Assembly: GCA_977020255.1 (NCBI GenBank)
Contig: CDROCS010003752.1
Coordinates: 124,001-188,000 of the forward strand
Length of the DNA stretch: 64,000 nucleotides
Direction: 5' to 3'
From: Obrimoposthia wandeli
Taxonomy: Eukaryota
Notes under the pieces: generated by a model
Database searches by the model: none
What the model was told of the DNA's origin: nothing
The model's input: only the letters and a program-made list of their open reading frames with translations
Shown: in pieces, positions 1 to 64,000 of the stretch
How positions within the stretch are numbered: position 1 is the stretch's first letter
Layout of the letters: each line of letters starts with the position of its first letter
Position numbers and translations under genes: made by a program

Positions 1-462
1 TCAACAACTGTTTGATCTCTAGGATTTTTAAATAAAACTAATTAATGCACATTAAGATTTTTAGTTCTATGGTTACCTCCTTGGTGAAAAAGATTTCGAG
101 TGATAAATATAACTGTTACTTCACGATGTCTTGCAATCTTCGTAAATAAATTATTATCCATCATCCACCGATTTTCAATCAACACCCAACGACTTTCACC
201 CAACACCCATCGACTTTCACCTATCACCCATCGACTTTCACCCAACACCCATCGACTTTCACCCATCACCCATCGACTTTCATCCATCACCCATCGACTT
301 ACACCCACCGTCCAACACCCATCACCCAAGGAAGTCTATGATATACACCCGTCCCGAGCCTTTCGTGCCGATAGGTGAAATTTCACTCCACACACATGCA
401 CGGTTTTAAAAGACAGATGGGGGGAGGGGTGTGTGGATTAGACCGGACACATCCACCTCACT
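1..462 (-). mobile_element. Terminal remnant of a second Maverick/Polinton lineage (ATPase fragment + minisatellite + terminus), runs off window start
   Basis: About 20-158 encodes NNLFTKIARHREVTVIFITRNLFHQGGNHRTKNLNVH, nearly identical to the ATPase at 13731-14381. 380-462 matches the right end of the mini-element at 50155-50242 (ccacacacatgcacggttttaaa...ggattagaccggacacatccacctcact). Confidence 0.8.
159..330. repeat. About 21-bp minisatellite (cacccatcgactttcacccaa-like units)
   Basis: Direct tandem units are visible; they give the WV(L/I/M)GESR 7-aa repeat in ORF 42..329. Confidence 0.9.
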
Positions 463-986
463 ACAAAAGTTGAATTTAAAAAGAAGTGATTAATTTGAAA
501 TAAATCAATTGTTGTGACTTCGTCTTTCTTTATTAAAATACCATCAAGTTACCACTCCAACTTAACTCAATTTGTATTGCACTTCATACGTCCAAAATGT
601 ACAACATTTTTAGTTAGTATAACGTCAGTGTTTATCGGCATAAAAGTATTTTTACAAATTTTAGAGAATTTTAACGTTTGTTGATTATCATGAACTGTTA
701 ACTATTCCCTGTTTCAAACAACATAAATTCTAGAGGTATATTGTCAGGCTATATTTTAGAAATCCCCTTTGTGAAACCCGTCTGTTTTGTAAGATTATCA
801 TTAAGTTGCATTCTTACCTCAATTTTAAGAGAATACAATTTTAATTGATAGATCTCTATTATAATATACATAGTATATAACCTGCATAAATGGTACAATC
901 AGCAAAGACACCAAACACGGACTTGGTCTAACACTACAGTGGATCTAAACAGCTATGATGACGTCAATGGCCAACACGGGTCAAGC

Positions 987-3900
987 TCAGTTGAACATGA
1001 GGTCCTTATACTCCCGCAGCAAGGTCACGATGCTGGTCGAGTAGCTCGTTGTCGTTCGCACTACTCGAAACCTGTCAGCCCGTTCGAAATTGGACTTCAC
1101 CATTTCGTAGTATTTGCCGTCACTCAGAGTCAGCGTCTTCAGCAGGGGACACTTCAACCTGTATCCACAGACAGATATATAAACAATACATACATATCTA
1201 CTAATCTTACATTTATAGGACTAAAATAATGTTTACTGTTACTAATTCTTTATTTTAATTTAGAAATTCACTAACAATTCATTAAATTTTAATACAGTCG
1301 CATTAGGAAGAGAAAAAGAAGATACCAACAGTCTTTTGACCTCAATTAATCATAGAGTGAATCAGTAAGACAGTGTGTAACAAAACAGGGACAGCAAAGT
1401 CGGGACCAGATAAATTTCTACAATTTTAACTGTCAGTCAGAGCAAGTTCAGGAAACTGTAAAGGATATAGAATTCCGAGGAAGACACAATTGTTGAAGAA
1501 TCGAGAATTTTGACTGACGATCAGAGCTGACAATTTACGTAGGAGACAGAAGCAGACATAACTTAAGACAGAATATCTTTGTGTAAACTTATAATAATTT
1601 ATTAATTGCTTTTCTACTAATTCCTTAACTTGGGAGTTAACCATCACAGTCCTTTCAGTAGTAAGTAAAGTCGTATACTTGTAACAGTCTCCAAAGATTT
1701 TTTAATATATAAAAATACTAGAATGCTCCTGCTTCGTTTCAAAAGTTAATGAATAAAGTTTTAGGAGAATTAAACTCGAAAGAAGCCGTTGTATATCTAG
1801 ATGACATATTAATATGTTCGGAGACAAAAAAGATATGTATAAAATGATACAAAAATTTTTTAAAAGAAATAATTAATGTTGGATTAAAATTGAAATTACA
1901 AAAGTGCCAATTTATGAAGACAGCTAAAATTTTTAGGCCACATAATTTCAGGAAAAGGTAAAATTAACAAACAGATCCGACTAAAATTTGAAGATATTAA
2001 AAACTTTGAACGACCGAAGTGTGTAAAAAGTTACGGAGTTTCCTGGGTCTAACCAATTACTAAGGAAGATTTATTAATAACTATTCTGAATATGCGAGAC
2101 CATTAGAGAAAATATCAGGTAGCAATGAGAAAAAACCTTTGGAATGAAACATGTGAGAACTCATTTCAAACTTTAAAAAGGAAATTAATAAAAGCACCAA
2201 TTTCGATTTATCCTGATTTTAAGAAAGATTTTTAGTAAACACCGATGCCAGTTTTGATAGAATTGGTGCAGTATTATCTCAAGTAAATGATTTGGGTCAT
2301 GAAAGAGTAATATCATATGGGTCAAAGACTATGAATCCTCATGAAACAGGTTACTGTATTACAAGAAAAGAAATGCTGCCCATTGTGTGTTTTACAGATT
2401 ATTTTAAACACTATCTCTATGGCCAAAGATTTCGTCTTCGAACTGATCACAAAGCTATAACTTTCATGATTAAAACTAAAAGCCAATAACATCTCAATTT
2501 CAAACGTGGTGCAATCATCTGAGTAGACTTGATATGGTTTCAGATAACAGAAAATGTGAAAACCACTTAAATGCTGATGTACTTTCCAGAAGTAAATGTG
2601 GAACTTGTGTTCAATGCAAAACTAATCATGAAAATCCAAAAACAGGGAATCTGAAAACAAAAGTTTTATCACTTGATATCAAAGATATTGGCATAGAATG
2701 GCAAAGTAATTCCGAAGAGATAAGAAAATTAAAAGTAAATATAGAGATAGAAGATAATTATAAAATTATTAATAATATACTAATGACTAACAATGATAAA
2801 GTATGGTTACCAAAAGAAAGTATAAAAGAGTTGATAATGCATGTTCTCAAAACTCTATGTCATGCTGGTTGGAGAAAAGTAATTGAATACATTTCTCATA
2901 GATTTGACTTCGTCGAAAGATTAAAATTTATCAAAAATATAATTCAAAGTTGTGAAAATTGTAAGAAACAAAAAGTAGTGACAACAAGAACAAAAGAATC
3001 AAATAAAGAAAATTCGGATTACAGTCTTTTTCGTAGCGTATTTATAGATTTTTGTGGGCCATTAAAAACAACATACAGTGGAAAAATATATAATTGGTAT
3101 AATTGATCAATTTGATTCTAAAATTTGGAGCTCCAAGAGAAATACATTGTGATCATGGGAAATCATTTGAATCAAATTTAATGAAAGAACTAACAAATAA
3201 ATGTAAAATTAAATTATTATTTCAAGTCCATATCAGTAGGTAGATGTGGCACTTCTGGCACAAAGCCCCCCCCCTGAGGACAAATTTTTTTAAGGTCAAG
3301 TTGAGGACAAAAAATGTAGGTCAAGTTAAGGTCACGGTGAGGTCAAGATGTAGGTCATGGGAAAAATGTAGGTCATGACCTCATAAGATCATGACCCCCC
3401 CCCTATGCTCAGGAAAAATGTCTTTGTCCTGAAAGACACACATCAAGTAGGGGGATGTGTGTCTTTCAGGACAAAGACATTTTGAGCACAGTTTAAGGTC
3501 ACGGTGAGGACAAGATGTAGGTCATGACCTCATGAGGTCAAGTCAAGTTAAGGTCAAGTTAAGGTCATGACGTCATGAGGACAATGTACTTTAAGGTCAA
3601 CTTAAGGTCATGATGAGGACAATGTACTTTAAGGTCAACTTAAGGTCATGATGAGGACAATGTACTTTAAGGTCAACTTAAGGTCATGACGTCATGAGGA
3701 CAACTTAAGGTCACAGTGAGGTCAAAAATATTCTATTTTTAGTAACATTCTTTAAATCTATATATCTTTTTATCTAAAGACTGTATTAACACCAATTCAA
3801 CAAAATACATCTAGTGTGTGTGTGTGTGTTTTATAATTTAAATTAAATTATCTACTTATAAAATAAAGTATTATATAATTTGATAAATTTATTTAAACTA

Positions 3901-6900
3901 AATTAAATTAAACTATCTACTTATAAAATAAAGTATTATATAATTTGATAATCATGTTTAAACGTTCCTATATCTATCTAACAAAGACAGTCACGTACTG
4001 CATCTATATTGCAAAAACCTGCAAATTTATGTAAATAAAGACAAGTATTTTAAACACATATATTCCTTAAAATCACAAAGGAGAATAAAAATATGTACAA
4101 CACATATAAAAAGTTTATACAACCTCATCCGGGTATAAAAAGTGACCATAGGCGACTGAACGGTTTTTCTCCACCCACTTGCGCTTATCATCACTACTAC
4201 TTAAGGCAATTTTACTTAACCTTAAAGTGAAAAGTTGATGATTTAGCGAGCTTATACGTTGTTGTTGTACACGCTCGCTAACGCCACTCTCATATACGGC
4301 TAAGTAATACGAGTGCCTAATACTCGTCTGTCGGAGACTAATACCTTTCGCTCTCATCTGAGATTCACCTGCTGTAGTCTCTAGGCTATATGATTTTGGT
4401 CGTAGAAAAATCCCTTGCCTATAACTAAATAATCCCTTACTCTCATCTTTAAATTTTCCTATCGCTGTATTAAGCGTCGTATAAAGCGGATGGGTTTTTG
4501 GAAATTTCGAGGTATCCAACAGTCCATCGGCAATCATAGCAGGTAACAGTGATTCTTGAACATTGACATTATTACACTTCAAGAAAAAGCTATCAGTGTC
4601 ACCCGCTATAATTCTAATGTCGCAGTTAAATTGAACTCGATATTTCTCCAACTGCTCATATTGTAGCTCATACATACGAAGTTTGCTTAAATCTAATACC
4701 GCCTGGCCCATGTAACTAGGACGATCCAAAACAATATTTTCCTTATCCAGTAAAACTGCAATAAGGTCCGTATCGATTTCAATTGTCCTACGAAAGTGGG
4801 CTTTACTGCAATAGGTAACCAGCTTCTGTGGAGTATTACAATTCCGGAGGTTAATTCTTTTCATCAGATTCTCAATGAGTTTTCCAAATAAAGAATTCAC
4901 CTTCAGTTTATAATAATCCCGCTCGAAATCTGTTGTAGCCGCAGCTCTTTTGAGAGAATTATCCTCAATATATTTTGAAAAAACATTAGTTTGTTCAAAC
5001 TGTATTGCTCTATATACAAAATCTACCTTAGCACCAATTCTAACGTACATTTGTAGCAATCTAGAATGCACAACATAATGTTTCTTAGGGTAATGTGTTA
5101 ATAACAATTTTTTAGTCTTACACCCTGGTGGACGCTGTTTAATGGGAGCAAGGGGAAGATCGTCGAATTTATTATGAAGCTCGAAGGGAATGGATAAATC
5201 TATTTCCAATAAATGAGCGAAGCGACTACAGGATAAATCTGCTGATTTTAAGCTGGAAATAATATTCCCCAAATCTAACCGATCAGTCACCCAGGAAAAG
5301 TTACCACAAGGTAAAAACTGGGACATAGCCCACCCGTACAAATTATTTACATCAATGTACAAAAGTTCTGTACCATCGATGGCGTCAACGCGGTGTTCAT
5401 TAACAAATGTCCTACCCCCGCGAATCCCAGACCGGAAGAGTCGGTACATTTCTGGATCCTGTATTAGCTCGACTCGCACAACGGGAGCAGAAGAAGAAGC
5501 CGGACGAAGCAGGGATTTGAAAGCACTCGCGAAAGTCAGTCCTGGAAATAAAATCATTTATTAAAATCATTGTGAAAATCATTGTGAAAATCATTGTGAA
5601 AATCATTACTTTGAAAATCATCTATCTAACAAAGACAGTCACGCATCTATATTGCAAATACTTGCATCTTTATGTAATCAATAGTAACATTTATTCTTGT
5701 ATATATATATGTGTGAGTATCTAACAAAGACAGTCACGCATCTATATTGCAAATACTTGCATCTTTATGTAATCAATAGTAACATTTATTCTTATACATG
5801 TATATATATATATGTGAGTATCTAACAAAGACAGTCACGTGTGTGTCTAACAAAGACAGTAATCAATACCTACAAAGATAGTCACGTGTGTCTAACAAAG
5901 ACAATCATCAATACTTACAAAGACGTGCTGCATCTATATTGCAAAAACCTGCATCTTTATGCAATCAATAGTAACAAGAACTACATTTATTCTTATACAT
6001 GTATATATATATATATATATATGTGTTAGTGTCTAAAATTAGAAAAAACTAGTAGAATACAAACCAGGAATGGAGAAGAAATTGAGTGGCTCCAATCCAT
6101 CGTCAGCAATGGCCTTGGTCCGGAATGCTGTAAACACGTCTGCTAGAAGGTAGATGTCCATCTTCATATAGACCAGCATATAGTCCCAGAGCGATGAGCA
6201 GCCGCTCTGAGTCCAGACCATCTTCGCCATCTGATATTGTGCTGGCTTGATCTTTTCATCCCACTTTGGCGGTAAGCTGGTGATTGCACGAAGAGCAGTC
6301 TCTGATACTGCCATATCGTATGGGAAGATTCCCTTGGCGCTCACCAGATGTTGCGGGAAGACCGAATGTGTAAGAGGAGTCACACCCAGGTTTTTCTAAG
6401 CTGCTGTTCAAAAATTGAAGGGAATCGATGAAACGTATACAGACTCCTCCAATATACACCATCATAGCCTGGAATTTCTCTGTTGATTGAGGTATAACAG
6501 ATACATTCCAGTCGGGAAACTTGCATAGTGCGTGCTTAAATATGTGGTGCATGTCATAACCCATAAGATTGTGAAAAATGACGGGAAAAGATCGATTGAT
6601 TCTACTTGATAAGTTGCATTTCGTATGCGCTGCTCCCAGGTATTCGCCAGTCATGTGATCGTGATCTCGAACGTTGTTTGCGAGTTTCTTCTTACACAGA
6701 TAACAGATTCTTGCTGCATTGAAACTCGATACCTGTTCCTGTGTGAGTTGTCGCATCACCTCGATCGCATGCTTCTTGTACCATGGGAGTACAACCTCTT
6801 TCACCAAGTCCTCTAATTTCTGCAAAAAGGATACCACACAAGATTCTCCGGTAAAGACCGAGTAATCATGTGTATACCCTCTCGTGGCTGCAACGGGAGA

Positions 6901-9900
6901 CATGAGCATATCGGCCGAGATTGGAAGTTGAATCTGATGGTGGATTCCATGTGGCGGCAGCACAGCCTCAAAGTCCGCGTAAACAGCAAAAGGCGGAGAA
7001 ATCGTTTTTGAAAAGTCCTTAAACTCAATATGCTTCTCTGTAGGCATTGAATAAAGCGTTGTATGATCTAAATTCATCCTACAGAGCGGAACGTGTTTGG
7101 CGTAACTTATCGGACTACGGAATCCATGAAGACACTTATGGCACCAAGTACACCGAATGCAATTAGATACACCTTTGTTCCTATAATTAAGCAGCCTATT
7201 GAGTTTAGGAATACCGACATAATGAAAATTATCATTATTTTCTAAAAGGAGAAGATTGATTGGCTTAGCGTCCGGGTTTGTGGTCCTGTAAATGACATCC
7301 ACATAGGGATTTTTGAAGATATCCCCATCTGTTTGCACATTAGAGAACCTATTGAATGTAAATACGTTGATTGAGAGAGATGTATTCTTTCTCTCAAATC
7401 GCGGTATATTACATAGACGCATCGGCATCTCATTCTCATCAAAAACTAATTGACTCAAAAGGGCATCATATTGCTTAACCCGCTGAGGATTAGTACGAAA
7501 TACGTCGCGGAAAAGTATAGATAAGATACTATAAAGAAAGCAGAAAGTGTTTGAGTTCTGCACATTGATAACGCAATGTGACAGTGCTAACTCAGATGGA
7601 GTAGGTATATAACTATAGATAGTTCATTGTCGTTGTTTTAGTCACAACAAACGAAATCTCCAGGAAGCGGTTCACTACCCAATTACTGCTACTTTGAGAA
7701 TAATTCTCAATCTTCTTGTTGATCCCATCTACTCCCGCATCTATAAACCCCTCATCTATGGGGAGCCCTCTATTGGAAAAATTCCAAGCGCGTGTTTCTC
7801 CAATATTGGAAAATTCAACACGCACCCCGAATTGAACCTTGCAAGTCGCAAACTTGCTGACTGTGTCCCTTAAGCTAGTCAAAAGGGATACAGGAACTTG
7901 TAAATCGATGAGATTGTCATTAGAAACATCTAATGACAATGTCTCAATCGTACCCCGAAGACTAGTCTTACGCTTAACAGCATTAACTTTGGAAAACTTC
8001 GCAACAGAGCTACCTGAAGTGGGCATAACACTTCTCTTGCGGGTAGATGCTGGTAACGGCGCGGGGATCATACCAACTGGAGGAGGCATAACTGGAACCA
8101 TTGGTGCAGCAGATGGTGGTGAAGCAACTGGACTAGAAATTGGAACAGCAGCAATTGGGGTAGATACTGGAATAGTAGCAGAAATTGGGGCAGCAATTGG
8201 CGAAGCAGCAACAACTGGACCAGCAACCCGAGAAATAGTAGCAGATCTATTCTGAAAGATGGCCTTCTTGCCACGTTGCTGGAAATGACGAAGATGGACA
8301 CGATGACGCGCCACAAACTCCAACCAATCAATCTCCTCCACGGAGAGACATACTGGACATACGTAGAATTGTTGTCCGTTGAACTTCTGTCCAAAGTAGC
8401 TCTTCATTTTTCCGTCACATTCCTTGTGACTCTCCTCGAAGCATAATTCTTTGTTCATATTGCAATTCTAGAAAGAAATAAATTAGCAGAAAAAATAACA
8501 ATAAACTTACCATTTTCAATTTCGTTTATAATAGGGAATTATTTGTTGATTGATGCTTGCTTATATACTATTTTCGAGCTAGTATTAAGCCAATCAGATT
8601 CATTCATTATTTAAACCAACCAGATTAATTTAAAACAGAATAGTTTACTGACAGATGTGAGTAGTTGAATTTTCATTAATATTTAAATAATCCAAACTAG
8701 CTGCAAAGCATTTCTTGTATGCACAATGCTCGCCATGTTTAATATATGGACAATTGATATTTGATGGATTTAATTGTTTTAATGTTTTCGAGTAATTTAT
8801 CACTCTAAATTCAGGAAAATATTTATTGATTGTCTTTATTTTAGCTCCATTATTTTCATCGAAACATAGAAAATTGATTTGGATACATCACAACAACGTT
8901 TTATTTCCTCAGTTATTTCTTGTATCTTGAAATAACTATTACCATCAACTAGTTTTAGTCGATGGTAATGCTTAATGAGATATCTATTTATTTTTCTTGA
9001 TTTTCTATTCATCATGTCCCATATGGGTTGCATTTTAAAAACATAATGTTTAGGATAGAAGATTGCATCCACATCCATTATACATAGTTCTTTTATTACA
9101 AATTCAGTATTATTATCAATAAAAGCTTCAAAATCAATAAAATAAACAGACATTTTTATAGCAATAATTTTATTTGATATTGTTTATATCTATTGTTTAT
9201 GCTTTAACCAAAGCAGACAGAGTTGTCCACATGACTGTGTTAAAACATTTTGATAATGTTTCTTACTAAAATGTACTTTCTTTCCAGAGTCAAGTACTGT
9301 AGATACTAATTTAGAAGGGTAATATATCCCAAAGGGGTCAAAAACAAAGATTTCATTTTCTTTAACATGTATTGCAATCCAATGTTCACCACGCAAATTA
9401 GATGAATGTGTATTGATTACATATCCACCTAGTCGAGTCAAAGAGGGGATGTGATCAAGGCTGTAGACTCCATTGAAACGCGAACCGAGTAGTTTTCTTC
9501 CGCTTTTTGTTATCTCGTCCGAACTAGAATATATATTAATTAATAAATTCAAACTGACTTACTTCATTTATATATCTTCTTTATTGTTTTCATTCTGTTT
9601 ATACTAGTACTGTTCCTCTCTTGGTAATTTGAACCTCAGAATCGAATACTCCATAGATTATAATATTAGTAGGGTGTTCAAGTGCTTTTGAAAACTTGAT
9701 TTCTACTTTCAAATTTCCCTGTTTAGGGATTTGAGCTTGATTAATATTGAAATCAGGAGAGAGAACAAATGTGAACAGTGTATACTTGTCCTTGAAATCA
9801 GTCATTGAAATTCTAATATTAGCATCCTTATCCAAATGACCAAGATTTCTAATTAAAGATTGCACATAAGAAAACACATAATCATCGTTTTCAAAGTCAT

Positions 9901-12900
9901 TCGTATAAGATTCTTGATAATCAATATTTCGTGCAAGTTTAATTGAACTCACATTCATGTGTCCAAATTGAGAAACCTCATTTTTAGACTCACCTCCATA
10001 GGTAGAAGTGTTTTGGAAAGCAATTAAAACAAAGTTTGGAAGTTGCATATCACCAAAAATCTGATCCTTGTAATAAGATAGTGCTCCCGTAGGGATAGCG
10101 TGAGAAACAAGATTAGTTTTTCTAATAGGATAACATGCATTTTGCTTCTCCAACCCCATTCGATGTGCAACAAGTACAGATGGTTTCACCTTTACTCGTC
10201 GAACCAGCAGTTTTGCTTCCGTAATCTCAATTGCGGTTTTAATAGTATCAGCGCAAACAACACTAAAACCTACTGGATTTCTCTTCATTCGAATATGTGC
10301 ACTTACACCGGGTAAAAGATACTTTGGTTGCATAAAGAAATCCAAATGGAGACTCCCACAAAGTGACAATACTTTAGACTTTGCAATCGAAGCAATTCTT
10401 CTTTTTTCGTCATTGTCAAACCCAATTGCATCAAGATTAATCAATTTCGTATCATTACCGTAATTCAACAATGTTTCAATCATTGCTTTATGGGTGTAAC
10501 TAGTATTATTTCCCTCAACTTTCACATTATTGAGACTGAGAATCACATCCTTGAAAAGAGTATGCAACATGTAATTAGCTGATTTGATATCCATACCATC
10601 ATCCAAATCACCTCCACCTTCCTTTGTAACTTTCAATTTAACGAGAAATAAACTATCATTCAAATCAAGATATTGAGTATTGGATCCATTAATATTGAAT
10701 TCTAAATCCGGAGAAGATGTCCCGTTAACCGTATTTGTTGGAAATATTTCTTCAAAACTAGCACTATCAACCACAACCTGAGGTATAGGTTTATCGAATA
10801 TACACAATTCAGTTTTAGCACAACTCATTACTTAAAAATTGTTCCACCTAGTTTCAAACGTTTGTTTATACCCGATGCTTTAGATGTTTTCTTACGTTTA
10901 TAACCACTTCCCTTTTGAGTTTTCTTTTTCAAAAATTCAGCTAGACTTGATCCAAGGCTGCATCCTTTAGTGTGGGAAGAAATTTCTCATCACCAGACAA
11001 GTATTTTGATCCAACATTAGCAATAAATTTCCCGAGTCGCTTGAGTAGTGGGAAAGCAAAGCGACCAAAAACCTTCATCCATCCTGATCCATACTGTTTT
11101 CCGGCAAAATAAGGCAAATCACCTCCTTGCATCGGTTTACTATACGCATCGATTATACTTGAATCAATCATATTTTTCTAAAATGTATTGTTAAACTTGT
11201 TTTAGCTCCAAATGAAAATTTAATTAATCTTCCTGAATCATCCCGAATGTTAACTTCAATATTGTTTATAGAAGAGGAACTCACAGGAATATACATTGGA
11301 TTTTCAATTGGGATATGTATAATATCTCCATACTTGTGCTTTTCCTGTTGAACCCAAATAGATTTTATTAATGGAAGTTTATTTCCACCCACAAATATCG
11401 GTTCAGTAATACTTGTGTAAATATAAATCTGATTATACGCATTACTTAGCTTTGCCCGATTAGATGCTCGGAAAACTTTATTAAGATTTTTAAAACTGTT
11501 TTCATTGAATCCTATAATTGTAGCTAAATTTTTATTCATATTTATTTATTTTACATGTGGTTTCAATTTAAACTTAATTATCTCCTTTTTAACATAAAAG
11601 CTTTCAAATATATTATCAATATTTTTCATGAAATATTGACAAAGACTTTCAACATTGGAAAATAAGCAATCATTTTCGAATGCATACTGCTCACGTACAT
11701 CCTCTTGATTATAATGATGCATCTTTAACTTTAATGTCGGTAAATCATATTTTTGATTTGGTAATTCCGATTCATAAAACATACTTTCAATAGGAGCTTC
11801 TTTCATACCGTAATTTAATGCTAAACTTTTATTATCAATTTCTAAATTGAAAGCTTGTCCCGTAGTGCGAATTATACAAATTTTGTTTTCGCCGCTAAAG
11901 TAAATAACATATTCACTATTAATTGGAGTTAAATACTTGACGAAAAATTCTCCATGTTTCATTTTCACACCAGCTTCAACTTCAGTTTTTATTCTTTTCT
12001 CCGCAACATAATCTATAATTGACCCTCCTTTAATGGATAGAGGAGAGTAATTGAAAGAAAATTCCGTCAGAGCAGCTTCCCAATGCCCAGGTAAATTGAT
12101 TGAGCTTTGATAATCAATACTAAAACTATTAGCAGTATTATTCGGCTGAGTTAATGGTGAACCATTACTTGGTAATACAACATACATTGAGTTCATTCTA
12201 TTTGAGAAGCTAATATCCAACTAGGTTCAGTATATCCATGCCACTTAACATGATATTGTTTATGCTTTCCTCTACCTTTTGTCTCTAAAATTTCTTGGAT
12301 TCTATATACATTTGGTTTCTCAGGCCAGACTTGTAATTCCTCATGATAAAATTTACCCGTGATTACATTATTGGTTTCATCCTCAATGAAATACATTACC
12401 GGCATACGTTTATTATCAATTTTAGTTATACGAAATACTTCATCGCTCCAATTCTCTTTGAAATTCTTTATAAAAGGAGTAGTACTAATTTGAGAAATAC
12501 GTACATAATCACCAACTTTATACTTGGGTTTCCGCGCAACTTGACTTTGATTACGGCATTGCCAAATTTCCATAGCATTCTCATCTGTAACATCAACGGG
12601 TCTCTTTCGGTCTAATGATGAGTGTTCACTATGATTGTATGCATGTATTATTTGAGGTAAAACAGTAACCCATGACTTATTTCCCTGCTTTGTGAAATAC
12701 TTTTTCAAACGATCTCTCAATGTTCGATTAAAACGTTCAACTAAAGCGGCTTTATATTGGGAAAATACTGAGTAATGATTAATGTTAGTTTTTCAATAGT
12801 GTTTCAACATGTTTATTATAAAACTCCTTTCCACTATCCGTTTGGAAATTTCTTGGTTTTATTTCTTTAATCAAAAGCTTCATTGCGGCTAAAACATCGG

Positions 12901-15900
12901 TACCAGACTTGGACTTTAATGGAATAGCTCGCGCGAATCTGCTAAAGACATCAACACAAGTTAAAATATATCGATATCCGTCGTTAATACTCGCATACGG
13001 AATCATTTCCATCAAATCTGCTTGCCATAAATCATTCGGGCCGCTCGTTTTGTATGATCTCGTTGGGACGTCTCATTGGTTTGTTTAAGCTGTAAGCTAA
13101 TTGATTTCTCAACCACGCCTGAGTTTCCTGCTTTGTCTTCTTTGACTCTTTTGCTAATTTTGAAACCCCTGTGTAACCGACGGGATGACTTGGATCGAAC
13201 CATATTTTCTCCATTGCAGCAAGACGATTTGATTTTTAAATTGAATTTAGGAATAGATGGAAGTGATCCCATATATAAATTCATATTATTGATTCGAATT
13301 TATGTTTATAATCATCGGTTTATTAGTCTACTAGCAAGTGCACCAACTATTGAGCTAATAATTGGTACGAGAAATCCTAAAAATCCACCACTTTGCTTAT
13401 AAAGCAACTTACGTTTACCGATTCGTGTTTTGGCATGAAACAAAGCAAGTAGAGGTTTCTTATGCCGATTCAGGTTAGCCTTGACAATTATTTTACCAGA
13501 AACTATTTTCTGTATCATATTAAGTAAATCATCAATTACAAAAGTAGGGAATGATTTAAGAATAGCTGGGCGGCGAATAGCAGGTGCACGCATGAGAGAA
13601 TTGAAATAGGCAATACTCCTAGATTTCTTAACAACAGTTCTTTTCGATTTTTGAGCAACCATTTTCCTTGCACTTAAAACTGATTTAATCAATTTTTTAA
13701 CTTCGGGTTTAACAGTTTTCTTTTTAAAATTCATCTTCTCAAAACTGGTTTCTTTGTTTGTTTATAAACGGTTATTCCCGATGGATTGAATACATCAGTT
13801 CTATCTCTAAAGTCATCGGGACAATCTTGAGTAAAATCAATAAAAATGTATCCATGAGGAATAGTAGTTGCATCTTGAAATGAATCAATTAAAAACTTTC
13901 TATTATTCGGGTAAGCTTGTCTTGAAACAAAATCAACAACCGTCTGATCACGTGGATTCTTGAAGAGAACAAGGTAATGTACATTTAAATTACGAGTTCT
14001 ATGGTTCCCTCCTTGATGAAATAGATTTTGTGTGATGAAAATAACAGTTACTTCCCGATGTCGTGCTATTTTAGTGAATAAATTATTGAAATCACTCTCT
14101 TTATTTGCTTCTTGATATAAATCATCAATAACAATAACATCATGTCGTTGTAATCGCTCAGACCAATTATCATCGAATCCATTAATGACTTTTATATTTT
14201 TGATTTTCTTAAACTCTTTACTGGTTAAACCAGCTTCTCCATCTCCTCCCTGATGCCAGTATATTTTATTAAACTTAAAACTAAAGTATTTATTATTTTG
14301 CAGTAATTTACATACAAAGTGTGTTTTCCCACTACCACTAGGACCTACAATCTGAAAAACTGAATTATTTTTTAAGTTCATATTAAAAATATTAGATTAT
14401 CGGGATAATGTTTATAAGACAAAACTATTTAAAATATTTTATTACGAAACATCCAGCAACAAACAATAAAAAACTCTTCTCGTAGAAAAAGCTCCTTTTC
14501 TCTTCTTTGTTTGCGAGTTTCTTCTGATTGTATCCCTGAATGAGAAGATTGACTGCCTTGTCGTGCACCATTCTTCTTACGTGCTCCTCCAGGGGTAGAT
14601 TTGAGACATCAATGAGTTGCAGGACATCTGGTTCTATGACATTCTTCGAGATGAAGCTCTTCACCGCCTTGTCAACATCTTGATTGAAATAGTTTTTAGA
14701 CATAATGATGATGAAGTAAAAAGTAATCTGCTTATATACTATACATCTGAAATCTGATTGGTTAATAAATACACTGACTAATAAAGACACTAAAGACACT
14801 GACTAATAAAGACACTAAAGACACTGATTAATAAAAACACTGATTAAAGATAAAGACGAATAAAATTTACACATAACGATTAAAAATACGTATTTGATGA
14901 AGCATAGCTTCATTAGGAGCAGCAATAGTCCGTTTAGCTTTAACAAGATTCGAAGCAGCAGTAACACCAATCGAATGAGATAAAAATGCAATATCAATGC
15001 AAGCAGCATGTAAACTACCATAATGACCACATACTAAAATCTTACCACCATTTTCGATAGTTTCTTTAATTATATTATTAGTCTGTTTATAATACTTCAT
15101 TATTGTTTCTCCTAATTTTGAGTTTACAAAGACAGAAGTATATTTTAATTTCTTATAAGATATTTTATCCAGTATAGATGTATTGATTACATGAGTGAAA
15201 TTGGAGTTCAAAATATTAGTTTCATCAAACCCATCTCGATAATTACCAATATATAATTGATTTACTAAAATCTCACTCATCGCTGTTTTGTTTAACTTTT
15301 CTACATTAAGTTGAGCAAATCTAGCACTAAAAAACTATCAAAAAGATGGGTCATGTGGTTCATTTCCATACTCGAAGCATGAGCTATTATGGGTTCCATA
15401 AAAGCCAAAGCATTTAAAAAATCTATCCGTCTCTTATCTTCAATAATTGGATCTATAATAATTTCTTCTTCTATCGTCACTTCTTCTATCGTCACTTCAT
15501 CAATAGTTTCTTCTCTTCTTATAACTGTTGTTGTTGTTGCTGGTGGTGATGATGTTACTGATGATGTTGCTGGCGATGATGTTGTTGGCGATGATATTGC
15601 TGGTAGTGATGATGTTGCTGGCGATGATGTTGCTTCTGGTGCTGAATTGATTTTCTCCATTTTATCAATTCCGAGTCAATTTAGTCTTATATATTAAACA
15701 AGGTTAGATTTCATTGGAGCATCAGTTTCATCATATGATTTGATTGGAGTATTATTCAATCTTTCCATTGTACTTAACATCTCATGTAAATGTAGTTGAT
15801 GACGTAACCTAAAGAGTTAAATAAACTACATATAAATATTACTCATGATTATTTTTCCTAATTAATGCATTGAGAATAACTGAAGCAAGATCTTTTAATG

Positions 15901-18523
15901 CATCCTGAACCTCTTTACATTCAATAATTTCATCCATTTTATGATAAAGCAAATCAAATATTGTTTATAACCCATGAAAAATCTATTTTTAGACCACAAC
16001 TATTTGCAACATTACAACGTTTGCAACTATTTGCAAGTATTGACATGTGATGTCTTTGTCTCTAAGATAAATCTATTTTTAGACCACATTACAACTTTTG
16101 CAACATTACAACTATTTGCAACTATTTGCAAGTAATGACATGTGATGTCTTTGTCTCTAAGATAAATCTATTTTTAAAACTATTTGGTTTAGGAAATAAA
16201 TAACACAAGTGTGAAGATCTATATTAAACAAAATACATTCAATCAGATACTCATAGTTTAAAGATTTAACACCGAGTATCATAATCTTCCCGCTAGCAAA
16301 AATGTTCACGCATAGGGGATTGTATTTGACGTATCGAAGTCCCGGGAAGATTTCTGGCTCGTAAACAGCTTCCGATCCCATACTCTTGCTCATCTTGTTT
16401 AGGTTTATTGATGTTTCTAGATTTCTGCTGAGACTGATTGATTGGATTCTTTCGATTTTTATATCAAAAGGAAGACTGCTTTCATCCAGCACTGTTTTGC
16501 AACCCATTATTCTGCATGTACCTAAATTATAATTATATATAAATGTAAAAATAAATTACCAGATTTGAAAATGATAATAGTGTAACCTTCACACTTGAGT
16601 CGATACTGATGAGGCTTCGAAGTCCGAAATGGTAAGTGTTGGTTGTTACTTACAACCATTCCCTTGTAATTAATATTCACTAATTTGATATTGTGAAGTA
16701 GCATTTCTGATTATTATAAACTGATTTCTTCTATTTATACAATTTGAACATCTATTTTTAGATTTGCTTAATTGCCTATGCTATGAAATCTAATATTTCT
16801 TACTCGTCTAATGATAATTGTCTTGCAATATGGACATGTAATAAAACGATCTGAACATTTAATACACGTGTTTAAGTGACCGCATGGTAAAAGTGCCACG
16901 GAAATCGCATCGCTCATGCAAACAACACATTCGGGATTTGGTAAGAGGTACTCGAGATAATTTATCCGATGTTTTGATTCAGATTTTATTTCTAAAGACC
17001 TTAAATCCGTTATAAACTCATATATAGAATCATATTTGTTACCGAATGTTTTAAACCTATTAAGTAAAACGGCTTTGATTCTATCATGACTGTAATCACG
17101 TTTCAGCAAAACTATTTGACGAGTTTCCATCTGAGCATCAATTTCATCATTACTAATATGATATTCAACAATACATCCGTTCTTGATTCCCATACTAAAT
17201 GCTTTACAATCTCGAGTATGAAAGATCAGACATAGTATCAATAAGGTCAAGTCGGGGTACTGCTTTCCGACAGAAACAACATCGATAAGAATCATTCCAA
17301 ATATATACATTATCGAAAATCGATAATGTAGGTATTTCAATACCATTAGAATAATTATTGCGCACAATAACTACTTTATCCATTGGAGTTGTATCAAAAT
17401 CAATTTGGGTGGTGTTGGAATCAATTATTGGTACGTTTGAAACATTCATTTTCAAAACAAACGGGCATCTTGGGAAAAATAGCTGATGCTGTTTCATTGG
17501 TTTCAGATAGTACTCCCATCCCGATATTCCTCCCTGACAGTAAATACACTTTACATTATCTTTCGAATCATCGTGCTTGTAAAATCCTGCTTTTGCTAAA
17601 GCTTTCTTAAAGCTTTGGAGGATAAACAATTGAATATTTCAATTTATAATTGTCAATATGAATTTCGAAAAGCTATATCTACCTATGCATACATATTATG
17701 GATATGAAATGCACTTTTTGAAGAAAGCTCATAACTATAATTTTATTTTTCCTGTCAACATCGAGCCGCTTAAATTTGATTTTGAAATATCAAATTTGAC
17801 TTCTGTGGATAAAGAGAGAATCAATATTCTCCTGACTCAATTCGGAATCAACTATGCGCTTCAGGAAAACAAATTCGTAATCAAAGGATCAACTGCCACT
17901 TTCAAGCATGAGAATGGAACAATATACGAAGCACCTCCTCCTAAGCTAGAATGGATTCTCTCAATCAGAATTCAAGGATGCAAGATCGGGCCCAGTGGAT
18001 TGGAAACTACGATATGGAAAATAATTGATGCTGTTAGAGTTGACTAATAAATTTTTGTGTCTTTATTTGTATTATTTTATATATATAAAAACAATAGTGA
18101 TACTTTAATATTTATTATGAAAATGACTAAAAAACCTACTAAATCATTAAAGACTAAGGTTAAAAAGACTATGAGTAAAAAGACTATGAGTAAAAAGAAA
18201 ATCATGGAGGGTTTGGGTATTCATATGATGGCAGCAAATCTTTTAGGTAGATGGTTTGGTGGAGTTGATAAAAAAGCTATAAAGCACAAAAAGAATGTGG
18301 ATTATTTGAGAGGTATACAAAATCAGAAACGAGTGCAAAAAGGAGATGGTATACAAAAAGGGGATGGTATGCTTGATATTTTTGTAAAATTAGATAAACT
18401 TACAAAAGCATTTGAAAAGGATCCTAGTGCCTATCTTGGTCCAAAACTAAACATTTTAGCAAACCAACCAAAAACTTTGTAATTACATTGCAATATAGAT
18501 GCAGAGTGTCTTTGTTAGACACT

Positions 18524-18580
<57 letters not shown>

Positions 18581-21500
18581 AAGAATAAATGTTACTATTG
18601 ATTACATAAAGATGCAAGTATTTGCAATATAGATGCGTGACTGTCTTTGTTAGATAGATATAGGAACGTTTAAACATGATTATCAAATTATATAATACTT
18701 TATTTTATAAGTAGATAGTTTAATTTAATTTAGTTTAAATAAATTTATCAAATTATATAATACTTTATTTTATAAGTAAATAATTTAATTTAAATTATAA
18801 AACACACACACACACACTAGATGTATTTTGTTGAATTGGTGTTAATACAGTCTTTAGATAAAAAGATATATATATTTAAAGAATGTTACTAAAAATAGAA
18901 TATTTTTGACCTCACCGTGACCTTAAGTTGTCCTCATGACGTCATGACCTTAAGTTGACCTTAACTTGACTTGACCTCATGAGGTCATGACTTACATCTT
19001 GTCCTCACCGTGACCTTAAGTTGACCTCATGAGGTCATGTCATCACCGTGACCTTAAACTGTGCTCAAGGGGGGGGGTATGCTCAAAATGTCTTTGTCCT
19101 GAAAGACACACATCACCCTACTTGATGTGTGTCTTTCAGGACAAAGACATTTTTCCTGAGCATAGGGGGGGGGGTCATGACCTCACGAGATCATGACCTA
19201 GATTTTTCCCATGACCTCATGAGGTCATGACCTACATCTTGACCTCACCGTGACCTTAACTTGACCTACATTTTTTGTCCTCAACTTGACCTTAAAAAAT
19301 CTTGTCCTCAGGGGGGGGCTTTGTGCCAGAAGTGCCACATCTACCTACTCATATCATCATTCAAGTAACAGACAAGTTGAAAGACAATTTCGGACAATCA
19401 GAGATTCATTAAATTTAACAATGAAAGATAAATGCTCTAAAAATTGGGCTGACGTTCTTCCAGAAGTAGAGTTCTCTATGAATACTACTGTACAAGCAAC
19501 AACAAAAAGAGTCAAATGGAATAATATTTGGATTTTTTTTTCTTGAATGGTTTGAAGAAAAAGAAAGAGACGAAGACACATTTAAAACCTACAAAAACAG
19601 AATTAATCAAAATAATGAAAATAACTTAATTGAAAATAATTATCGACATTTTAATATCGGCGATGAAGTATTGTTAAAAATATATGTTCGAAATAAGGAT
19701 GATAATCGCTAAGAGGGTCCTGGAGCCATAGTAAAGAAAATACATAATAGAGCTTTCAAAATAAAATTTCCCAACGAAATATGTAAAGAAAGGAATATAA
19801 AATGAATAAAACAATTTAAAACACCAAGGGAGATCTAATAGATTGTGTAAACTGTGGTTTAAGGACCTACGGTCTTTAGGTAATATGTATACTGGTGAAT
19901 GTGTGATTGTGTGGTATGTTTATATTGCTCAATAATGAACTATATATATCCTCAGCACAACAATGAATGTTGTTTATTTATTAATATAGTTATGCCTGAA
20001 CTTCAGTCTTCTAACAAGATTCTTTATAAAATACAAGACAAAATCCAACACATGAACCTTCACATTTTGAAACTACACAGGAAAGGCCTTTCACAAAAGT
20101 CCTATATCATTAAAAACTCACAACTTAAAAGCTTCCATAAGAAGTGTAATAACTCTAGTCTCAACAGTTTTATAGGTCCTTTAGTGGGCCCGATAATTTT
20201 GACACATTAAATGGAGCTACTTAGTCGTTTTTTCTCATGAAACCCAGGGAAAATATAGACGGGTGTAATCAGAGGCGGACCCAGTTTTGATAGTCAGGAG
20301 GAGTGAAGTATCTTTTGACTACATGTTCATTTTATTTTTCCAGATTTTTCATGTTTGATTGTGTGTTTCTTTTAATTGGTTAATTTAATTTATTCAATGT
20401 GTATAGTTACAGGATCTGTAATTGTATTGGCTGTTATTTTTATTTTATCTAAAGCTGCTTATTTGAAAACGGTGGCGGTTGCTAGCAAAAAAAAGTTTGT
20501 CTTCTGTTCACTTTTTATTTATTTCGTTTTTATATCCCGAGGTTGTTCATAGTGTTAGTCTTGGTGTTAATTTCAATTTCAATGTATCTTAAATATTAAT
20601 TATTACATAAAATAAAATTACCTCATGAACTTAAACTAATAATGGACATTTTGCATTTGTTTCGAACTATCAAATAAAAATGATTCCATATTAATCATTA
20701 TCTTGTAATGAGCTACGTTTTAGTCAATAAAAATATAAAAATAATATATTCTAAGATATTTAAAATTTCACTGAAAAAAAACTTATACACATTTAGAATA
20801 TATTTAAATTGTCTACAGTACATTATTTATTGAGTGCCCTATAATAATAAAAAACATTTTGAAAAATAAAAGCACTGATTATTTAGATTGATCTTGAAAT
20901 CTAATAATATTTTTTCATTTTGTCGGCACATACTCTGCTTACTCCCTAACTAGGTTCGCCACTGGTTGTAAACTACTTGAATTTCTTATATTTTCTAATG
21001 TAATATTTTGTTGCTTAAGGGGTTAAGATTTTGAATCGAAGTGACACTATTTCATATACCTAATATTACATTAGACGATAAATTTGGGAATAATAGGTCA
21101 AATTTGTCAAAAGTGTATATTTGTATTTTGTTATCCATAATGTTAATGATACAGGTCCAAAGTGTTGGAAGGGCTAGGTTTCAGTGTACACCATGATAAG
21201 AAGACACACCTGATGTGATCGATGAATTTGCGGCTCTTGTCGCTGAAGCGGATCGTGTCGGGGTCCCACTGGATCTCAAGGGCCTCTAGCTGGGGACAAT
21301 TCTGTGCAAAGGCCTCCACGATCTGGTCGATGTGCACTCGCGTATTGTACTTGTAGAACCATCCATCAGCAGCCCCCAGGACGCAGATTCTAACACGGCC
21401 AAAGGCCATCATAGGACGATGAGCATATAACACTGTTCATTATTATTTATATTCTAGGTGTTCTGAGTTGAATTTGATGAATGACTTATGATGAAAGATT

Positions 21501-24500
21501 ACGATTTTTGAAATGTTTACCAAATATAACTCTAAACCAGGGGATAAAATGAAAATAAAAAGTACATAAATAAAAAAGGTTATAAATTAATAATGAGAGC
21601 CCTGTGTTGATGTAGGATGCTAGTGCAGAAATAAAAGGCATCTTTAAACGCAAATCACCTCGTGTAGTAATGTTCAATCGGTTTCTATTTTTTGTCACCA
21701 ACTTACTCACATGACTAAAGCCCGGTTCTACTAAGTAGGAAGTTTAAAATGCAATCAAAATCGGCTTCAAATGCTTCCATAAATTTGGTTAAGATTTACA
21801 TATGCTTTGATTGTACCATAAACGTTCATTTCCATTTAATTGATATCGCAAGTTTGCAACATAATGATTCTGAAACTCTATTAATTTTTCTCGCTAATCA
21901 ATTTCACAATCCATTACTTGAATTTCAAATGGATTTATTAACCCTCAGGAACAATAAAAGAAAATATATATTGAAATAGTTAAACCATGTCACTATGCAA
22001 TGATTGCAAATAGTCACAATATGTGATTAGATCCTCATCAACCAATTCATTTTTCAAGCTATAAAATCTTTGAAATTGGTGGGGTTGAAGTCTGAATACG
22101 TACATTGTATATTGTGCTGACTTAGCAATGAATGCAGCGATGGATGATTTTCAGTCTTTTAGAGTTTTATTATTTCCTTGCAGGGACACATCAAGATCGC
22201 TGAGCTTAGAAATGTGTCAGAAAGGAAAAAAATATGTTCTTCAATGCAGCAATGAGAGAAGAGGATAATAAAGTGTCTTGAAATAATTCGACGATCGTAT
22301 CAAAGAGTTCAACAAAACGAACAACACAGTTTCCTTCAGACAACCATCGTACTTCAGTATGGTATAAAGTCTCACACTCTGGTCACCATTATCGACACAG
22401 GGTTGACAAAAAATTCTATCAGACAAAGAATTTGATTTGATTTTGTTACTGTTTTGATAACCAGATGCAGGGCATCATTAATATTTCCATTAAAGATTTT
22501 GACAACTAAATACTGTCAGTGAACCACCCAATGAACTGTTAAAACTAGATGGGAAATTTTGAGTTCCAAGAGATATGAGAAACCTCGATATCTGCTCACC
22601 AACTCAGGCGCTCCATCAGATGCTCATGCAATAATGTTGTTCATTGGAATATTATGCTTCATAAAAAGAAGCTTCAATATTTCCAAAATATATGAACCTT
22701 TGGAGTCAAGCAACAATTGGTCAGTGAATAACATTTCTTCACAGGGTTGAATGTGTTCATTAAAATATCTGACATAAACCATCATCAGGCATTTATTATT
22801 TACAACTTTTGACTCATCCACTGGGATAGAAATCTCTGAGCACTGGAAAATATGGATATTTGGTGTTTGACATCAATCGCCTTTTCATAAATTAGCCAAG
22901 AAATAGTGTCATTGCTAAGAGGAATCGTTTCAATAATGTAATTTAACTTTTCATGTTTAACAGTAGAGTGCTTCTTCATTAACAGGTCGAAGAAATGTCT
23001 CACCAATAGTGGGAGAATTGCCATTCTTTGCTATTAGAAATACAATATTATATGACGTAATCATACCATCATCTTGTAGTACAGATAACTTTTTAAATTA
23101 TCACGTCAATGTTTTCCTCTTTTCAAAAGTAGCCTTATGTTGAAAGAATAAGTGGGAAAACGGATTGTCTTTAAACTGTGCATGCTTTGAATGTAAATGA
23201 CATTGAGGCGTGAATGTTTCATGGCTTCATTGCTCAATGTTTGATTGCATATAAGACACATTGGCAAGTCGTTGCTTTGAGAATCAATAAAGTCAAAGGA
23301 TATGTATTCAATGCTGTATCAACGCCAAACGTTTTTTGGTAGAGGCATCTAAAAGGCACATAATTATATTTAACAAATTAAAGAATAAAAAAATACAAAT
23401 TAGGTAAATAATTAATTTACAATGAATTCATAATTTAAATATAAATTATTATTAAAAACAATAAAAAATCGAATAACATAATTTATTAAATTTTGAATGC
23501 TCAAGGAGTTTAACGAAAATCTCATAGTCGGAACCTTCAGAGTTTTAAATGTTTTCCTGAAACCAAACTCATCTATGTAGTTACTAGTCACAAAATTTCA
23601 CCTCGACATGAAAAGTATATTTTAAATTCCAGTAAACAGTAAACAGCTGATGTAAGAACGAAAAGTGAACCAAAGTCTAGATGAAATATTAATTTATGTC
23701 GATTTTATAAATAGGTAAATTTTAAATTAAATATATAGCTTAAAATTGATTTTATTTTCTAATGCTCAAATGTCATAACGCCCACCATTTTTATACAGTT
23801 ACTCAGAGCTCACTCAAAATTTAAAATCGCCCACGTTGAGAACCCCTGCTTCAAACAGATAAAATGGGCATATCTAATATATCACTGATAGACCTCAATT
23901 TAAGCCTTCGAAGATTTAAAAATGGACAGTTTATTTTTTTTTAAATTCAATTTAAAATATTTCATGTATAATTAAGTACTTTATTCATAATTAATAAATC
24001 CGATCAATCGTAATATTAAATGTGGAAATGTACTTTTCCATTGAAAGAATAATATTTTGTAAAACATACCTTTTACCCCAACAGTCAAGTTAGAGTCAAT
24101 TAGGAAAATTTAAATATCATTTATACTATATGCTAACTGCAGTGTAAATAACTTTATAGATTTTGTGAATATGAAAAATTGGAAACAAAACGAAGAAGAT
24201 ATTTTACAATATTTTGACTATCTGAAAGAAGGAAGAAAACCAGCTTCACCATTATCAATTGTTTTATAAAGGAAATGTAAATGCATTCTGGACTATCACT
24301 GCTGTTTAAATTGAGTGAGGCTTTTTAAGCAAGTACAGGTGCTGGCGTATTACTAAAGAGAAAGTTGTTAAATTTCTGTCTTCTGCTCCCGATACTTGTG
24401 AATACGTGCACACGAACCAAGGTATTGTTTAACCTTTTATATTAGTTTGAGATGTGGACAATCAACAGATCTGATTTGGAATTTAATGATACTACATGAA

Positions 24501-27500
24501 TATGGGTGAGTTACAACGATTATAAGCAAAGATGATGGATACACACCACTGGATCAGCAAGTGAGCAGATTTTGGCAGATTGATGAGCTGAGTTCGCCAC
24601 ACGATAGATAATCATTTGAAGAATAAACGATTATATAGCGATCACTCGAAATGGTAAAAATGGTAGATGTATGGTATATGATAGAAATTCCGTGAATGAC
24701 GAGTAAAGAGAGTGCAGAATAAAAATGAGATGACTATGCAGATATTAAAATGAAAAGAGCGACATTATATAAAGATCCGGAATTGCAGAAAGAATATAAC
24801 ACTACGATTAATGACCATATCAAGAAAGGATATGTAAGAGAAGTGAAAGAAGAAGAGTCGCAGACATTTTGGCTAATTTCGCATTTCCCAGTAATTAGAA
24901 TAGACAAAGAAACTACGAAAGTAAGAATTGTCTTTGATTTAATGGTCAAGAGAGCGTGAATGTGTTTTAATAGAATTATTGATTCAGGGCCAAATGTGCA
25001 GAGATTTTTTTGATATTTTCATTAAGTTTTACAGATTTGAGATAGCCTTTGTTTGTGATATTTAAGAAATGTATTTATGTGTTATTAACATCAGAAGATA
25101 GAATGAGGCATATATCCTTATGACGAGGAAACGACATAATTGTGCACACTCATGCGTATTGGGGGTTAGTGTTTGGCAAAAGCACGTTGCCATTTCTGTC
25201 TTAATTAGTCTCATATGCATATAAAAATTAAATAGGGAGATCCGTATAGAAAAAGAACCTTTGCGTGTTATGGTAAATTTAAAATAATTGTGGATTAATA
25301 CATTAATAGTAGTGAGAAGTCTATCGATAAATTGTAAATAAATATAGAAGATACTAAAAGACGACCGTGTACAGAAGCATCGAAGATCATGAAACATTAG
25401 TAACGAAGATTTTGAGAGTCTGCTCACAAAGAAACGATCTTTCAGTCTGTTGGGATAAGGAAGTTCAGACAGGCAATGAGCAAAAACGAGAAATTTGATC
25501 AAGGATTATAAAATGTTAGGGGATGTGTTTGTATAAGATGTTTAATAAAAATATGAACCCAGACGTCTAAGTACGCTTTTTTACAGATGCCTGGAAAGAT
25601 ACATACGTATCATTAGCGTACATTAGACATTAGTGCGAGTGGATTCGATCAGAATTTGTTACCTCAAGTTCAAAGGTGTCGCCTCTCAAAGTCATGAGTA
25701 TTCCTAGACTCAAATTGATGGCGGAAAGTGTTGGAGTAAATTTAGCAAAACGAATAGCAGTAGCCTTAGAAGTAAATATCGTTGAAATTAATTTTAGATC
25801 TGACAGTCTGGATGTTTTGTGGTGGGTGAAGCAGCAAAGAAACATTTCTGACTAACAGAGTTCGACTCATTCAGACGAATAACAACGTAAGTAAGTGGAT
25901 ATATGTGCCGACTAAAGAAAACCTGGTTGACATTTTATGAAGAGTAGAAACCGGGAAATCATGTGTCAAAACTCGGTTAAGGTGGAGAGCATCAAAGTGT
26001 TTAATATATGAGGAAGAAATGTGGCCAAATCGTCTTAGCTTGAAGACGAAGGAGACAGATAAGAAACGAAGAATCAGAAAAAAAACATTTAATAGTTATA
26101 TAATATTTTCCTAATAAAGTTATTATCCTTAAGGTGTTTCGTATAACGCGGAACAGAAAAAACTATTGTTTTTACTAATGGATATTAATTATGATTTTTA
26201 ATGAATATATTTTTATATAATTACAATTATTTTTACTTATCATATGATTTTAAAAACGTCACTATTTTCTATAAAATATCAATGAAATAATTAGATTCAT
26301 TAAATAATAAATACTTCAGGAATTTTTTTCAAATTAAACATGCATATAAACGTCCAAGCATGGAAAAATAGACTTTTCATACATGCATAAGAAAGAAAAA
26401 TTTGTTTAACTTTTTAATATTTTACACAAATGAAAAATACAGTTAACTGATTAAATACTATTTATTTCAATCAAATATTATTGAATATTATTGAGTGCTT
26501 ATTGAAAACATTATTAAAACAAGTAAAAAAGAGTTGATTCCGGCCTTTTACAACTTTGAGCTCCTTAGCCGAAAAATACAATTAGTTTTTCTGTTAAAAT
26601 ATTTATAAAAACAATTTCATAAATGTAATTATGATATCGAAAATGTCAAGAAAATTTTCAATTAGAATTTTAACCTATAGTATAATAAATCCCTGAAAGC
26701 ACTTACATCGAGAATGATCATCAATGGGATTATCAAATACTTCAGTTATTTCGTGTATAAAAATATTAGGTTAGAGAACGTTTGAACAGACAATAAAAAT
26801 AAATTTCATATAATAAATTTCAAAATATTAATTCAAAAATAAAGTCAAAACTAATTGTGAGATTGTATCGAATGTTATTTACAAATCAATCTAACACTGA
26901 TCCCTCATGGATTGTAACTTCTCCCGTTAACCTAATTAAGCATTGTGAATGGGAATACTTTATTTACAATTACATGTATTTGAATTTTGTCAAATATTCA
27001 TCACAATAAGACCCACCTCATGCGACCGAGACAATGGATAACATTGGTCCAAAAATACTCAGCCAAAGCAGCTTTGCCCTCCAACATGATACCTTGTAAC
27101 TGCGGTCCATAATTGGTCAACAAACGCTGCACTGGAACCTCCGATAAACTGGGTGTGTATCCCAAATCGATAGCTATAAGATTCACAAGATTTCCGTTGT
27201 CCATCAGCTTGTCCAGGATCTGTGTGACAGTTTCTAACAAATTAAACCATTTTGACTATTTATAATTATAAGTAACATAGTTTATCACTAAATTTCATAA
27301 TTATCTTTTATGTTTCTAATATTCATATTGGTGTTGAAGTCCAGAATTGGACGAATTAAATAAAAAATATATTAAATTAAATGGCTTTTTATGTCACTGA
27401 AATTTTAAAAAAATTTAAAATAAATTAAAGGATACAATTTAATGAGTTAATTTAACTCCTTAAGCAAAATGGATGTTTAATTAGTCTCAGATAAGCTCTG

Positions 27501-30500
27501 AGTCAATAGATATAAGTCACCTGAGACACCACAACAAAAGCACATTAGGGGATTTAGAAGCAGCAATGTGAAAATCACAGAATTTGATATTCTGTGAATA
27601 CACCACAATAACTGAGTGGATTTAACCAACGAAAAAGGAAACAGCAGTATCACAGACATTACAGAGGTAATTTTGGAAATTCGATGGCGAAGATTAGTTA
27701 AGAAGACAGACAGCCGATCACAAACACAAAAACCTGAAGAAGACAATTTGAAAAAGAGACACTTTAAGACGATTTGAGAATTTGCAAGATTTGAAAAAGA
27801 TGAATGCACGCTCAAGATTGAAGGGACAAGAACCAATCAATGAAAGAAAAACCTACATGGACCAAGGATTCCTCGAAATTAAGGATATTCAACGGAGTCT
27901 AACAGATCAAGATGATCACGAGAATTTTTAACTTCTACCCTTCTGGCTTTGTTAAAATCACATTATCCTGTAAACGGCATCAAAAACAGTTGGCCCATAC
28001 ACATCTGGAGTTGCGGTCATTGTTCTACAAATATTACGTTGTTTACTCTTGTATTTGTATTTTGTGGGCAGCATAATTAGTAGTTTTTCTGTTTGATATT
28101 AAAAATAAAAGATTGTGAACCTTTGATAATTTGATTTAACCTGTTTACTGAACTAGTAACGACTAATTGTATAACAAGCATTAACACAGAAAAATAAGGA
28201 ATTTAGATCATAGAATATTGCTTTGGATAGGAATTAATTTGAGAATAATAGTTTGATAAACAAAGATCTGACTACGTAATTTATCTAGAATATTCAATAT
28301 ATAATTGAGGCAAATATAATACATTAACCTTCAAATAGTTTTTGAGACTAAAATTATATGCCGTACATACAAGTCATATCGCTCTAAAGAATTCACGCAC
28401 TAGAGGCTTTCCTAATAAGTATTTCAACTCTAATCTCAACATTGATAAAAAATTGCTTCTCAATTTAAATTTGAAACTGTATAACAATATATGACCAGAA
28501 TAAACTAGAGTAAACTTACATTGTCTGTAAAGAAGTCACAGTGTCCGACAGACAGATATTTCAGATGGTGGATCCGCAACAGAATATCTTCCAAGCAGGC
28601 ACTAGACAGCTCAGTAGAAGATATATCCAGTTCTTCTATGCGTGTCTTTAGCCAATTTACAGATTTCATGTGGTTGTCTTGCAGTCCTGAGAAAGTAAAA
28701 CTGAGTAAAGTTTGCTAGCGTGCATTACCACAGTGTTGCATTATCAGGGATCGCATCTTGTTGCATCTCTCCAGCAGTAACCGTAATGACGATCCTTTGA
28801 CCTTCAAACAGAAGCTGAGAGAAACCGTCTCCAGATGAATGCAGTTATTGGCCAAAAGCTCCACATGACTGTCGTCTACAAATCCGATGCCATACAAGTT
28901 GATTACTCGCAAGTTTGGAGTATGCGCCTTGATTTTACTGATGTTGATAACCTTAACACAAATTGAAGCCGCTTATAATACTAAGTAGTATATTTTCTGT
29001 TAAATTACAATTTAAATTTGATAAGAATTGCTTACTTCGTAAATTTCTTCTTCTTCTTCACTAGACATCTCGAATGTTCCTGCAATTTAAACGAGTCAAC
29101 CAGATATTTCAATAATTTTTTATTCAAATAATTTTTAAATTTATTACAACATATAGTCGCAGTATTTTGCAATTGAGAATACCACCAAATATCAAATATG
29201 ATTCACAATATAGGAAGACAATTCAAAACTGAGAAATGAGCCAATTATTTCCTTTTCAATAAACTATGAATTTGATGATTTCCATGATTCATATGTAGCT
29301 CTTTGCTATAAATCAGCAGTAAGAATTGACTTTTCATTTCGAGGTTGTGTTTTATGACGAGTGAGCGTAGCGAAGGACTTCTAAACAATACTAAGGTGAT
29401 AAACGTCTTTTACTGTCTTTCAGAAAAATCTATTTCTTTAACATAATCTGAAAAAATTAAATTTTCCTGCATATAACAGTTTTTCCTGACGGGGTTAACA
29501 CGTTTTCTTTTGAGTTTATTTGTGTGTAGTCGGGTTTTAAAATAATATTTTAAAATTAAATGAATGTTGAGATCAATATTTTATTTTAACATATGAAATA
29601 GAACTATAGATTTTAACATAATTTTTCAATTCTTAACCAAAGATTATAATGCAGTTAGAAATCGAAACATTTCAGAAGTAAACCAGTGCTTAAAGCGTTT
29701 TCCGTATTTTCTGATTGAATATTTTCATCTATAATTTCTGTTGGAATAGTTGCACATACTCGGCTAAAACAATAGCCAGTATAATAATCGTTTAATTCAA
29801 GGAACATAGCAACTTCTTCAGAAGTAAGCACAATTGTTCTAATGCCCATTAGATAGACAGTCAATCTGTTGTTGTTGAAATGTTAAAATATACGACCCAT
29901 TCTCTTTGTTTCATTTAAATAGAAAATGACATATTCATCATGTGGCTCCTTGTTTAGATACAGAATATGTTACCCAAAGTCCACTATTAATATCAATATT
30001 ATGCTGTCATATTTATGCACAACGCAGGCCACCAAGAAGTCTAAATACATACGATTGTCTTGTGTGTTAAATGTTTATCAATATTAGGTTTACGGGTTAA
30101 ATATTCTTCTCACTGTTCATCTGTAAATATTGCAGCTCCAGTTGGAACATATCCACCTTGACAGCACTGGAAAAGCTTATTTAGACCTGGCAATATATCT
30201 TGTTGTTTCTTACCTCCACGATCTTGGTATTTCGTAATAAGTTTAAAATATGAGGACTAAATGTTTATAAAAGATTGAGCGTCAAATCTATGGCACTCGC
30301 ATGGTACTTGTGACTATTTTGTTGCCAGATTTTGTATTGGCTGTAGACTAAAATTTTCTAATTAGACACTTATGATAATGTTAAAATGTTAAAATGATGC
30401 TAAAGTTTAAAATTGGCTTTAAATAATAACTTTTAGCTTGGAAATTAAAGTTTGGTTTTTTCTTTAATTATCTACAATGAAAAACTAAATGTTCAGAAAA

Positions 30501-31012
30501 AAAACTAAAATCTCAAACCTACCGATGAGATGGAGTACTTCGATGGAGGAGAGGTATTGATAGATCTTGCGCATGAGGCCCTCCATGAAAATGACGTCAC
30601 TGAGACATATGCACATGTAGACTAGACTGGCCGGGAAGCAGGTGAGGTCATAGAAGTCATGCAGCTGCATGGCATTGGAAAAGTCCAGGGTGAGGAACTT
30701 GAGCAGAGGGCTGCGATTGGCTATGTCTTCGAGTACCGGGATGGTGATTAAGTCAGAGGGAAGCTCGACACGACGAAGCGCAGAGCCGGACTTGGGCAAG
30801 ATGACGTCGAGAAGAACATCGGTGGAGGGTAGAGCCGGGAGCCCACCAAGGTCGGGTCGGAAGTTGAGGGCTGTCCAGAGTGACGAGTCGGAAGTGAGAA
30901 TCCACCATCGGCGACATACGAGAGCTGCTCTGCACAGTTGCTCGTGGCTCAGGTGAGACAGGATGCGCAAGAAGAGCTTGTCTGGGAGCTCATTGATATT
31001 GATGGATATGGT
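987..31012 (-). CDS. Host F-box/leucine-rich-repeat protein (FipoQ-like), spliced: exons 31012-30523, 29079-29036, 28951-28729, 28686-28520, 27219-27017, 21389-21210, 1158-987; 5' exons uncertain
   Basis: F-box LPDKLFLRILSHLSHEQLCRAALVCRRWW followed by LRRs. All junctions are GT-AG and phase-compatible, giving one open frame that ends ...YEMVKSNFERADRFRVVRTTT...EYKDLMFN*. Motifs (LDFSNAMQLHDF, CICLSDVIFMEG, RVINLYGI, WDPDTIRFSDKS) match my recollection of Drosophila FipoQ-type proteins; the orthology itself needs BLAST. Confidence 0.9.
1237..1686 (-). repeat. Possible solo LTR (about 450 bp)
   Basis: Bounded by TGTTAC...GTAACA inverted termini, with AATAAA near the minus-strand 3' end; no clean TSD. 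Confidence 0.35.
1720..3234 (+). mobile_element. Decayed Ty3/Gypsy pol (RT, RNase H, 5' part of integrase), interrupted by the Maverick
   Basis: NAPASFQKLMNKVLG...VYLDDIL (RT); DAS...IGAVL, LRTDHKAI (RNase H); NADVLSR; HAG and IDFCGPL (integrase); many stops and frameshifts. Confidence 0.9.
3235..3995 (+). repeat. Left terminal inverted repeat (about 760 bp)
   Basis: Reverse complement of 18636-19349 apart from internal repeat-number differences and a few substitutions. Confidence 0.95.
3415..3483. other. Perfect 30-bp-stem hairpin in the TIR, 9-nt loop aagtagggg
   Basis: aaaatgtctttgtcctgaaagacacacatc / gatgtgtgtctttcaggacaaagacatttt; mirrored in the right TIR near 19086-19155. Confidence 0.95.
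4115..8513 (-). pseudogene. polB: Protein-primed family B DNA polymerase (pPolB) polyprotein; 2 inferred introns (8510-8468, 6064-5542) and 2 frameshifts (about 7615, about 6385)
   Basis: Pol motifs GIRGG, LYIDVNNLYGWAM, KLKVNSLFGK, IAGDTDS, LRPKSY. Exo region HNLMGYD, RFIDS, KGIFPYD, Y..MD..LLADVF. Endonuclease-VII-like CYLC...VRDHDHMTG...AAH..CN. Putative vOTU Cys/His (NTFCF, FHYVG). N-terminal Cys-rich and Pro/Ala-rich segments. Confidence 0.95.
5560..6035. repeat. Repeat array inside the PolB intron: 12-bp aaaatcattgtg units followed by about 95-bp units matching the element's subterminal region
   Basis: tctaacaaagacagtcacgcatctatattgcaaatacttgcatctttatgtaatcaatagtaacatttattct occurs twice here and as the reverse complement at about 18580-18655. 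Confidence 0.9.
8558..8594 (-). promoter_or_regulatory. Putative PolB promoter: extended TATA (TAGTATATAAGCA) plus CCAAT box
   Basis: TATATAAG about 45 nt upstream of the ATG at 8513; CCAAT at 8590-8594; the same 13-mer occurs at 14729-14741. Confidence 0.6.
8645..9153 (-). pseudogene. DEDD-type 3'-5' exonuclease-like Maverick protein, one frameshift near 8850
   Basis: IDFEAF...FVIKEL N-terminus; the shifted frame continues ...CPYIKHGEHCAYKKC, a C-terminus I recall from Maverick exonuclease-like ORFs. Confidence 0.7.
9190..9552 (-). CDS. Adenain-like cysteine protease (virion maturation protease)
   Basis: FNGVYS, GEHWIAI (His), FDPFG (Asp), QNVLTQSCGQLC (Gln/Cys); intact 120 aa. Confidence 0.93.
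   Translation of the reverse strand: MNLLINIYSSSDEITKSGRKLLGSRFNGVYSLDHIPSLTRLGGYVINTHSSNLRGEHWIAIHVKENEIFVFDPFGIYYPSKLVSTVLDSGKKVHFSKKHYQNVLTQSCGQLCLLWLKHKQ
9599..10828 (-). CDS. Major capsid protein (double jelly-roll, hexon-like)
   Basis: Intact 409 aa. CAKTELCIFDKPIPQ N-terminus, YLDLNDS, LCGSLHLDFFMQPKYLLPGV and GNLKVEIKFSKAL are typical Polinton MCP blocks; it sits next to the protease. Confidence 0.9.
   Translation of the reverse strand: MSCAKTELCIFDKPIPQVVVDSASFEEIFPTNTVNGTSSPDLEFNINGSNTQYLDLNDSLFLVKLKVTKEGGGDLDDGMDIKSANYMLHTLFKDVILSLNNVKVEGNNTSYTHKAMIETLLNYGNDTKLINLDAIGFDNDEKRRIASIAKSKVLSLCGSLHLDFFMQPKYLLPGVSAHIRMKRNPVGFSVVCADTIKTAIEITEAKLLVRRVKVKPSVLVAHRMGLEKQNACYPIRKTNLVSHAIPTGALSYYKDQIFGDMQLPNFVLIAFQNTSTYGGESKNEVSQFGHMNVSSIKLARNIDYQESYTNDFENDDYVFSYVQSLIRNLGHLDKDANIRISMTDFKDKYTLFTFVLSPDFNINQAQIPKQGNLKVEIKFSKALEHPTNIIIYGVFDSEVQITKRGTVLV
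10828..11171 (-). pseudogene. Cupiennin-like/pVI-like membrane-active core protein, one frameshift near 10945
   Basis: MQGG, QYGSGWMKVFGRFAFPLLKRLGK amphipathic helix; the shifted frame gives LAEFLKKKTQKGSGYKRKK...GGTIFK*, whose stop overlaps the MCP ATG. Confidence 0.75.
11168..12196 (-). pseudogene. Minor capsid protein (penton-like) with one in-frame premature TAA at 11546-11548
   Basis: YVVLPSN...NTANSF...LPGHWEAALTEF N-terminus; IYIYTSI.EP..VGG...PL and YIPV...INNIEVNIRD.SG C-terminus; ORFs 11546..12220 and 11168..11539 are in the same frame. Confidence 0.88.
12193..13214 (-). pseudogene. Retroviral-like (RVE/c-INT) integrase with C-terminal chromodomain, two frameshifts (about 13065, about 12790)
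   Basis: WFDPSHPVGYTG; WQADL; LTCVDVFSR (D); QTDSGKEF (D); KAALVERFNRTL (E); YRIQEIL...YHVKWHGY...SWI chromodomain. Confidence 0.93.
13312..13734 (-). CDS. Basic core protein with C-terminal pX-like QSGGFL hydrophobic tail
   Basis: K/R-rich 140 aa ending KQSGGFLGFLVPIISSIVGALASRLINR, typical of Polinton small core proteins. Confidence 0.7.
   Translation of the reverse strand: MNFKKKTVKPEVKKLIKSVLSARKMVAQKSKRTVVKKSRSIAYFNSLMRAPAIRRPAILKSFPTFVIDDLLNMIQKIVSGKIIVKANLNRHKKPLLALFHAKTRIGKRKLLYKQSGGFLGFLVPIISSIVGALASRLINR
13731..14381 (-). CDS. FtsK/A32-like genome packaging ATPase
   Basis: Walker A IVGPSGSGKT, Walker B VIVIDD, KIARH..VTVIFITQN; intact 216 aa. Confidence 0.95.
   Translation of the reverse strand: MNLKNNSVFQIVGPSGSGKTHFVCKLLQNNKYFSFKFNKIYWHQGGDGEAGLTSKEFKKIKNIKVINGFDDNWSERLQRHDVIVIDDLYQEANKESDFNNLFTKIARHREVTVIFITQNLFHQGGNHRTRNLNVHYLVLFKNPRDQTVVDFVSRQAYPNNRKFLIDSFQDATTIPHGYIFIDFTQDCPDDFRDRTDVFNPSGITVYKQTKKPVLRR
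14425..14703 (-). CDS. Small protein (about 92 aa, MSKNYFNQ...) with C-terminal hydrophobic anchor
   Basis: Open frame, visibly GC-richer codons than the neighbours, TATA 26 nt upstream, tail SFLLFVAGCFVIKYFK. Confidence 0.6.
   Translation of the reverse strand: MSKNYFNQDVDKAVKSFISKNVIEPDVLQLIDVSNLPLEEHVRRMVHDKAVNLLIQGYNQKKLANKEEKRSFFYEKSFLLFVAGCFVIKYFK
14867..15280 (-). CDS. Dual-specificity phosphatase-fold protein, predicted catalytically inactive
   Basis: SEILVNQLYIGN, THVIN, GGKILVCGHYGSLHAA in place of VLVHC.AG.SRS, VKAKRTIAAPNEAMLHQI. Confidence 0.8.
   Translation of the reverse strand: MSEILVNQLYIGNYRDGFDETNILNSNFTHVINTSILDKISYKKLKYTSVFVNSKLGETIMKYYKQTNNIIKETIENGGKILVCGHYGSLHAACIDIAFLSHSIGVTAASNLVKAKRTIAAPNEAMLHQIRIFNRYV
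15301..15660 (-). CDS. Ser/Thr/Pro-repeat hypothetical protein
   Basis: 119-aa ORF with (P)ATSS repeats built from 15-nt units, then an acidic stretch; co-oriented with its neighbours and closely packed. Confidence 0.5.
   Translation of the reverse strand: MEKINSAPEATSSPATSSLPAISSPTTSSPATSSVTSSPPATTTTVIRREETIDEVTIEEVTIEEEIIIDPIIEDKRRIDFLNALAFMEPIIAHASSMEMNHMTHLFDSFLVLDLLNLM
15694..15937 (-). CDS. Spliced small hypothetical protein (69 aa; exons 15937-15843, 15808-15694)
   Basis: 34-nt GTAATA...CTTTAG intron joins MDEIIECKEV...NNHE to LRHQLHLHEM...KSNLV* in frame. Confidence 0.55.
16157..16704 (-). CDS. TATA-binding-protein-like protein (169 aa; exons 16704-16560, 16521-16157)
   Basis: Repeat 2 AVYEPEIFPGLRY...VNIFASGKIMILGVK; removing the 38-nt GTAATT...TTTAG intron restores repeat 1 IIIFKSGTCRIMGCK. 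Confidence 0.88.
16768..17629 (-). pseudogene. Inhibitor of apoptosis (IAP)-like: 5'-truncated BIR, degenerate second BIR, UBA-like, RING; one frameshift near 17222
   Basis: LAKAGFY...VKCIYC.GGISGWE...QH...PRCPFV (BIR); YSHDRIKAVLLNRFKTFGNKYDSIYEFITDL (UBA-like); CVVCMSDAISVALLPCGHLNTCIKC...CPYC (IAP-type RING). Confidence 0.9.
17658..18047 (+). CDS. Conserved Maverick hypothetical protein (129 aa)
   Basis: Intact ORF; a diverged homolog lies at about 52516-52767 in a sister element. Confidence 0.7.
   Translation: MNFEKLYLPMHTYYGYEMHFLKKAHNYNFIFPVNIEPLKFDFEISNLTSVDKERINILLTQFGINYALQENKFVIKGSTATFKHENGTIYEAPPPKLEWILSIRIQGCKIGPSGLETTIWKIIDAVRVD
18117..18482 (+). CDS. Lys-rich putative core/DNA-condensing protein with adenain-type G-x-G sites
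   Basis: TATATAAAA upstream; KKTMSKK repeats; MEGLG and two QKGDG motifs. Confidence 0.6.
   Translation: MKMTKKPTKSLKTKVKKTMSKKTMSKKKIMEGLGIHMMAANLLGRWFGGVDKKAIKHKKNVDYLRGIQNQKRVQKGDGIQKGDGMLDIFVKLDKLTKAFEKDPSAYLGPKLNILANQPKTL
18636..19349 (-). repeat. Right terminal inverted repeat (about 715 bp)
   Basis: Reverse complement of the left TIR; ends CTACCTACT followed by TSD CATATC. Confidence 0.95.
19350..20016 (+). mobile_element. Continuation of the Gypsy element: integrase 3' half, PPT and 3' LTR (19834-20016)
   Basis: Joining across the Maverick restores SPYHHSSNRQVERQFRTIRD. PPT aagggaga precedes T(C)TAATAG...CTAACA, homologous to 59479-59639. Confidence 0.88.
20270..20964. mobile_element. 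Possible non-autonomous hAT-type MITE
   Basis: Imperfect TIRs cagaggcggaccca / cagtggcgaaccta (11/14); flanks ggtgtaat / gttgtaaa (6/8). Confidence 0.4.
21538..23848 (-). mobile_element. Decayed hAT (Buster/Charlie, ZBED5-like) transposon
   Basis: DES...LMVYVRYF...EEMLF...L..KHNIPMNNI...ASDGAP fragments; CAGGGG termini; flanks ctctaaac / cttcaaac. Confidence 0.7.
24330..26050 (+). mobile_element. Decayed BEL/Pao LTR retrotransposon pol fragment
   Basis: YNTTINDHIKKGYV...SHFPVIRIDKETTKVRIVFD is the diagnostic Pao RT block; GPN motif downstream; heavily disrupted. Confidence 0.8.
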
Positions 31013-32146
31013 CTGAAGCAAATGGAATGGATGAGATGAGAAGTTTACGGCCATATATGTGTTTCGGGGATGGAGTAGAAGGTACAAATTCAAAAATATA
31101 TTTAATTTGAACAAATCAAATTGAGTTCACTAATACGAAAAGATCAGTATTGTTAAAGAAGAATAGGAGATCAGAAACTGTTAATGAAAACTTTCTATAC
31201 AAACACAGTACTTGTCCTTTATAGTGTGTGGAATAACTATGCCGCCATCGTAATGTGGGTTTCACACATTAGATATAAACCACATTATTCATCATACAAG
31301 ATTTTCTTAAACGGTTACTAAGTAATATAGTTGTTTCTTGAATTTAAAATTATGTAATTTTTTCTTTAATCGGGGAATATCACAACTATCATAGTTGAAT
31401 TACAGTTAAAAATATATCTTTGTATAATTGAATAAAAACTATTTAATTTATTTGTTACTTTTGTAGTTTTTTATGTGCAACGTAAAACTGTTATTATCTT
31501 AAATCATGGTTATCACCGGTAGAAGCTCTGGTACATGTATCAGTACCAAGTACAACTGAAATATACCCTAAAACTTCGACTATGGTGCGTGCATTTTAAA
31601 AAGAAAACAGACACAGAAAACTAAATTTTGTTAAAAATTGGTGATGCACATTGTATAATATAGCTCGAGGAATTACTACATAAACCACAACATTGAGTTT
31701 TATATTTATTACATGCTAACGAGCTCCTTCTTTGACACATGTTTTGGCATTTAGATAAAGCAACTACAGGACCTAGCTTTTTCTCAGGATCAGATCTCTC
31801 ACATCAGGAACGAAACTACATATAACACTGTAGGAACCTTTATCTCCATTAGAGTCACTGCCACGTGTTTCGTGAATGACCTGAACACTGATCAGAAGAA
31901 TCAGTGGCAGATATGTCAAGCTGTCGGTAAAGGATTACGAAAACGGGACCACTCGATATGGTTGACAACTGTTTGAGGTTTTTTTGGGGTGAAGGGGAAT
32001 CGTGTATTATTGCAAACTTATAATGACAAAACGCATTTGATTTTAATAAACGGTTTTAGCAAATTATTCTATTAGTCCATTGTCATCTTTTATAACCTCA
32101 AGTAGGTTAAAATAAAATAAAATAATTGAGCAATTTTCACTCCATC

Positions 32147-32830
32147 CTATTGTACACGGAAGAGCCAAAAGCATAATCTATATAACATAGTTTGAACTGT
32201 TCCAATACTTCTTAAATACAGTTTGTATTTCACCATTTTGTCGTCCTCGATGTTATTCCAGTATTCATCGCCATGGTTGATTGGGCTATCAATGAATTTA
32301 GCTTCTCGTAAGCCATTAATAATGCAGGTAGCCAACAAATCTTTCCACCCATCAACACTCCATTCACATAATGTTGAAAATGTTCCTTTTTGTAAATGTC
32401 TTCCTCCAATGAACGAATGGAAGCCATTGATAATCCATTTTTCCAACTTGGCATTGAAACTTTTGTTGACAGTTATGTCTAATGGTTGCAATATCTTGGT
32501 AAGATCTCCATGCATGGCTGCAATATAAGAATGGCTTTTTGCACACTTCTCTCCTCGTTACATTATATGTGATCGTGTACTTTCATAAATAAGAAGATAC
32601 TTTGGTTTGAAAATGCGCCAGGTGTCTTTTGCCATACACTTTCAAGACACTGGATGAATCCCTCCCTTCTTATTAACGTCTAGGATAGTTCTAAGCTTAG
32701 TCTTCCTTTGGAAAATAACCATCATTATCGGCTTTCACCATATGTTGTCACAAAAACAACTGTAAAGTTGGATCGTTCAAAATCCATAGTGGTAACCTTA
32801 ACGTTTACTTTGACTTTACCAACAGCAGTA
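32147..32830 (-). mobile_element. pogo-like (DDE_1) transposase remnant
   Basis: HGDLTKILQPLDITVNKSF; upstream degenerate LLIYE..RSH. Confidence 0.7.
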
Positions 32831-33220
32831 TAATTACAGTATATGAAAAATAAATTAAACTATTTTTTGTATAAATTACCTAAATAAAAATACCAAAAAG
32901 AACTGAACATATCATAATATTATAATCTCATTAGTCATATAACTCTGAAATAGACCCCAAAACCTTTATAAATCTTTATTTAAATATGGTTTGTTGATGT
33001 GACGTCATCAATTAATACAATTCTCAATATTATCATAATTTATGACTTTGTATTGTAGATGGAATTTTAGGTTAGTATTACAACTATATTTTTGTTTTAG
33101 GTAGTTTTAAGAAGTTAAGAATATTTTGCTACAAATATTGTAAACAAACAAGATGCAAATGTGATATTTTGCTGCTACACACCTCTGTGATCATAAGTAC
33201 AATAAAGGTAAGCAGACTAC

Positions 33221-33348
33221 CAGGTTCTCAGCAGTACTTCCACTTTCTTCTTCAACCGTACCAACCGTTTGTCCAGTCCTCGGCTTTTCGACTCTCCGGT
33301 CCTTGACATTTTCTTTCTCATCATCTTTCTCTTCATCTGATCTTAATA
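33221..33348 (-). CDS. Probable upstream coding exon of the F-box gene (SDEEKDDEKENVKDRR...AENL)
   Basis: GC-richer, acidic/basic open frame ending CTG|GTAGT in phase 0, compatible with the 31012 acceptor; exact acceptor (33341 or 33348) uncertain. Confidence 0.5.
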
Positions 33349-34600
33349 CTGCATTAGCTTGTAACAGACAAAATCGAAAAAATGTAGAGGAAAGGCAAAT
33401 TTGAAAGAAGACAATTTTAAATTAACAAACAAACTAAATGTCATGAAGTTACACAAAGTTTGATTCATTTGCAAACATTCAGTTCGGACACAACAATATT
33501 TGAATAACATATATAAATATAAACTGAATGTCAATCAACATCTAATAAATTTTTGAAATATTTTCCTTGGAGTTTGATACATTTTTCCTTAGATTTGGTA
33601 GCATCGTCTTTGAAGAAATGTCAAGGTTGAAAAAAGCCTATTATTCTATAGTGGTATACATTTCCTTTTAATTATTGTAAAATTGACTTTATTAAAGAGA
33701 AAAAATAGTCGGATGAAGCAAGGACAGTTAAAAGTTAGTAAATTTATTTCGTGGAGCTTTAGAATAGTGAGATGGGATATATGCATATTCGCGTTGTTAC
33801 ATTTTTACCTATAGGAAAGACTTTCAGCAGCATGATTCTCTTACAATCCAAAACACGATTGCAATTCACTTCTAACGTCAACAACTGAGTGATCACTTGC
33901 ACAATACGATGTCTTTATTGGTTCACTTCTTCTAAAATTTCCCCAATACACCCGCATAGAGAAAAAATATTATTGTTCAATTTCTTAAGAGGCTTTCTTG
34001 CCACTCTCACCCTACAGTTCATATTAGTTTGACTTATTTTTTGGGGTACCTATACATTAATGAGACCTGTTGTTGCTTTAAAATGATTGCAAATCCTTGC
34101 ATAGTTTACTCTATTTAATATTTATGATCAAGTTCAATTCGGGATATTTTTTCTATAAATTTTTCTGACCATAAAAATTAACACTCTAAAATATACATAG
34201 ATTAAAATATAATTAGTTTTCAAATTTCACATGTCATAAGTTATCCACAATAATGAAATATGATTGACAAATAGAAAATGAAGTTTTTATTTTGAAAAAC
34301 AATTTGAATACAATGTATTTCTTATTGGCAATAAAAGACCTCTGTCAACGCTGGTGGATGGAACAGAAGATTTTGACAGAATTACGTCAGAATTCTCACA
34401 ATGAATCTAATGACTCTGTTGAACAAATAATCGATTTCAATTAAAGTAAGCTTAAAGTACATTTTTTAATTAAATTATTATTCTATGCAATAATAAAAGT
34501 TCATGTTTTGAAAATGTGTAGTAAATAAATACCTGATGGCATGAAATTAAAACTCAGATTTCTGATTTTGATAGATGGTTAATTCTTGAAATGCAATTAC

Positions 34601-34691
34601 TTACTTCGGGAACATTCATTACGGAGTTTCTGGGATATTGTGATGCTCTTCTCGCAGCATGTGCAGCCAGATCATAGAATTTGGTGTCCAT
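34601..34691 (-). CDS. Candidate first coding exon of the F-box gene (MDTKFYDLAAHAARRASQY...)
   Basis: ATG with an in-frame upstream stop inside a GC-rich island; GTAAGT and GTAATT donors follow; the phase link to the next exon is ambiguous. Confidence 0.35.
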
Positions 34692-37129
34692 GGAAGCTGG
34701 AAAATGCTATGTCGTCTATGTTGAAGGGTTTCGAAAATCAGAATGGTGATGCAGAAGCACGGCAATTGGCGTAACCGGGATCAATAATGTCGATGTGCAA
34801 GTCGTAGACAATGTTGTCGACTAGTTGGCATTTAGCAATGACACAGCAACAGCAAAGACTGATATGATGCATCGCACATTCGATTTGCTCATCATCGAGA
34901 TGTCGACCAAGATGGACACACACACACACACTCAGTCGATGGGAAATGTGAAGAATATTTAATAGTACAACCTGTGAATTGTGCAGTCAGCATTTCTAGT
35001 AGATGTTTACCTGCGAATTTATCGTATCTTGCCAGGTCTGTAAGTGGGTAATATCCAAGAAATGGAACAAATGGGTTTTTGTTGATGATCTCGACTTTGT
35101 TGCAGCAATATTATCCACTGCCTTTGCAAAATTAAATGTTTCATTTGGTCCAAGTCAATTAGATACCCAAAACATTGCTCACCGTTTTTTAAATGTAAAA
35201 ATCAACAAGAAATAACTGCACCATTTTCAATTTTGAATAAAAATTATTATTATATATTTCAATATTCTGAACATTTGGGACATATTGCAAGAAAAATAAT
35301 TACGATATGTGCATTATAAATAGAAACCTTTGTTATACTTTAGCAGTGGCAGTTGAATTTTTAACTAATTAGAATAAGCGGTATGTAGAACAATTAAAAA
35401 CTAGCGAGACATTGTAACAAATCTGTAACAAAACAAATCAATAAATTTTTTAAAAAATTTTACAATGAAATTATTTTTTTACAACTGTTACATTTGAGAG
35501 TTGTATTCTTTGAGTACTGTTTACAGCATCCTTGTCTTCATGTTGGGAGTGTATATGTCTGCAGTCTTCATAATAGTTGCAACAAACATTCTCGAATGAG
35601 CAGGAAATCGCCGTTCTTTGTTTGGTATTGATTCAATCAATGACCTTGCAACAAACTATAAAATCAAGACTAATATAACTTTCACTATGCAGTGTGTCTG
35701 AAAAGTCCTTGGAATATGAAAATAAAAGAGTTAATGAATAAACTTGTTACTATATTTGAAACTTACATTCATTTTAGTTTTAAACTCCATAAATGTGAAT
35801 TCTTAGTTGAGTAATATTTATCTGACTACTATAAATAGAGCAATGAAACGATTGCCTAAAGGTTTATGTAGAATCTTAGATGATTTAATTGTTTTGAGCA
35901 ACAGTAACTTAAATCTTGCAACAACTGGTTCCTGTGAGTAGAAAATTTTACTTTTTAAAATTCATTTACTTGAAACTGGTTCAGTATCCAGGTATTGTCC
36001 GAGCTGAGCAAGACCAGTAACAATCAGGCGTGATGCAAATTTGTAAACAATAAAAAACTGTGATTGACCGAGAACCAACGACTTCAGTAAGAAATATATT
36101 GATGATCATACTAACAAATCTGGAAACTCCCTAGAACAGCCGGATTATGAAAAAAAGTAAAAAACTAACTTAATGTATCCCTGGTAAATAACATTTAGTG
36201 CTGATTTTCATTTAGATGCGGAACAGGGGACAAGCACAACTTACATTATTGGAGCATTGATAATACTCATATTCTTCACACAACAAAAATATCTGTGTAG
36301 AATATCAAAAAATCATTTAATCCTATATTTTAGAGTACAAAATGTAATATAGAAACTATGTGTAATCATTAGAGACAAAAAATTAGAAGAACAAAAATAT
36401 AAATATAATTACTTCGAAAATATTAAGTTATTTAGTCAAAAAATAAAACGAATGATTTATATTTTATTGGTATATTAAAATTAAAAATCATCCGTTACTA
36501 CCTATTTCAAAAATTATTTAAGATATTTAAAATAATGAAAGTCAGTTACTACAGTTTGCAGGCAACTCCAAAGTTGACTGTTTTTTTAAAAGATCATTTT
36601 TATTAATATAATTTCCAAACTACTGACAAATATAAGTAACTTCTACGTGATAAAGTTTAATTTAAAAAAATTGTTTTATTTGAATAACAATGTTTAATTT
36701 TTGAAATTTCTGAATTTGAAATAATATCTGAGCTTTTAAATTAATTGAAAAAATGCATAATACATTTCTGTTTTTTGTATAATTTCACTTTCATCTAAAC
36801 TGTGATAAAGTGTAATTTTATATGAAGCAATATTTTGTTAGATATTATTTTTCAGTTTTTATTTGAATTTGTATATATTTTTCTAAAATAAATACCACTT
36901 AATAATGCATCGTTATTTTGAGTTAAAATTTTAATTTGACAGAAATTTTTCAATTATTTGTACAGTTTAACAGAACCAAAGTTTAAAATAATATTTAAAA
37001 TCATTAAAATGTATTATAAATTATGTAAAATTAAAAAATTAATTCATTAACTTTTCATAACATCATGTTATGTAATCAGAAACCAAAAATATCTTACCGG
37101 AAATATTTGTTTATAAATTATTATGTAAA

Positions 37130-40100
37130 TTTATTAGAAATGAAATCCATAGTTGACAAAATTTGCGAATTCGCAAAAGTAAAGCAAGTAGAAGGCGAAC
37201 GTTTCTCAGCGTTCAGCATTAGAGTTTGTAAACTTGTTGAGGCCATGATGGAAAATACTGCTAGCAAGGATGGGCTGACTGACGCTTTTATTATAGGTGA
37301 TTAGTAAGAAGGGAAAAACTGAAGGAGCAGTTCTTATTAAAACTGCATATATCAAAAGAAGAAATGGAGTTGTTGGCAAAGGTTTATAGCGAAATTCAAA
37401 AAGTAAAGAAAACCCATATCGCACAAATTCAGAATACATATGCAAATACATTAAAAAGAGAATACGACCGTCTAGACAACAGTCCTCATTTCTAAACAAT
37501 ATGAAGAAACACTCAGTACCAGTACCAGTACATCACGAAAAAATAATATATGTTAATGAAGAAAAAAAATACATAATTAAAAAATAAGACGCACAAAACC
37601 AAAATAATATGAGACCAATGCCAAGGTTTTCCTTAAAATAAATAACTAAAAGAAAATGTAACTTAGCCAAGTGTTTGCCGCTCACAAAAAAGTGAAGAAC
37701 TCCAGCCATGAGAATGCTTTTGTTGTTTTGAAAATGGTCATTTTCAAAACCAATGTAATCACATTTTTTTGATTTGCAGAAAAAAATACATAATTTCTAT
37801 TTTAAAAAAAAGCTCACGTAAAACTTTGAAAGAACTTTGTAAAACAGAAAAAGTGAGAGAAAATATTCAAGATTTAGAAGATTGTAATAGTGATGACATG
37901 CTAATAAATGACGTTTATCAGGGAAACGTGAGTGATCCTATCACTTACATTTCGTCTGTTGGATCAACACATAGAACCAAAGCGGAATGAGAAGATGTAT
38001 ATAAAGAATGATGGCCGTGAATGGAGAATAATGAGGTTTAATGATGAAGATGTGGAAATTCTGTGGGACTCCAGAGCATCATGATCTGTAATGAGTAAGG
38101 ATTGTTGAAAGAAAGAAGGATCTCACAAAATGATAATGAATAATGTATTTAAGTAGGTTTAATAATAAAGTGTTGTGGAATGGATAGTAGAAAGTTTAGG
38201 AAATAATCGTTGTAGAAGAAATTAAAGCAGATTTTATTGGTGGAATCGATACGATGAAAAAATTCAGGATAAAGCTGAGGAAGTATGTAATTTGAACTCA
38301 TCTTATAAAGTTTTACTCGAAAGAAAGAACAGATAAAATATGTAAATCTTTAAAATGCAATAGGGACTCAATTCTAGGACATTATATTGAGGAGTTTGAA
38401 AAATATTTATGTGTTCTATATGTGATTTAGGATATATCAAAATTGACTCATAATATTGAGTCTATTGTTGATGCAATTTTTGTCAAAATCCTAGACGACA
38501 ACCAATGCATTTAGAAAACCAAGTTGATGAAATAATTGAAAATTTACTCAAATCAAACGTTATTAGGCGTTGTGAAAGCCATTGGAACTCGCCATATTTC
38601 ACTTTGAAGAAGCCAGACAATAGAATGGGAATGGGTGTTGACTACAGAAAATTAAATGCTGTAACCAAGAAGTTTACATTTCTCATACAGGATGCACAAC
38701 TTTTATTCGATTGTCTGGCCGATGCAAAAATATTTACAACTCTAAATATTGAACAAGCTAATTATCAGATAGATATATAGAATGAGTCTCGGACAAAAAC
38801 TGTATTCAGTACAAAACTGGGCCATTTTTGTTTCAATCAGTTGCCATTTTGGTTGGCTACAGAACCTACAACATTTCAGAGTCTGTTGTATAAAATTTGC
38901 TATTCAAAGGAACAATTGTATATCTGGATGATATCCTTAGTTATACTAACAACCAATATGAACATTTTAAATTTATAAAGAAAATATTCAAAATAAATTT
39001 AGCTGCAGTCCTCAATAGAAACCATAATAAATGCTACATTGGTCAGAAACAGTTAAAATTTCTAGGTCATACTATGACAGAAAGCGGAATACGTACAAAT
39101 CAGTCGAAAGTCAACGAAATTATAAATTTCAAAGAACCAGATTGTGGTGGAAAACTAAGATACTTCCTAGGAACGACAAACTATTTTCGTCGATTTTTTA
39201 AAAATTATGCCAAAACGGCAGCTCCACTTTATGCGACGGGTTCCAGAGATAAGAAGTCAATACAATGGTCACTGGATTGTAAAACAAATTTTGCTCTCAT
39301 CAAAGAAAAATTAACAACATCTGCCATAATAACTTTCGCGTGTGAAATAAAATAATATAATTGATAGAGGTGCAATTAGGGCAGTATTGAGTTAACTGGA
39401 TGAAATTAAAAAACGAAAAAGTTATTACATGCACTTCAAAACATTTGACTGCTCCTGCTACCGGAAAAAAACTTTAAGCAGCATACATTTTTTTGTATTT
39501 CAAACTATACTTATATGGAACATAATTTTTGGAACATATCATAAAGTATTAGCGTTTTTAAGGACGTCGATAAAACCAATCAGTCCTCAATTTTAAACAT
39601 GGATGGCACATTTATCAGAATTTAATTTTAAATTAGAACATTCTAAAGGTATTAACCATAGTAATGCTGATAGCATGTCAAAATTAAATGAAACAGTCTA
39701 TGCTCAATGGGAAATTAAACATATAGACACACAAGAGAAGAGATTTAAAATATGATATATTCCTTCACTAAATGAAGACAACTTCTTTAGTAAAATAAAA
39801 AAATGCAACAATGAAATTATTAATGAAATGTATTAATATATTTGTCACCTAGGAATGCAAACGGTATATAACTATATGAAAGATAACTTCTATTTGAAAG
39901 GAATGTTTCAAGAAATATAAGAATGTACCTAAAAATGCATTCATTGTGTCAAAAATTGAAACAAGCAGAACAAAATAAATATATCTTCAAATAAATTATT
40001 CTAGATAAAATCTTTGCATATATAGCCCACGTGAAAGAAGGAAGCTCTAAAAAGAAATATTATTGGTTAGATATATGATTGTTACGACAATAGCGTCTAC

Positions 40101-40460
40101 TAAATCAGGAAAATGCTGGCATGGTTTATTGCCACAAATTCAATTTTCTATAAAAAGAAAAATTCAAGCATCGAGTTCAACCACAAACAATAAAGAAGAT
40201 ATCATTCAAGACGTAAGAAAGAACCAAGAAATCACAGAAAAAAGTTTGAGAAGTTAGATAATGAAAGAAGAGGGGAAGGATATTTTAAGTAAATGAAAAG
40301 GTACTTGTTAAAAAGACACAATTAAAAGAAGCAAAAATAGTGACCAGTATGAAGGCCTATATAAAATAATATAATTTTTGAGTTCACGACAAGTATCGAT
40401 TCAGTTTCCAAGAGGAATCCTCACTATGAGAATCGAATGGCTGAAAATTCCTATGTAAAT
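37130..40460 (+). mobile_element. Highly decayed Ty3/Gypsy element (gag-PR-RT-RH-INT)
   Basis: ILWDS.AS (protease), WNSPYFTLKKPD...VDYRKLN and YLDDI (RT), FLGH, RYFLGTTNYFRRF, NADSMS. Confidence 0.85.
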
Positions 40461-41399
40461 CTGTATAATATAAATTATGTTGTGAAATCTAACTTTTGGA
40501 TTATGTCTATGATAGAAGAATAACTATAGTTGATAAAGAATGTAATTTCATTTTTTAGCAAAATATAAATCTTTGAGTAGATCATTTATTATCCTTTGAA
40601 AAAATCTTTAGGTCCATCATTAATTTCAATAACGTTTGGTAATGGAATATTTTTTTAATTATTTTCTAACAGTTTTTGTAAATAATTATAAATACAAGAT
40701 AAACATTGTAGGAAGTTTTTAAAAATGGAATCAACGACGATCTTCTTAATATAATTAGGCTTTTTAAGTTTTTTTTAATTAGAAAAAATAAAAGGTAATG
40801 AAAGAAATTAAACATTTTTAAAAACAAATTAAACAAATCGGGATTCTTGTAATTTGTTCCCTACGATAGTAGTCAGGGTTTTGTATGATTTCATGAAGAT
40901 TTTTTGAATTTCTTTCTTCCTATTTGGCTCATTGGCGTACCTACATTCGCCCAGTATAGTCAGAATACGCTAAATACCATTTGTCAGAACTCAGTTAGAA
41001 TTAGTTGCCCCAGCTTTATATCATCAATAACACGTAAGTGATTTTGAAAAGTTTCGATTAAAAAAATTAAATGAAGAAAATAATTTTCAAGAAGCATTTA
41101 TCTTTTTTATTCTTTTATTTCTTTAATTCTTTTGTTGTAATTTATGATAAGTTTATTATTGACAAATTAAACTTAAGTAATACGATTCTTTTAAACTTAT
41201 AAATAAAAACAGTAAATTATACATAAGAAAAATTGTAAAATTAAGAATGTTTTTTTCATATGCCGATTTATTCATCTATGGACTAGTTAGCTAAGTTTGA
41301 GCTAAAATGTAGATTTAGATCAGAATAGCTCTATTTATTTTACCAATTTCTTGCTCAGTTCTTTTCTATATTGGATCTAAATTTGACATTTTTGGATTA

Positions 41400-42430
41400 G
41401 TATTGACTAACAAGAGAATGTAAGATGTTTCGGACAGGGGAATTTTGAACTAGGACTTTTCGGGAATGGCTTTTTTAAAGTAGAACGTTTCAGACTTTCA
41501 AGGTTATTTTTGGGTCAATTTATATTCTCTAATACTTCTGCTCTAGGCGAGTTCAAAGCCAGACTTCACATTTTGTGATCATGTTTACTTTCAGTACCTT
41601 TTTTATCATCTGAATCAGTCAATATGGCGAAAAATGCAGTCATTGGGTCTTTCTAATCTGTATGAAACTGATAATGACTTTCGTTTATTTTGGGGTAAAA
41701 TAAATGCACATGTATTTCTCCCTACAGATCAGGTCACTGAAGGCATGACTCACCTCAGAGATGCAGTTCTAGAAGAAGCTGCTCCACTCCTTTATTTTGA
41801 CACAACGTATGTAACCAGTCAACTTCAACTCCGTGCACAACCGAATTGCACTATGGAACATGTACGAGGTCACTCTCACAGACAAGCCACGCACCAACAA
41901 CGTTTTGAAAGGATGGAACAACAAGTTTCAATCACATCCTGGACATAATCATCCTACAGTCTGGAAGCTCATTGAGTGCTTACAAAGAGAGTGCGCTTGG
42001 GTTTTAGGCATTCTTCAATGTGAATGTGGTGTCAGATTGGAGAAAAAAACAAAGAAAGTGTATTCTGAACTCCAAACCAGACTTCGTAATGTTTTATGAG
42101 AACAGATTTTCTGAGGTGGAAAGACTGATTACAGTCTGATTGATTACAGTAAATGTTGTTAATAAATAAATGATTGAACTGATGATATTTTGTTTTGATA
42201 TTTTCTTATAAAATAATATTTTAAAAATTCTGAATTGATTCAATTTGTTTTTCTCGTAAAATGACTCAAACCTTTTTTTAAACTGACTTTTTCTTATAAA
42301 TTGACCCAAAAAAAAACCTTGGAAGTTCAAAATGTCCTACTTTTGCAAAGGTCAGTCTGAAACGTCCGCGCACCCTAATGCAGGACGTTTTGGACTGTTT
42401 TTTAATGTAAGACATTTTGGGCCTTTCAGA
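41400..42430 (+). mobile_element. Mutator-like (MULE) transposase remnant with partial inverted ends
   Basis: FLPTDQV...YFDTTYV...WNMYE...PRTNNVLKGWNNKF; inverted match aaggttatttttgggtcaattt / aaattgacccaaaaaaaaacctt. Confidence 0.7.
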
Positions 42431-43479
42431 TGTTTGGTAAAAAATTGTGTTTTTTCTTAAAGGTTTTTGAATCAATTTATAAATAAATAGCTTAATTCTA
42501 ACTGTAAAATTTACCAGATTATAGATCTATAGGATTAGTAAACATTGACTTTGTAAGCTGAAATTTCAGACATCGGTTTTGGTGTTTTTTTTGACTAATA
42601 TGGATTTTGAATAATTGCATCAACATCACAAAAAACATATTTTTAATTGAGATGAGTTTCGAGGAACAATCACATTTTAATGTAGGCTCATACAAACAAT
42701 TTTCTTCAGAATTTTTTTCATAATTACGTGACAAAATCGATTATTTTGTTTTTGATTTGTTAACATGGATTGTGGAAAACTATTTCATACAATTGGGGAA
42801 AATTATAGTTTAATACGCAAATCAAACAAATCATGGGAGAGGTCTTGATTATCTTTTACACTATTTGAATTTTTTCACAGATATAATTGTTCAAAAGTAT
42901 CTTTAAAACTATATAGCTTCGACTTTTAAAATTTCCATATTGCTCTTTAAATTTTACATTCTTATTGGAAACATGAAGTGTTATGTTTATTTTTATACTT
43001 ATGATAGGTGGCTGACAAACATAATTAAATTTAAATCACAAATAAACTTCATCTTATACGTAGAAATATTCACATTTAAAAAAAGAATAAAGTCGAATAG
43101 TTAAAATTAAATTTAGTACCCACTACATGATGAAACAATTGATCTTCAGTAGCATATCTAGTAGGGAGGGTCGAACTTTAGAATTCTATTTCAACATAGT
43201 ATAATAATTTTTAAATTTTGTCCAAATCAAGATATTAAAAACTTAAAGTTGTGAAACCGTCCATACTCCCGCATACTCCACCCTGATTTTGTATAACTAT
43301 CAAGACTTTGAGTAAATTCAAAGGATTCAAAAATGTATATTATAAAATAACTAATAAAAATACACGACATTCCAAATACAATAAATAATGTCTGTATTAT
43401 GAATAAACAAAATGTTTAGAAAAGTTTATTTTATTTAAAATAAGTTTTCTAAAGAAATTTCCACCGAAAAACAGTTATT

Positions 43480-43860
43480 TGTTTCCTCGATTCTTGAACA
43501 TTCAAGATATATTCGTATCTTTTTACATGGCCTATGCAGTCTTGAGAAGCTTTTGTTACTAAATTAATGGATCTTTAAACTCCTTGGCTGTGACATAACC
43601 TTCAAAACCTTCTCTACAAATTTTAAGCAAATCATCATTAGTGACATGGTTAAAAAGTGGCGATGCATTTATTATTTCTTTGTTCCAATTAATCATGTCT
43701 ACATGAGAAACTTCGCTATACCAAAGACCCTAAATTAACCTGAAAATAATTATGGCTGAAAGTTCTCGCCAGAATGATTTTCTGAATTGCTATTTCTCCC
43801 ATCTTTTCTAGTATCATTTATAATATATAGTAGAATATTCGCCGGGTGGGCAGTTAAAAA
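43480..43860 (-). mobile_element. Degenerate DNA transposase C-terminal fragment (hAT-related, family uncertain)
   Basis: CHSQGV.RSINLVTKAS..CIG...R...ESR resembles the PCHTQAVER.VKLVTEAS block. Confidence 0.45.
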
Positions 43861-46039
43861 CAGTTATTCTTAAGCATATTTTGTAATATAATCTGATATT
43901 CAATTCTAAAGACTCTAAAAATTCATTAAATACCAGAAATTATATGCACTGTCTGCAACTGTTGGGTGAGATTTAACACAAAATCAATCAAAAAACTTAC
44001 AAAAATGAAGCAATAAATTCATGTAAAGTTCGAAATTAAATTATATATTGTTGTCTATATATTACATATATTGTTAAAATGAATTTGTACACCATAAACC
44101 AGTGCATGCTGGAAAATATTTTAACATTTTTTTGACATTTTGACACAATAATTTGACCATGTATTTAATTTAAAAAAACTTAAACTTAATGAAATAGTTT
44201 ATCACGAAAGAGGTTAGAAAAAATATGTGGGCTCTTGTTTATAATCCAAAAAAGTCACTTAGATATAACTACGTACATTTCTAAATTGGTTTAGAAAGAC
44301 AGAACTGATCTGAATTTCACGGGTTTTTATCTGGTTTATTTTTTATCAGTTGATGTCTCAAATTTTGCATTCAATAATTCTATCTGCAGATTTTTTTGTT
44401 ACATTCTCTATTTGCTGATTTATAATTTGATACACAGAGATTTAAATTCTCACGTATGTAACGAAAAGTAGACATACATGTTTTAGATTTCTCAACATGG
44501 ACAACCAAAGTCAAGGACTTCAAATAATCTAAAAATTCGATTTCAGAAAAACAATGGGAAAAATATCCTCGATGCTAATTATGGCCTGAGAAAGAATATT
44601 TTTAGGCAAAAAGACATATTTTGTATTTTGAAAAATCTTTAGAGTTTTCCCAAAATATTGACACAAATTGAAAATCCATATTTAGAAACTTTAAGAGTCG
44701 TTTTGTAGGAATTCAAATATTAAAAAAAGTTTCGTGTGGATAATTGACTTTATTAATATCATTGCAATAGCTCTAAAACTTAAACTATAATAAAAACAAA
44801 ACCAGGAGCCAACAATTAGAAGAGCTCATTTAAATACTAAAAGTTTAAAAACGATAATGATGACATGTGACAAAATTAATACAAACACTTTACTTTATTC
44901 ATTCTGCTTGTAGATGCTGGTCCAGAAGAAAATAAGATTTTTATCTAACCTAATATCTTAAAATTGGGCTTTTACAAAGTTTAGGGTTCCGATATTTATT
45001 ATGTATCTTGGTATAATTTGGATTCTCAACTCTTTTCATAGTTCAAAAAGCGATGCTCAAAATAAAAAAAATTACACAAACAATTTCTAAACTTTAGTAC
45101 GTTTCATATATTAATGGATAACTTTTGTACAGAATTGATTTATAGTTTGTTCCAAGTTTAGTTTTCTAACTCAGATTTTGTTTTTGAAAATAATTTTATA
45201 TTTTTGTATATTTCCTATTTTCCGTATTCTTATATGACTCCTTTTTCATATAATACACAATCAATTTGTTTTTGAACAAAAAATCGAATTGATTCAGATT
45301 TTTAGTCTCTATATTTATATTCTGTACAAAATTTGAAAGCCCTTTTAAAGTCGATAATTGTTAAGTAAAAAATGTCATTGGGTAAAAAGATTTTTTTTCG
45401 GACTTATTTTAAACAAACTTTTCATAACATCTATTTAGCTTTTATTTCAAAATTTACTCATAACATTAAAATCCTAGTCGTCCCAAGATTTATTTTAGCC
45501 TAAAATCAAAGAAAAATGATACTTAGTTTTTTTTAAAATAATTTAATTCTTTTTTAAAGAATACGCGTAAAACACTCAATTGACAAATAATTTTTTATGT
45601 AGATTATTGAAAATTCACTAATACATTGATGAAATTATTTAAAATTACGATTAATTGGAAAATTTCCTAATTTGGAAAACTATGATGAAAAATAGGGTGC
45701 ATATAATAAGATTTTCAGTCTGAAGGATTTTACATTTGATTAAAGCTTAAATAATTTCGTTTCTTTAAATTATTATGCCTTGTAGAGATTTACAGACTTT
45801 ATATTTTGAAATTGTGTTATTATTGAATATCAACAAAATATGTATGGACAGTGGTAATTTTGAAAAAAACAGGTTTTCAAAGGCTTCAAATATATATATG
45901 TTGATGATGCATTGCATATGTGGGTCATACAAAAACATTCCTCTGGGCAGCCATTATTGGGCTCTTTAATAGGCGAGAAAGCATAAATTTTAATGATAAT
46001 TTAAATGGTTAACTATAATTTAAAGTAAGTACTGGTTGA

Positions 46040-46694
46040 TTCTGCAACTTGAAATCACAACATGATATTAGAGAACTTCCAATTCATGGCCAATCAAGCT
46101 TTCAACTCATACTAAATCACGCGATAAATTAAACAAAAACTGAAAAAAATATTTTATATGTTAGCATTATATTGAACGCATAGAACCAAATATTAAAAAG
46201 TGGCGTAGTGACCTCAAATAGTGAATCAAATTGAACATTGACAGAAATTATAAGAATGCGACGAAGATGATATAATGCCATAGTTAAATTGTGATATGGA
46301 TGATGTCAGATTTCAAATTCTAACTGATGAAATAATCGATTAATTTACTGTTCTGAATAAACAGACGATTCTGTCAAAATCGGAAGAAAACAATTGATTC
46401 TAAAGTTTCAAGAGCTCTTGAATGTTTAGATGTTGCTTTACAATGGTATGAAAAAATATCAAATGTTATATTCTACAGCTTTCAGGCTTAGGAGATAACC
46501 GTGACTTGGCTGTCTATAAAAAAAACTCCAGGCCCACAAGTTTACTTGAAAATATCTCAGTATATAATCTTTAATAAAATTAATATATTTGTTATTTGTG
46601 TGTAAATATTTGTTTTAATTTTGTGTTTAATTATATTTCATTATCCGAACTTCCTACATCTTCGTTTTATTCGAATAATAGAGTTTCTACTGTA
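46040..46694 (+). mobile_element. Tigger/pogo 3' remnant
   Basis: Ends gagtttctactg-ta (CAGTAG-type TIR + TA); LD.ALQWYE-like residue upstream. Confidence 0.4.
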
Positions 46695-49600
46695 TAGTCT
46701 ACAACATTTATTTAAAAAGTCAGCCTAAATTTCAGAAAATCCTCAGATAAAACAAAAAACTAAATTTTGAGGAAAACTGAAATTTGGAAAATGCGCACAC
46801 AATGGACAAAGGTCCCACCAACCTGACGAGTAATGGGACTTCCATCATTGTTGACATTGTTGAATACGCTGACCATGACAGTGAAATTAAATAAAATTCC
46901 AATTTGAGAGTTGTATAGGTTTCTAGGAGCTTATTCTCTTGTTTTTCTTTTTTTTCCCGATCGTTTTGCAGAAGTGCCGCTAAAATGACGATAGTTCCTC
47001 TACCGCCCCCTCAATCAATCTGTGTGCTAGTGCATGTGCGCATGTGCACACAAGTGCACCGGATTTTCTGAGTGTGTGAGTATGTGTGTTGGATTGATCG
47101 GGATCTGGTGCACCAAGCCCCGACGCTTGCAGACATTGGTGTGGATATGGCAGATCTAAACCCACCGTACTTTTCCCGAACTCACCAGTTTACCTCGTTA
47201 ATCATCGTCCTCGTCTTCAGAATTTCCCGAATCTCCACTAGTGATACATCAGCGCCAGTAGACTTTGTCTGTGACATTCGCAGCGGGGATATTTGTAAAT
47301 AGTGGTTATTTTATATAGGATCAAATTCACTTTACTGTTTGACATCAAAATTATCCCGCAAGTATACTATTTATGAAAGTCGTTTTCCATTTTCTATTTT
47401 GTGTGATTATTCCATATTAAAAGATGACACACAAGTGGAGCAAGAACAGTGATTTGTACCATGTCCAATTTTTTTCTCCCACATATTTTAACTCACTAGC
47501 TAAATATTTTACAAATGAAGCAAATTTATATTGGTTTTAATCAATATTTCACAGTAATCCATTAAGTTGCTGAAAGTGACTAATACATCCTGAAAGAAAT
47601 ATTTATGTTGTTTATGTAAGAGTGTCTGATGTGCTTTGAACACAAGCATTTAGGCTGTGTTTCGTCACCTTTTCATATTCTGGGCTCACAACGAGTAATT
47701 ACGGCTTAACACATTATCATTTCTACAGTTCATCAAACACTTCTTCTTTTCTTCTTTCTGAATTTTTACACTATCTTTTCTTAAACTATTTATAAACTTT
47801 GAATAATTGATATGTCATTATAAAAATAAAATGTTTTATATCTGAAAGTTATTAATTCTAATTTTATCCGGTACGTGCAAGGCTGAATTTACAAGTGGTC
47901 TTGTATATCTACAACCCTCCGGGACCCTCTAGTGTTTGAAGAAAATAATTAAAAGTAATTGGACATCTCAAGTTGACCCGAGTCTTTTAAACTCAATAGC
48001 CTCTATTGGATGTTGATGCATTTTTATATACATATATATTTTATTTAACAGTTTAGGGAAGCATTGATGAACCTTTCTAGTGAAAAATTTAGGAAAAAAT
48101 AGATCATATTTTTAGCTCAATTTTTTAAAGCACATTTCACAAACATCCCTCGAAAAATACTTAGCTACAGAAACTTTAGGAAATAAATTAAGAATATTTA
48201 CCATTGGTATTCATATCTAAGGAAATGACTTGAAAAAAAAAATTTATGAAAAAACTTAAGGGAACAAAGAAACTTCATTTATATAATTAAAAAACTACAT
48301 TTTTGGAGATAGTAATAATTTTAAGTTGATTAAACATTTTTAATTGGAATATACTTCAATTAGATTAATAAATTGTTATAATGAAAATATTCAATCCGAA
48401 AATTATATTCGTTTTTTTAAATTTAAAAGACAATTTTGAAAATAGTATTTAAAAACATTGATAATGAAAATACATAAAAATATAATAATATCACCAAACA
48501 TATAACATAACTATATTAATTTAGATTCTGACAGCGTAATCTACTTTTCGACCATAATTATTTTCATCTTCCTCAATTAAATTTGCTACAGTGTTAGATC
48601 TACTTCGAAGATAATAACTTCCTTGACATATGCTTCCTTGGAAACCTGATGTTTAAGGTTTTAAATTCTTCAAAATTTTCTTGTTTTACTATAATATTTT
48701 TTTACTATATTTATTTTTGAATGTTAATATAATTAAAATTAATATTTCTATTTTTGTAGCAATTTCAAAACGTGTTAACTTAAATAATATTTTTTTAAAA
48801 ATCTAACTTCTCCCAATACATGCAAAATTTATAAGGAGCTCCTTAACTAAAGATTTTTGAAGTAAAGGATCCTTTAAAGTCAGGAAAGTTTTTGAATATG
48901 GCCCTTAATTTTACATAATTTGGTTTACTTTACAAACTTTTACACACTTAATGTCATTAGTGCAAAATTGCTCATTTTGAGAAGACAGCTTAAATTGCTT
49001 TATAATTATCATTTGTCTATTTGAAGTTGACAAATGTTAAGGTTCAGATACGGTGACAAGTGATAAAATAAATATATAAATCAGTAATATTTTTAATCCT
49101 GTTCAGGGACATTAAGTTGATTAAATTGGATAAAAATTTTAAAAATTAGAATAAGAGAGAGAGTTAATTAAGTCTAAAATACTCCGAAAATGGAGTTACT
49201 TAATAGGACACTTGGTTTCAATATTCAATTTAGTGCAATTCAAATAATAAAACAAAGTGCAAGCATAAGTCACAAATATGCAGGCCTCTATGACGCTCAA
49301 TATTTTGGAATAAGAAATATAAGAAGTCGTTAGGGGTCAATACTATTATTATATTTTGTGAAAATTAGTAAAATGGTAATTAAATATTTAAGGATTACTA
49401 TTTAACGATCGGTTTGCGTGGTAGTTGAATCTACGAAAATTTTCACTAGCAAATATACTTTTCGATTTTCTGAGAATTTTTTCGCCTTCTCTTTTTTATT
49501 CTTGTAGCTGATTTGTTGAACCGATTGAATACCAGAGACTCAGTTTAATAAATACCTGACACTCTAGATACATTTCAGTAAGATATAAACAGCCGATAAA

Positions 49601-49921
49601 AAATCCTGAAATTACCAATAAAATAAATAAAGTTAAGTACCGAAATCAATCATAATTGTAGTTGAATTTTTCATGTCTCATTAAAAATGCCGAAGATTAA
49701 TTTTTGTATAGACACAAGAGTGAACATATGCAACGAGTGTCCCGTAAATTCTTTGGAATTAAGTCTGTAGAATATACTATTTCCATATAGTTTAAGAGTT
49801 CAAAATTGAGTATAAGGCCCGAAGATAGAATATTTTAACTTTATATGTTGAGGACTTTTAATTTAAGAAGTATTATGAAGAGTTCCTGTGACATCTAGTT
49901 CATGTGGCTTTAAATAATATG

Positions 49922-50242
49922 AGTAGGTGGATATGTCCTGTTTAATCCACACCTCACCCGGGGGTACCGCTGTCCTACATGTGTGTGGATTGCAATTTTG
50001 CGCATGTGTGTTTTGTATTAACCCTCCTTTCGGGGAGAGAGGGTCTCAATTTTTTAGCACCCTAATGGCACCCCGGTCACACCCAACTTATTTTCAAAAT
50101 TCTTGGGACCCCCACAAGACACACATTCGCGAAATTTCAATCTACACACATTTAGAAAATTTCAATCCACACACATGCACGGTTTTAAAGGGGGGACACG
50201 GGTACCCCCAGGGGTGGATTAGACCGGACATATCCACCTACT
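49922..50242. mobile_element. 321-bp non-autonomous mini-Maverick (MITE-like)
   Basis: TIRs AGTAGGTGGATATGTCC...GGACATATCCACCTACT; perfect 6-bp TSD AATATG (49916-49921, 50243-50248); right end homologous to 380-462. Confidence 0.9.
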
Positions 50243-50419
50243 AATATGGGATACTTAGATTCTGACATTACATAAATACATGAAAATGGTTTCCTAGTTG
50301 ATACAAATAAGATACACCCTTAACATATTGGTGTATAACAAAAAGTCTGATGATAAACAATATCTTGAAAACGAACGTATATAATCATGTTAAACTATTT
50401 TTAAATTGTTCTAAATATT

Positions 50420-50860
50420 TAATTAAGGATTTTTTTCTTTTATACACAAAGCCTCATGCGTTGTTCTTTCGAAATAGTTCCGAACATTTTTATGAATGAC
50501 TACAAACTCTATAAAAGAAATAGCCTTACTCATATTTTTACAGCCAATCAAGTGGATAAAGATGGAAGACTTCCTACATACCTGACCGTGTGGCATCACA
50601 TACACAACTTTGAAACTTTTATACTAAAATATTGCTGAAGGATTTCGATGAAACGTTTGTCTAAAATCATATTAGATAGTTTAAATGAATGGGAAACAAG
50701 CATATTTTTGAACAACAGTTTTAAATGGCATATTTCTTATTTTTATGGAAATATATTTTCTTATCTGAAAGATATTTTGATAATGACTGCTTATGCGTTA
50801 GGAATATTTATTTAAACTTAAATAGATAAATCTTGTCTCATTTCCATTCAGGTTTTCTGC
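50420..50860 (-). mobile_element. Penelope-like element remnant (GIY-YIG C-terminus)
   Basis: SSIFIH...FVVIHKN..NYFER..HEALCIKEKNP resembles the Penelope endonuclease tail. Confidence 0.55.
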
Positions 50861-51949
50861 TAAATTCCACATGTTTCCTGTAACTTTCCATTGAAAATCA
50901 CGCAGAATTTCTACATCAAACGAAATGAAATCGAATCAATGTCTTATTCTGTTCCGTGAATTTAATATTTTTGTCTAAGGCATTGCTTGATCTCGGAGTC
51001 ATTTTCATCCTCATGTCATAATGAGAGGCATATTTTCAATTGTCTTATCATGTTTCTGATTAAAATCATCTGATGAATCGTCGTTTTAGATGCTTGCAAT
51101 AATGGTTTATCTTCAAAAGCCATTAATAGCACACTTTAGCGACACCTTCTTCTAATCTTTCACAATCCACTAATAAACCATCTCGTATGATTATTTCATC
51201 TTATGTCATCTTTTATAAAAGTGTGTTGTCAACCAATCACCAATTTCCCCCCTTCCCCTTCGAACTAGTCATTTCAAGCTTTTATTGACTGAAGTGTCAA
51301 GTGGATGTAGGTATGAATACGATTTTCCATTTTGTTTTATAAATAACCCTATAATTCCAATTTATAAAAGAGATCTAAATAAAAAATAAACTACATAATA
51401 ATGTTGTGGTACGTATGTCATTTTGATGAAACAATAGGATATTCTATAAATGTTGGGTTATTTGAATATTCTATTATGTCAGGCGAAATAAAAATTTGAA
51501 TAATTGTTAGTCTTATCGTTCTCTAAACTGTTTGAGGGAAACAATCCACAATCTAGGGAAGAAACGTAGTACAAAATTCCTGGTTTAAAAATGAAAACTA
51601 ATAATATAAAAATGCATTTTTTATTTTATTTTATAAAATATACTTTTTTAGTCATGTGAAACTTATTAAAACATTTGTTTAACAAAGAAGTAAATAATCT
51701 TATTAAAATTATTAAACTTTTTAAAAATTTAAAGGTGTGCATTTTACACAGTTATTTGCGTTTTATACAACTTTAAATTATTTCCCTAAAAGTAGGTTAT
51801 TGTCAATTCTGGTAACAAATTAACTATTGCAAATTTGAGGAGCTACTAAATTCTAAAATTGATTTTAAAAAGTTGTTTAAATATTAGTGAATATTTGAAA
51901 TCATTATTTTTAAAAAATCAATAAATTGTTGAACAGATAGTATATGGAT

Positions 51950-53463
51950 TGTCTATGGATTGTCCATTATCAAATATTTAGCTAGATTGGATGGAATTTC
52001 ATTCACCAGGTACATGACTGCATTTTGTAGTTTGGGAAGTAATTTATCATCACCGGATAAGGATTTTGATCTAACATTACCGATAAATTTCCCAAGTCGT
52101 TGGATTAGAGGGAAAGCAAAACTTTCATTCATCCAGATCCATACTGTTTCTCAACAAAATAAGGCAAATCACCACCTTGTATAAGTTTACTATACGCATT
52201 GATTATACTTGAATTACCACTATAAACAATATTTCGATAATGCTTTTATTAAATATGAATGATCAAGATAGAGCAAGCACATATATAGGTTCTGGTAGTA
52301 ATTTATAGGCTAATATGGATTATAATATAAATAATATTAAACATATTCATCCATCAACGAAAACAATAACTAGACCTACGCGAGTAACCGAAGAACGTAA
52401 GCCCTTTAAGGATTTGACTAATACTAAACGATTTTCATAAACAACATTATTAACATAATTAGAATCGAACTTTAAAGGTTAAACAATTGAATATTTGAAC
52501 TTTAAATAGCAAATATGAAATTCGAGAATCTGAATTTCGAAAAGCTACATCAGCCAATGTTCAAATATCACGGATATGATATGCATTTTTTTGAAGAAAT
52601 CTCACAGCTATAATTTTATTTTTCCTGTCAACATAGAGACGCTTAGATATGATTTCCAGGTATCAAATTTGACTTCAGTGGATAAAGAGAGAATCAATAT
52701 TGTCTTCAATCAATTCGGGATCAAATGTGAGTTTCAGGAAAACAAATTCATAATCAAATGCTACTAAATGCTACTGTTGAGAATTAAAATATTCCAATTT
52801 GAATTTAAATCAATTTATCAAAGTGCCCACAGTCGAACAGCGATTTTTTCAGTTATATCCAGTTCTTATATTGTGCTTCGCGGTAGGAAAATTGTTCTTT
52901 ACCACCTTTAGATAAAAATATATAGTTTTAAAGAAAGATACTAAAAATAGAAATATCCTCAAAAATACATGTATTTTATAGGCTGAGTCCTCATTAGGTC
53001 ATGACATCATAAGGTCATTGGTTGCCACGGTACCGGTTGTCATGGCAACTTGACCTTGTCCTGAAAATCACATAGCAACATGACTATGATCTGATATTGA
53101 CTATTTGTGTAAACAGAGCAAAATCATGATTCACATTAATTGGAAAAAAACTTGAGTAAAATTTGTATTTTTGTCGTATAATTTTTTAAAAATATTTAGA
53201 AACTGTGAAAAAAAACTTTCTGAACCCTCTTGTAAAATACAAAACGGACCAAAATATTTAAATTTGTAGGTTATATTATAATTTTTGATTTCCATAAATT
53301 TTAGGCATTGCTTTTTCGTTTGTTTTATAGAAAAATACGTATATATGTAATAAAAAAAAGTTGATTTGTTATTTTTGTAGTTATATAATACTTAATTTTA
53401 AAGGAAATATTAAATAAAATTAAAATTAAGGGGGTGCTTTGTTCCAGAAGTGCTACATCTACT
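51950..53463 (-). mobile_element. Internally deleted remnant of a sister Maverick (cupiennin-like fragment, 129-aa ORF homolog, right terminus)
   Basis: 51970-52215 aligns with 10930-11165; 52490-52767 aligns with 17623-17890; aggtcatgac repeats at about 52995-53015; ends ggggtgctttgttccagaagtgctacatctact, like 19312-19349. Confidence 0.88.
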
Positions 53464-53929
53464 AATATTCATTCATTTTGAGAAAATTGAAATCTAATGA
53501 ACAAAATTGCAAATATTTATTCCGTGAATTTCTGAGTTATTGAGATCAGGAAATTAATTCCGAATAAAGAATGAAAATCTGTTGTTTTTAACAGTTTTAC
53601 ACATGTCTGTCTAATCAAATATGAAGAGCAATATTTGTGCAAAGCGGAAATAAAATTTAGCCTCAGATTAAGCAGAGAATCGCAGAAATTTCAATATTAA
53701 TTGTACTCTTATAACTTATTGTTATACAGTTTGGCCAGATAATTGCGACTGTGATTGGTTGAAGGCAATTATACGACAGAGAGATCAGTTAGTTAGTCTT
53801 GTTCTAATCCTGTCCAATTGGTGTCCAGAGTGTCTCTTCTTTTCTTGTAGTTCCAGTACAGTTGAGTTGAAAAGAAACAGAATCTGTGAAGCACAGTTGA
53901 GACTCTCTCTCTCTCTAATTGCACAATCG

Positions 53930-56900
53930 ATGGAGAAGACCGAGGAATATAGCGACACAGATCTGCAATTTTTTGAGTTGGCGACTCCTGTGCTGGTAGG
54001 AAAGTGGATCCTCCGGTTCGGGCAGCCGTCTGTGACCGCTGCAGCCGAACAGCAGACGAGCCAGTCACGATCGAAGGAGAAACGAATCCGGTTTCAGGCG
54101 CCGAACAAGGGTGGCTTGAAAAGTGAGCAGTCTCGCTCTATGGGTGTAATCAAGTTGACGCGAGGCAGCACCCAGAAAGAGTTTCTTCGAGCAGGTCAGC
54201 AAATCCTTTGTAAAACAAAAGAAACAAATTTGCTCAATAAAATATGCAATGAAAACGCACCTTTATTGCATACACCTATTGTAACTTAGTAAGTTAGATT
54301 CAGATATTTACTAAGCTAAAAAATTCATAATTTTACCTAATATGAATTTAGAGTTAATATATAGTTGTCAATATGAATTTGTGATACATTTTATTGTAGT
54401 TCCTTAAAATTGAAAACCAAATAAAAGCTATTTATAAATTTCAATATTTAGTACCACTACATTATTTTATAAAACAATCTACGGATCACTTTTGTATTGA
54501 AAAATAATATTCTGATCACAAAAAATTATTCAACATCCAATTTAGTTTAAGCTGTATAATTAAAAATTATTACTATTATCAGTTCCATTTTATTGTAGTA
54601 AATAATGTTATCTAGTTTTTAATAATTCCACATATTTTAATAAACACAAGAAATATCTAAGAATGTACCTTAATTATGAAGAACCGGAATTGATATTTAT
54701 TGATTCAAATAGGGTTAAAGTTACAGTAAAATTTAAATAAAAGTGGAGAAGTTACAACCTGATATCTAGATTCATACTAAATCCCTGGGAAAATGGTACA
54801 AAAGTGAAACTGACATGGATAAAGTCAAAATTGGACTCATATGAAAAACGACGAAAAAGTATGCTGATTGGAAAGCTTAAATGTCCAAAAGTATATAAAT
54901 ATGAAAAGACGACCTAATTTATCTGACAATCAAAAAATGTGTCGTATAAAATTTTCAAAAAAAGTCTTTAGAAAGTCTGAATTTAGAAATAAAATCATAT
55001 TTAGCAATGAAAGGCGATTCACATTGAAAGACTGATCGTTTCCGTTACTACTGACGCACTACATTTAGTTATAACGATTTATTATTAGGTACGATCTGTT
55101 ATGAAAACATTAAATATTTGTATTGGTTTGCAAGCGTGAACCAAGTATTTCAGCATGTCGTTTAGAAAGATTCAAGATTGTTACTAGATCATTTAACTGA
55201 CCCTGTTTTATTAATAAAGGTTTTCTAGATATCGGCTTTTCACAATCTGTATCCGTAATACAGTTTTTAATTAAATTTATTCAGTATCCATTTCTGATAT
55301 AGAAATTAACAATTTACGGTGATATTTTCATTAAATAAGGACATACAGTAGAATTGCTCTATAAGGAATTGCTCTATAAGGAATATTGCTCTATAAGGAA
55401 CGGGTTTCCCGGTCCCTTGAAATGTAAAACAGTTTCAGCAGGGAAAATTGCTCTATAAGGAATTTATTGCTCTATAAGGAATATTGCTCTATAAGGAATG
55501 AGTTTTCAGGTCCCTTGAAGAGAATATTGCTTTATAAGGAACTTTTTTATCCAAATGAATTTTTTATCAAATATGAATGGAGAAGAAAAACTTCCTCTTT
55601 TGGTAATTGAAGTTTATATTTATCATTTATTTTATTTTGATATAACACTGCAAACTTTTATTTTAATATCTTACGTGACACAATGGTTTCATTTCAATAT
55701 GAAGTTCAAAATAAAGATCTTGATTATTTCATTTTCACATTCAAAAAAATCAAAAGTTATAGAGATTTTAAGATTTTAGACATTTTATTTTAATTTATTC
55801 ATTTAGAAACTTTTTATTTTATAATGTGCAAATCATTAAAATGATTATCCAAAAACGATTAAAATGTGACAGCCCCCTTTCATTTTTTATTTTTGAGTAA
55901 AATGATCATCCTTTTGTAGGTAATCGGAAAATCTCAACATCCAAGATGCTTTAAAAATAATATACATCTTCCAACTCAATATCTTGCAAACAAGACTGCA
56001 TGGATGACATCTCTAATATTTGATAATTATATTCGGAAACTTGACAGAAAGTATACGAATGAAAGAAGGAGTGTATGTTTTGTTCTCGATAATTGTCCAG
56101 CTCATCCCAAAATGAAGGATCTGAAATCTATTGAATTAAAATTTTTACCTAAAAATACCACAGCCAATCTACAGCCTATGGATGCTGGAATTATTAGAAT
56201 GTTAAAGGTGCATTATCGAAATCGTCTTATGAACAATAGATTATTCCATTTCAATACGAAATTACCTTTCAAAATCGATCTTCTGAAAGCATGTGTTTGG
56301 CTTCGTGATAGCTGGGCTCAAATAGAACCAGTGAAGATTGCAAATTACTTTAGGTAATTATACGAGTTTTTTATATGAAATTTTTTTATTATGATTTCAA
56401 GGCATGCGTATTTCAAGAAATTAGATGATCCGGAAATACATTCAGATGAGAATGAAGAAATTAATGAAATTGAAATTGATGAAATTGGTAATTTATGGAA
56501 AGAATTTGTAGCTGGTGAACTTGTTTCAGAAGATGTAAATCCACAGGATTATATTCAAGTAGATTCTGAAGCTATTGCTACTGAATATGAAATAGACTCT
56601 AAATCTGATTTAATGATTGATGATGATAAAGATTCTGATACTTTTTCAGATGATGAACCCATAATTAGACCTCCGACAAAAGATGTTGCAAATGCTATCG
56701 ATATTCTGCAATGATATATATTGTTATCTGGTAAATACAAAGGAATATAGAAGAGTTAATGGAATTCACCCGAAAAATAATTCTGAAAGAAATGAAACAA
56801 CCTGAAATCACCGATTTATTTAAATGATATATTATTGTTTAATTAAATATGTATATTAAAACCAAAATTATCTTTAATATTTATGAAATTGGGTGAAATT

Positions 56901-59900
56901 CATTTTTTCAAAAAAAATTGCTCTATAAGGAATATTGCTCTATAAGGAACGAACTTCCCTGTCCCTTGAAAGTTCCTTATAGAGCAATTCTACTGTAATT
57001 ATAAAAATACCTGAATGAAATTATGATTTGAATATTATTGTGCATTCAAATTTTATTCGTAATCATGAAGCAAAACTATTCCTAAACATTTAATTTCATT
57101 ATTGGAAAAAAAATTCAATCGAAAAACCCAACTGGGAAATAGCTGGGCATTTTTTTTGGCCACGTCAAAGAACCATACAGGATAAAACCTAGTAAAAACC
57201 CTGTATCAGATAAGGTTTAATACTAAACCATCGGCTGTGTCAGCAGCAAGGGAAGTTGGTATTTGTCATGGACAAGGCGTTCAAAAATACATATTTAAAT
57301 ACATGAATAATCTAATTTCGAAGTATAAAACATAAATGTATTTCATAAAATACAAAATTTACAAACCTTTTTCTACTTCTTCTTAAATTGATCACAGTAT
57401 TTTTTTGAGATCTGCTAAAATTCGCAACCAAGAAATTATAAAATATAAAATATTACTTAAGGCGAATTAGGTAAACCATAAGTTTAAATTGACAATATTT
57501 TTTTAGAAATTACAAAATCAATTAAAATAGAAGAAAAATACGACTGAATAAATAAATATTATTAATTTAGGACTAAGATTATAGACTAGTTTATTTTAAT
57601 TAACATTTTTAATTTTATGGCCGATACTAACCGAGAAAATCAGCCAGGACCGGCTTTAATATGGTCTGTTATCTTTTTAACCAACTAACTGATAGATACG
57701 AAATGAATAAGGCCATATATTTAATATTTTATGTCTCAAATTTTTAAGTTTGTTTACGGTTTCAGCATTGGATATTTTATTTTCTCCATATCTTGGATTG
57801 ACTTAGTATCGATAATTTATTTGACTGGGACAATCGCCATGTGGAAGGAATATTAAACGCATGGCACATTGGGTGAGTTTTGCAAACTGAATTGACAAAC
57901 AGCCCGGAACTTCATGCCAAATAACGACACCATACCAAACTTCCATTACCGAATGAAAAATCGCCTACCAAATATGCTAAACTGAAATATTCGATAAGTC
58001 AAATCTCTAAAAACTCCCGTGTCCCTCATTTGAGAAGTTTGAAGTAACTGGGAGAATTCATTCAGTGCCTCTGAGTAGCCACTATGGCTAGATACTGTCG
58101 CTACAGTACAGTGATATATGTGATGCATATTGACATACACAGCTCATATATTTAATAGACGGTCCTATATCGAGTCTCGACGAGCGCCGTGGTAGTCTAC
58201 AAACTATGCGCCAGTTCCAGTCGATGCCGGCGGCGCCAAACTCGAGCAACTTGCGCCATTTGTTGGACTCGCGAGTGCCACTGCCAGCCCCTCGACAAAG
58301 AGGCTGCAGCATTCAGGACGCTGTAAGACTCCGAACACTTCGGTAATGAGGCTTTCTTCCGCATTGAGGATGATACATTTAAGGGAAATTTATATTATAT
58401 TTTGTCTTTATTGGTTTTTAAGTTATTTACTTTTGCACAAACAATCTGGTATACACGGTCTCAGATACTAAATACTTAACATACGGTGATCCTCAAGGTT
58501 TGATTATTGGTTCAATCCTATTTTGGATGTATACTGTGTCAATCGTAGCGAGAAAGATCACCACCTTTATGCTATTGACATAGGACTTTATGCTCATTTT
58601 GATTCTTAAAAGATAAAGATTAATATAAACCATGTTAAAGAAAAAAGAAATTTCATACATATCTGTGACTATATTATAAATAAAATAATAAAATAAAGAA
58701 CGCGGGTGGTGTCTTTAAAAGAAATATTACAATGGACTGTCAAATGAATAAAGTGATAAGAACATACAACATTCATATTAAAACGATTTATCTGATGAGA
58801 AAATACCTTACTACTAAGATAATTACAACGCTAACTCAAGACTATTTTTTTCAAATTTGTTTACGTTTTTTCAAATTCCATCTTATCACTTTAAATGTGC
58901 TTGTGCAAGTGAACATTTATTGAAGATCCATTGGATACAGATCAATGCTAAAATTGAATTCAAGATCGTATAAAAATGAATTCTCTAACAATAGTCAAAT
59001 ATTGATATGATCTTCTCGAGCCTGGTGATGTGACATCTTAGGAGCAATGATAGTGACTGCATATAGGTTAGGAGAGAGTGATGGGATATTTTAAAGTTAT
59101 GTTGCGAATCAGTACAACAATTAACTGATGAATATAAGAAACTGTAACAATGACGAAAAATTCAAGATATAACTGAAGAATTTACTATTCAGAAAATTGA
59201 CGAAGAATAATGGCAAATAGAAAGTACTTTTGGGTGTAAAGTCAAAGATTTATTAGATAAAATCGCTGTATTAATTAAATTATTTCATTGTTTTAAATTG
59301 TATTATATTTCCAAGACTTTTTGTATAAATGCCATTATATTCAAATTGAATCCATTTAAAAACTGAAGAACCACTAAAAATATGGAGAGATAAAATTCCC
59401 AGACATTAATAAATTAAGTTAAATAAGGATTGTTTTGTTGAATCAGATACAAACAATGTAAAAAAAATGAGAAAAATATGTTAGAAGACTGAAGTTCAGG
59501 CATAACTATATTGATAAATAAACAGCATTCATATCATTATTTTGCAATACAAACATACCACACAATCACACATTCACAAGCATACATATTACCTAAAAAC
59601 CCGTAGGTCCGTAAACCACAGTTTATACAATCTATTACATCTCCCTCGGTTTTTAAAATTGTTTTATCCATTCTATATTTTTTATTTTACATCTTTCGTT
59701 GGGAAATTTTATTTTGAAAGCTCTATCATGTATTTTCTCTATTATGACTCCAGGACTCTCATAGCGATTATCATCCTTATTTCGAACATATCTTTTTACC
59801 AATACTTCATCGCCGATATTAAAATTTCGATAACTATTTTCCTTGAGGCTATTTGCATTCTTTCGGTTAATTCTGTTTTTGTAGGGTTTAAATGTCTCTT

Positions 59901-62900
59901 CCTCTCTTTCTTTGTCTTCAAACCATTCAAGAGCAAAACTTTTCGGAAATATTATTTCAGTTGGACTCATATTTGTTGCTTATATAGTAGTATTCATAGA
60001 GAATTCTACTTCTGGAAGAACGTCAGCCCAATTTTTGGAGCATTTATCTTTCATTGTTCAATTTAATGAATCTCTGATTGCCGAAATTGTCTTTCAACTT
60101 GTCCGTTACTTAAATGATGATATGGACTTGAAAATAATAATTAAATTTTAAATTTATTTGCTAGCTCTTTCATTAAATTAGATTCAAATGATGGGAACAA
60201 CTTACATTATGGCATTAGATTGTAATCTGAATTTCTTTGGTACGTTCTCCTATTTCCATATTATTTTTGCTAAAACCGAATTTGACAGTTGTCTTCTTTC
60301 ATTGCATGATTCTGGTGTCTGTAATCATGTTGTTGTTTCATACAACGCTGTTGATAAGGTGCTCTCGCAAACCAATGCTGATGTGGACTTCTTTCTGCTG
60401 CGTTTGCATAACTCCTTATTTATCAAATATAATGTTTTGTTTGTTTGATATATTTGATATATGTTGCTTTATGGTAATAAGGTTCCAGTTCCAGAATAAA
60501 TAAACTGATAAAAATGTACACAAAATTGTTTCTGACGTGACATTTTTAAAATGGAAAATACTTAATTTTTTGTAACTTTATAAACTTCAGTTTTCAGCGT
60601 TTTAAACGGTACATATAATGAGCGTAAATTTCAAATATTTTTCTCTCCAAAAATAAATTTTGGATCATAACTGCGGTCACAAAGCAGTATTAGCGATGTT
60701 TATGGAAAAAACTTTGTTAAGAAAAAATCATATACAATCTATCATTTAAAAAATTTATCACTTATAGTGAAATTATTAGAATATGAATTTACAACATTTC
60801 AAGAAATACGAAGGTCGAGAAATATGTGAAAAAATAAAGTTTCTGGTAGTCCATTAAGGCCTTCTCAAAGCAAAATGATTAACAAAAGTGAATCAGTTGA
60901 CTTATAATAAAACTGGAATATCTCAACGAAAGCTTGGTAAGAAATTTAAATGTTCCAAATCAACTATCAATTCAACTATAAAACTGTCCTGCAGAAAATG
61001 TTGAGCAATTATTAACGGAAAAATTGAATTCTTTTGAAATATCTTTATAATACGATATAATATGAGCAATGAGGTATGATGCTGCTGTTATGTAGAAATT
61101 TGGAAGATTGTCTTCAACAATCCTACAACTCTGCTATAATCATAGGTTACAAATCGGCCGTTTTAAAAGTTTCTTATCTTGCAAAGCAGCATACTGATAG
61201 TGATTTTAATAATGAAGAGTCGGAATCTAATAATGAATGGGAGATACAATTTTCAAAAAAAAATAATGTCACTTGCAATCAGATGCTGACATTGTTGAGG
61301 GCATCAATGTGTCTTAACAACCTCATATTGAAGAAACAATAGATTCATTAGAAAAATAACACAAAAAAACTCGGAAATTTGCCTGTCAAAAATTCCATAT
61401 TACAAAATATGTACTTGAGAAAGAAAAACGGGATTCTATGGCACTCAAAGATTGTAGAACCGGTGGATTGCCTTGGAGGCGATGGTGGAAAGATTTCTAA
61501 GGATTTGTGGACCAAAGCATTATTCAATTTAAATTTGTGGAATGATAACTACTTTGAGATTGCAAAAACTTTGATTAGCAACATGAAACCACTCAGAATT
61601 ACCATCACAAATCTAGCAGAAAAAACGACATTGTTAACTGCTGAACGAGAGTTTAACATTTTAATTAATTTTTTTGAAGAATTAAACTCGGATTTTGAGT
61701 CGTCAGCTCTCAAATGCAGTTAAAGAAGAAATATCTTAATGTAGCGATAGATTTTAATATCTATCATTTGACTGCTCCACAATCCTAAGAGCATTGCCTA
61801 AAAAAATCGAAGTAAAATTGGCTAAAAATGTTTTATATAGCATTTTCGGAACAAACTACTGTTATAATGAAAATAATTTACAAAACTAACAGAGGGGAAA
61901 GGGAATGCTTTAAAAATTTATAGGAGAAGAAGAATCACTGAAACAACAAATAAATTTGTTAGTATTTGAAAGCATAAAAGTATCTAAATTTCCTACTGAA
62001 TATGCTCATCAATATCAAACTTTGATAGAAGAATGTAAATATTTGAAGCTAATGAGAGAGGAACTCTAATTATACAACATTTATATACTCCCTCCCTTAA
62101 CTATGTAACTAAGTTCAACGCAAATTGAATGAGATTTTTCTATTGTTAACGATTTTTTTACTAAGAAACGAACAAGAATATTATGCTCATAGTAAACGCT
62201 CTTTGTTTTCTTAAAAAATCATTTAGGTAAAAATAAATTTTGCTTGAAAACCTTTTTAAATTGATATTTTTGACAAAAGAGTAGTTTATTTTTATTTATT
62301 AGATTGAGATTTTTTTGATATTTTTTAATAAAAAAGAGTGAATTATAGTTTACATTATAGTGCATTATGATTTTATTTTGATAATTATTTTTCAAGAGAT
62401 TTCTCAAGAAATCGAAGATGTTTCTGCTCTTCTTGAGAAAGGAAAAAAAGTGTGAAATTAGGAACGCTCTCTTTGGTCAAAAATAAACAATGAATACTGA
62501 ATTCTATCGTTCAAATTGTTTTCCCAAATTATTGGAATTTATTGAAAAACACCTCCTCAATTATATTTCAAAAGACAATTCACCAAACTGTCTAGATGTA
62601 CGACGAAATGAAAACATCTGTGGGATTCTTAAACAAGATGTTTATAATAAAAATTTGGGCGATGAGAATAAACTGCAGTTAGTAAGACGCATCAGATATT
62701 GTAGAGGTAAAATCCCTCCCAGTACTTACCAAAACCTGATTCAAAACTTCAAAACTAATATTAGAAAAACAACATATTAATTACCCTAGAATTTTAAATG
62801 ATTGTGACGAAATTTTAAAATATATGTAGCTATTGAAGGAATTAAAAAATTAATTTGTAAAGTTTATATTTCATTTTGAATATTTATTTTGTGCACGTTT

Positions 62901-63761
62901 TTAGATAAAAATTATGTAGAATGAATGAATACTACAACTGTCACTATCTATGTAAATTTAGAACTTCTAGAAATATACCAGATTGGTAATGAGTGCAAAA
63001 ATGCTATCAGATAGACATATTTAAATGCTGGATTAAATTTCAGTTTCATGCAGTGTTTTTTTAATTATAGGAAGACACAATTTAAGGTGTAAGTAAATGT
63101 AAATTATGATAATGTTAATGATAAAACTATATTTTTCAAGGAGATTGAAATATTTGAAAAGAGCATATATTTGACGTTGACGCCTAGCGGGTGAAAATCA
63201 TGATCATAAGCGATACGAAGTAATGTCCGATTGAAGATTTTCTGTCTTAATAATTTCTTAGTTAGTATTTAAAAAAGCTATTTTGGAGAAACATAAGTAA
63301 AATAAAAGATCTGTACAAAATTACGCCAACACATGCTAAATATTTGGAAATTTTTAAATCACTATGTTCCCAACTACTGGAGATTGGCTAGTGCTAAAGT
63401 GGAAGTAAACATGCCAATTCTGGGTAAATCGTCCCCATTTTGCAGGAGCGAGGACGAGACCCAGTTCTATACCGAGCTGACAGCTGCAGTCTGCACCGAG
63501 CTCGATGTGGAGTCGCTCGTAGAGACGCTGGTGCAGTGTCTGACGGTGATGACCGAATGTCAAACAGTGCCGTACTTCGTGGCTGGTGAACTACACACGG
63601 ATATTGAGCCACTGCGAGTGCTGTGCTGCCGCCTAAACCGAGGTGTTACCGACCGGCTTGTCACAGTCGCTGAGGTGAGACACTCGTTCGGTGCTGTTCC
63701 CGGTTGGTGTTGTTGCTCAGGCCGAGGATCGAACCCGGCTCCTTCTGAAGCAGTTACATAG
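53930..63761 (+). CDS. Unidentified host gene, putative exons 53930-54194, 58159-58342, 63446-63674, 63721-63761 (continues beyond)
   Basis: GC-rich islands with AG/GT boundaries whose phases (1, 2, 0) chain into one open frame; product not recognised. Confidence 0.55.
54700..55150 (+). mobile_element. Degenerate Tc1/Tc3-like transposase fragment
   Basis: RPNLSDNQK.CR and IIFS.E.RF....D.FRYY-like sequence (FSDEK.F.LDGPDG motif). Confidence 0.55.
55346..56995 (+). mobile_element. Internally deleted Tigger/pogo element
   Basis: TIRs CAGTAGAATTGCTCTATAAGGAA at both ends, TA TSD; DDE fragment FVLDNCPAH...FLPKNTTANLQPMDAGII (56004-56357). Confidence 0.93.
59479..60500 (-). mobile_element. Second copy of the Gypsy family: LTR 59639-59479, PPT, integrase 3' region
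   Basis: Reverse-complement homology to 19360-20016; LTR TGTAATAG...CTAACA. Confidence 0.9.
60860..62800 (+). mobile_element. Tc1-like transposase pieces (HTH near 60900; C-terminus 62490-62780) flanking a hAT-like remnant (about 61100-62210)
   Basis: GISQRKLGKKFKCSKSTI; SPNCLD...ENICGILKQDVY; degenerate PP.S...ER.FS...F.TK.R hAT dimerisation motif near 62090-62180. Confidence 0.5.
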
Positions 63762-64000
63762 GTCAGTCATGGACCAGATATCAGATTCCAACCTCTCAGT
63801 CCTCGCTGATATGCACATGTGGCTTCAACCATTATACTTGAGGCTTTTCCATTTGAGATAGCTCTTCAGCTCCAGCGAGTGCTTATATTACGAGACAACG
63901 GAATCTAATGGCCACGCTTTTTCACCAACTGATATCAGGCTTATCATTATTCCTTTCCGTAAATGACCCTAGTCAAGTCATTTCGAGTGGTCGTCTTTCA

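Follow-up and report, generated by a model that had tools for sequence, protein, structure and literature searches.

The 64,000-nucleotide stretch of Obrimoposthia wandeli DNA analysed here (the window) holds one degraded member of a virus-like Maverick transposon family, a young and large one with about two thousand copies in the host genome. Gene content, introns placed by comparison, promoter motif placement, residue conservation, purifying selection, cargo turnover and similarity to a retrotransposon together suggest that this is probably a Beta-type Maverick whose TBP-like protein (mini-TBP) likely acts as a late-promoter factor, and whose cargo, an IAP and a dead phosphatase, is exchangeable and likely common to it and the Burro-like giant retrotransposons of the host genome. 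More tentatively, Beta-type Mavericks may run a herpesvirus-like early/late programme through a 150-aa TBP which reads TATAAAC and recruits host TFIIB and Pol II, with the planarian anti-death cargo taken from giant enveloped retrotransposons. For the questions of how Mavericks turn on their capsid genes and of whether they are self-sufficient as viruses, a viral TBP that is conserved and has a promoter to match would offer a concrete, testable switch. Knockdown and RNA-seq are routine in this group of animals, and the Maverick family has some 2000 copies.

Structure, state and class of the element

The features are as follows (window positions, strand, description, evidence in brackets).

3229–3234, no strand: left target-site duplication (TSD) CATATC (occurs once where the paralogous site is empty)
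3235–3995, +: left TIR, 21 AGGTCA/TGACCT hexamers inside (sequence comparison)
4115–5541, −: exon 2 of pPolB, with the polymerase motifs; Beta/divergent class (Pfam, comparison)
5542–6064, −: GT-AG intron in pPolB, 523 nt (junction comparison)
6065–8458, −: pPolB exon 1, broken (Pfam; unbroken sisters about 812–815 aa)
8645–9153, −: conserved 169-aa ORF, broken (sister comparison)
9190–9567, −: adenain-like protease with a GT-AG intron inside (Pfam)
9599–10828, −: putative major capsid protein (MCP), 409 aa, frame open (position, relatives)
11168–12196, −: putative minor capsid protein, premature stop (sisters 340/342 aa, two alleles)
12193–13235, −: rve integrase, chromo-like tail, broken (Pfam; 342 aa in sisters)
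13312–13734, −: basic protein, C-terminal pX-like motif (Adeno_PX E=0.0066)
13731–14381, −: A32/FtsK-type packaging ATPase, frame open (Pfam)
14410–14416, −: TATAAACR, 35 nt ahead of the ATPase gene (motif search)
14425–14703, −: 92-aa ORF, host-type CCAAT/TATATAAG upstream (ORF and motif reading)
14867–15660, −: pseudo-DUSP, S/T-rich leader and DSPc domain without CX5R, broken (Pfam; single ORF of about 261 aa in sisters)
15694–15937, −: small gene of about 70 aa, 34-nt GT-AG intron at 15809–15842 (comparison)
16004–16160, no strand: direct repeats (further copy before the IAP in sisters)
16157–16704, −: mini-TBP, two exons, 38-nt GT-AG intron at 16522–16559, 169 aa predicted (Pfam, comparison)
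16768–17609, −: IAP with BIR, degenerate second Zn site, UBA-like region and RING; 5' part deleted, frame broken (Pfam; 333 aa in sisters)
17658–18047, +: predicted single-stranded DNA-binding protein (SSB), T7 gp2.5/Enc34 type (structure comparison)
18117–18482, +: basic ORF (ORF list, sister comparison)
18636–19349, −: right TIR (sequence comparison)
19350–19355, no strand: right TSD CATATC (matches left flank)

The boundaries of the element are exact (3235–19349). The termini read AGTAG...CTACT, CATATC stands on both flanks, and it is present once at an empty paralogous site at about 60081–60192 of the window, which confirms the TIRs and TSD of the original prediction. The TIRs (about 761 and 714 nt) align with 659 matches and 18 mismatches, and the two of 30 sister copies with both ends resolved likewise show 6-bp TSDs. 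Long TIRs, AG...CT ends and a 6-bp TSD place the element among the Mavericks/Polintons. Exact 20-mers give genomic copy counts of 2006 for the capsid, 1802 for the DUSP, 1450 for the IAP and 1425 for the TBP. The provirus had been described as complete and intact; it is not, since seven genes are broken when their frames are compared with those of sister copies. The breaks lie near 6395 and 7617 in pPolB, at about 8862 in the 169-aa ORF, about 10945 in a 120-aa ORF, about 11546 in the minor capsid gene (a premature stop), about 12788 and 13070 in the integrase, about 15332 in the DUSP and about 17226 in the IAP. In addition, some 575 bp, including the start of the IAP, are absent at 17609/17611.

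The full core virion and replication set originally proposed is upheld for the genes found by Pfam, namely pPolB (DNA_pol_B_2, 2.4e-8 in a sister's exon 1), the rve integrase (7.8e-13), the A32-type ATPase (Pox_A32, 3.8e-6) and the C5 protease (Peptidase_C5, 4.5e-4), the polymerase–integrase and ATPase–adenovirus-type protease pairs being those of Mavericks/Polintons. Mavericks/Polintons also have double and single jelly-roll capsid proteins. Here the capsid is assigned by position and relatives only, and the 409-aa protein is a putative major capsid protein: it had no match in the PDB, one of six relatives gave a DJR-like match that was weak (E=0.041), and no relatives were found among the viral contigs or phages searched. 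The 169-aa ORF, which to us has an exonuclease-like look, had no match in Pfam.

The probable assignment to the Beta adintoviruses comes from a pPolB divergent from the pfam03175 (Alpha) type; BLAST showed no similarity between it and this genome's own Alpha pPolB (best E=0.91). Pfam gave no match to an OTU-like N-terminal domain in pPolB or to GasderminX/cupiennin accessory genes, and only the pX-like motif was seen. Beta adintoviruses, or group 1 Polintons-Mavericks, have in common with this element the TIRs, 6-bp TSD, divergent pPolB, rve integrase, ATPase, adenain and pX-like gene (PMC8502044, in the part available). The same part already reports IAP homologues and an SSDBP label for adintoviruses, and a 'TBP' label for MELD viruses in the legend of Fig. 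5. It showed neither a mini-TBP family that is conserved nor a late promoter motif, and no pseudo-DUSP, intron or example from planarians was seen there.

Four introns, an SSB gene within the supposed host region and a promoter motif had not figured in the original prediction. The introns, of GT-AG spliceosomal type, are predicted by comparison. That of pPolB varies from 115 to 523 nt (21 of 21 junctions), and family B has a different intron at the same site; that of the protease (39 nt, 9524–9562) lies directly 3' of the ATG, a position common to the metagenome relatives L070 and L083. Contigs from four runs of one sample covered the stretch evenly; of the joints listed for them none falls at a predicted intron, and they are uninformative on expression. 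The SSB model had no Foldseek PDB match at E<=0.001; its top-ranked match was the Enc34 SSB, and the VIA Z of 7.2–7.6 is middling.

IAP and pseudo-DUSP as cargo

The TBP, DUSP and IAP genes named in the original prediction are present, being matched by Pfam (DSPc 6.7e-12, BIR 3.1e-15 and RING 6.4e-12 in the window element) and found together in 20 of 30 sisters, a sample picked by capsid. The IAP has a BIR of the form CX2CX16HX6C and a C-terminal RING; a UBA family search gave no match. The phosphatase does read as dead: the HCX5R catalytic loop is missing from all 29 DUSP P-loops read, and from family F likewise. Sequencing error is ruled out as its origin by the agreement of the 29 P-loops.

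The IAP and pseudo-DUSP are swappable cargo. Five of the 30 sisters have lost TBP and IAP between the direct repeats, recombination between which removes both genes, and two carry the arm of another family, without an IAP. The proposed three-gene block is thus not constant among sisters; it does lack a separate TSD or TIR and is flanked by element repeats, which rules out a secondary insertion.

The nearest relatives found for both proteins are domains encoded by a Burro-like giant retrotransposon in this genome, whose polyprotein is one ORF of 4633 aa with Gag, Env, PR, BIR, RING, RT, IN and a DUSP with an active site. The Burro/GYPSM1 giant Gypsy elements of planarians have the same Gag-CCHC-ubiquitin-like-BCL2-like-Env-PR order with BIR and RING, and the available part of their description lists no DUSP and no Maverick link (PMC6431247). 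Unlike in Burro/GYPSM1, the BIR-RING and DUSP are stand-alone genes in the Maverick, the DUSP without its catalytic motif. The IAP scores 152–158 bits against the retrotransposon BIR-RING, versus 68 for the best PDB entry, and is collinear with it over 320 codons (37%). The two DUSPs match at 53–72 bits, against 36–38, and have in common a leader before the DSPc domain. Length-limited protein searches with the IAP and DUSP returned nothing at E<=0.001, and viral contigs held no IAP match. If these domains are shared, this would be gene exchange between two unrelated classes of selfish element converging on cell-death control: genes would have moved between a DNA virus and a retroelement within a single stem-cell genome.

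It is unlikely, although this is the alternative that survives best, that Maverick and retrotransposon captured the same host IAP and DUSP independently, with no exchange. BIR–UBA-like–RING is a cellular architecture, the Maverick BIR is the more canonical of the two, and the BIR and DUSP trees, with their long branches, give no direction; independent capture would also accommodate a metagenome Maverick-side DUSP with an intact active site and distant similarity (24.7 bits). Host IAP and DUSP orthologues were looked for and not found, a result that likewise leaves room for it, and element copies might conceal a host multi-domain IAP whose exons are separated by introns. Yet two unrelated genes are both common to one polyprotein, the similarity extends through non-domain linkers, and IAP and DUSP are intronless whereas the element's native genes bear introns.

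The mini-TBP and the TATAAACR motif

The TBP domain is recognised in the window element at E=1.3e-12. The AF2 model (pLDDT 96.7) of a relative that lacks introns and shares 54% identity with the family B protein has the two-repeat saddle fold, with 146 residues matched to human TBP (Z 13.9, rmsd 2.3) and an N-lobe without helix; Atlas clusters for this relative were TBP only. Cellular TBP (PF00352; PDB 5fur, 7o4i) has in common with it the two-lobed saddle, the YEPExFP stirrup and three of the four intercalating Phe. Among 83 mini-TBP relatives the E-P-E of the stirrup is retained in 81, 80 and 81, and the three Phe in 81, 82 and 83. Unlike cellular TBP, the mini-TBP is about 150 aa long, has lost the N-lobe helices and the first stirrup Phe, and carries Ser, Met, Asn (each 83/83) and Arg (81/83) at DNA-facing positions, where the canonical residues have roles in DNA contact. 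The basic helix of the N-lobe is not found, nor is the canonical contact set of two Asn, two Thr and four Phe, which marks a divergent variant and not a general TBP. The mini-TBP keeps the TFIIB stirrup, but its DNA face is rebuilt. Between families A and B, TBP dN is 0.27 with dS saturated (DUSP: dN 0.37, dS 0.97); within families the signal of selection on these two genes is weak, with pN/pS of 1.09 (TBP) and 1.28 (DUSP) over all variants, and 2:3 and 1:2 when the count is restricted to shared variants.

Packaging and virion genes lie 30–45 nt behind TATAAACR, further copies of which begin at 15969, 13766, 13310, 11270, 10902, 10870, 9603, 9188 and 8530, with one inside the DUSP at 15091; the window count is 11 on the gene strand versus 1 on the opposite strand. 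ATAAAC occurs in 45 of 74 upstream regions, against 7.5 expected. ATAAACR precedes all 13 ATPase genes (12 at 31–36 nt), 6/7 MCP, 8/10 pX and 4/4 169-aa ORF genes, with none on the opposite strand of these genes (0.2–0.7 when shuffled), and it precedes no mini-TBP gene (0/8 and 0/21). An Alpha-type Maverick of the same genome has no mini-TBP match and the motif at none of 10 ORFs, and three unrelated contigs have it at 1 of 36; since the control is this one Alpha family and three contigs, lineage confounds the link between motif and mini-TBP. The early/late split is not clean, as the family D IAP, two of eight SSB genes and pPolB all carry the late motif. A motif ahead of virion genes, lacking at mini-TBP genes and in a Maverick without mini-TBP, argues that the mini-TBP is most likely a viral late-promoter factor rather than a host reprogrammer.

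In the proposed cascade, the genes for mini-TBP, IAP and DUSP would first be read by host TBP and Pol II from the ordinary TATA boxes (TATATAAG/TATAAATA, often with CCAAT) that precede them, with the element's introns removed by the spliceosome. The rebuilt N-terminal half of the mini-TBP would then bind TATAAACR while its EPE stirrup recruits host TFIIB, and the loss of both N-lobe helices may let it escape regulators docking there. The ATPase, capsid, protease and integrase genes would thereby be switched on. Last, the IAP would keep the cell that produces the element from dying, and the pseudo-DUSP would serve as a substrate decoy. Host TFIIB itself was found in separate exons only. The virus-encoded TBP fold recurs in beta- and gammaherpesvirus late factors (BcRF1/UL87/ORF24) and NCLDV TBPs (BFVD matches). 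Herpesvirus late genes have a virus-specific TATA variant, TATT, upstream; their TBP-like factors are large and act in a viral complex, and NCLDV TBPs serve a viral RNA polymerase, whereas the 16-kb Maverick has the TBP piece only and no polymerase. The papers searched held nothing on a Maverick mini-TBP, a promoter for it or Maverick–Burro exchange.

TATAAACR might instead be read by host TBP or a Forkhead protein, with the mini-TBP otherwise employed, for instance in TIR binding or as a TFIIB decoy. We consider this doubtful. TATAAA is a normal TATA core, host TBP is able to bind TATA variants, and ATAAACA is also the Forkhead consensus, but the fixed spacing suits a core promoter and not an enhancer, and the C of the motif is kept between elements of about 41–56% capsid identity. 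Nor does a host factor explain why mini-TBP genes avoid the motif (0/29) or why it is missing from the Alpha Maverick that shares the nucleus; TBP-less copies do retain the motif and still spread, yet these could be served in trans.

Least probable is the original prediction of a single captured host-manipulation module, with the TBP-like protein as a reprogrammer of host transcription: the three genes do co-occur in most sisters, TBP adjoins IAP at 17 of the 18 BIR loci of elements from several families, and more than 1400 gene copies could titrate TFIIB if expressed, but motif placement favours the element's own late genes, the SSB also lies within the 'host' region, and distant Mavericks carry mini-TBP with no IAP (0/50 metagenome loci) and seldom a DUSP (1/50). 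A Maverick gene lies alongside in 36 of these 50 loci, and in 16 of the 17 of at least 3 kb, which points to the TBP-like gene as an old, conserved Maverick gene of about 150 aa.

Boundaries and decay of the element

The element ends, terminal inverted repeats (TIRs) and target site duplication of the original prediction are borne out:

3235-19349, Maverick element of Beta type, ends AGTAG/CTACT, CATATC on either side
16157-16704, minus strand, TBP-like gene (mini-TBP), 169 aa predicted

CATATC occurs singly at the empty site, in a paralogous LTR-retroelement remnant (59479-60192); the insertion host is an LTR-retrotransposon pol remnant (1725-3234, 19350-20016). The TIRs, ~760 and 715 nt, show 18 mismatches over 677 aligned bases. 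Both contain AGGTCA/TGACCT hexamer arrays (3235-3995, with 21 hexamers, and 18636-19349), which resemble nuclear-receptor half sites. Pfam matches within the element comprise pPolB, integrase, ATPase, protease, DSPc, TBP, BIR and RING, while the capsid is assigned putatively from gene position and relatives. The provirus, previously described as complete, is decayed: compared with sister copies in the same genome, it has broken versions of pPolB, the 169-aa and 120-aa ORFs, minor capsid, integrase, DUSP and IAP, and it lacks ~575 bp that include the IAP start. A repeat containing AACAAAG and TTGCAA words recurs in the pPolB intron, in subterminal regions and before the cargo genes (5542-6064, 16004-16160, 18500-18660), and is possibly an enhancer of early genes. 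The window also holds fragments of other Maverick subfamilies (1-350, ATPase; 51971-52836, 120-aa ORF and SSB) and, by eye, exons resembling a host F-box/LRR gene (21143-21412 and 30485-31126, minus strand).

The mini-TBP and a putative late promoter motif

In an unbiased count over 74 upstream regions ATAAAC was the top 6-mer (45 versus 7.5 expected). The putative late motif, TATAAACR (counted here as ATAAACR), lies upstream of ATPase in 13/13 cases, MCP in 6/7, pX in 8/10, the 169-aa ORF in 4/4 and SSB in 2/8, counts which come from related elements and are hence not independent. Within the window, 11 strict motifs are on the gene strand, ten of them ahead of a gene start, versus one on the opposite strand. 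The motif was found upstream of none of eight mini-TBP genes and none of 21 metagenome mini-TBP starts. In the window element's family (family A) the IAP, DUSP and TBP genes are preceded by canonical TATA boxes (-33 to -36); the IAP of family D, with the late motif, is an exception. An Alpha-type Maverick of the same genome (G000:C2184:63872-78177, loci L177-L178) yielded no mini-TBP match and no motif at its ten ORFs, and three unrelated viral contigs had it at one of 36 ORFs. This Alpha-type element carries a PLA2-like/integrase ORF, and T-run/A-run leaders rather than TATAAACR precede several starts.

On the simplest reading of these sequences, mini-TBP would be transcribed early, and the protein would then recognise the motif at the late promoters. 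Such a TBP-promoter switch is strongly suggested, although Forkhead or host TBP may recognise the motif instead.

Searches returned 38 mini-TBP relatives in one case and 61 clusters in another (E<=1e-30). A Maverick gene lies near mini-TBP in 36 of 50 metagenome loci, and in 16 of 17 where the locus is at least 3 kb. The proposed grouping of TBP, DUSP and BIR scarcely extends to these loci: an IAP of the window type was found in none of the 50, and a DUSP, its active site intact, in one. Other cargo adjoining mini-TBP in metagenome Mavericks includes a ubiquitin-conjugating enzyme, a RING protein and a leucine-rich repeat protein (L083:225-719, L091:1710-2168, L094:1918-3327).

One relative is predicted to fold into a full saddle (pLDDT 96.7), with Z 13.9 against human TBP. 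Cellular TBP and mini-TBP have saddle and stirrup in common, and the 83 relatives compared conserve the glutamates of the stirrup together with three Phe. In cellular TBP the stirrup binds TFIIB. In contrast to cellular TBP, the predicted fold is devoid of the N-lobe helices, which bind TFIIA, Mot1, TAF1 and Brf1, and where canonical TBP repeats have Asn, Thr, Val and Leu facing the DNA, the 83 relatives carry fixed Ser, Met, Arg and Asn. The TATA box is read in its 3' half by the N-repeat of cellular TBP. Between element families mini-TBP dN is 0.27-0.45 with dS saturated; within the window element's family the selection signal is weak. The usual neighbour of mini-TBP (17658-18047) is a predicted T7/Enc34-type SSB (pLDDT 94.3, Z 7.2-7.6), an identity that would place it with the replication genes and not with the host cargo. 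The host genome has several duplicated Brf1-like TFIIB-family loci (L166-L169).

Cargo resembling domains of a giant retrotransposon

The element class and its IAP cargo are already known. According to the available text of PMC8502044, IAP and Bcl2 occur in adintoviruses, and MELD viruses are given a TBP label; no mention of TBP or TATA was found in the accessible portions of PMC11131425 or 10.64898/2026.10.13.758929. No paper describing the mini-TBP family, its promoter or a link to Burro, the giant Gypsy retrotransposon of planarians, turned up in our literature search.

The 150 DSPc matches listed for the genome, near-equal in score and many within very long frames, are made up of Burro-like copies. 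One 4633-aa ORF (G000:C399:424240-438138, L156-L157) encodes Gag, CCHC, Env, protease, BIR, RING, RT, RNase H, integrase and DSPc; after the integrase comes an active-site DUSP, then a second, degenerate one. Its layout is that of Burro as described in PMC6431247, whose available part gives Burro no DUSP. The Maverick IAP is collinear with the retrotransposon BIR-RING (37% over 320 codons), scoring 152-158 bits versus 68 with the best PDB IAP and 26-30 with two host BIRs. The Maverick DUSP scores 53-72 bits with the retrotransposon DUSP versus 36-38, and a leader ahead of the domain is common to both. HCX5R is present in the retrotransposon DUSP and absent from Maverick families A, B and F, yet dN/dS between the A and B DUSPs is ~0.4. 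Independent capture of both cargoes from host genes is possible, and any exchange could have run in either direction. Similar cargo in a Maverick and a giant retrotransposon is unexpected. Together with this cargo the suggested TBP-promoter switch, which is testable, would set the element apart within its known class. Of 18 element BIR loci, 17 have TBP and IAP side by side, and since these loci include families with capsid identity as low as ~50%, the IAP is old in this host's Mavericks.

Sister copies and introns

Exact 20-mers in the 1.35-Gb assembly number 2006 for capsid, 1802 for DUSP, 1450 for IAP and 1425 for TBP (controls 0), counts possibly inflated by assembly redundancy and deflated by mismatches. 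Thirty sisters were sampled from 102 capsid matches listed, along the list of best-scoring copies only. They differ from the commonest letter by a median of ~0.3% (window copy 0.5-1.7%), so the sampled copies are young, in a sample biased towards young copies. The expected co-occurrence holds in 20 of the 30, which carry DUSP, TBP and IAP, and fails in five without TBP and IAP, where two direct-repeat copies meet at the deletion junction, and in two without IAP, whose arm and polymerase are those of a different family (TBP 66%, DUSP 50%). One of the remaining sisters has an internal deletion and two are cut short. A pPolB exon 2 truncation is common to at least nine sisters. In two derivative elements (c10 and c11; L019-L022) the cargo arm is present twice, inverted, replacing the polymerase arm. 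The minor capsid has two alleles, ~44% identical N-terminally (window 11614-12029 versus sisters), in copies otherwise ~97% identical, suggesting module swapping. GC content is ~30%, and a Burro-type element is present in the same genome. Maverick expansion in Dugesia is described in the available text of a preprint (10.64898/2025.12.11.693146). Taken together, these points suggest that the host is probably a dugesiid planarian.

Comparison among copies supports four GT-AG introns: in TBP (38 nt; 23/23 junctions), the protease (39 nt in 28/30), a small gene (26/26) and pPolB (115-523 nt; 21/21 junctions). Thirty-four intronless TBP relatives have an alignment gap exactly at the TBP intron site, which holds an intron in families D and F also. 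The pPolB site is identical in family B, with a different intron, and the protease intron is present in two metagenome relatives and absent from two others. An ATG-GTAAGT micro-exon and intron possibly precede the pPolB start (window ~8480-8530).

Follow-up and report, generated by a model that had tools for sequence, protein, structure and literature searches.

Terminal inverted repeats of a Maverick family in Obrimoposthia wandeli carry variable arrays of candidate nuclear-receptor half-sites

Introduction

Polinton/Maverick elements are recognized by terminal inverted repeats (TIRs) with AG...CT ends and by a target-site duplication (TSD) of 6 bp. How these elements are switched on, and which roles their long TIRs have apart from the outermost bases, are questions raised by a stretch of 64,000 nucleotides from O. 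wandeli (contig CDROCS010003752.1, positions 124,001 to 188,000 of the forward strand; referred to here as the window and numbered from its first base). In it, the left TIR of one such element holds a dense array of the hexamer AGGTCA. This word is the half-site of RXR and its partners, for which DR0 to DR5 and IR0 are known spacings, as excerpts of the literature state (PMC11376212). Is the array a hormone response element, a set of sites for other host factors, a binding region for a protein of the element, or a product of the copying itself?

Results

The element that holds the array is a young copy of a family that we call A (Table 1). It has AG...CT ends and a 6-bp TSD (CATATC, at 3229-3234 and 19350-19355), and it sits inside an integrase-like ORF that belongs to another element. 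The two parts of the split ORF (2534-3234 and 19356-20016) match a further repeat copy at 59479-60192. Both polB and the integrase of the young copy are broken into pieces. Pfam matches were obtained for the retroviral-type integrase (PF00665, E 7.8e-13), the A32-type ATPase (PF04665, over the cut-off) and the C5 (adenovirus-type) protease (PF00770, E 4.5e-4, just under the cut-off). A 409-aa ORF adjoining the protease (9599-10828) has 71 unnamed homologues and no Pfam match; its position and homologues suggest that it encodes the major capsid protein. The TBP-like, BIR/RING (IAP-like) and dual-specificity phosphatase genes lie at 16157-16555, 16768-17638 and 14867-15334, and promoters of the element are a conceivable target of the TBP-like protein. 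Another ORF, of 281 aa (7613-8458), has a Cys/His-rich N-terminus and no Pfam match (Atlas lead 0.75). The inner TIR and the polB gap (3834-3995, 5620-6036, 18500-18800) carry repeated TAACAAAGACAGTCA and 65/95-bp units. Each terminal gene points towards its TIR, and the array is therefore not a proximal promoter for either of them.

Family A is represented by 5,023 exact genome-wide matches to a 24-nt pattern of its end, and its capsid gene by at least 102 copies at 98-100% identity; on these counts it is a large recent burst. Its short derivatives (five of 66-80 bp and 74 of 87-426 bp) are heterogeneous. The terminal core and C-run of family A would be the end that the polymerase or integrase recognizes. 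A second family, B, has a capsid 55-57% identical and is three times commoner, with 15,725 exact end matches. Together, the end matches of the two families amount to an exceptional Maverick load in a genome of 1.35 Gb. Part of a family B end also lies in the window, at 158-420, as a tandem 21-bp array with a reversed family B terminal block.

Table 1. Positions of the family A element, its parts and a related remnant in the window.
Feature	Position	Strand	Observations
Polinton/Maverick, family A, 16.1 kb, young copy	3235..19349		AG...CT termini, CATATC TSD, gene set
Left terminal inverted repeat	3235..4063	+	blastn to right end, 83% over 850 columns with unit indels; inverted-repeat arms
Terminal core plus C-run	3235..3275	+	Common to all family A subfamilies; constant while arrays differ
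Outer half-site array	3277..3381	+	6 AGGTCA, 2 AGGACA, IR0 at 3370
Perfect hairpin, 30 bp, 9-nt loop	3415..3483		Splits half-site array
Inner half-site array	3496..3724	+	13 AGGTCA, 5 AGGACA, IR0 at 3519, ER4 at 3525, CRE at 3568 and 3687, 38-bp super-repeat
Protein-primed polB in pieces	4115..7623	-	Reads towards left TIR; PF03175 E 2.5e-5 (below cut-off) on one piece; ORF map
Virion/integration block	9190..14396	-	C5 protease, putative major capsid protein, integrase in pieces, A32-type ATPase
Accessory genes: dual-specificity phosphatase, TBP-like, BIR and RING (IAP-like)	14867..17638	-	PF00782, PF00352, PF00653, PF13920
Right terminal inverted repeat	18569..19349	-	16 AGGTCA, unit arrangement differs from left
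Remnant end of older sister lineage	52900..53464	-	DR0 AGGACA-AGGTCA, degenerate ER4/IR0 block, no DR5

On the plus strand of 3293-3724 we recounted 19 AGGTCA, the number given in a preliminary description of the window, out of 34 in all 64 kb. The enrichment check that the description had proposed bears this out: 2,000 dinucleotide shuffles of the same segment gave a mean of 0.89 and a maximum of 5. Half-sites five bases apart, the feature of a DR5 response element, form seven exact pairs and not the eight that had been announced; all six pairs listed at the time are there, and the seventh is 3329/3340. Their number rises to 12 when AGGACA, of which the array has eight, is counted as a half-site. 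The two IR0 palindromes (AGGTCATGACCT) and the two copies of the CRE word TGACGTCA were found where they had been described (Table 1). A second dominant period is 16 nt (DR10). The polarity of the array is near-total, with only two TGACCT; T(A/G) directly precedes 22 of 27 half-sites, and hexamers occupy 174 of the 432 nt.

Sixty family A termini were compared, chosen by contig order among the first 100 listed of the 5,023 matches and thus not at random. At least five AGGTCA are present in 45 of them. The hexamer is absent from eight, and seven of these stop about 45 nt or less from the end. Per kb there are 20.4 copies in family A, 1.3 in family B and, over 63 kb of host loci, 0.41; in family A, forward copies outnumber reverse ones by 488 to 94. 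Of 475 short gaps, 203 are DR5, more than for any other spacing, with DR10 nearly as common; DR5 occurs in 34 and IR0 in 31 of the 60 termini. One terminus (L348) has 23 AGGTCA arranged as DR0, DR4 and a 29-bp unit, with neither DR5 nor IR0. The proposal that DR5 and IR0 form a functional grammar finds no support in this comparison: what is constant across the relatives is the hexamer, not the spacing. When all hexamers of the 60 termini were ranked by the number of recurrent flank contexts, AGGTCA came first with 56 (25 recurrent flanks on the 5' side, 30 on the 3' side), and the next had 29. Shifting the window by one base halves the count, so that the invariant is exactly the half-site, an AGGTCA core with free flanks. 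At least two AP-1 words are found in 19 of the 60 termini and TGAGCTCA in ten.

Could such an array be a neutral minisatellite? Slippage and quasi-palindrome template switching would then amplify a seed word, AGGTCA would be the microhomology for unit swaps, and IR0, ER4, CRE and AP-1 words would be by-products of a TCATGA palindrome. Several observations fit. TRF finds tandem periods of 11, 36, 38 and 76, and the number of units differs between the left and right TIRs of a single copy. A single palindromic TCATGA block yields IR0, ER4 and CRE by one-step changes, and TGACTCA, TGACCTCA, TGACGTCA and TGAGCTCA are one step apart. Family B ends, moreover, amplify unrelated, arbitrary units of 25, 7 and 5 bp and form fold-back hairpins of their own, which makes tandem turnover generic to Maverick ends in this genome. 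However, units that arise head-to-tail should carry evenly spread changes, and here the units are heterogeneous and the changes avoid the core. In recurrent 11-bp units, 5-9 of 23, 10-12 of 30, 4-7 of 20 and 5-7 of 21 changes fall in the core, where a fraction of 0.55 is expected (p 0.001-0.10 over four settings, with units that share ancestry and significance not reached in every tree). These tests are suggestive of selection on the hexamer, bearing in mind the shared ancestry. There are more than ten recurrent versions of the 5-nt spacer and essentially two of the core, and the invariance stops exactly at the edges of the hexamer. In three termini (L316, L318, L322) AGGTCA persists as islands inside AT-rich units that share only this word with other units. 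All seven common variants among those listed for 3293-3724 lie outside the hexamers, in public contigs from four runs of one sample that is possibly the assembly's own source. We therefore regard a neutral minisatellite as rather unlikely. The preliminary description had left a choice between conserved spacing and simple 11-bp slippage; the array is neither plain slippage nor a conserved retinoid element, because the hexamer is kept in related TIRs and the spacing is not.

The closest relatives show how far the arrays can change. The 20 best-matching ends, the copy at 3235 included, have 17-22 AGGTCA, one or two CRE and no AP-1 word. A wider set of 76 sibling ends shares the terminus and the hairpin, with neighbouring proteins mostly 65-90% identical; nine further sibling ends were sorted by the hairpin filter among 13 'old' ends and are left out of the counts. 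The median number of AGGTCA in the 76 is seven, with spacers of 0, 4, 5, 6, 8 and 10, and three of the 76 lack the word. TGA(C/G)TCA, a textbook motif of AP-1 type, occurs in 63 and in at least two copies in 51. The two counts show no trade-off among siblings (rho 0.02). Changes in AP-1 units show no core bias in 11-bp units (p 0.5) and a bias in 12-bp units (p 0.016). Six termini (L040, L191, L208, L223, L234, L341) have arrays of ATGACTCAT with a period of 11-12 bp, and some sibling ends with such arrays lack AGGTCA in the inner array or entirely. In another subfamily (L322, L343, L361) the amplified unit is a TGAGCTCA palindrome, which makes a third variant of TGA(N)TCA. In a tree built from 68 rows of the inner TIR segment, with 44 others set aside, the young clade (100/99) is nested in the hairpin-bearing group and the older lineage falls outside, the order of siblings being unsupported.

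The older sister lineage also bears on the hairpin that interrupts the array (fold z = -10 for the TIR). The arms of the hairpin are an inverted pair of the older lineage's terminus, so that it is probably a relic of a fold-back or end junction. Old-type termini occur with unrelated flanks, and one terminus (L319) retains a full inverted old end. Rfam gave 13 weak matches, all below the gathering score and reflecting the hairpin. A similar fold-back hairpin was gained independently in family B (L145, L266, L279). The ends of the older lineage, including the remnant near 52995, have AGGACA-AGGTCA without a spacer and an ER4/IR0 block, and DR5 was found in none of the older-lineage ends listed. 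The remnant has two AGGTCA, 16 apart, plus TGACCT/TGTCCT. The idea that the motif persists there thus holds for the hexamer and fails for DR5.

Does the element itself read the array? The hexamer might be an iteron, comparable to the subterminal sites of transposases or the packaging repeats of adenovirus, that is bound by one of the element's own proteins (the integrase, the packaging ATPase, a partner of the polymerase or the product of an unassigned ORF); its likeness to receptor sites would then be a coincidence. The array is indeed polar, subterminal and present at both ends; AGGACA stands inside the terminal 30 nt of the older lineage and is repeated inward; most family B ends have one TGTCCT after the C-run; and a different motif in family B would fit co-evolution with a diverged protein. 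Nevertheless, Pfam found no DNA-binding family other than TBP-like among 21 ORFs scanned, and lineages whose neighbouring proteins are 65-90% identical switch between AGGTCA-rich and AP-1-only arrays. Family B mini-elements of 175-183 bp (348 matches; TSDs in three of four checked) have moved without any receptor-type array. We consider the iteron explanation unlikely. These mini-elements (as at L270/L271, L276/L277 and L280/L281) are fully palindromic with 6-bp TSDs, and by structure they are MITE-like non-autonomous Mavericks.

The receptor-type array is lineage-specific. All 30 family B termini examined have 0-3 AGGTCA, and Mavericks in general therefore do not need such an array. Among 28 metagenome loci of at least 2.5 kb (of 70 loci), most of which are without ends, no AGGTCA cluster was among the results listed. 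One distant metagenome relative (L120:1-230; 30% capsid identity) starts with GATGACAA(AG) repeats, one TGAGTCA and an inverted repeat; this start may be a TIR array built on a different word. Viral contigs had neither capsid relatives nor the IR0/ER4 block; their DR5 matches were ten, isolated and with at most four sites in 2 kb, and were taken as chance.

Which host proteins could bind the array? The genome has 57 zf-C4 matches. In 11 of the 20 loci parsed we saw P-boxes, mostly CEGCKG or CEGCKS, which match AGGTCA. Three domains were tested, and their best matches are COUP-TF, the thyroid hormone receptor (TR) and RXR; by similarity, the host thus encodes COUP-TF-, RXR- and TR-like DNA-binding domains of the class that reads AGGTCA. 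With RXR- and TR-like domains in the host, seven perfect DR5 and two IR0 in one TIR, and DR5 as the modal spacing of family A, one may ask whether the transposon answers retinoid or thyroid-type hormones through a ligand-responsive DR5/IR0 element. The sequence T(A/G)AGG(T/A)CA of the array resembles TR half-sites of the TR-monomer motif. Excerpts of PMC3340398 describe thyroid elements with DR4, IR0 and ER6 and AGGACA half-sites in candidate TREs. Against a hormone response stand the scatter of DR5 and IR0 among termini, their absence from L348, the DR0/ER4 arrangement of the older lineage and the near-equal frequency of DR10. Spacing would be kept wherever a DR5 element is kept, and it is not. 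Moreover, no RAR orthologue was identified among the three of 57 zf-C4 matches assigned by search. A ligand-gated retinoid DR5 response is unlikely, and a transposon that answers either type of hormone through DR5/IR0 spacing strikes us as highly improbable.

Discussion

We lean, with modest confidence, towards reading the array as a rapidly evolving module of the termini that resembles an enhancer and would be bound by host nuclear receptors and bZIP factors. New units could be created when protein-primed, strand-displacement copying slips or switches template at a fold-back; selection for successful copying would then retain the units with an intact hexamer. Orphan or promiscuous receptors (COUP-TF-, RXR-, TR- or TR2/4-like) might bind the half-sites singly or loosely spaced, and AP-1/CREB-like factors the bZIP-type TGA(N)TCA sites. 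Once bound, they would raise transcription of the element's genes from a distance. They may in addition assist initiation at the neighbouring end, much as the NFI/Oct-1 sites in the inverted terminal repeat of adenovirus do; there, NFI acts at the terminus.

The element itself is an ordinary Maverick, and arrays of host-factor sites at viral ends are of a kind already known. Duplicated host-factor blocks are the enhancers of the cytomegalovirus immediate-early and polyomavirus control regions, of LTR U3 and of baculovirus hr. These share with family A the modular nuclear-receptor, CRE and AP-1 words, the block duplication and the fast turnover beside an origin or palindrome. In contrast, the family A arrays are predicted from sequence, lie at both ends of an integrating DNA element and stand downstream of terminal genes. 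At the left end of adenovirus, a protein-primed relative, host factors that include a nuclear receptor bind repeats beside the terminus (excerpts of PMC5033970); it has few fixed sites, whereas the array described here has about 20 perfect AGGTCA. The same excerpts report that COUP-TF binds the packaging A-repeats without a shown role, and that binding did not track packaging efficiency. Predicted receptor binding, therefore, need not mean function. With RXR/RAR DR5 and TR IR0 response elements the arrays have in common the half-site and several spacings (excerpts of PMC11376212 and PMC3340398), but in family A the spacing varies across subfamilies and many spacings coexist.

The Maverick (adintovirus) TIRs already described belong to the same class of element, with the same gene set, AG...CT termini, 6-bp TSD and TIRs of several hundred bp. 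In the literature searched (PMC6431247, PMC8502044 and PMC11296320, each represented by part of its text) we found no description of internal receptor or AP-1 arrays, hairpins or their turnover in Maverick TIRs, although TIR listings in Repbase or in supplements might pre-empt ours. In the available part of the adintovirus paper, neither 'enhancer' nor 'promoter' occurs (PMC8502044).

A more far-reaching idea is that Maverick termini are evolvable enhancers, and that competing lineages swap arrays of receptor, AP-1 and CRE sites to tune their activity; the young burst would then coincide with the replacement of AP-1 arrays by some 20 receptor sites at each end. We put this forward as doubtful. 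The O. wandeli genome offers a natural series for such questions, with thousands of ends, receptor-type, AP-1-type and mixed subfamilies, and a control family without these arrays. The array is also a short cis element with named candidate host factors, and can be tested directly. If it is active, some 5,000 ends, at a median of seven sites each (a rough product), could influence nearby host genes or sequester receptors. Should the evolvable-enhancer idea be true, the activation of a capsid-coding transposon would be tied to the developmental or hormonal state of its host, and thousands of receptor clusters would lie scattered across the genome.

Follow-up and report, generated by a model that had tools for sequence, protein, structure and literature searches.

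Whether the GT-AG segments that interrupt viral genes in the genome of Obrimoposthia wandeli are true introns, spliced by the host, is a question raised by the window, by which we mean the whole stretch of 64,000 nucleotides analyzed (contig CDROCS010003752.1, positions 124,001 to 188,000). The window holds a Maverick/Polinton at 3235-19349, the ends and the 6-nt target-site duplication of which were read directly.

The element and its genes

The element is inserted in retrotransposon integrase-like DNA and possesses long terminal inverted repeats starting with AG, as Maverick/Polinton elements do. Its family, here family A, is present in high copy number in the host genome, and of the eight other copies in which both ends were visible, seven have identical 6-nt duplications. 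The copy in the window has decayed, with private frameshifts. Apart from the interrupted genes, the following features were recognized:

3235..19349, no strand: Maverick/Polinton element (termini, 6-nt target-site duplication on both sides)
3235..3995, no strand: left terminal inverted repeat (inverted-repeat arms)
9190..9558, minus strand: adenovirus-type maturation protease (PF00770, E 4.5e-4, slightly below the cut-off)
9599..10831, minus strand: major capsid protein, likely double jelly-roll (Atlas feature score 0.98)
12193..13215, minus strand: retroviral-type integrase, three pieces in the window copy (PF00665, E 3.3e-12)
13731..14396, minus strand: A32-like packaging ATPase (PF04665, E 3.8e-6, above the cut-off)
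16768..17638, minus strand: IAP-like cargo gene with BIR and RING (PF00653, PF13920)
18636..19349, no strand: right terminal inverted repeat (inverted-repeat arms)

The Atlas match of the capsid protein (0.98) is to a cluster in which 30% of members have PF21738, with a recognition value below the threshold of the tool, while for 9599..10831 Pfam gave no match and a PDB sequence search no informative match. The integrase is broken in the window copy and its pieces were assigned by match to sister families. The protein-primed polymerase gene, pPolB, matches PF03175 in one piece only (E 2.5e-5); it is 47-54% identical to full-length relatives, one of which, P0002, itself matches PF03175 with E 6.7e-28. 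The IAP-like gene of the window copy is 5'-shortened and frameshifted near 17215, and other copies carry extra DNA at 17610; the break near 17215 was rejected as an extra intron since six of eight other copies have a single ORF there. A 42-nt GT-AG string at 11936-11895 was also set aside, being in frame inside an open ORF and therefore probably coding.

Four GT-AG segments

The original prediction placed at least four spliceosomal introns inside the viral genes; the four given with coordinates are here I1 to I4. All four lie on the minus strand and start with GT and end with AG at exactly the claimed coordinates, with lengths of 43, 523, 34 and 38 nt, and the claim that their removal restores frame or motif agrees with separate translations of the flanks, which give phases 0, 1, 2 and 1, respectively. 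I2 falls within the Gly of the FFSIP-G-L motif and I4 within the Gly of the TBP-like IFKS-G motif. The segments are 73-92% A+T, and the GT..AG ends, A/T-rich interiors and pyrimidine-rich 3' ends are the signals of U2-type introns. A branch-like word was found by scan in I1-I3, none in I4, and the donor of I2, GTTTGT, is weak. A mini-intron pattern, drawn up after the introns had been seen, matched five strings in the inner element, where 200 local shuffles gave 0.93 on average and at most 6. I3 escaped this pattern. Splice signals by themselves are weak evidence, and the case is carried by comparison of copies and families.

The short segments had also been likened to mini-introns of the host, and this holds in part: three of 20 placed host introns measure 42-47 nt but the other 17 measure 69-854 nt, in a small sample in which short introns inside profile hits are under-detected. 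As for the host mini-introns of 42 and 46 nt that had been named, the window holds two unverified 42-nt strings and none of 46 nt, although introns of 42, 43 and 47 nt were found elsewhere in the genome. Four sequencing runs look like DNA, with even and very high cover, introns included. None of the 15 joints listed of about 1200 in these DNA-like reads skips I1-I4, and none of all the joints at 15660-16000 in one such run skips I3; neither observation has any bearing on splicing.

Probable introns of pPolB

The pPolB gene is divided as follows:

8511..8513, minus strand: predicted first coding exon, ATG only (the ATG abuts the donor)
8468..8510, minus strand: I1, 43-nt GT-AG intron, phase 0 (copies, families B and D)
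6065..8467, minus strand: exon 2, N-terminal and exonuclease part (shared-variant pN/pS 0.25)
5542..6064, minus strand: I2, 523-nt GT-AG intron, phase 1 (copies and sister families)
4115..5541, minus strand: exon 3, polymerase part (shared-variant pN/pS 0.22)

I2, which sits directly ahead of the part with the polymerase motifs, keeps its GT..AG in all 20 other family A copies, where it is 484-506 nt long. At the same codon family B has a GT..AG segment of 138 nt in 11 of 12 loci and family D one of 45 nt in 12 of 12, while the interiors in families A and B show no blastn likeness at E<0.01. Three families have no intron at this site, namely C (contiguous in 17 of 20 loci), the 49% family and E. 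The site is also contiguous in 12 of the 14 viral-contig relatives matching the upstream piece, and it is read straight through in all 120 library proteins, from a set of 150, that match this piece to its end. With I2 removed, its flanks join into one coding sequence that lines up with intron-free homologs, and no residue is missing or added. In a midpoint-rooted protein tree, for which exon 3 alone and 20 relatives chosen by hand were used, families A, B and D form one clade (100/100) in which D branches first (96/90). The family A interior consists largely of copies of the sub-terminal repeat of the element and matches the right-end region at about 18488-18660, so I2 appears to be lengthened by taking in copies of the element's own repeat. 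I2 is almost certainly a real intron.

An ATG stands immediately ahead of the I1 donor in 20 of 20 copies and in five family B loci, and the GT..AG of I1, at 42-44 nt, is kept in 19 of the 20. Family B has a 41-42-nt intron at this place with an interior different from that of family A, and family D a 44-nt intron behind a first exon of three codons, the next in-frame Met being 20 residues further on. The Cys ahead of the internal Met of the window matches a Cys of an N-terminal Cys/His pattern in the intronless P0002 and P0003; only two of 81 long library proteins have this pattern, which makes it local to the pPolB clade examined here. In families A and B there is an in-frame Met three codons past the I1 acceptor, and an unspliced start there could give a slightly shorter pPolB. 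Continuity of the coding sequence with intron-free homologs is seen only indirectly for I1. That I1 is a real intron is highly probable.

Substitutions shared between pPolB copies amount to 2.7, 1.6 and 6.3 per 100 sites at codon positions 1, 2 and 3, and singletons to 10.0, 7.4 and 9.1. For the exons flanking I2 pN/pS is 0.25 and 0.22 for shared variants, and 0.67 and 0.59 for singletons, which shows purifying selection on both sides of the intron. Shared non-triplet indels number 12 in 566 intron nt and 6 in 3830 exon nt (p 1.8e-7), while 8 intron and 39 exon singletons do not differ clearly (p 0.25); these counts vary with the alignment, and part of the excess is mutational because I2 has indel-prone (TA)n and tandem repeats. 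The pPolB of the window is frameshifted near 7620 and near 6390, both private to this copy, and these breaks were rejected as extra introns since 19 of 20 other copies are open across each.

TBP-like gene and the small ORF

The two remaining segments belong to neighboring genes at the right side of the element:

16560..16704, minus strand: TBP-like gene, exon 1 (44-73% identical to its counterpart in four other families)
16522..16559, minus strand: I4, 38-nt GT-AG intron, phase 1 (loci and families)
16157..16521, minus strand: TBP-like gene, exon 2 (PF00352, E 1.3e-12)
15843..15937, minus strand: small ORF, first part, 31 whole codons before I3 (ORF reading)
15809..15842, minus strand: I3, 34-nt GT-AG candidate intron, phase 2 (GT..AG across loci)
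15694..15808, minus strand: small ORF, possible second exon, open for 37 codons up to a stop (open frame)

All 28 loci holding the TBP-like gene have the GT..AG of I4, and three other families have introns of 37-39 nt at the same codon with different interiors. In family C the TBP-like gene is without I4 and the coding sequence is contiguous at the site. Exon 2 has 10 synonymous and 5 non-synonymous shared variants over 62 and 238 sites, respectively. Four family D loci have the neighborhood without the regions of the TBP-like gene and of I3. I4 is very likely a real intron.

The status of I3 is nearly balanced, with a slight preference for a real intron. Of the 45 loci in which the region is present, 44 keep its GT..AG; its 3' end is T-rich, a branch-like word is present, the frame downstream is open for 37 codons and, in DNA run X4, six of nine common exon variants are synonymous in the spliced frame (a hand reading, with two of the six private to the window). 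It is only slightly less probable that I3 is no intron at all and that the small ORF either ends after 32 codons, at a stop just inside I3, or is no gene. The unspliced frame does stop at the second codon position of the segment, the sister families fetched contain no homolog of either piece, Pfam gave no match to the pieces, and the first piece has three non-synonymous and one synonymous shared variants. With 34 nt I3 is also shorter than every other intron placed here, the short class of which measures 37-47 nt.

The prediction of spliceosomal introns in viral genes is therefore well supported for I1, I2 and I4, which also withstood the comparison with homologs for simple decay indels, while for I3 the odds are about even.

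Proposed origin of the introns

From the same coding positions in related families, and their absence in others, it follows that the segments in pPolB and the TBP-like gene are very likely real introns spliced by the host; for I1, I2 and I4 we infer splicing from this comparison of copies and families. The account we favor, and as a whole consider likely, is that the family A lineage carries fixed-position GT-AG segments in pPolB and the TBP-like gene, and that these are likely introns of the ordinary kind, which the major spliceosome of the host probably splices out constitutively. Transcription of the Maverick would take place in the nucleus and use the RNA polymerase II of the host, and short A+T-rich introns of about 35-45 nt may have arisen in its genes, I2 probably a single time, in the stem lineage of families A, B and D. 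A well-spliced intron would escape purging and spread with its family, because the element presumably copies DNA to DNA via pPolB and never through cDNA. As the interior of an intron tolerates changes in length, I2 could then have lengthened, and it measures about 45 nt in D, 138 nt in B and about 500 nt in A, where copies of the sub-terminal repeat would have been taken in. I1 would place the start codon on a micro-exon upstream of the conserved Cys/His N-terminal motif and, with this ATG micro-exon and the introns in pPolB, the polymerase likely cannot be made without host splicing.

An unlikely alternative is that the introns were acquired as finished units, a host TBP gene bringing I4 when it was captured and introner transposons supplying those of pPolB. 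It draws on the introns reported in nematode Maverick cargo genes (in the available part of 10.1101/2022.07.12.499685) and on the introners which, according to the part of PMC11957031 at hand, populate dinoflagellate Polinton-like elements. However, the host TBP and two TBP-like host genes have no intron at the site matching I4 (an older donor that carried one there is conceivable), the family C gene is intronless, and the I2 interior is element-derived in family A and unalignable between A and B.

Somewhat less probable still is that I2 is a regulatory switch, in which a short product would result from retention of I2, from polyadenylation within it or from an inner exon containing a stop, and the replicase from full splicing. 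The original prediction had also suggested splice-regulated replication, a suggestion that found no support, as the possible switch features are confined to I2 of family A. These features, present in 21 of 21 copies, are three to four AATAAA in sense orientation, three of which belong to a module also found about 100 nt past the stop of the right-end gene, together with an internal AG about 32 nt into the intron and an internal GTAAGT, at 6033 and 5918 in the window, the piece between which has an in-frame stop. I2 lies directly ahead of the part with the polymerase motifs, and translation that runs on into it ends within 8 codons; with the domain order TP-vOTU-EXO-PALM (given in the accessible text of PMC11161782) the short product would hold terminal protein, vOTU and exonuclease parts and no polymerase palm. 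Yet the corresponding intron of families B and D lacks the AATAAA module, AATAAA is expected by chance at 73% A+T, and the substitutions in I2 (12 shared, 28 singleton) give no clear sign of constraint. It is unlikely that family A made a clade-level pPolB intron into a switch by means of a sub-terminal module with poly(A)-like signals and an inner stop-containing exon; if it did, replication of a very high-copy provirus would be tied to the state of the host cell. Under the constitutive splicing that we favor the introns need not regulate anything, and regulation is nowhere indicated.

It is most improbable that decay insertions, or GT-AG strings arising by chance, account for the segments: the window copy is decayed, both long pPolB exons are open in only one of 20 other copies, mini-intron-like strings also appear in shuffles and Genewise takes decay insertions in vertebrate Mavericks for false introns (PMC8097293, as far as its available text goes), but the lesions are private, the flanking exons are under purifying selection, and I1, I2 and I4 are family-wide and recur, with GT..AG kept and interiors different, at one and the same codon in families whose proteins diverge by 22-50%. 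Lengths of 34-45 nt at these sites make a self-splicing group I or group II intron implausible.

Within a single genome, Maverick families that carry these introns occur beside families that lack them, and one site shows a 45/138/500-nt length series; this makes the genome a compact natural system in which to follow how introns are gained and lengthen in an element that replicates as DNA. Judged from sequence, the introns would imply nuclear, Pol II-dependent expression of the replicase.

Comparison with known systems

Vertebrate (PMC8097293) and nematode (10.1101/2022.07.12.499685; PMC10748475) Mavericks share with the window element, according to the available portions of these reports, inverted repeats, the 6-bp target duplication, pPolB and integrase, as well as the ATPase, protease, capsid gene and cargo genes. 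In the same portions their core genes are reported to be intronless, with nematode introns in cargo genes only. The window element differs from them in having two introns in the core gene pPolB, family-wide and common to several families, an unusual feature for elements that are generally described as lacking introns. In the open literature, outside Repbase, subscription journals and supplements, we found no report of spliceosomal introns fixed in animal core Maverick genes. Large surveys use prokaryote-style gene callers that assume no introns (PMC10120064), and “intact” vertebrate Mavericks are defined by intronless ORFs (PMC8097293), in both cases by what the accessible text states; intron-bearing families like A would under this assumption be scored as broken or missed.

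Dinoflagellate Maverick-Polinton-like elements (PMC11957031 / PMC12166617) also have spliceosomal-type introns inside, described in the sections at hand as introner transposons mostly inserted into single elements after integration (PMC11957031). The introns of the window element were, in contrast, probably inherited through replication of the element and are older than the family split, and no introner features were seen in them. Cryptophyte and other PLVs (PMC12220804) have introns too, but these are self-splicing group I introns of 309-376 nt. They lie in a short gene before the capsid gene, whereas the introns of the window element are GT-AG and mostly 37-45 nt long.

Adenovirus, in its E2B genes for pTP and Pol, and chloroviruses, in their DNA polymerase genes, are examples of nuclear DNA viruses whose polymerase needs host splicing, and the coding sequences of adenovirus Pol and pTP begin in a tiny exon upstream. 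This comparison implies no common ancestry of the introns. Adenovirus and chloroviruses are free viruses whose transcripts have been demonstrated, while for the window element we infer splicing, and I1 suggests a similar tiny start exon.

Candidate introns and the element that carries them

A Maverick/Polinton at 3235-19349 of the window, bounded by terminal inverted repeats with matching termini and a 6-nt target duplication, encloses four candidate introns, each of which has GT..AG ends, as originally predicted:

8510-8468, minus strand: I1, 43 nt, in pPolB (exon 2, 6065..8467, follows)
6064-5542, minus strand: I2, 523 nt, in pPolB, before exon 3 (4115..5541), the polymerase part
15842-15809, minus strand: I3, 34 nt, in a small ORF
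16559-16522, minus strand: I4, 38 nt, in a TBP-like gene

That these are spliceosomal introns in viral genes is very likely for I1, I2 and I4; for I3 the odds are about even. The core genes are pPolB, protease, probable capsid, integrase and ATPase; the cargo block (14867-17638) consists of a dual-specificity phosphatase, the TBP-like gene and an IAP with BIR and RING domains. TBP-like genes were found in at least five Maverick families, and our literature search returned no paper combining Polinton, TATA-binding protein and inhibitor of apoptosis.

The element's family (A) is high-copy: at least 40 matches were scored, the whole query across I2 being spanned in 39 of 40, and among 20 other copies fetched, seven of the eight showing both ends have identical 6-nt duplications. 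Many family-A copies are missing 16071-17611. In 8/20 copies a variant sequence takes the place of 11000-12029; it matches at about 84% identity as far as 11614 and cannot be aligned over 11614-12029, possibly a module swap in a structural gene. Non-coding modules with a short motif in common are repeated at 15940-16200 and 18488-18660; such modules follow the TBP-like gene on its downstream side, border each terminal repeat on the inside and also occur within I2. The Maverick load of the genome is very heavy: protein divergence separates at least seven families, whose elements are often nested in one another (four genome searches gave 4216, 31084, 1907 and 2222 first-look candidates, which are not copy numbers). 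In all five family-D loci examined (contigs C6199, C3445, C2232, C6361, C3353; loci L210-L217, L121-L122) the polymerase of family D adjoins, in back-to-back orientation, a block of capsid, protease and polymerase from family B, forming a repeated two-polymerase composite; in these loci no integrase or ATPase match was seen between the two blocks, nor were the composite's ends found. For the family-D site at least 40 matches of 99-100% identity were counted.

Conservation of the candidate introns in copies and sister families

Among the 20 other family-A copies GT..AG ends are present for I1 in 19 (42-44 nt), for I2 in all 20 (484-506 nt), and for I3 and I4 in every copy with the region (16/16 and 8/8). 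In a pool of 51 loci, 30 of which were picked for an identical I3 downstream peptide, the counts are 44/45 for I3 and 28/28 for I4. A mini-intron pattern that misses I3 matched five times in the element (shuffle mean 0.93, maximum 6). Splice signals alone prove little.

Relatives read straight through the I2 site: 12 of 14 viral-contig ORFs matching the upstream piece run on in one frame, and of 150 library proteins 120 match that piece to its end, all 120 extending more than 200 residues further. The site is contiguous in 17/20 loci of family C, which is 54% identical over exon 3, and in the loci seen of family E and the family at 49% identity. At the same codon an intron with GT..AG ends is present in 11/12 loci of family B (76-78%; 138 nt, not alignable with the interior of I2 in family A) and in 12/12 of family D (75%; 45 nt). 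The exon-3 protein tree (28 rows, midpoint-rooted, with 20 outside rows chosen by hand among the best matches) unites A, B and D in a single clade (100/100) with D branching first (96/90), and all rows outside it are without the intron. In family A the interior of I2 largely consists of copies of sequence bordering the right terminal repeat on its inner side. The simplest reading of these sequences is that a short intron was gained once and then grew.

An ATG, the predicted start of pPolB, abuts the I1 donor in 20/20 copies. Five of six family-B loci scanned carry an intron of 41-42 nt following their ATG (the sixth stretch did not match the anchor), and family D has a 44-nt intron after three codons in all four fetched loci and one earlier locus. 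In families A and B translation could also begin at an internal Met located three codons further along; in D the next in-frame Met lies 20 residues downstream, beyond a Cys/His pattern. This pattern, including the Cys preceding the window's internal Met, is present in the intronless relatives P0002 and P0003, but in just 2 of 81 long library proteins overall.

At the I4 codon three other families, namely B, the 49% family and one more, have introns of 37-39 nt; the family C gene is contiguous there. No intron interrupts the corresponding site in host TBP or in two TBP-like host genes, so I4 was not acquired from those genes. Shared variants in TBP-like exon 2 are 10 synonymous and 5 non-synonymous (62 and 238 sites, respectively); exon 1 has too few to judge selection. 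At I3 the unspliced frame terminates within the segment and the spliced frame stays open for 37 codons. Six of nine common variants in its exons are synonymous (one DNA run, read by hand; two of the six window-private), the first piece of the ORF gives no selection signal (3 non-synonymous, 1 synonymous shared variants), and the sister families fetched hold no homolog.

By eye, further GT-AG intron-like segments were seen in other families. Family E has two at the 5' end of PolB, the 49% family two within a gene that lies upstream of PolB, and family C a single one ahead of its PolB start, where it overlaps the opposite-strand TBP-like start (L115:1000-1500, L088:4300-5900, L128:4780-4990).

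Constitutive splicing, switch or decay

Constitutive splicing by the host is the best explanation of these introns and a probable one; they would have arisen in a DNA-replicating nuclear element and never have been purged. That I2 is instead a switch is possible but seems unlikely. In 21/21 copies it contains sense-strand AATAAA words as well as an acceptor and a donor in its interior, and it precedes the palm part of the domain order TP-vOTU-EXO-PALM, as given in PMC11161782, but families B and D are without these AATAAA, inner-acceptor and inner-donor features. That the segments are products of decay is very improbable, even though the window copy is itself decayed, with PolB frameshifts near 7620 and 6390.

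Each frameshift site is open in 19/20 other copies, among which exon 2 is open in 6/20, exon 3 in 6/20 and both in 1/20. Single-copy variants are flat across codon positions 1/2/3 (10.0/7.4/9.1 per 100 sites); those common to at least two copies, which date from replicating lineages, are uneven (2.7/1.6/6.3). Shared variants give a pN/pS of 0.25 in the half preceding I2 and 0.22 in the half following it, singletons 0.67 and 0.59. Because I2 is present in every copy and has stops in all frames, selection acted on both PolB halves while I2 was present. Shared non-triplet indels number 12 in 566 intron nt versus 6 in 3830 exon nt (p 1.8e-7), an excess to be read with the indel-prone repeats of I2 in mind; for singletons p is 0.25.

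Host introns and genes

We placed 20 host introns in chaperonin and TBP genes, of 42, 43 and 47 nt and, for the other 17, 69-854 nt, two of these only loosely. A short host class thus exists and the element's 34-45-nt introns fit it, which partly bears out the proposed likeness to host mini-introns; any adaptation to the host spliceosome would be conjectural. Host TBP is of animal type, its N-terminal coverage being best among flatworms and other invertebrates, and two head-to-head copies of its gene lie within about 2.5 kb of sequence (L093/L094, C238:871800-874000). Alongside intron-bearing chaperonin genes, more than 20 intronless chaperonin-like ORFs of about 550 codons lie on different contigs (L138-L157), an expanded family. 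At 30485-31126 of the window a G+C-rich host F-box exon (PF12937, E 2.7e-13) lies amid A+T-rich, repeat-filled DNA.

Comparison with known systems

Polymerase genes are spliced in adenoviruses and chloroviruses. Our search of the openly accessible literature returned no paper on fixed spliceosomal introns in animal Maverick core genes. A protist survey took the elements as intron-free (PMC10120064), and intact vertebrate Mavericks are reported to be without introns (PMC8097293). Nematode Mavericks are described as having introns in cargo genes and intronless core genes, unlike the present element with its probable introns in pPolB (10.1101/2022.07.12.499685). In dinoflagellates the elements contain introners, most of which were inserted secondarily (PMC11957031), and the introns of cryptophyte PLVs are of group I (PMC12220804).

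Follow-up and report, generated by a model that had tools for sequence, protein, structure and literature searches.

STYX is one residue away from activity and MK-STYX reads FSX5R, with the Arg kept, according to the available text of PMC8622459. In the bracovirus proteins PTP-EX and PTP-M the Cys is changed to Gly or Ser and the acid Asp is lost, and the genes are retained in the genome (PMC3573978, available portions). The first-pass annotation of the DNA described here had noted that inactive phosphatases are known in polydnaviruses and are not known in Mavericks, and none was found described in Mavericks. The catalytic domains of MKPs dock on JNK via an FNFL segment (excerpts of PMC4802042).

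Accessory regions of Mavericks are known (PMC8097293, available text), some MELD viruses are recorded as having TBP-like and Gag-like genes (PMC8502044, available text), and Maverick expansions have been described in Dugesia (bioRxiv 10.64898/2025.12.11.693146, available text). In planarian Burro, Env and BIR are encoded in frame in a giant Gypsy polyprotein (PMC6431247, available text). The string 'phosphat' is absent from the main texts of PMC8502044 and PMC8097293, as is 'phosphatase' from the main text of PMC6431247 and from the available text of the bioRxiv paper. A literature search, with the original Burro paper, repeat-library entries and supplements (any of which may already annotate such domains) outside its scope, returned no report of a DUSP in Mavericks or Gypsy polyproteins.

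The DNA analysed here, called the window, is a stretch of 64,000 nucleotides with about 30% GC from a genome of 1.35 Gb. It contains a Maverick gene whose product is, as judged from sequence, a real, selected, element-borne pseudophosphatase. The predicted domain resembles STYX in its DUSP fold and in a Gly at the catalytic Cys column, and its model matches the STYX structure 2r0b with a TM of 0.89. Unlike STYX and MK-STYX, the protein lacks the Cys, the Arg and the Asp, has no rhodanese or KIM domain, carries an N-terminal extension of its own and resides on a mobile element. With PTP-EX and PTP-M, as described in the available portions of that paper, it shares the loss of Cys and Asp in a retained, virus-borne phosphatase. 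The bracovirus PTPs, however, have the classical PTP fold, belong to a domesticated wasp virus and act on another host, whereas the Maverick protein has the small DUSP fold, sits on a self-replicating element and has lost the Arg as well. Among solved proteins, the best sequence or structure matches of the domain are DUSP19, DUSP22, MKP5 and Slingshot; set against atypical DUSPs and MKPs, it shows about 25% identity and is without the catalytic residues and without FNFL.

The Maverick and its genes

Long TIRs, AG...CT ends, a 6-bp duplication, an RVE integrase, PolB, an ATPase and an adenain protease were all found in the element (Table 1). The core genes, long TIRs and 6-bp target duplication are also those of described Mavericks/Polintons (adintoviruses), and the earlier assignment of the gene to a Maverick is supported. 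Two subfamilies are distinguished, A and C; C is the older, is more decayed, has 75-78% identity to A and was found via a neighbouring gene.

The PolB, integrase and BIR-RING genes are all in pieces in the window copy. Terminal-repeat pieces and AT microsatellites interrupt the PolB region at 5596-6045. The BIR-RING gene forms one ORF of 331-333 aa in 4 of 12 subfamily-A regions; in the window (16768-17497) its 5' part is apparently missing, judged by the spacing to the next gene. ORFs at 11168-12196, considered as minor capsid candidates, gave no informative Pfam match, and a basic ORF at 13312-13734 ends in a stretch that weakly resembles adenovirus protein X (Pfam E 0.006). The TBP-like gene (16157-16507) has a counterpart at about 47% identity in a sister Maverick family.

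Other repeats lie around the element. A zinc-finger fragment of an LTR-retrotransposon integrase (2534-3106) adjoins its left side, and fragments of two other Maverick families occur at 1-155 and 52013-52836, with 79-87% DNA identity to the main element and many genomic copies each. Long inverted repeats about 40 kb apart (19350-19938 and 59479-60124) were also observed, the first beginning at the right edge of the Maverick, which may have inserted into another repeat.

Table 1. Features of the Maverick copy in the window, with the evidence for each.
Feature	Position	Strand	Evidence
Left 6-bp target-site duplication, CATATC	3229..3234	+	
Maverick/Polinton, 16,115 bp, AGTAG...CTACT ends	3235..19349	.	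repeats, ends, target duplication
Left terminal inverted repeat, ~830 bp	3235..4063	.	
PolB, in pieces	4115..7428	-	Pfam DNA_pol_B_2 24.1 bits, just under cut-off 25.8, E 2e-5
Adenain-like cysteine protease	9190..9558	-	Pfam Peptidase_C5 E 4.5e-4, 20.4 bits against cut-off 21.3
Probable double-jelly-roll major capsid protein	9599..10828	-	Atlas 0.98, cluster with PF21738 on 30% of members; Atlas recognition value under threshold, no hits in Pfam or PDB
RVE integrase with chromodomain-like end, in pieces	12193..13072	-	Pfam rve 49 bits
Packaging ATPase	13731..14381	-	Pfam Pox_A32 26.8 bits, above cut-off
92-aa ORF without a known family, next to the DUSP gene on its downstream side	14425..14703	-	dN/dS 0.23, purifying
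DUSP-fold predicted pseudophosphatase domain, C-terminal part of gene	14867..15280	-	Pfam DSPc, PDB alignment, model
Residues 124-127, EAML (FNFL or LNFL in MKP-type and retroelement DUSPs)	14900..14911	-	alignments
P-loop predicted dead, residues 84-91, CGHYGSLH (canonical HCxxGxSR columns)	15008..15031	-	alignments; 2,408 places
Ser54 (subfamily C: Thr) where the general-acid Asp would stand	15119..15121	-	alignments
N-terminal part: variable Ser/Thr/Pro repeats, acidic stretch, conserved ~50-residue segment	15301..15660	-	sister copies
Single-repeat TBP-like gene	16157..16507	-	Pfam TBP 47.7 bits; net dN/dS 0.10
BIR-RING (IAP-type) gene, split in window copy	16768..17497	-	aligns to giant retroelement polyprotein
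Right terminal inverted repeat	18569..19349	.	
Right 6-bp target-site duplication, CATATC	19350..19355	+	

DUSP fold and catalytic site

The 137-aa ORF on the minus strand at 14867-15280 (GGKILVCGHYGSLHA) matches Pfam DSPc with 46.3 bits (cut-off 33.5) over profile positions 1-131 of 133, and all 29 distinct PDB sequences that it matched are of the DUSP family and leave the loop ungapped. The clusters that lie closest to it in the Atlas are those of DUSP19-like and giant-virus DUSPs. Word-index protein searches at E 1e-3 returned no matches for the domain, the RING piece or the full IAP; they are judged insensitive because HMMER retrieved 476 DUSP relatives. Among viral contigs, 22 pattern matches were obtained and none was confirmed as a relative. 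No RNA data set was listed as containing the sequence, which has no bearing on its expression. A structure model of the domain reached a pLDDT of 93.9, and Foldseek matched it to human DUSPs with TM 0.82-0.89, a fold match that is not independent of the sequence match since the model was built on the DUSP alignment. A single-sequence model reached a pLDDT of only 36. The DSPc score and the model bear out the DUSP fold that the first-pass annotation had predicted.

This ORF is only the C-terminal domain of the gene, and the whole protein is predicted to have about 216-275 aa. A frame shared with the upstream ORF (15301-15660) was seen in 21 of 30 anchor-picked A loci, in 23 of 30 best-hit A loci and in 16 of 30 C loci; the domain start was found in 28 of the anchor-picked copies, and the N-terminal part is out of frame in 7 of these 28. 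In the window copy, a frame-changing indel near 15331 parts the two, so that the intact frame noted earlier holds for the domain and not for the whole gene of this copy. In A the N-terminal part is 102-152 residues long; C has 74-78. Its Ser/Thr/Pro repeats vary in number among A copies and are absent in C, whereas the segment of about 50 residues before the domain is kept in both (37-39 of 50 identical). In a natural 260-aa copy, Pfam detected DSPc alone and no rhodanese or KIM domain. The Ser/Thr/Pro runs are encoded by a short-period repeat at 15517-15651, opposite which lies a 102-aa ORF that is probably a shadow.

An alignment of 90 rows combined 79 of 150 library hits with 4 domains from the retroelement, 6 copies of the older subfamily and the protein of the window. 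D54, C85 and R91 are among its nearly invariant family columns, and the window protein has S54, G85 and H91 there. The change of the canonical Cys to Gly and of the Arg to His, as read in the first pass, is thus confirmed, and the Asp is found to be lost too; column 54 holds Ser or Thr in the Maverick rows, with one Glu. None of the 84 scored rows (47 A, 30 C and a further 7 C) has Arg at 91, and the CX5R motif is absent. The FNFL segment is also replaced, by EAML in subfamily A and by A/T-TLL/SLL in subfamily C. In DUSP chemistry, a phosphocysteine can be neither formed nor hydrolysed without the catalytic Cys, Arg and Asp. The domain is, in all likelihood, catalytically dead.

A shifted Cys that supports activity had been named as a point to check. 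A catalytic Cys displaced by an indel is rejected: DUSP19 aligns to the loop without a gap, and Cys84 of the Maverick domain occupies the canonical His column. Residual or new catalysis through Cys84 with His91 or His86 would be in keeping with the invariance of Cys84 in all scored rows. It is nevertheless highly improbable, given that Cys84 sits in the His column with no indel, that no Arg stands in the P-loop in any register or six residues on from either Cys84 or Cys94, and that the general acid is missing.

The same loop recurs throughout the genome. The window domain gave 150 scored matches (of 14,024 candidates), all 98-100% identical, and the loop was identical in all 30 loci that were fetched. 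Its exact 35-base sequence is present 1,708 times, the codon-degenerate pattern LVCGHYGxLH marks 2,408 places with no control hits, and the upstream anchor has 2,471 occurrences with at most 2 mismatches. All 47 scored rows of subfamily A (49 loci given) carry S54 and G85, and 46 of them carry H91. The subfamily C loop reads CGHYG(G/S)LHA; of the 30 C rows, all have T54, 25 have G85, 2 have Cys at position 85 and 29 have H91. In a second, independently picked C set (8 given), H91 stands in 7 of 7. The window copy itself differs by one private substitution (residue 96) and the in-frame loss of one terminal codon.

Sister copies with HCxxGxxR, which would point to mere decay of this copy, were looked for and none carries it. 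A genome search with Cys+Arg patterns on the Maverick scaffold returned 0 matches, another pattern giving 1 against 1 in the control. In the 9 of 30 canonical-loop loci that were looked at in detail, only retroelement and host-like DUSPs were seen and no active Maverick DUSP. In contigs of two runs from one sample, none of the variants listed falls inside the loop. Decay of one copy is rejected, as the loop is common to 2,408 places and to subfamily C. The predicted dead state is old and fixed in two subfamilies. One locus (L112:1-6101; G000:C21:88800-94900) has a tandem array of three units, 2.2-2.4 kb long and nearly identical, in which every unit carries the loop; this reflects either local amplification or an assembly effect.

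Selection and possible roles of the protein

Selection was measured by pairwise Nei-Gojobori comparison between natural copies, net of within-group diversity. Between A and C, the domain has a net dN/dS of 0.27 (95% 0.14-0.50) at a net dS of 0.33, and with the independently picked C set the value is 0.30 (0.16-0.58). The neighbouring genes gave 0.04 (ATPase), 0.10 (TBP-like) and 0.23 (92-aa ORF). Changes found in single copies gave 1.23 (54 replacement, 12 silent), which is the expectation once a copy has inserted, and shared changes gave 0.18, from only 10 variants. With both subfamilies dead, this selection came after the catalytic loss, and the domain has very probably been selected as a protein after its inactivation. 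The earlier description of the gene as retained, for which dN/dS among copies had been proposed as the check, is supported in this way. The constraint is moderate, the value lying well above the 0.04 of the ATPase, and folding alone could partly account for it.

Constraint is distributed unevenly along the protein. The conserved N-terminal segment has a net dN/dS of 0.15-0.20 and domain residues 1-83 have 0.17-0.22, a value of 1 being reached in no bootstrap out of 1000. The rest of the domain, residues 84-136, where the loop and the docking face lie, has 0.53-0.57 with intervals that include 1. The contrast between the domain halves is drawn from 53 codons and has a wide interval. The loop itself is no less conserved than the rest, with 8 of 10 residues the same between subfamilies.

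These values bear on whether the gene is a passenger relic, a dead gene carried along by a successful family, whose low dN/dS would reflect selection against misfolding or on the N-terminal part alone. The moderate constraint, a C-terminal half indistinguishable from neutral, the spread of a related Maverick family without a DUSP at that position and the out-of-frame N-terminal parts among anchor-picked A copies are all consistent with such a relic. The whole frame has nevertheless stayed open across a net dS of about 0.3, residues 1-83 are constrained on their own, and the fold is predicted to be intact, which makes the relic quite unlikely.

The first-pass annotation had suggested a STYX-like substrate trap or a decoy, with MAPK stress or immune signalling as an example of its target. 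In such a trap, as in STYX or the bracovirus proteins, the loop would cradle a phospho-residue by its backbone amides and His91 and sequester phospho-MAPK or another phosphoprotein. Precedents are at hand: bracovirus PTP-EX, without Cys and Asp, has been proposed as a trap (PMC3573978, available portions), and STYX binds both phosphorylated and unphosphorylated ERK (PMC8622459, available text). The Maverick loop has kept its length, its Gly88 (invariant in the 90-row alignment) and most of its residues between subfamilies. Set against this are the absence of Arg from every scored row, the loss of the FNFL docking segment and the position of the loop in the least constrained half. The proposal is therefore unsupported in the form given, with Cys, Arg, Asp and FNFL all gone, and a trap is considered unlikely.

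Since the Arg and FNFL are lost and the constraint falls on the N-terminal segment and domain residues 1-83, a phospho-independent binding role is, on balance, favoured over a trap, a relic or residual catalysis. It is reasonably likely that the protein is an adaptor rather than a phospho-trap. The gene is an accessory one in a Maverick family of high copy number, and would encode a flexible N-terminus, the segment of about 50 residues and a dead DUSP domain. Its product would act as a non-catalytic binder, adaptor or competitor, that does not grip phospho-residues and that binds through the N-terminal segment and the first half of the domain. Alongside the IAP-type and TBP-like genes nearby, it would probably aid the tolerance of Maverick replication by the host cell.

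The giant retroelement and the origin of the cargo

A second and larger DUSP population was found in the same genome, with VHCQKGISR at 5,904 places in frames of up to 4,633 aa. One of these frames encodes a polyprotein in the order Gag knuckle, fusion glycoprotein, protease, BIR, RING, protease, RT, RNase H, integrase and two DUSPs. Of the tandem DUSPs, the first has the CX5R motif (HCQKGISR) and the second is dead (IYQKKGTML). The polyprotein resembles Burro in its in-frame Env and BIR and differs from Burro, as the available text of PMC6431247 describes it, in the tandem pair of one active and one dead DUSP after the integrase. One example of the pair in a Gypsy polyprotein lies at L209:1240-9999 and L210:3-5138 (G000:C399), and the pair resembles the D1/D2 pairs of receptor phosphatases. 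A second family of the giant retroelement reads HCYKGISR.

The first DUSP (D1) of this HCYKG family matches the Maverick domain with 74.4 and 73.6 bits at 37-38% identity; the best of the top 150 hits in a library of 1.84 billion proteins scores 59.4 bits. The retroelement D1 aligns without a gap to residues 1-101 of the domain. Matches of the N-terminal segment to the retroelement are marginal (E 0.009-0.3). The dead second DUSP of the retroelement was considered as the source and rejected, being absent among the top-scoring rows.

The BIR-RING gene was compared with the same polyprotein. A natural 333-aa copy aligns to it over residues 4-329 with 31.6% identity (E 1e-46). The linker outside the domains scores 111-123, against shuffle maxima of 60-71. 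In the 60 PDB IAP matches listed, the best stretches span the BIR or the RING only and not the linker.

Phylogenetic placement was explored with two trees, from which partial host exons and the dead second retroelement DUSPs were left out; the comparison also excluded this genome's full-length DUSP and IAP host genes. In the 32-row tree (6 own rows, 26 library rows), Maverick and retroelement DUSPs are grouped with support of 82/83 on a branch that is not starred; a long branch leads to the Maverick rows and falls outside both families of the retroelement. The 76-row quick tree does not settle the grouping, and two alternative placements survived AU tests (p 0.33 and 0.29). In a sister Maverick family (73% in the ATPase), no DUSP match was obtained in 12 loci around the ATPase, nor in 4 of 5 flanking stretches, the fifth containing a subfamily-A insertion.

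Capture of the Maverick DUSP from a Burro-like Gypsy polyprotein is the favoured origin and, short of proof, a probable one. The direction from retroelement to Maverick is drawn from the activity of the retroelement DUSP and the patchy presence of the DUSP in Mavericks, and independent support for the retroelement origin comes from the alignment of the BIR-RING gene to the same polyprotein. The DUSP would thus have been captured, like the BIR-RING gene, from a Burro-like giant Gypsy lineage and then inactivated. Whatever the function of the protein, the two elements might instead each have acquired DUSP and IAP on their own, from shared host genes or a third virus; a common source and shared base composition would then explain the likeness. 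The long Maverick branch outside both retroelement families, the placements left standing by the AU tests and a PN(F/L)NFLGQL motif common to host DUSP exon pieces and the retroelement fit separate capture, but two cargo genes lead to the same polyprotein, the IAP linker included, which renders it somewhat unlikely.

If it did take BIR-RING and DUSP from the retroelement polyprotein, the Maverick might now use its dead phosphatase as a decoy that acts on the retroelement's own active DUSP, encoded at 5,904 places, or on its targets. This is an improbable reading; if true, it would amount to signalling-level conflict or cooperation between two high-copy elements. The pseudophosphatase gives direct sequence evidence that Mavericks keep non-catalytic proteins predicted to modulate the host. 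The cargo shared with the giant retroelement is the more surprising part. DUSP and IAP genes common to both elements point to a passage of genes out of a giant retroelement and into a Maverick within one genome. If the host is a planarian, a possibility raised by the Burro-like element, RNAi and stem-cell assays would make the effects of the cargo genes on the host directly testable.

Follow-up and report, generated by a model that had tools for sequence, protein, structure and literature searches.

The window, a stretch of 64,000 nucleotides from Obrimoposthia wandeli (contig CDROCS010003752.1, positions 124,001 to 188,000), contains a gene-less 321-bp element, a 16-kb Maverick of another family and, at its very start, a fragment of a Maverick packaging ATPase accompanied by a terminus that resembles the right end of the short element (Table 1). 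A relic with internal deletions, akin to the 16-kb family, lies at 52018-53463. Pieces of it match 10958-11164 and 17613-17885 at ~80%, and its right terminus is followed by AATATT; no left end of this relic was found. The host portion of the window includes exons of an F-box/LRR-like gene (21143-31126, minus strand; F-box-like domain, E 3e-13), and the 321-bp element is located ~19 kb upstream of the F-box exon.

Table 1. Coordinates of the mobile-element features in the window
Feature	Position	Strand	Basis or remark
Broken Maverick packaging-ATPase piece, residues 99-149, one stop	3..155	-	runs off the window start
Sister terminus: block B, different spacer, block A plus one extra base	378..462	-	
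Maverick of another family, 16,115 bp	3235..19349	.	TIRs ~750-800 bp, duplication CATATC
Left 6-bp target-site duplication copy, AATATG	49916..49921	.	
321-bp non-coding element	49922..50242	.	boundaries, fold, window scan, no Pfam match
Left outer terminal block (block A, 29 bp)	49922..49950	+	sequence comparison
Left GC-rich spacer	49951..49975	+	GGGGGTACC common to both spacers of the 321-bp copy
Left subterminal region, two 25-bp-spaced units	49976..50016	+	
Central non-palindromic part, single-copy in the sample's contigs	50017..50112	.	depth, shuffles
Right subterminal region, three 25-bp units	50113..50189	-	very high summed contig depth
Right GC-rich spacer, highly variable among family members	50190..50213	-	contig comparison
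Right outer terminal block (block A), family terminus at 50242	50214..50242	-	contig departures
Right 6-bp target-site duplication copy, AATATG	50243..50248	.	

The initial annotation had placed 321 bp between perfect 6-bp duplications, and the boundary check confirmed this. Among the boundary pairs tested near both ends, the one in Table 1 was the sole pair at which the terminal bases were fully complementary (12 of 12) and a direct repeat flanked the element; other boundaries with a 4-, 5- or 7-bp repeat were rejected because their terminal bases were incompletely complementary. The probability of a random 6-bp identity between two flanks is ~0.0006. When the entire window was scanned for inverted ends next to a 6-bp direct repeat, 34 candidates emerged, including the 16-kb Maverick and the 321-bp element; the rest were 31 palindrome artefacts inside the repeats of the 16-kb Maverick and one weak AT-rich pair. 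Within the window, no paralogous copy of the flank of the 321-bp element was present. With a GC content of 47% the element differs from the window as a whole (31.5%). Its sole long frame, 105 amino acids from stop to stop, had no Pfam match at E values up to 1, and the element is therefore not an autonomous Maverick/Polinton. A single Rfam match (MIR2646, 23.8 bits against a cut-off of 245) was dismissed as a hairpin artefact.

The termini form a perfect inverted repeat of 17 bp, and 27 of 29 positions pair over the outer block. Aligned with each other, the left arm (~95 bp) and the right arm (~130 bp) gave 96 matches, 9 mismatches and 7 gaps. Folding of the single strand yielded -78.6 kcal/mol (z = -12.2), a value equalled by none of 100 shuffles. 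The palindromy of the central ~96 bp was at chance level, with 445 of 2000 shuffles scoring as well, so that the earlier description of the element as largely an imperfect inverted repeat holds for ~70% of its length and fails for the centre. An inner inverted repeat, GGGTCTCAA, was attributed to chance.

From the terminus inwards, each arm consists of block A (29 bp), a GC-rich spacer (~24 bp) and units that recur every 25 bp, two on the left and three on the right; the left subterminal region lacks a 14-bp stretch and one unit that the right side possesses. The first 14 bases of the left block A are those of the 16-kb Maverick except for two purine changes. Block B, at 50157-50189, comprises the outermost right unit with a TTTTAAA tail; it is conserved and recurs at 378-410. 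The motif GGGGGTACC occurs in the left and right spacers of the 321-bp copy, and the spacer of the sister terminus (411-433) is different. This likeness of the two spacers, a perfect inverted match of 9 bp, indicates that both arms derive from one mobile unit. Between copies the spacer was very variable and blocks A and B were conserved. In the contigs described below, positions 50190-50213 displayed many substitutions and indels, a depth down to ~3,500-5,000 and loose ends at 50191, 50210 and 50211.

The 16-kb Maverick served as the reference for comparison. Its integrase gene, split over frames near 12790, contains an rve core above the Pfam cut-off (E 8e-13). Pfam matches also exceeded the cut-off for an A32-type ATPase and remained below it for a type-B polymerase and an adenovirus-type protease. 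Searches of solved structures with the C-terminal part of the integrase and with the putative capsid, a label derived from size and position only, gave no match. The element is inserted in a Gypsy-like integrase region (Integrase_H2C2, 2480-3106), and an inverted second copy of this host repeat at ~59480-60190 represents a clean empty site. CATATC is a true duplication, since the paralogous host repeat contains it once (60119-60124). The two arms of the 16-kb element differ at 21 of 708 aligned columns.

Several further features of the 16-kb Maverick were observed. Its cargo includes an unusual gene with a TBP domain (16157-16555, minus strand; PF00352, E 1e-12), a dual-specificity phosphatase domain (14867-15334, minus strand; PF00782) and, in two overlapping frames at 16768-17638 on the minus strand, BIR and RING domains that resemble an apoptosis inhibitor in pieces. 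Internal repeats at 5620-6045 have an inverted match at 18504-18659, reminiscent of a second set of inverted repeats inside the first. A hairpin at 3412-3484 in the TIR includes a sequence close to the terminal 14-base motif (3446-3459), and the protease gene has another such sequence at 9420-9433. The string AAGACACACAT, common to the 321-bp element and the TIR hairpin, was discounted (E 8.5).

The 321-bp element is very probably of Maverick type. This assignment is based on its 6-bp duplication, its AG...CT ends, a sister terminus that closes an ATPase piece, and its nATATn target. The duplication, as read in one copy, has the length characteristic of Mavericks/Polintons. The end motif AGTAGG differs from the vertebrate (AGT)2 motif at one of six positions, and the 16-kb Maverick starts identically. 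Compared with the start of the latter, the 321-bp element has 1 mismatch in 11 bases, as the initial annotation had noticed in general terms, then 2 in 14 and 12 in 30. None of 82,080 host 11-mers came within one mismatch of the terminal 11 bases. The common 14-base pattern, which was derived from these same ends, occurred six times at up to one mismatch, always inside the 321-bp and 16-kb elements. A Repbase rule, in the accessible text stated for two non-autonomous elements, asks that duplication lengths be equal and that terminal bases 1-11 differ from those of a member at no more than one position (PMC4455052); the 321-bp element agrees with the element at 3235 in both respects (1 mismatch in 11). 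The two represent different families, because their similarity drops after base 14, and the 12 mismatches in the first 30 bases rule out descent of the short element from the 16-kb Maverick. Their targets, AATATG and CATATC, and the AATATT adjoining the relic end at 53463 conform to nATATn, to which 1.4% of host 6-mers belong. The flank of the fourth terminus (ACAAAA, from 463) falls outside this pattern.

The initial annotation had also linked the end of the short element to a terminus attached to an ATPase fragment at 1-462. This relationship is real: the right end of the 321-bp element matches 378-458, with 76% identity in an alignment of 89 columns (E 2e-14 in a comparison inside the window). 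The ATPase piece shares 94% amino-acid identity over 51 residues, and 79% at the DNA level, with the ATPase of the 16-kb element. It is separated from the sister terminus by ~220 bp, across an array of 21-bp tandem repeats; this array (158-307, 7.1 copies) marks the junction of the two. No left Maverick end was found between the ATPase piece and the terminus, and past 462 there was no Maverick protein match and the ATPase does not resume. The simplest reading is thus that 1-462 is an internally deleted Maverick with an end of the 321-bp type. It is the one case in the window of family ends attached to Maverick core genes, and no second case was found among 46 metagenome ATPase loci.

Copy number was assessed with contigs of three runs (X1, X2 and X3) of one sample, probably the one from which the window was obtained, compared with 49480-50680 at 80% likeness. 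The fitting contig records numbered 7,077 in X1, 5,144 in X2 and 2,392 in X3; X1 shows no difference from the window, which may have been derived from it, and is therefore not independent. The middle of the element behaved as single-copy sequence. At 50054-50094 the depth in X1 was 47.1, compared with 46.7-53.2 in the unique flanks, and it was 114 and 380 in the neighbouring bins. One 310-bp contig ran unbroken from the left flank through this middle to 50182, and no other X1 contig covered 50054-50094 at 80% likeness. X2 and X3 had no contig over the middle and were uninformative here. The 321-bp lineage is accordingly represented by one surviving copy.

The arms gave a different picture. Summed depth reached 1.3-2.1 million on the right arm and 8,000-31,000 on the left, the latter partly due to a flank repeat; it is not a copy number, as head-to-tail joints reveal tandem arrays that inflate it. 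Division by 31, an assumed worst-case correction for overlap, leaves ~1,100-2,200 ends across the three runs. By summed depth the data suggest that the genome contains thousands of these ends. The head-to-tail joints of the terminal unit (50242->50155; 50230->50216; 50179->50156 at depth 684) lie within 50136-50242 and suggest tandem arrays built from family ends.

Many contigs left the element exactly behind 50242: at least 125 in X1, 67 in X2 and 20 in X3 among the 18 of 553 entries listed. The flanks of the 125 X1 contigs differ from one another, as shown by an agreement of 0.38, and their number is a direct lower bound for the ends that is firmer than the estimate from depth. Among the same listed entries, 87 more contigs in X1 and 22 in X3 continued through the AT core of the host target and departed behind 50247. 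Position 50242 was the commonest listed departure behind the right end in X1 and X2, and in X3 it was 50247 (22 against 20). The ratio of the 50247 class to the 50242 class was 0.70 and 1.1, and simulations with random flanks gave 0.008-0.094. Flanks of the 50242 class began with the six letters TATATA, TACGTA and TACTTA. Ratio and flank letters point to a symmetric 6-bp AT target, an indication that is only suggestive, as longer matches align more easily and may inflate the 50247 class.

Three joints, each within a single contig, implied further two-ended members. The joint 49937->50207, with 27 letters between, corresponds to a member of ~79 bp if both ends are complete; 50011->50222, in a contig of 2,674 bp, implies a two-ended member of up to 2.7 kb, and 49936->50227 a third such member. 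An isolated relic is not supported in view of the abundant ends and the other short two-ended members. The initial annotation had taken a single copy as evidence against a mobilised element, which applies to the middle and does not apply to the ends. Its suggestion that the element defines the minimal cis requirements is weakened as well, because 321 bp is probably not the minimal form given the joint of ~79 bp.

Relatives were also sought in other sequence collections. The 17-base end motif had five matches in viral contigs, none extending beyond the motif, which were taken as chance. Longer end motifs had no match in metagenome contigs, in viral contigs (where block B was the query) or in prokaryote genomes. 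Close relatives of the Maverick ATPase, at 65-81% identity, were present in metagenome contigs; contigs that share a single name prefix carried several different variants, suggesting that some hosts harbour many Maverick lineages. In viral contigs a single-protein query found no ATPase relatives, and an alignment query, made up of the query and 61 of 120 listed matches, found four distant ones. The 46 metagenome ATPase loci (157 kb) contained no match to the 321-bp element, to the end at 161-470 or to a Maverick-type terminus beyond AT-rich noise. A full-size helper with ends of the 321-bp type was not seen in the metagenome, viral or prokaryote contigs.

Our preferred reading is that the 321-bp element is an ends-only, non-autonomous representative of a Maverick/Polinton-type family that is large, old and variable in length, and that it was already short when a helper mediated its insertion; the probability of this reading is roughly 0.5. 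A retroviral-like Maverick integrase would have carried out the insertion, cutting an nATATn target with a stagger of 6 bp. Loss of the interior was most likely the work of the element's own machinery, either during extrachromosomal copying from paired ends or by excision. The short product would then have been inserted by the proteins of a full-size helper, a course that we favour slightly over loss in place, and the 321-bp form itself either never amplified or lost its siblings. The outer block A is likely to combine the integrase attachment site with the start of protein-primed copying, and the 25-bp subterminal units with block B are likely to provide an auxiliary binding region. Both blocks are candidate binding regions on account of their conservation from copy to copy, in contrast to the variable spacer between them. 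The adenovirus origin likewise has core and auxiliary parts and offers an analogy for blocks A and B. More tentatively, the family as a whole could be a MITE-like swarm of thousands of gene-less elements down to ~80-320 bp, the shortest comprising hardly more than a pair of 29-bp end blocks, which would be copied or excised and then inserted in trans by the virus-like Maverick integrase. With the same reserve, each lineage of such a swarm would have its own spacer and interior and would retain the two binding blocks. Against our preferred explanation stand the single-copy middle, the lack of a joint across an empty site among the 15 of 18 joints listed, the lack of a full-size helper in the collections searched, the tie to Maverick genes at one locus, a duplication read in one short member, and the frequency of internally deleted Mavericks in the window (1-462 and 52018-53463).

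A rather unlikely rival is loss in place: a full-length Maverick inserted, its interior disappeared by abortive gap repair following excision or by ordinary host deletions, and the 321-bp form never moved. The AATATG duplication would then date from the full-length insertion. The single-copy middle, the lack of an empty site in the contigs and the two further internally deleted Mavericks are in keeping with this course. So is the apparent age of the arms, which carry 9 substitutions in 105 columns plus 7 gaps, compared with 21 in 708 columns in the 16-kb element. Gap repair, established for P and Ac/Ds, produces singletons of many lengths that keep both ends. After loss in place, however, the middle should match other copies of the parent, and it matches nothing. 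Relatives should share the middle whether the element was short on insertion or shortened afterwards, so that the singleton middle is neutral and does not discriminate between the two. The arms imply TIRs of ~100-130 bp, whereas those of the full element measure 750-800 bp. Hundreds to thousands of ends also far exceed the vertebrate Maverick counts (median 8, maximum 287), which, in the accessible part of their source, are protein-based and would miss ends-only copies (PMC8097293). That several very short forms retain both ends speaks for an end-dependent process, since end-blind deletions would rarely yield them.

It is improbable that the family is a MITE-like one of another DDE superfamily and that the terminus at 378-462 adjoins the ATPase piece by chance. 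Cut-and-paste families typically have short TIRs with subterminal tandem units, as found here; the similarity to the 16-kb element is gone after 14 bases, and among thousands of ends one beside a Maverick relic would not be rare. Yet no left end separates the ATPase piece from the terminus, the ATPase is not resumed beyond it, and the nATATn target is shared with a confirmed Maverick. Other groups with 6-bp duplications, IS3EU and GingerRoot, have TIRs of 100-150 bp (PMC6839031) and termini TA..TA or TG..CA in the accessible text of their descriptions (PMC6839031, PMC10045372). Unlike them, the 321-bp element ends in AG..CT, on which ground membership was rejected, and it lies in an AT-rich target, whereas the GingerRoot targets described there are GC-rich. 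Least probable is the proposal of the initial annotation, a uniform 321-bp satellite family amplified in trans. Clean ends with a duplication and the abundance of the ends would suit it. Siblings, however, would cover the middle at the 90-99% likeness of the ends, and there were none in X1. The single-copy middle thus leaves a uniform same-length family unsupported, and the predicted same-length copies and empty sites were not seen in the contigs; no joint skipping the element occurred among 15 of the 18 listed, in one sample whose contigs drop variants.

The preferred reading, an ends-only Maverick inserted short, can be set against known systems. Like autonomous Mavericks/Polintons, the 321-bp element has a 6-bp duplication, AG...CT ends, TIRs and an nATATn target; unlike them, it is gene-less, measures 321 bp instead of ~16-17 kb and has far more numerous ends. 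It resembles MITEs in being short and non-coding, in its inverted ends and target duplication, its strong fold-back and its abundant ends. It departs from them in that no uniform length or common interior was seen, the middle being single-copy and the members varying in length and spacer, and in its likely helper, a virus-like integrase system. The named non-autonomous families Polinton-1N1_DR and Polinton-N1A_NV are several kilobases long. As far as their sources are accessible, they are listed under these names (PMC9341505; PMC11296320), the N suffix denoting a non-autonomous family in Repbase (PMC4455052), and Polinton-N1A_NV still encodes a capsid protein (PMC11296320). The 321-bp element likewise is without the full machinery, but unlike these families it consists of only the ends and ~96 bp. 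Vertebrate Mavericks, in the portion of the survey available, have (AGT)2 or (AG)3 ends and 6-bp duplications (PMC8097293). From similarly partial sources, TIR-only Polinton remnants are described in C. elegans (10.1101/2024.01.15.575659) and fragmented Mavericks in a midge (PMC8504770), Tlr1 has been called a non-autonomous Polinton (PMC5499653), and the accessible text on the anole reports no apparent non-autonomous Maverick copies (PMC3014272). A MITE-sized Polinton family was not found in the accessible literature, and subscription papers, supplements, Repbase and Dfam may hold such entries. What surprises is how abundant the ends are and how widely the members that carry them range in size (~80 bp to 2.7 kb), not the single 321-bp copy.

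To our knowledge, Maverick excision, copying and integration have hardly been tested, and the required end sequences have not been mapped. If the short forms arose in place, the element would be an ordinary relic in a Maverick-rich genome. If the preferred reading of an element inserted short is true, the abundant ends with two conserved blocks and a free spacer would constitute a natural map of minimal Maverick ends and of target preference. Mavericks would then be a source of miniature elements, as classical transposons are, and protein-based Maverick counts, such as the median of 8 per vertebrate genome in the accessible part of the survey (PMC8097293), could miss most of the footprint of these elements. 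Some unclassified repeats with 6-bp duplications would likewise be Maverick derivatives.
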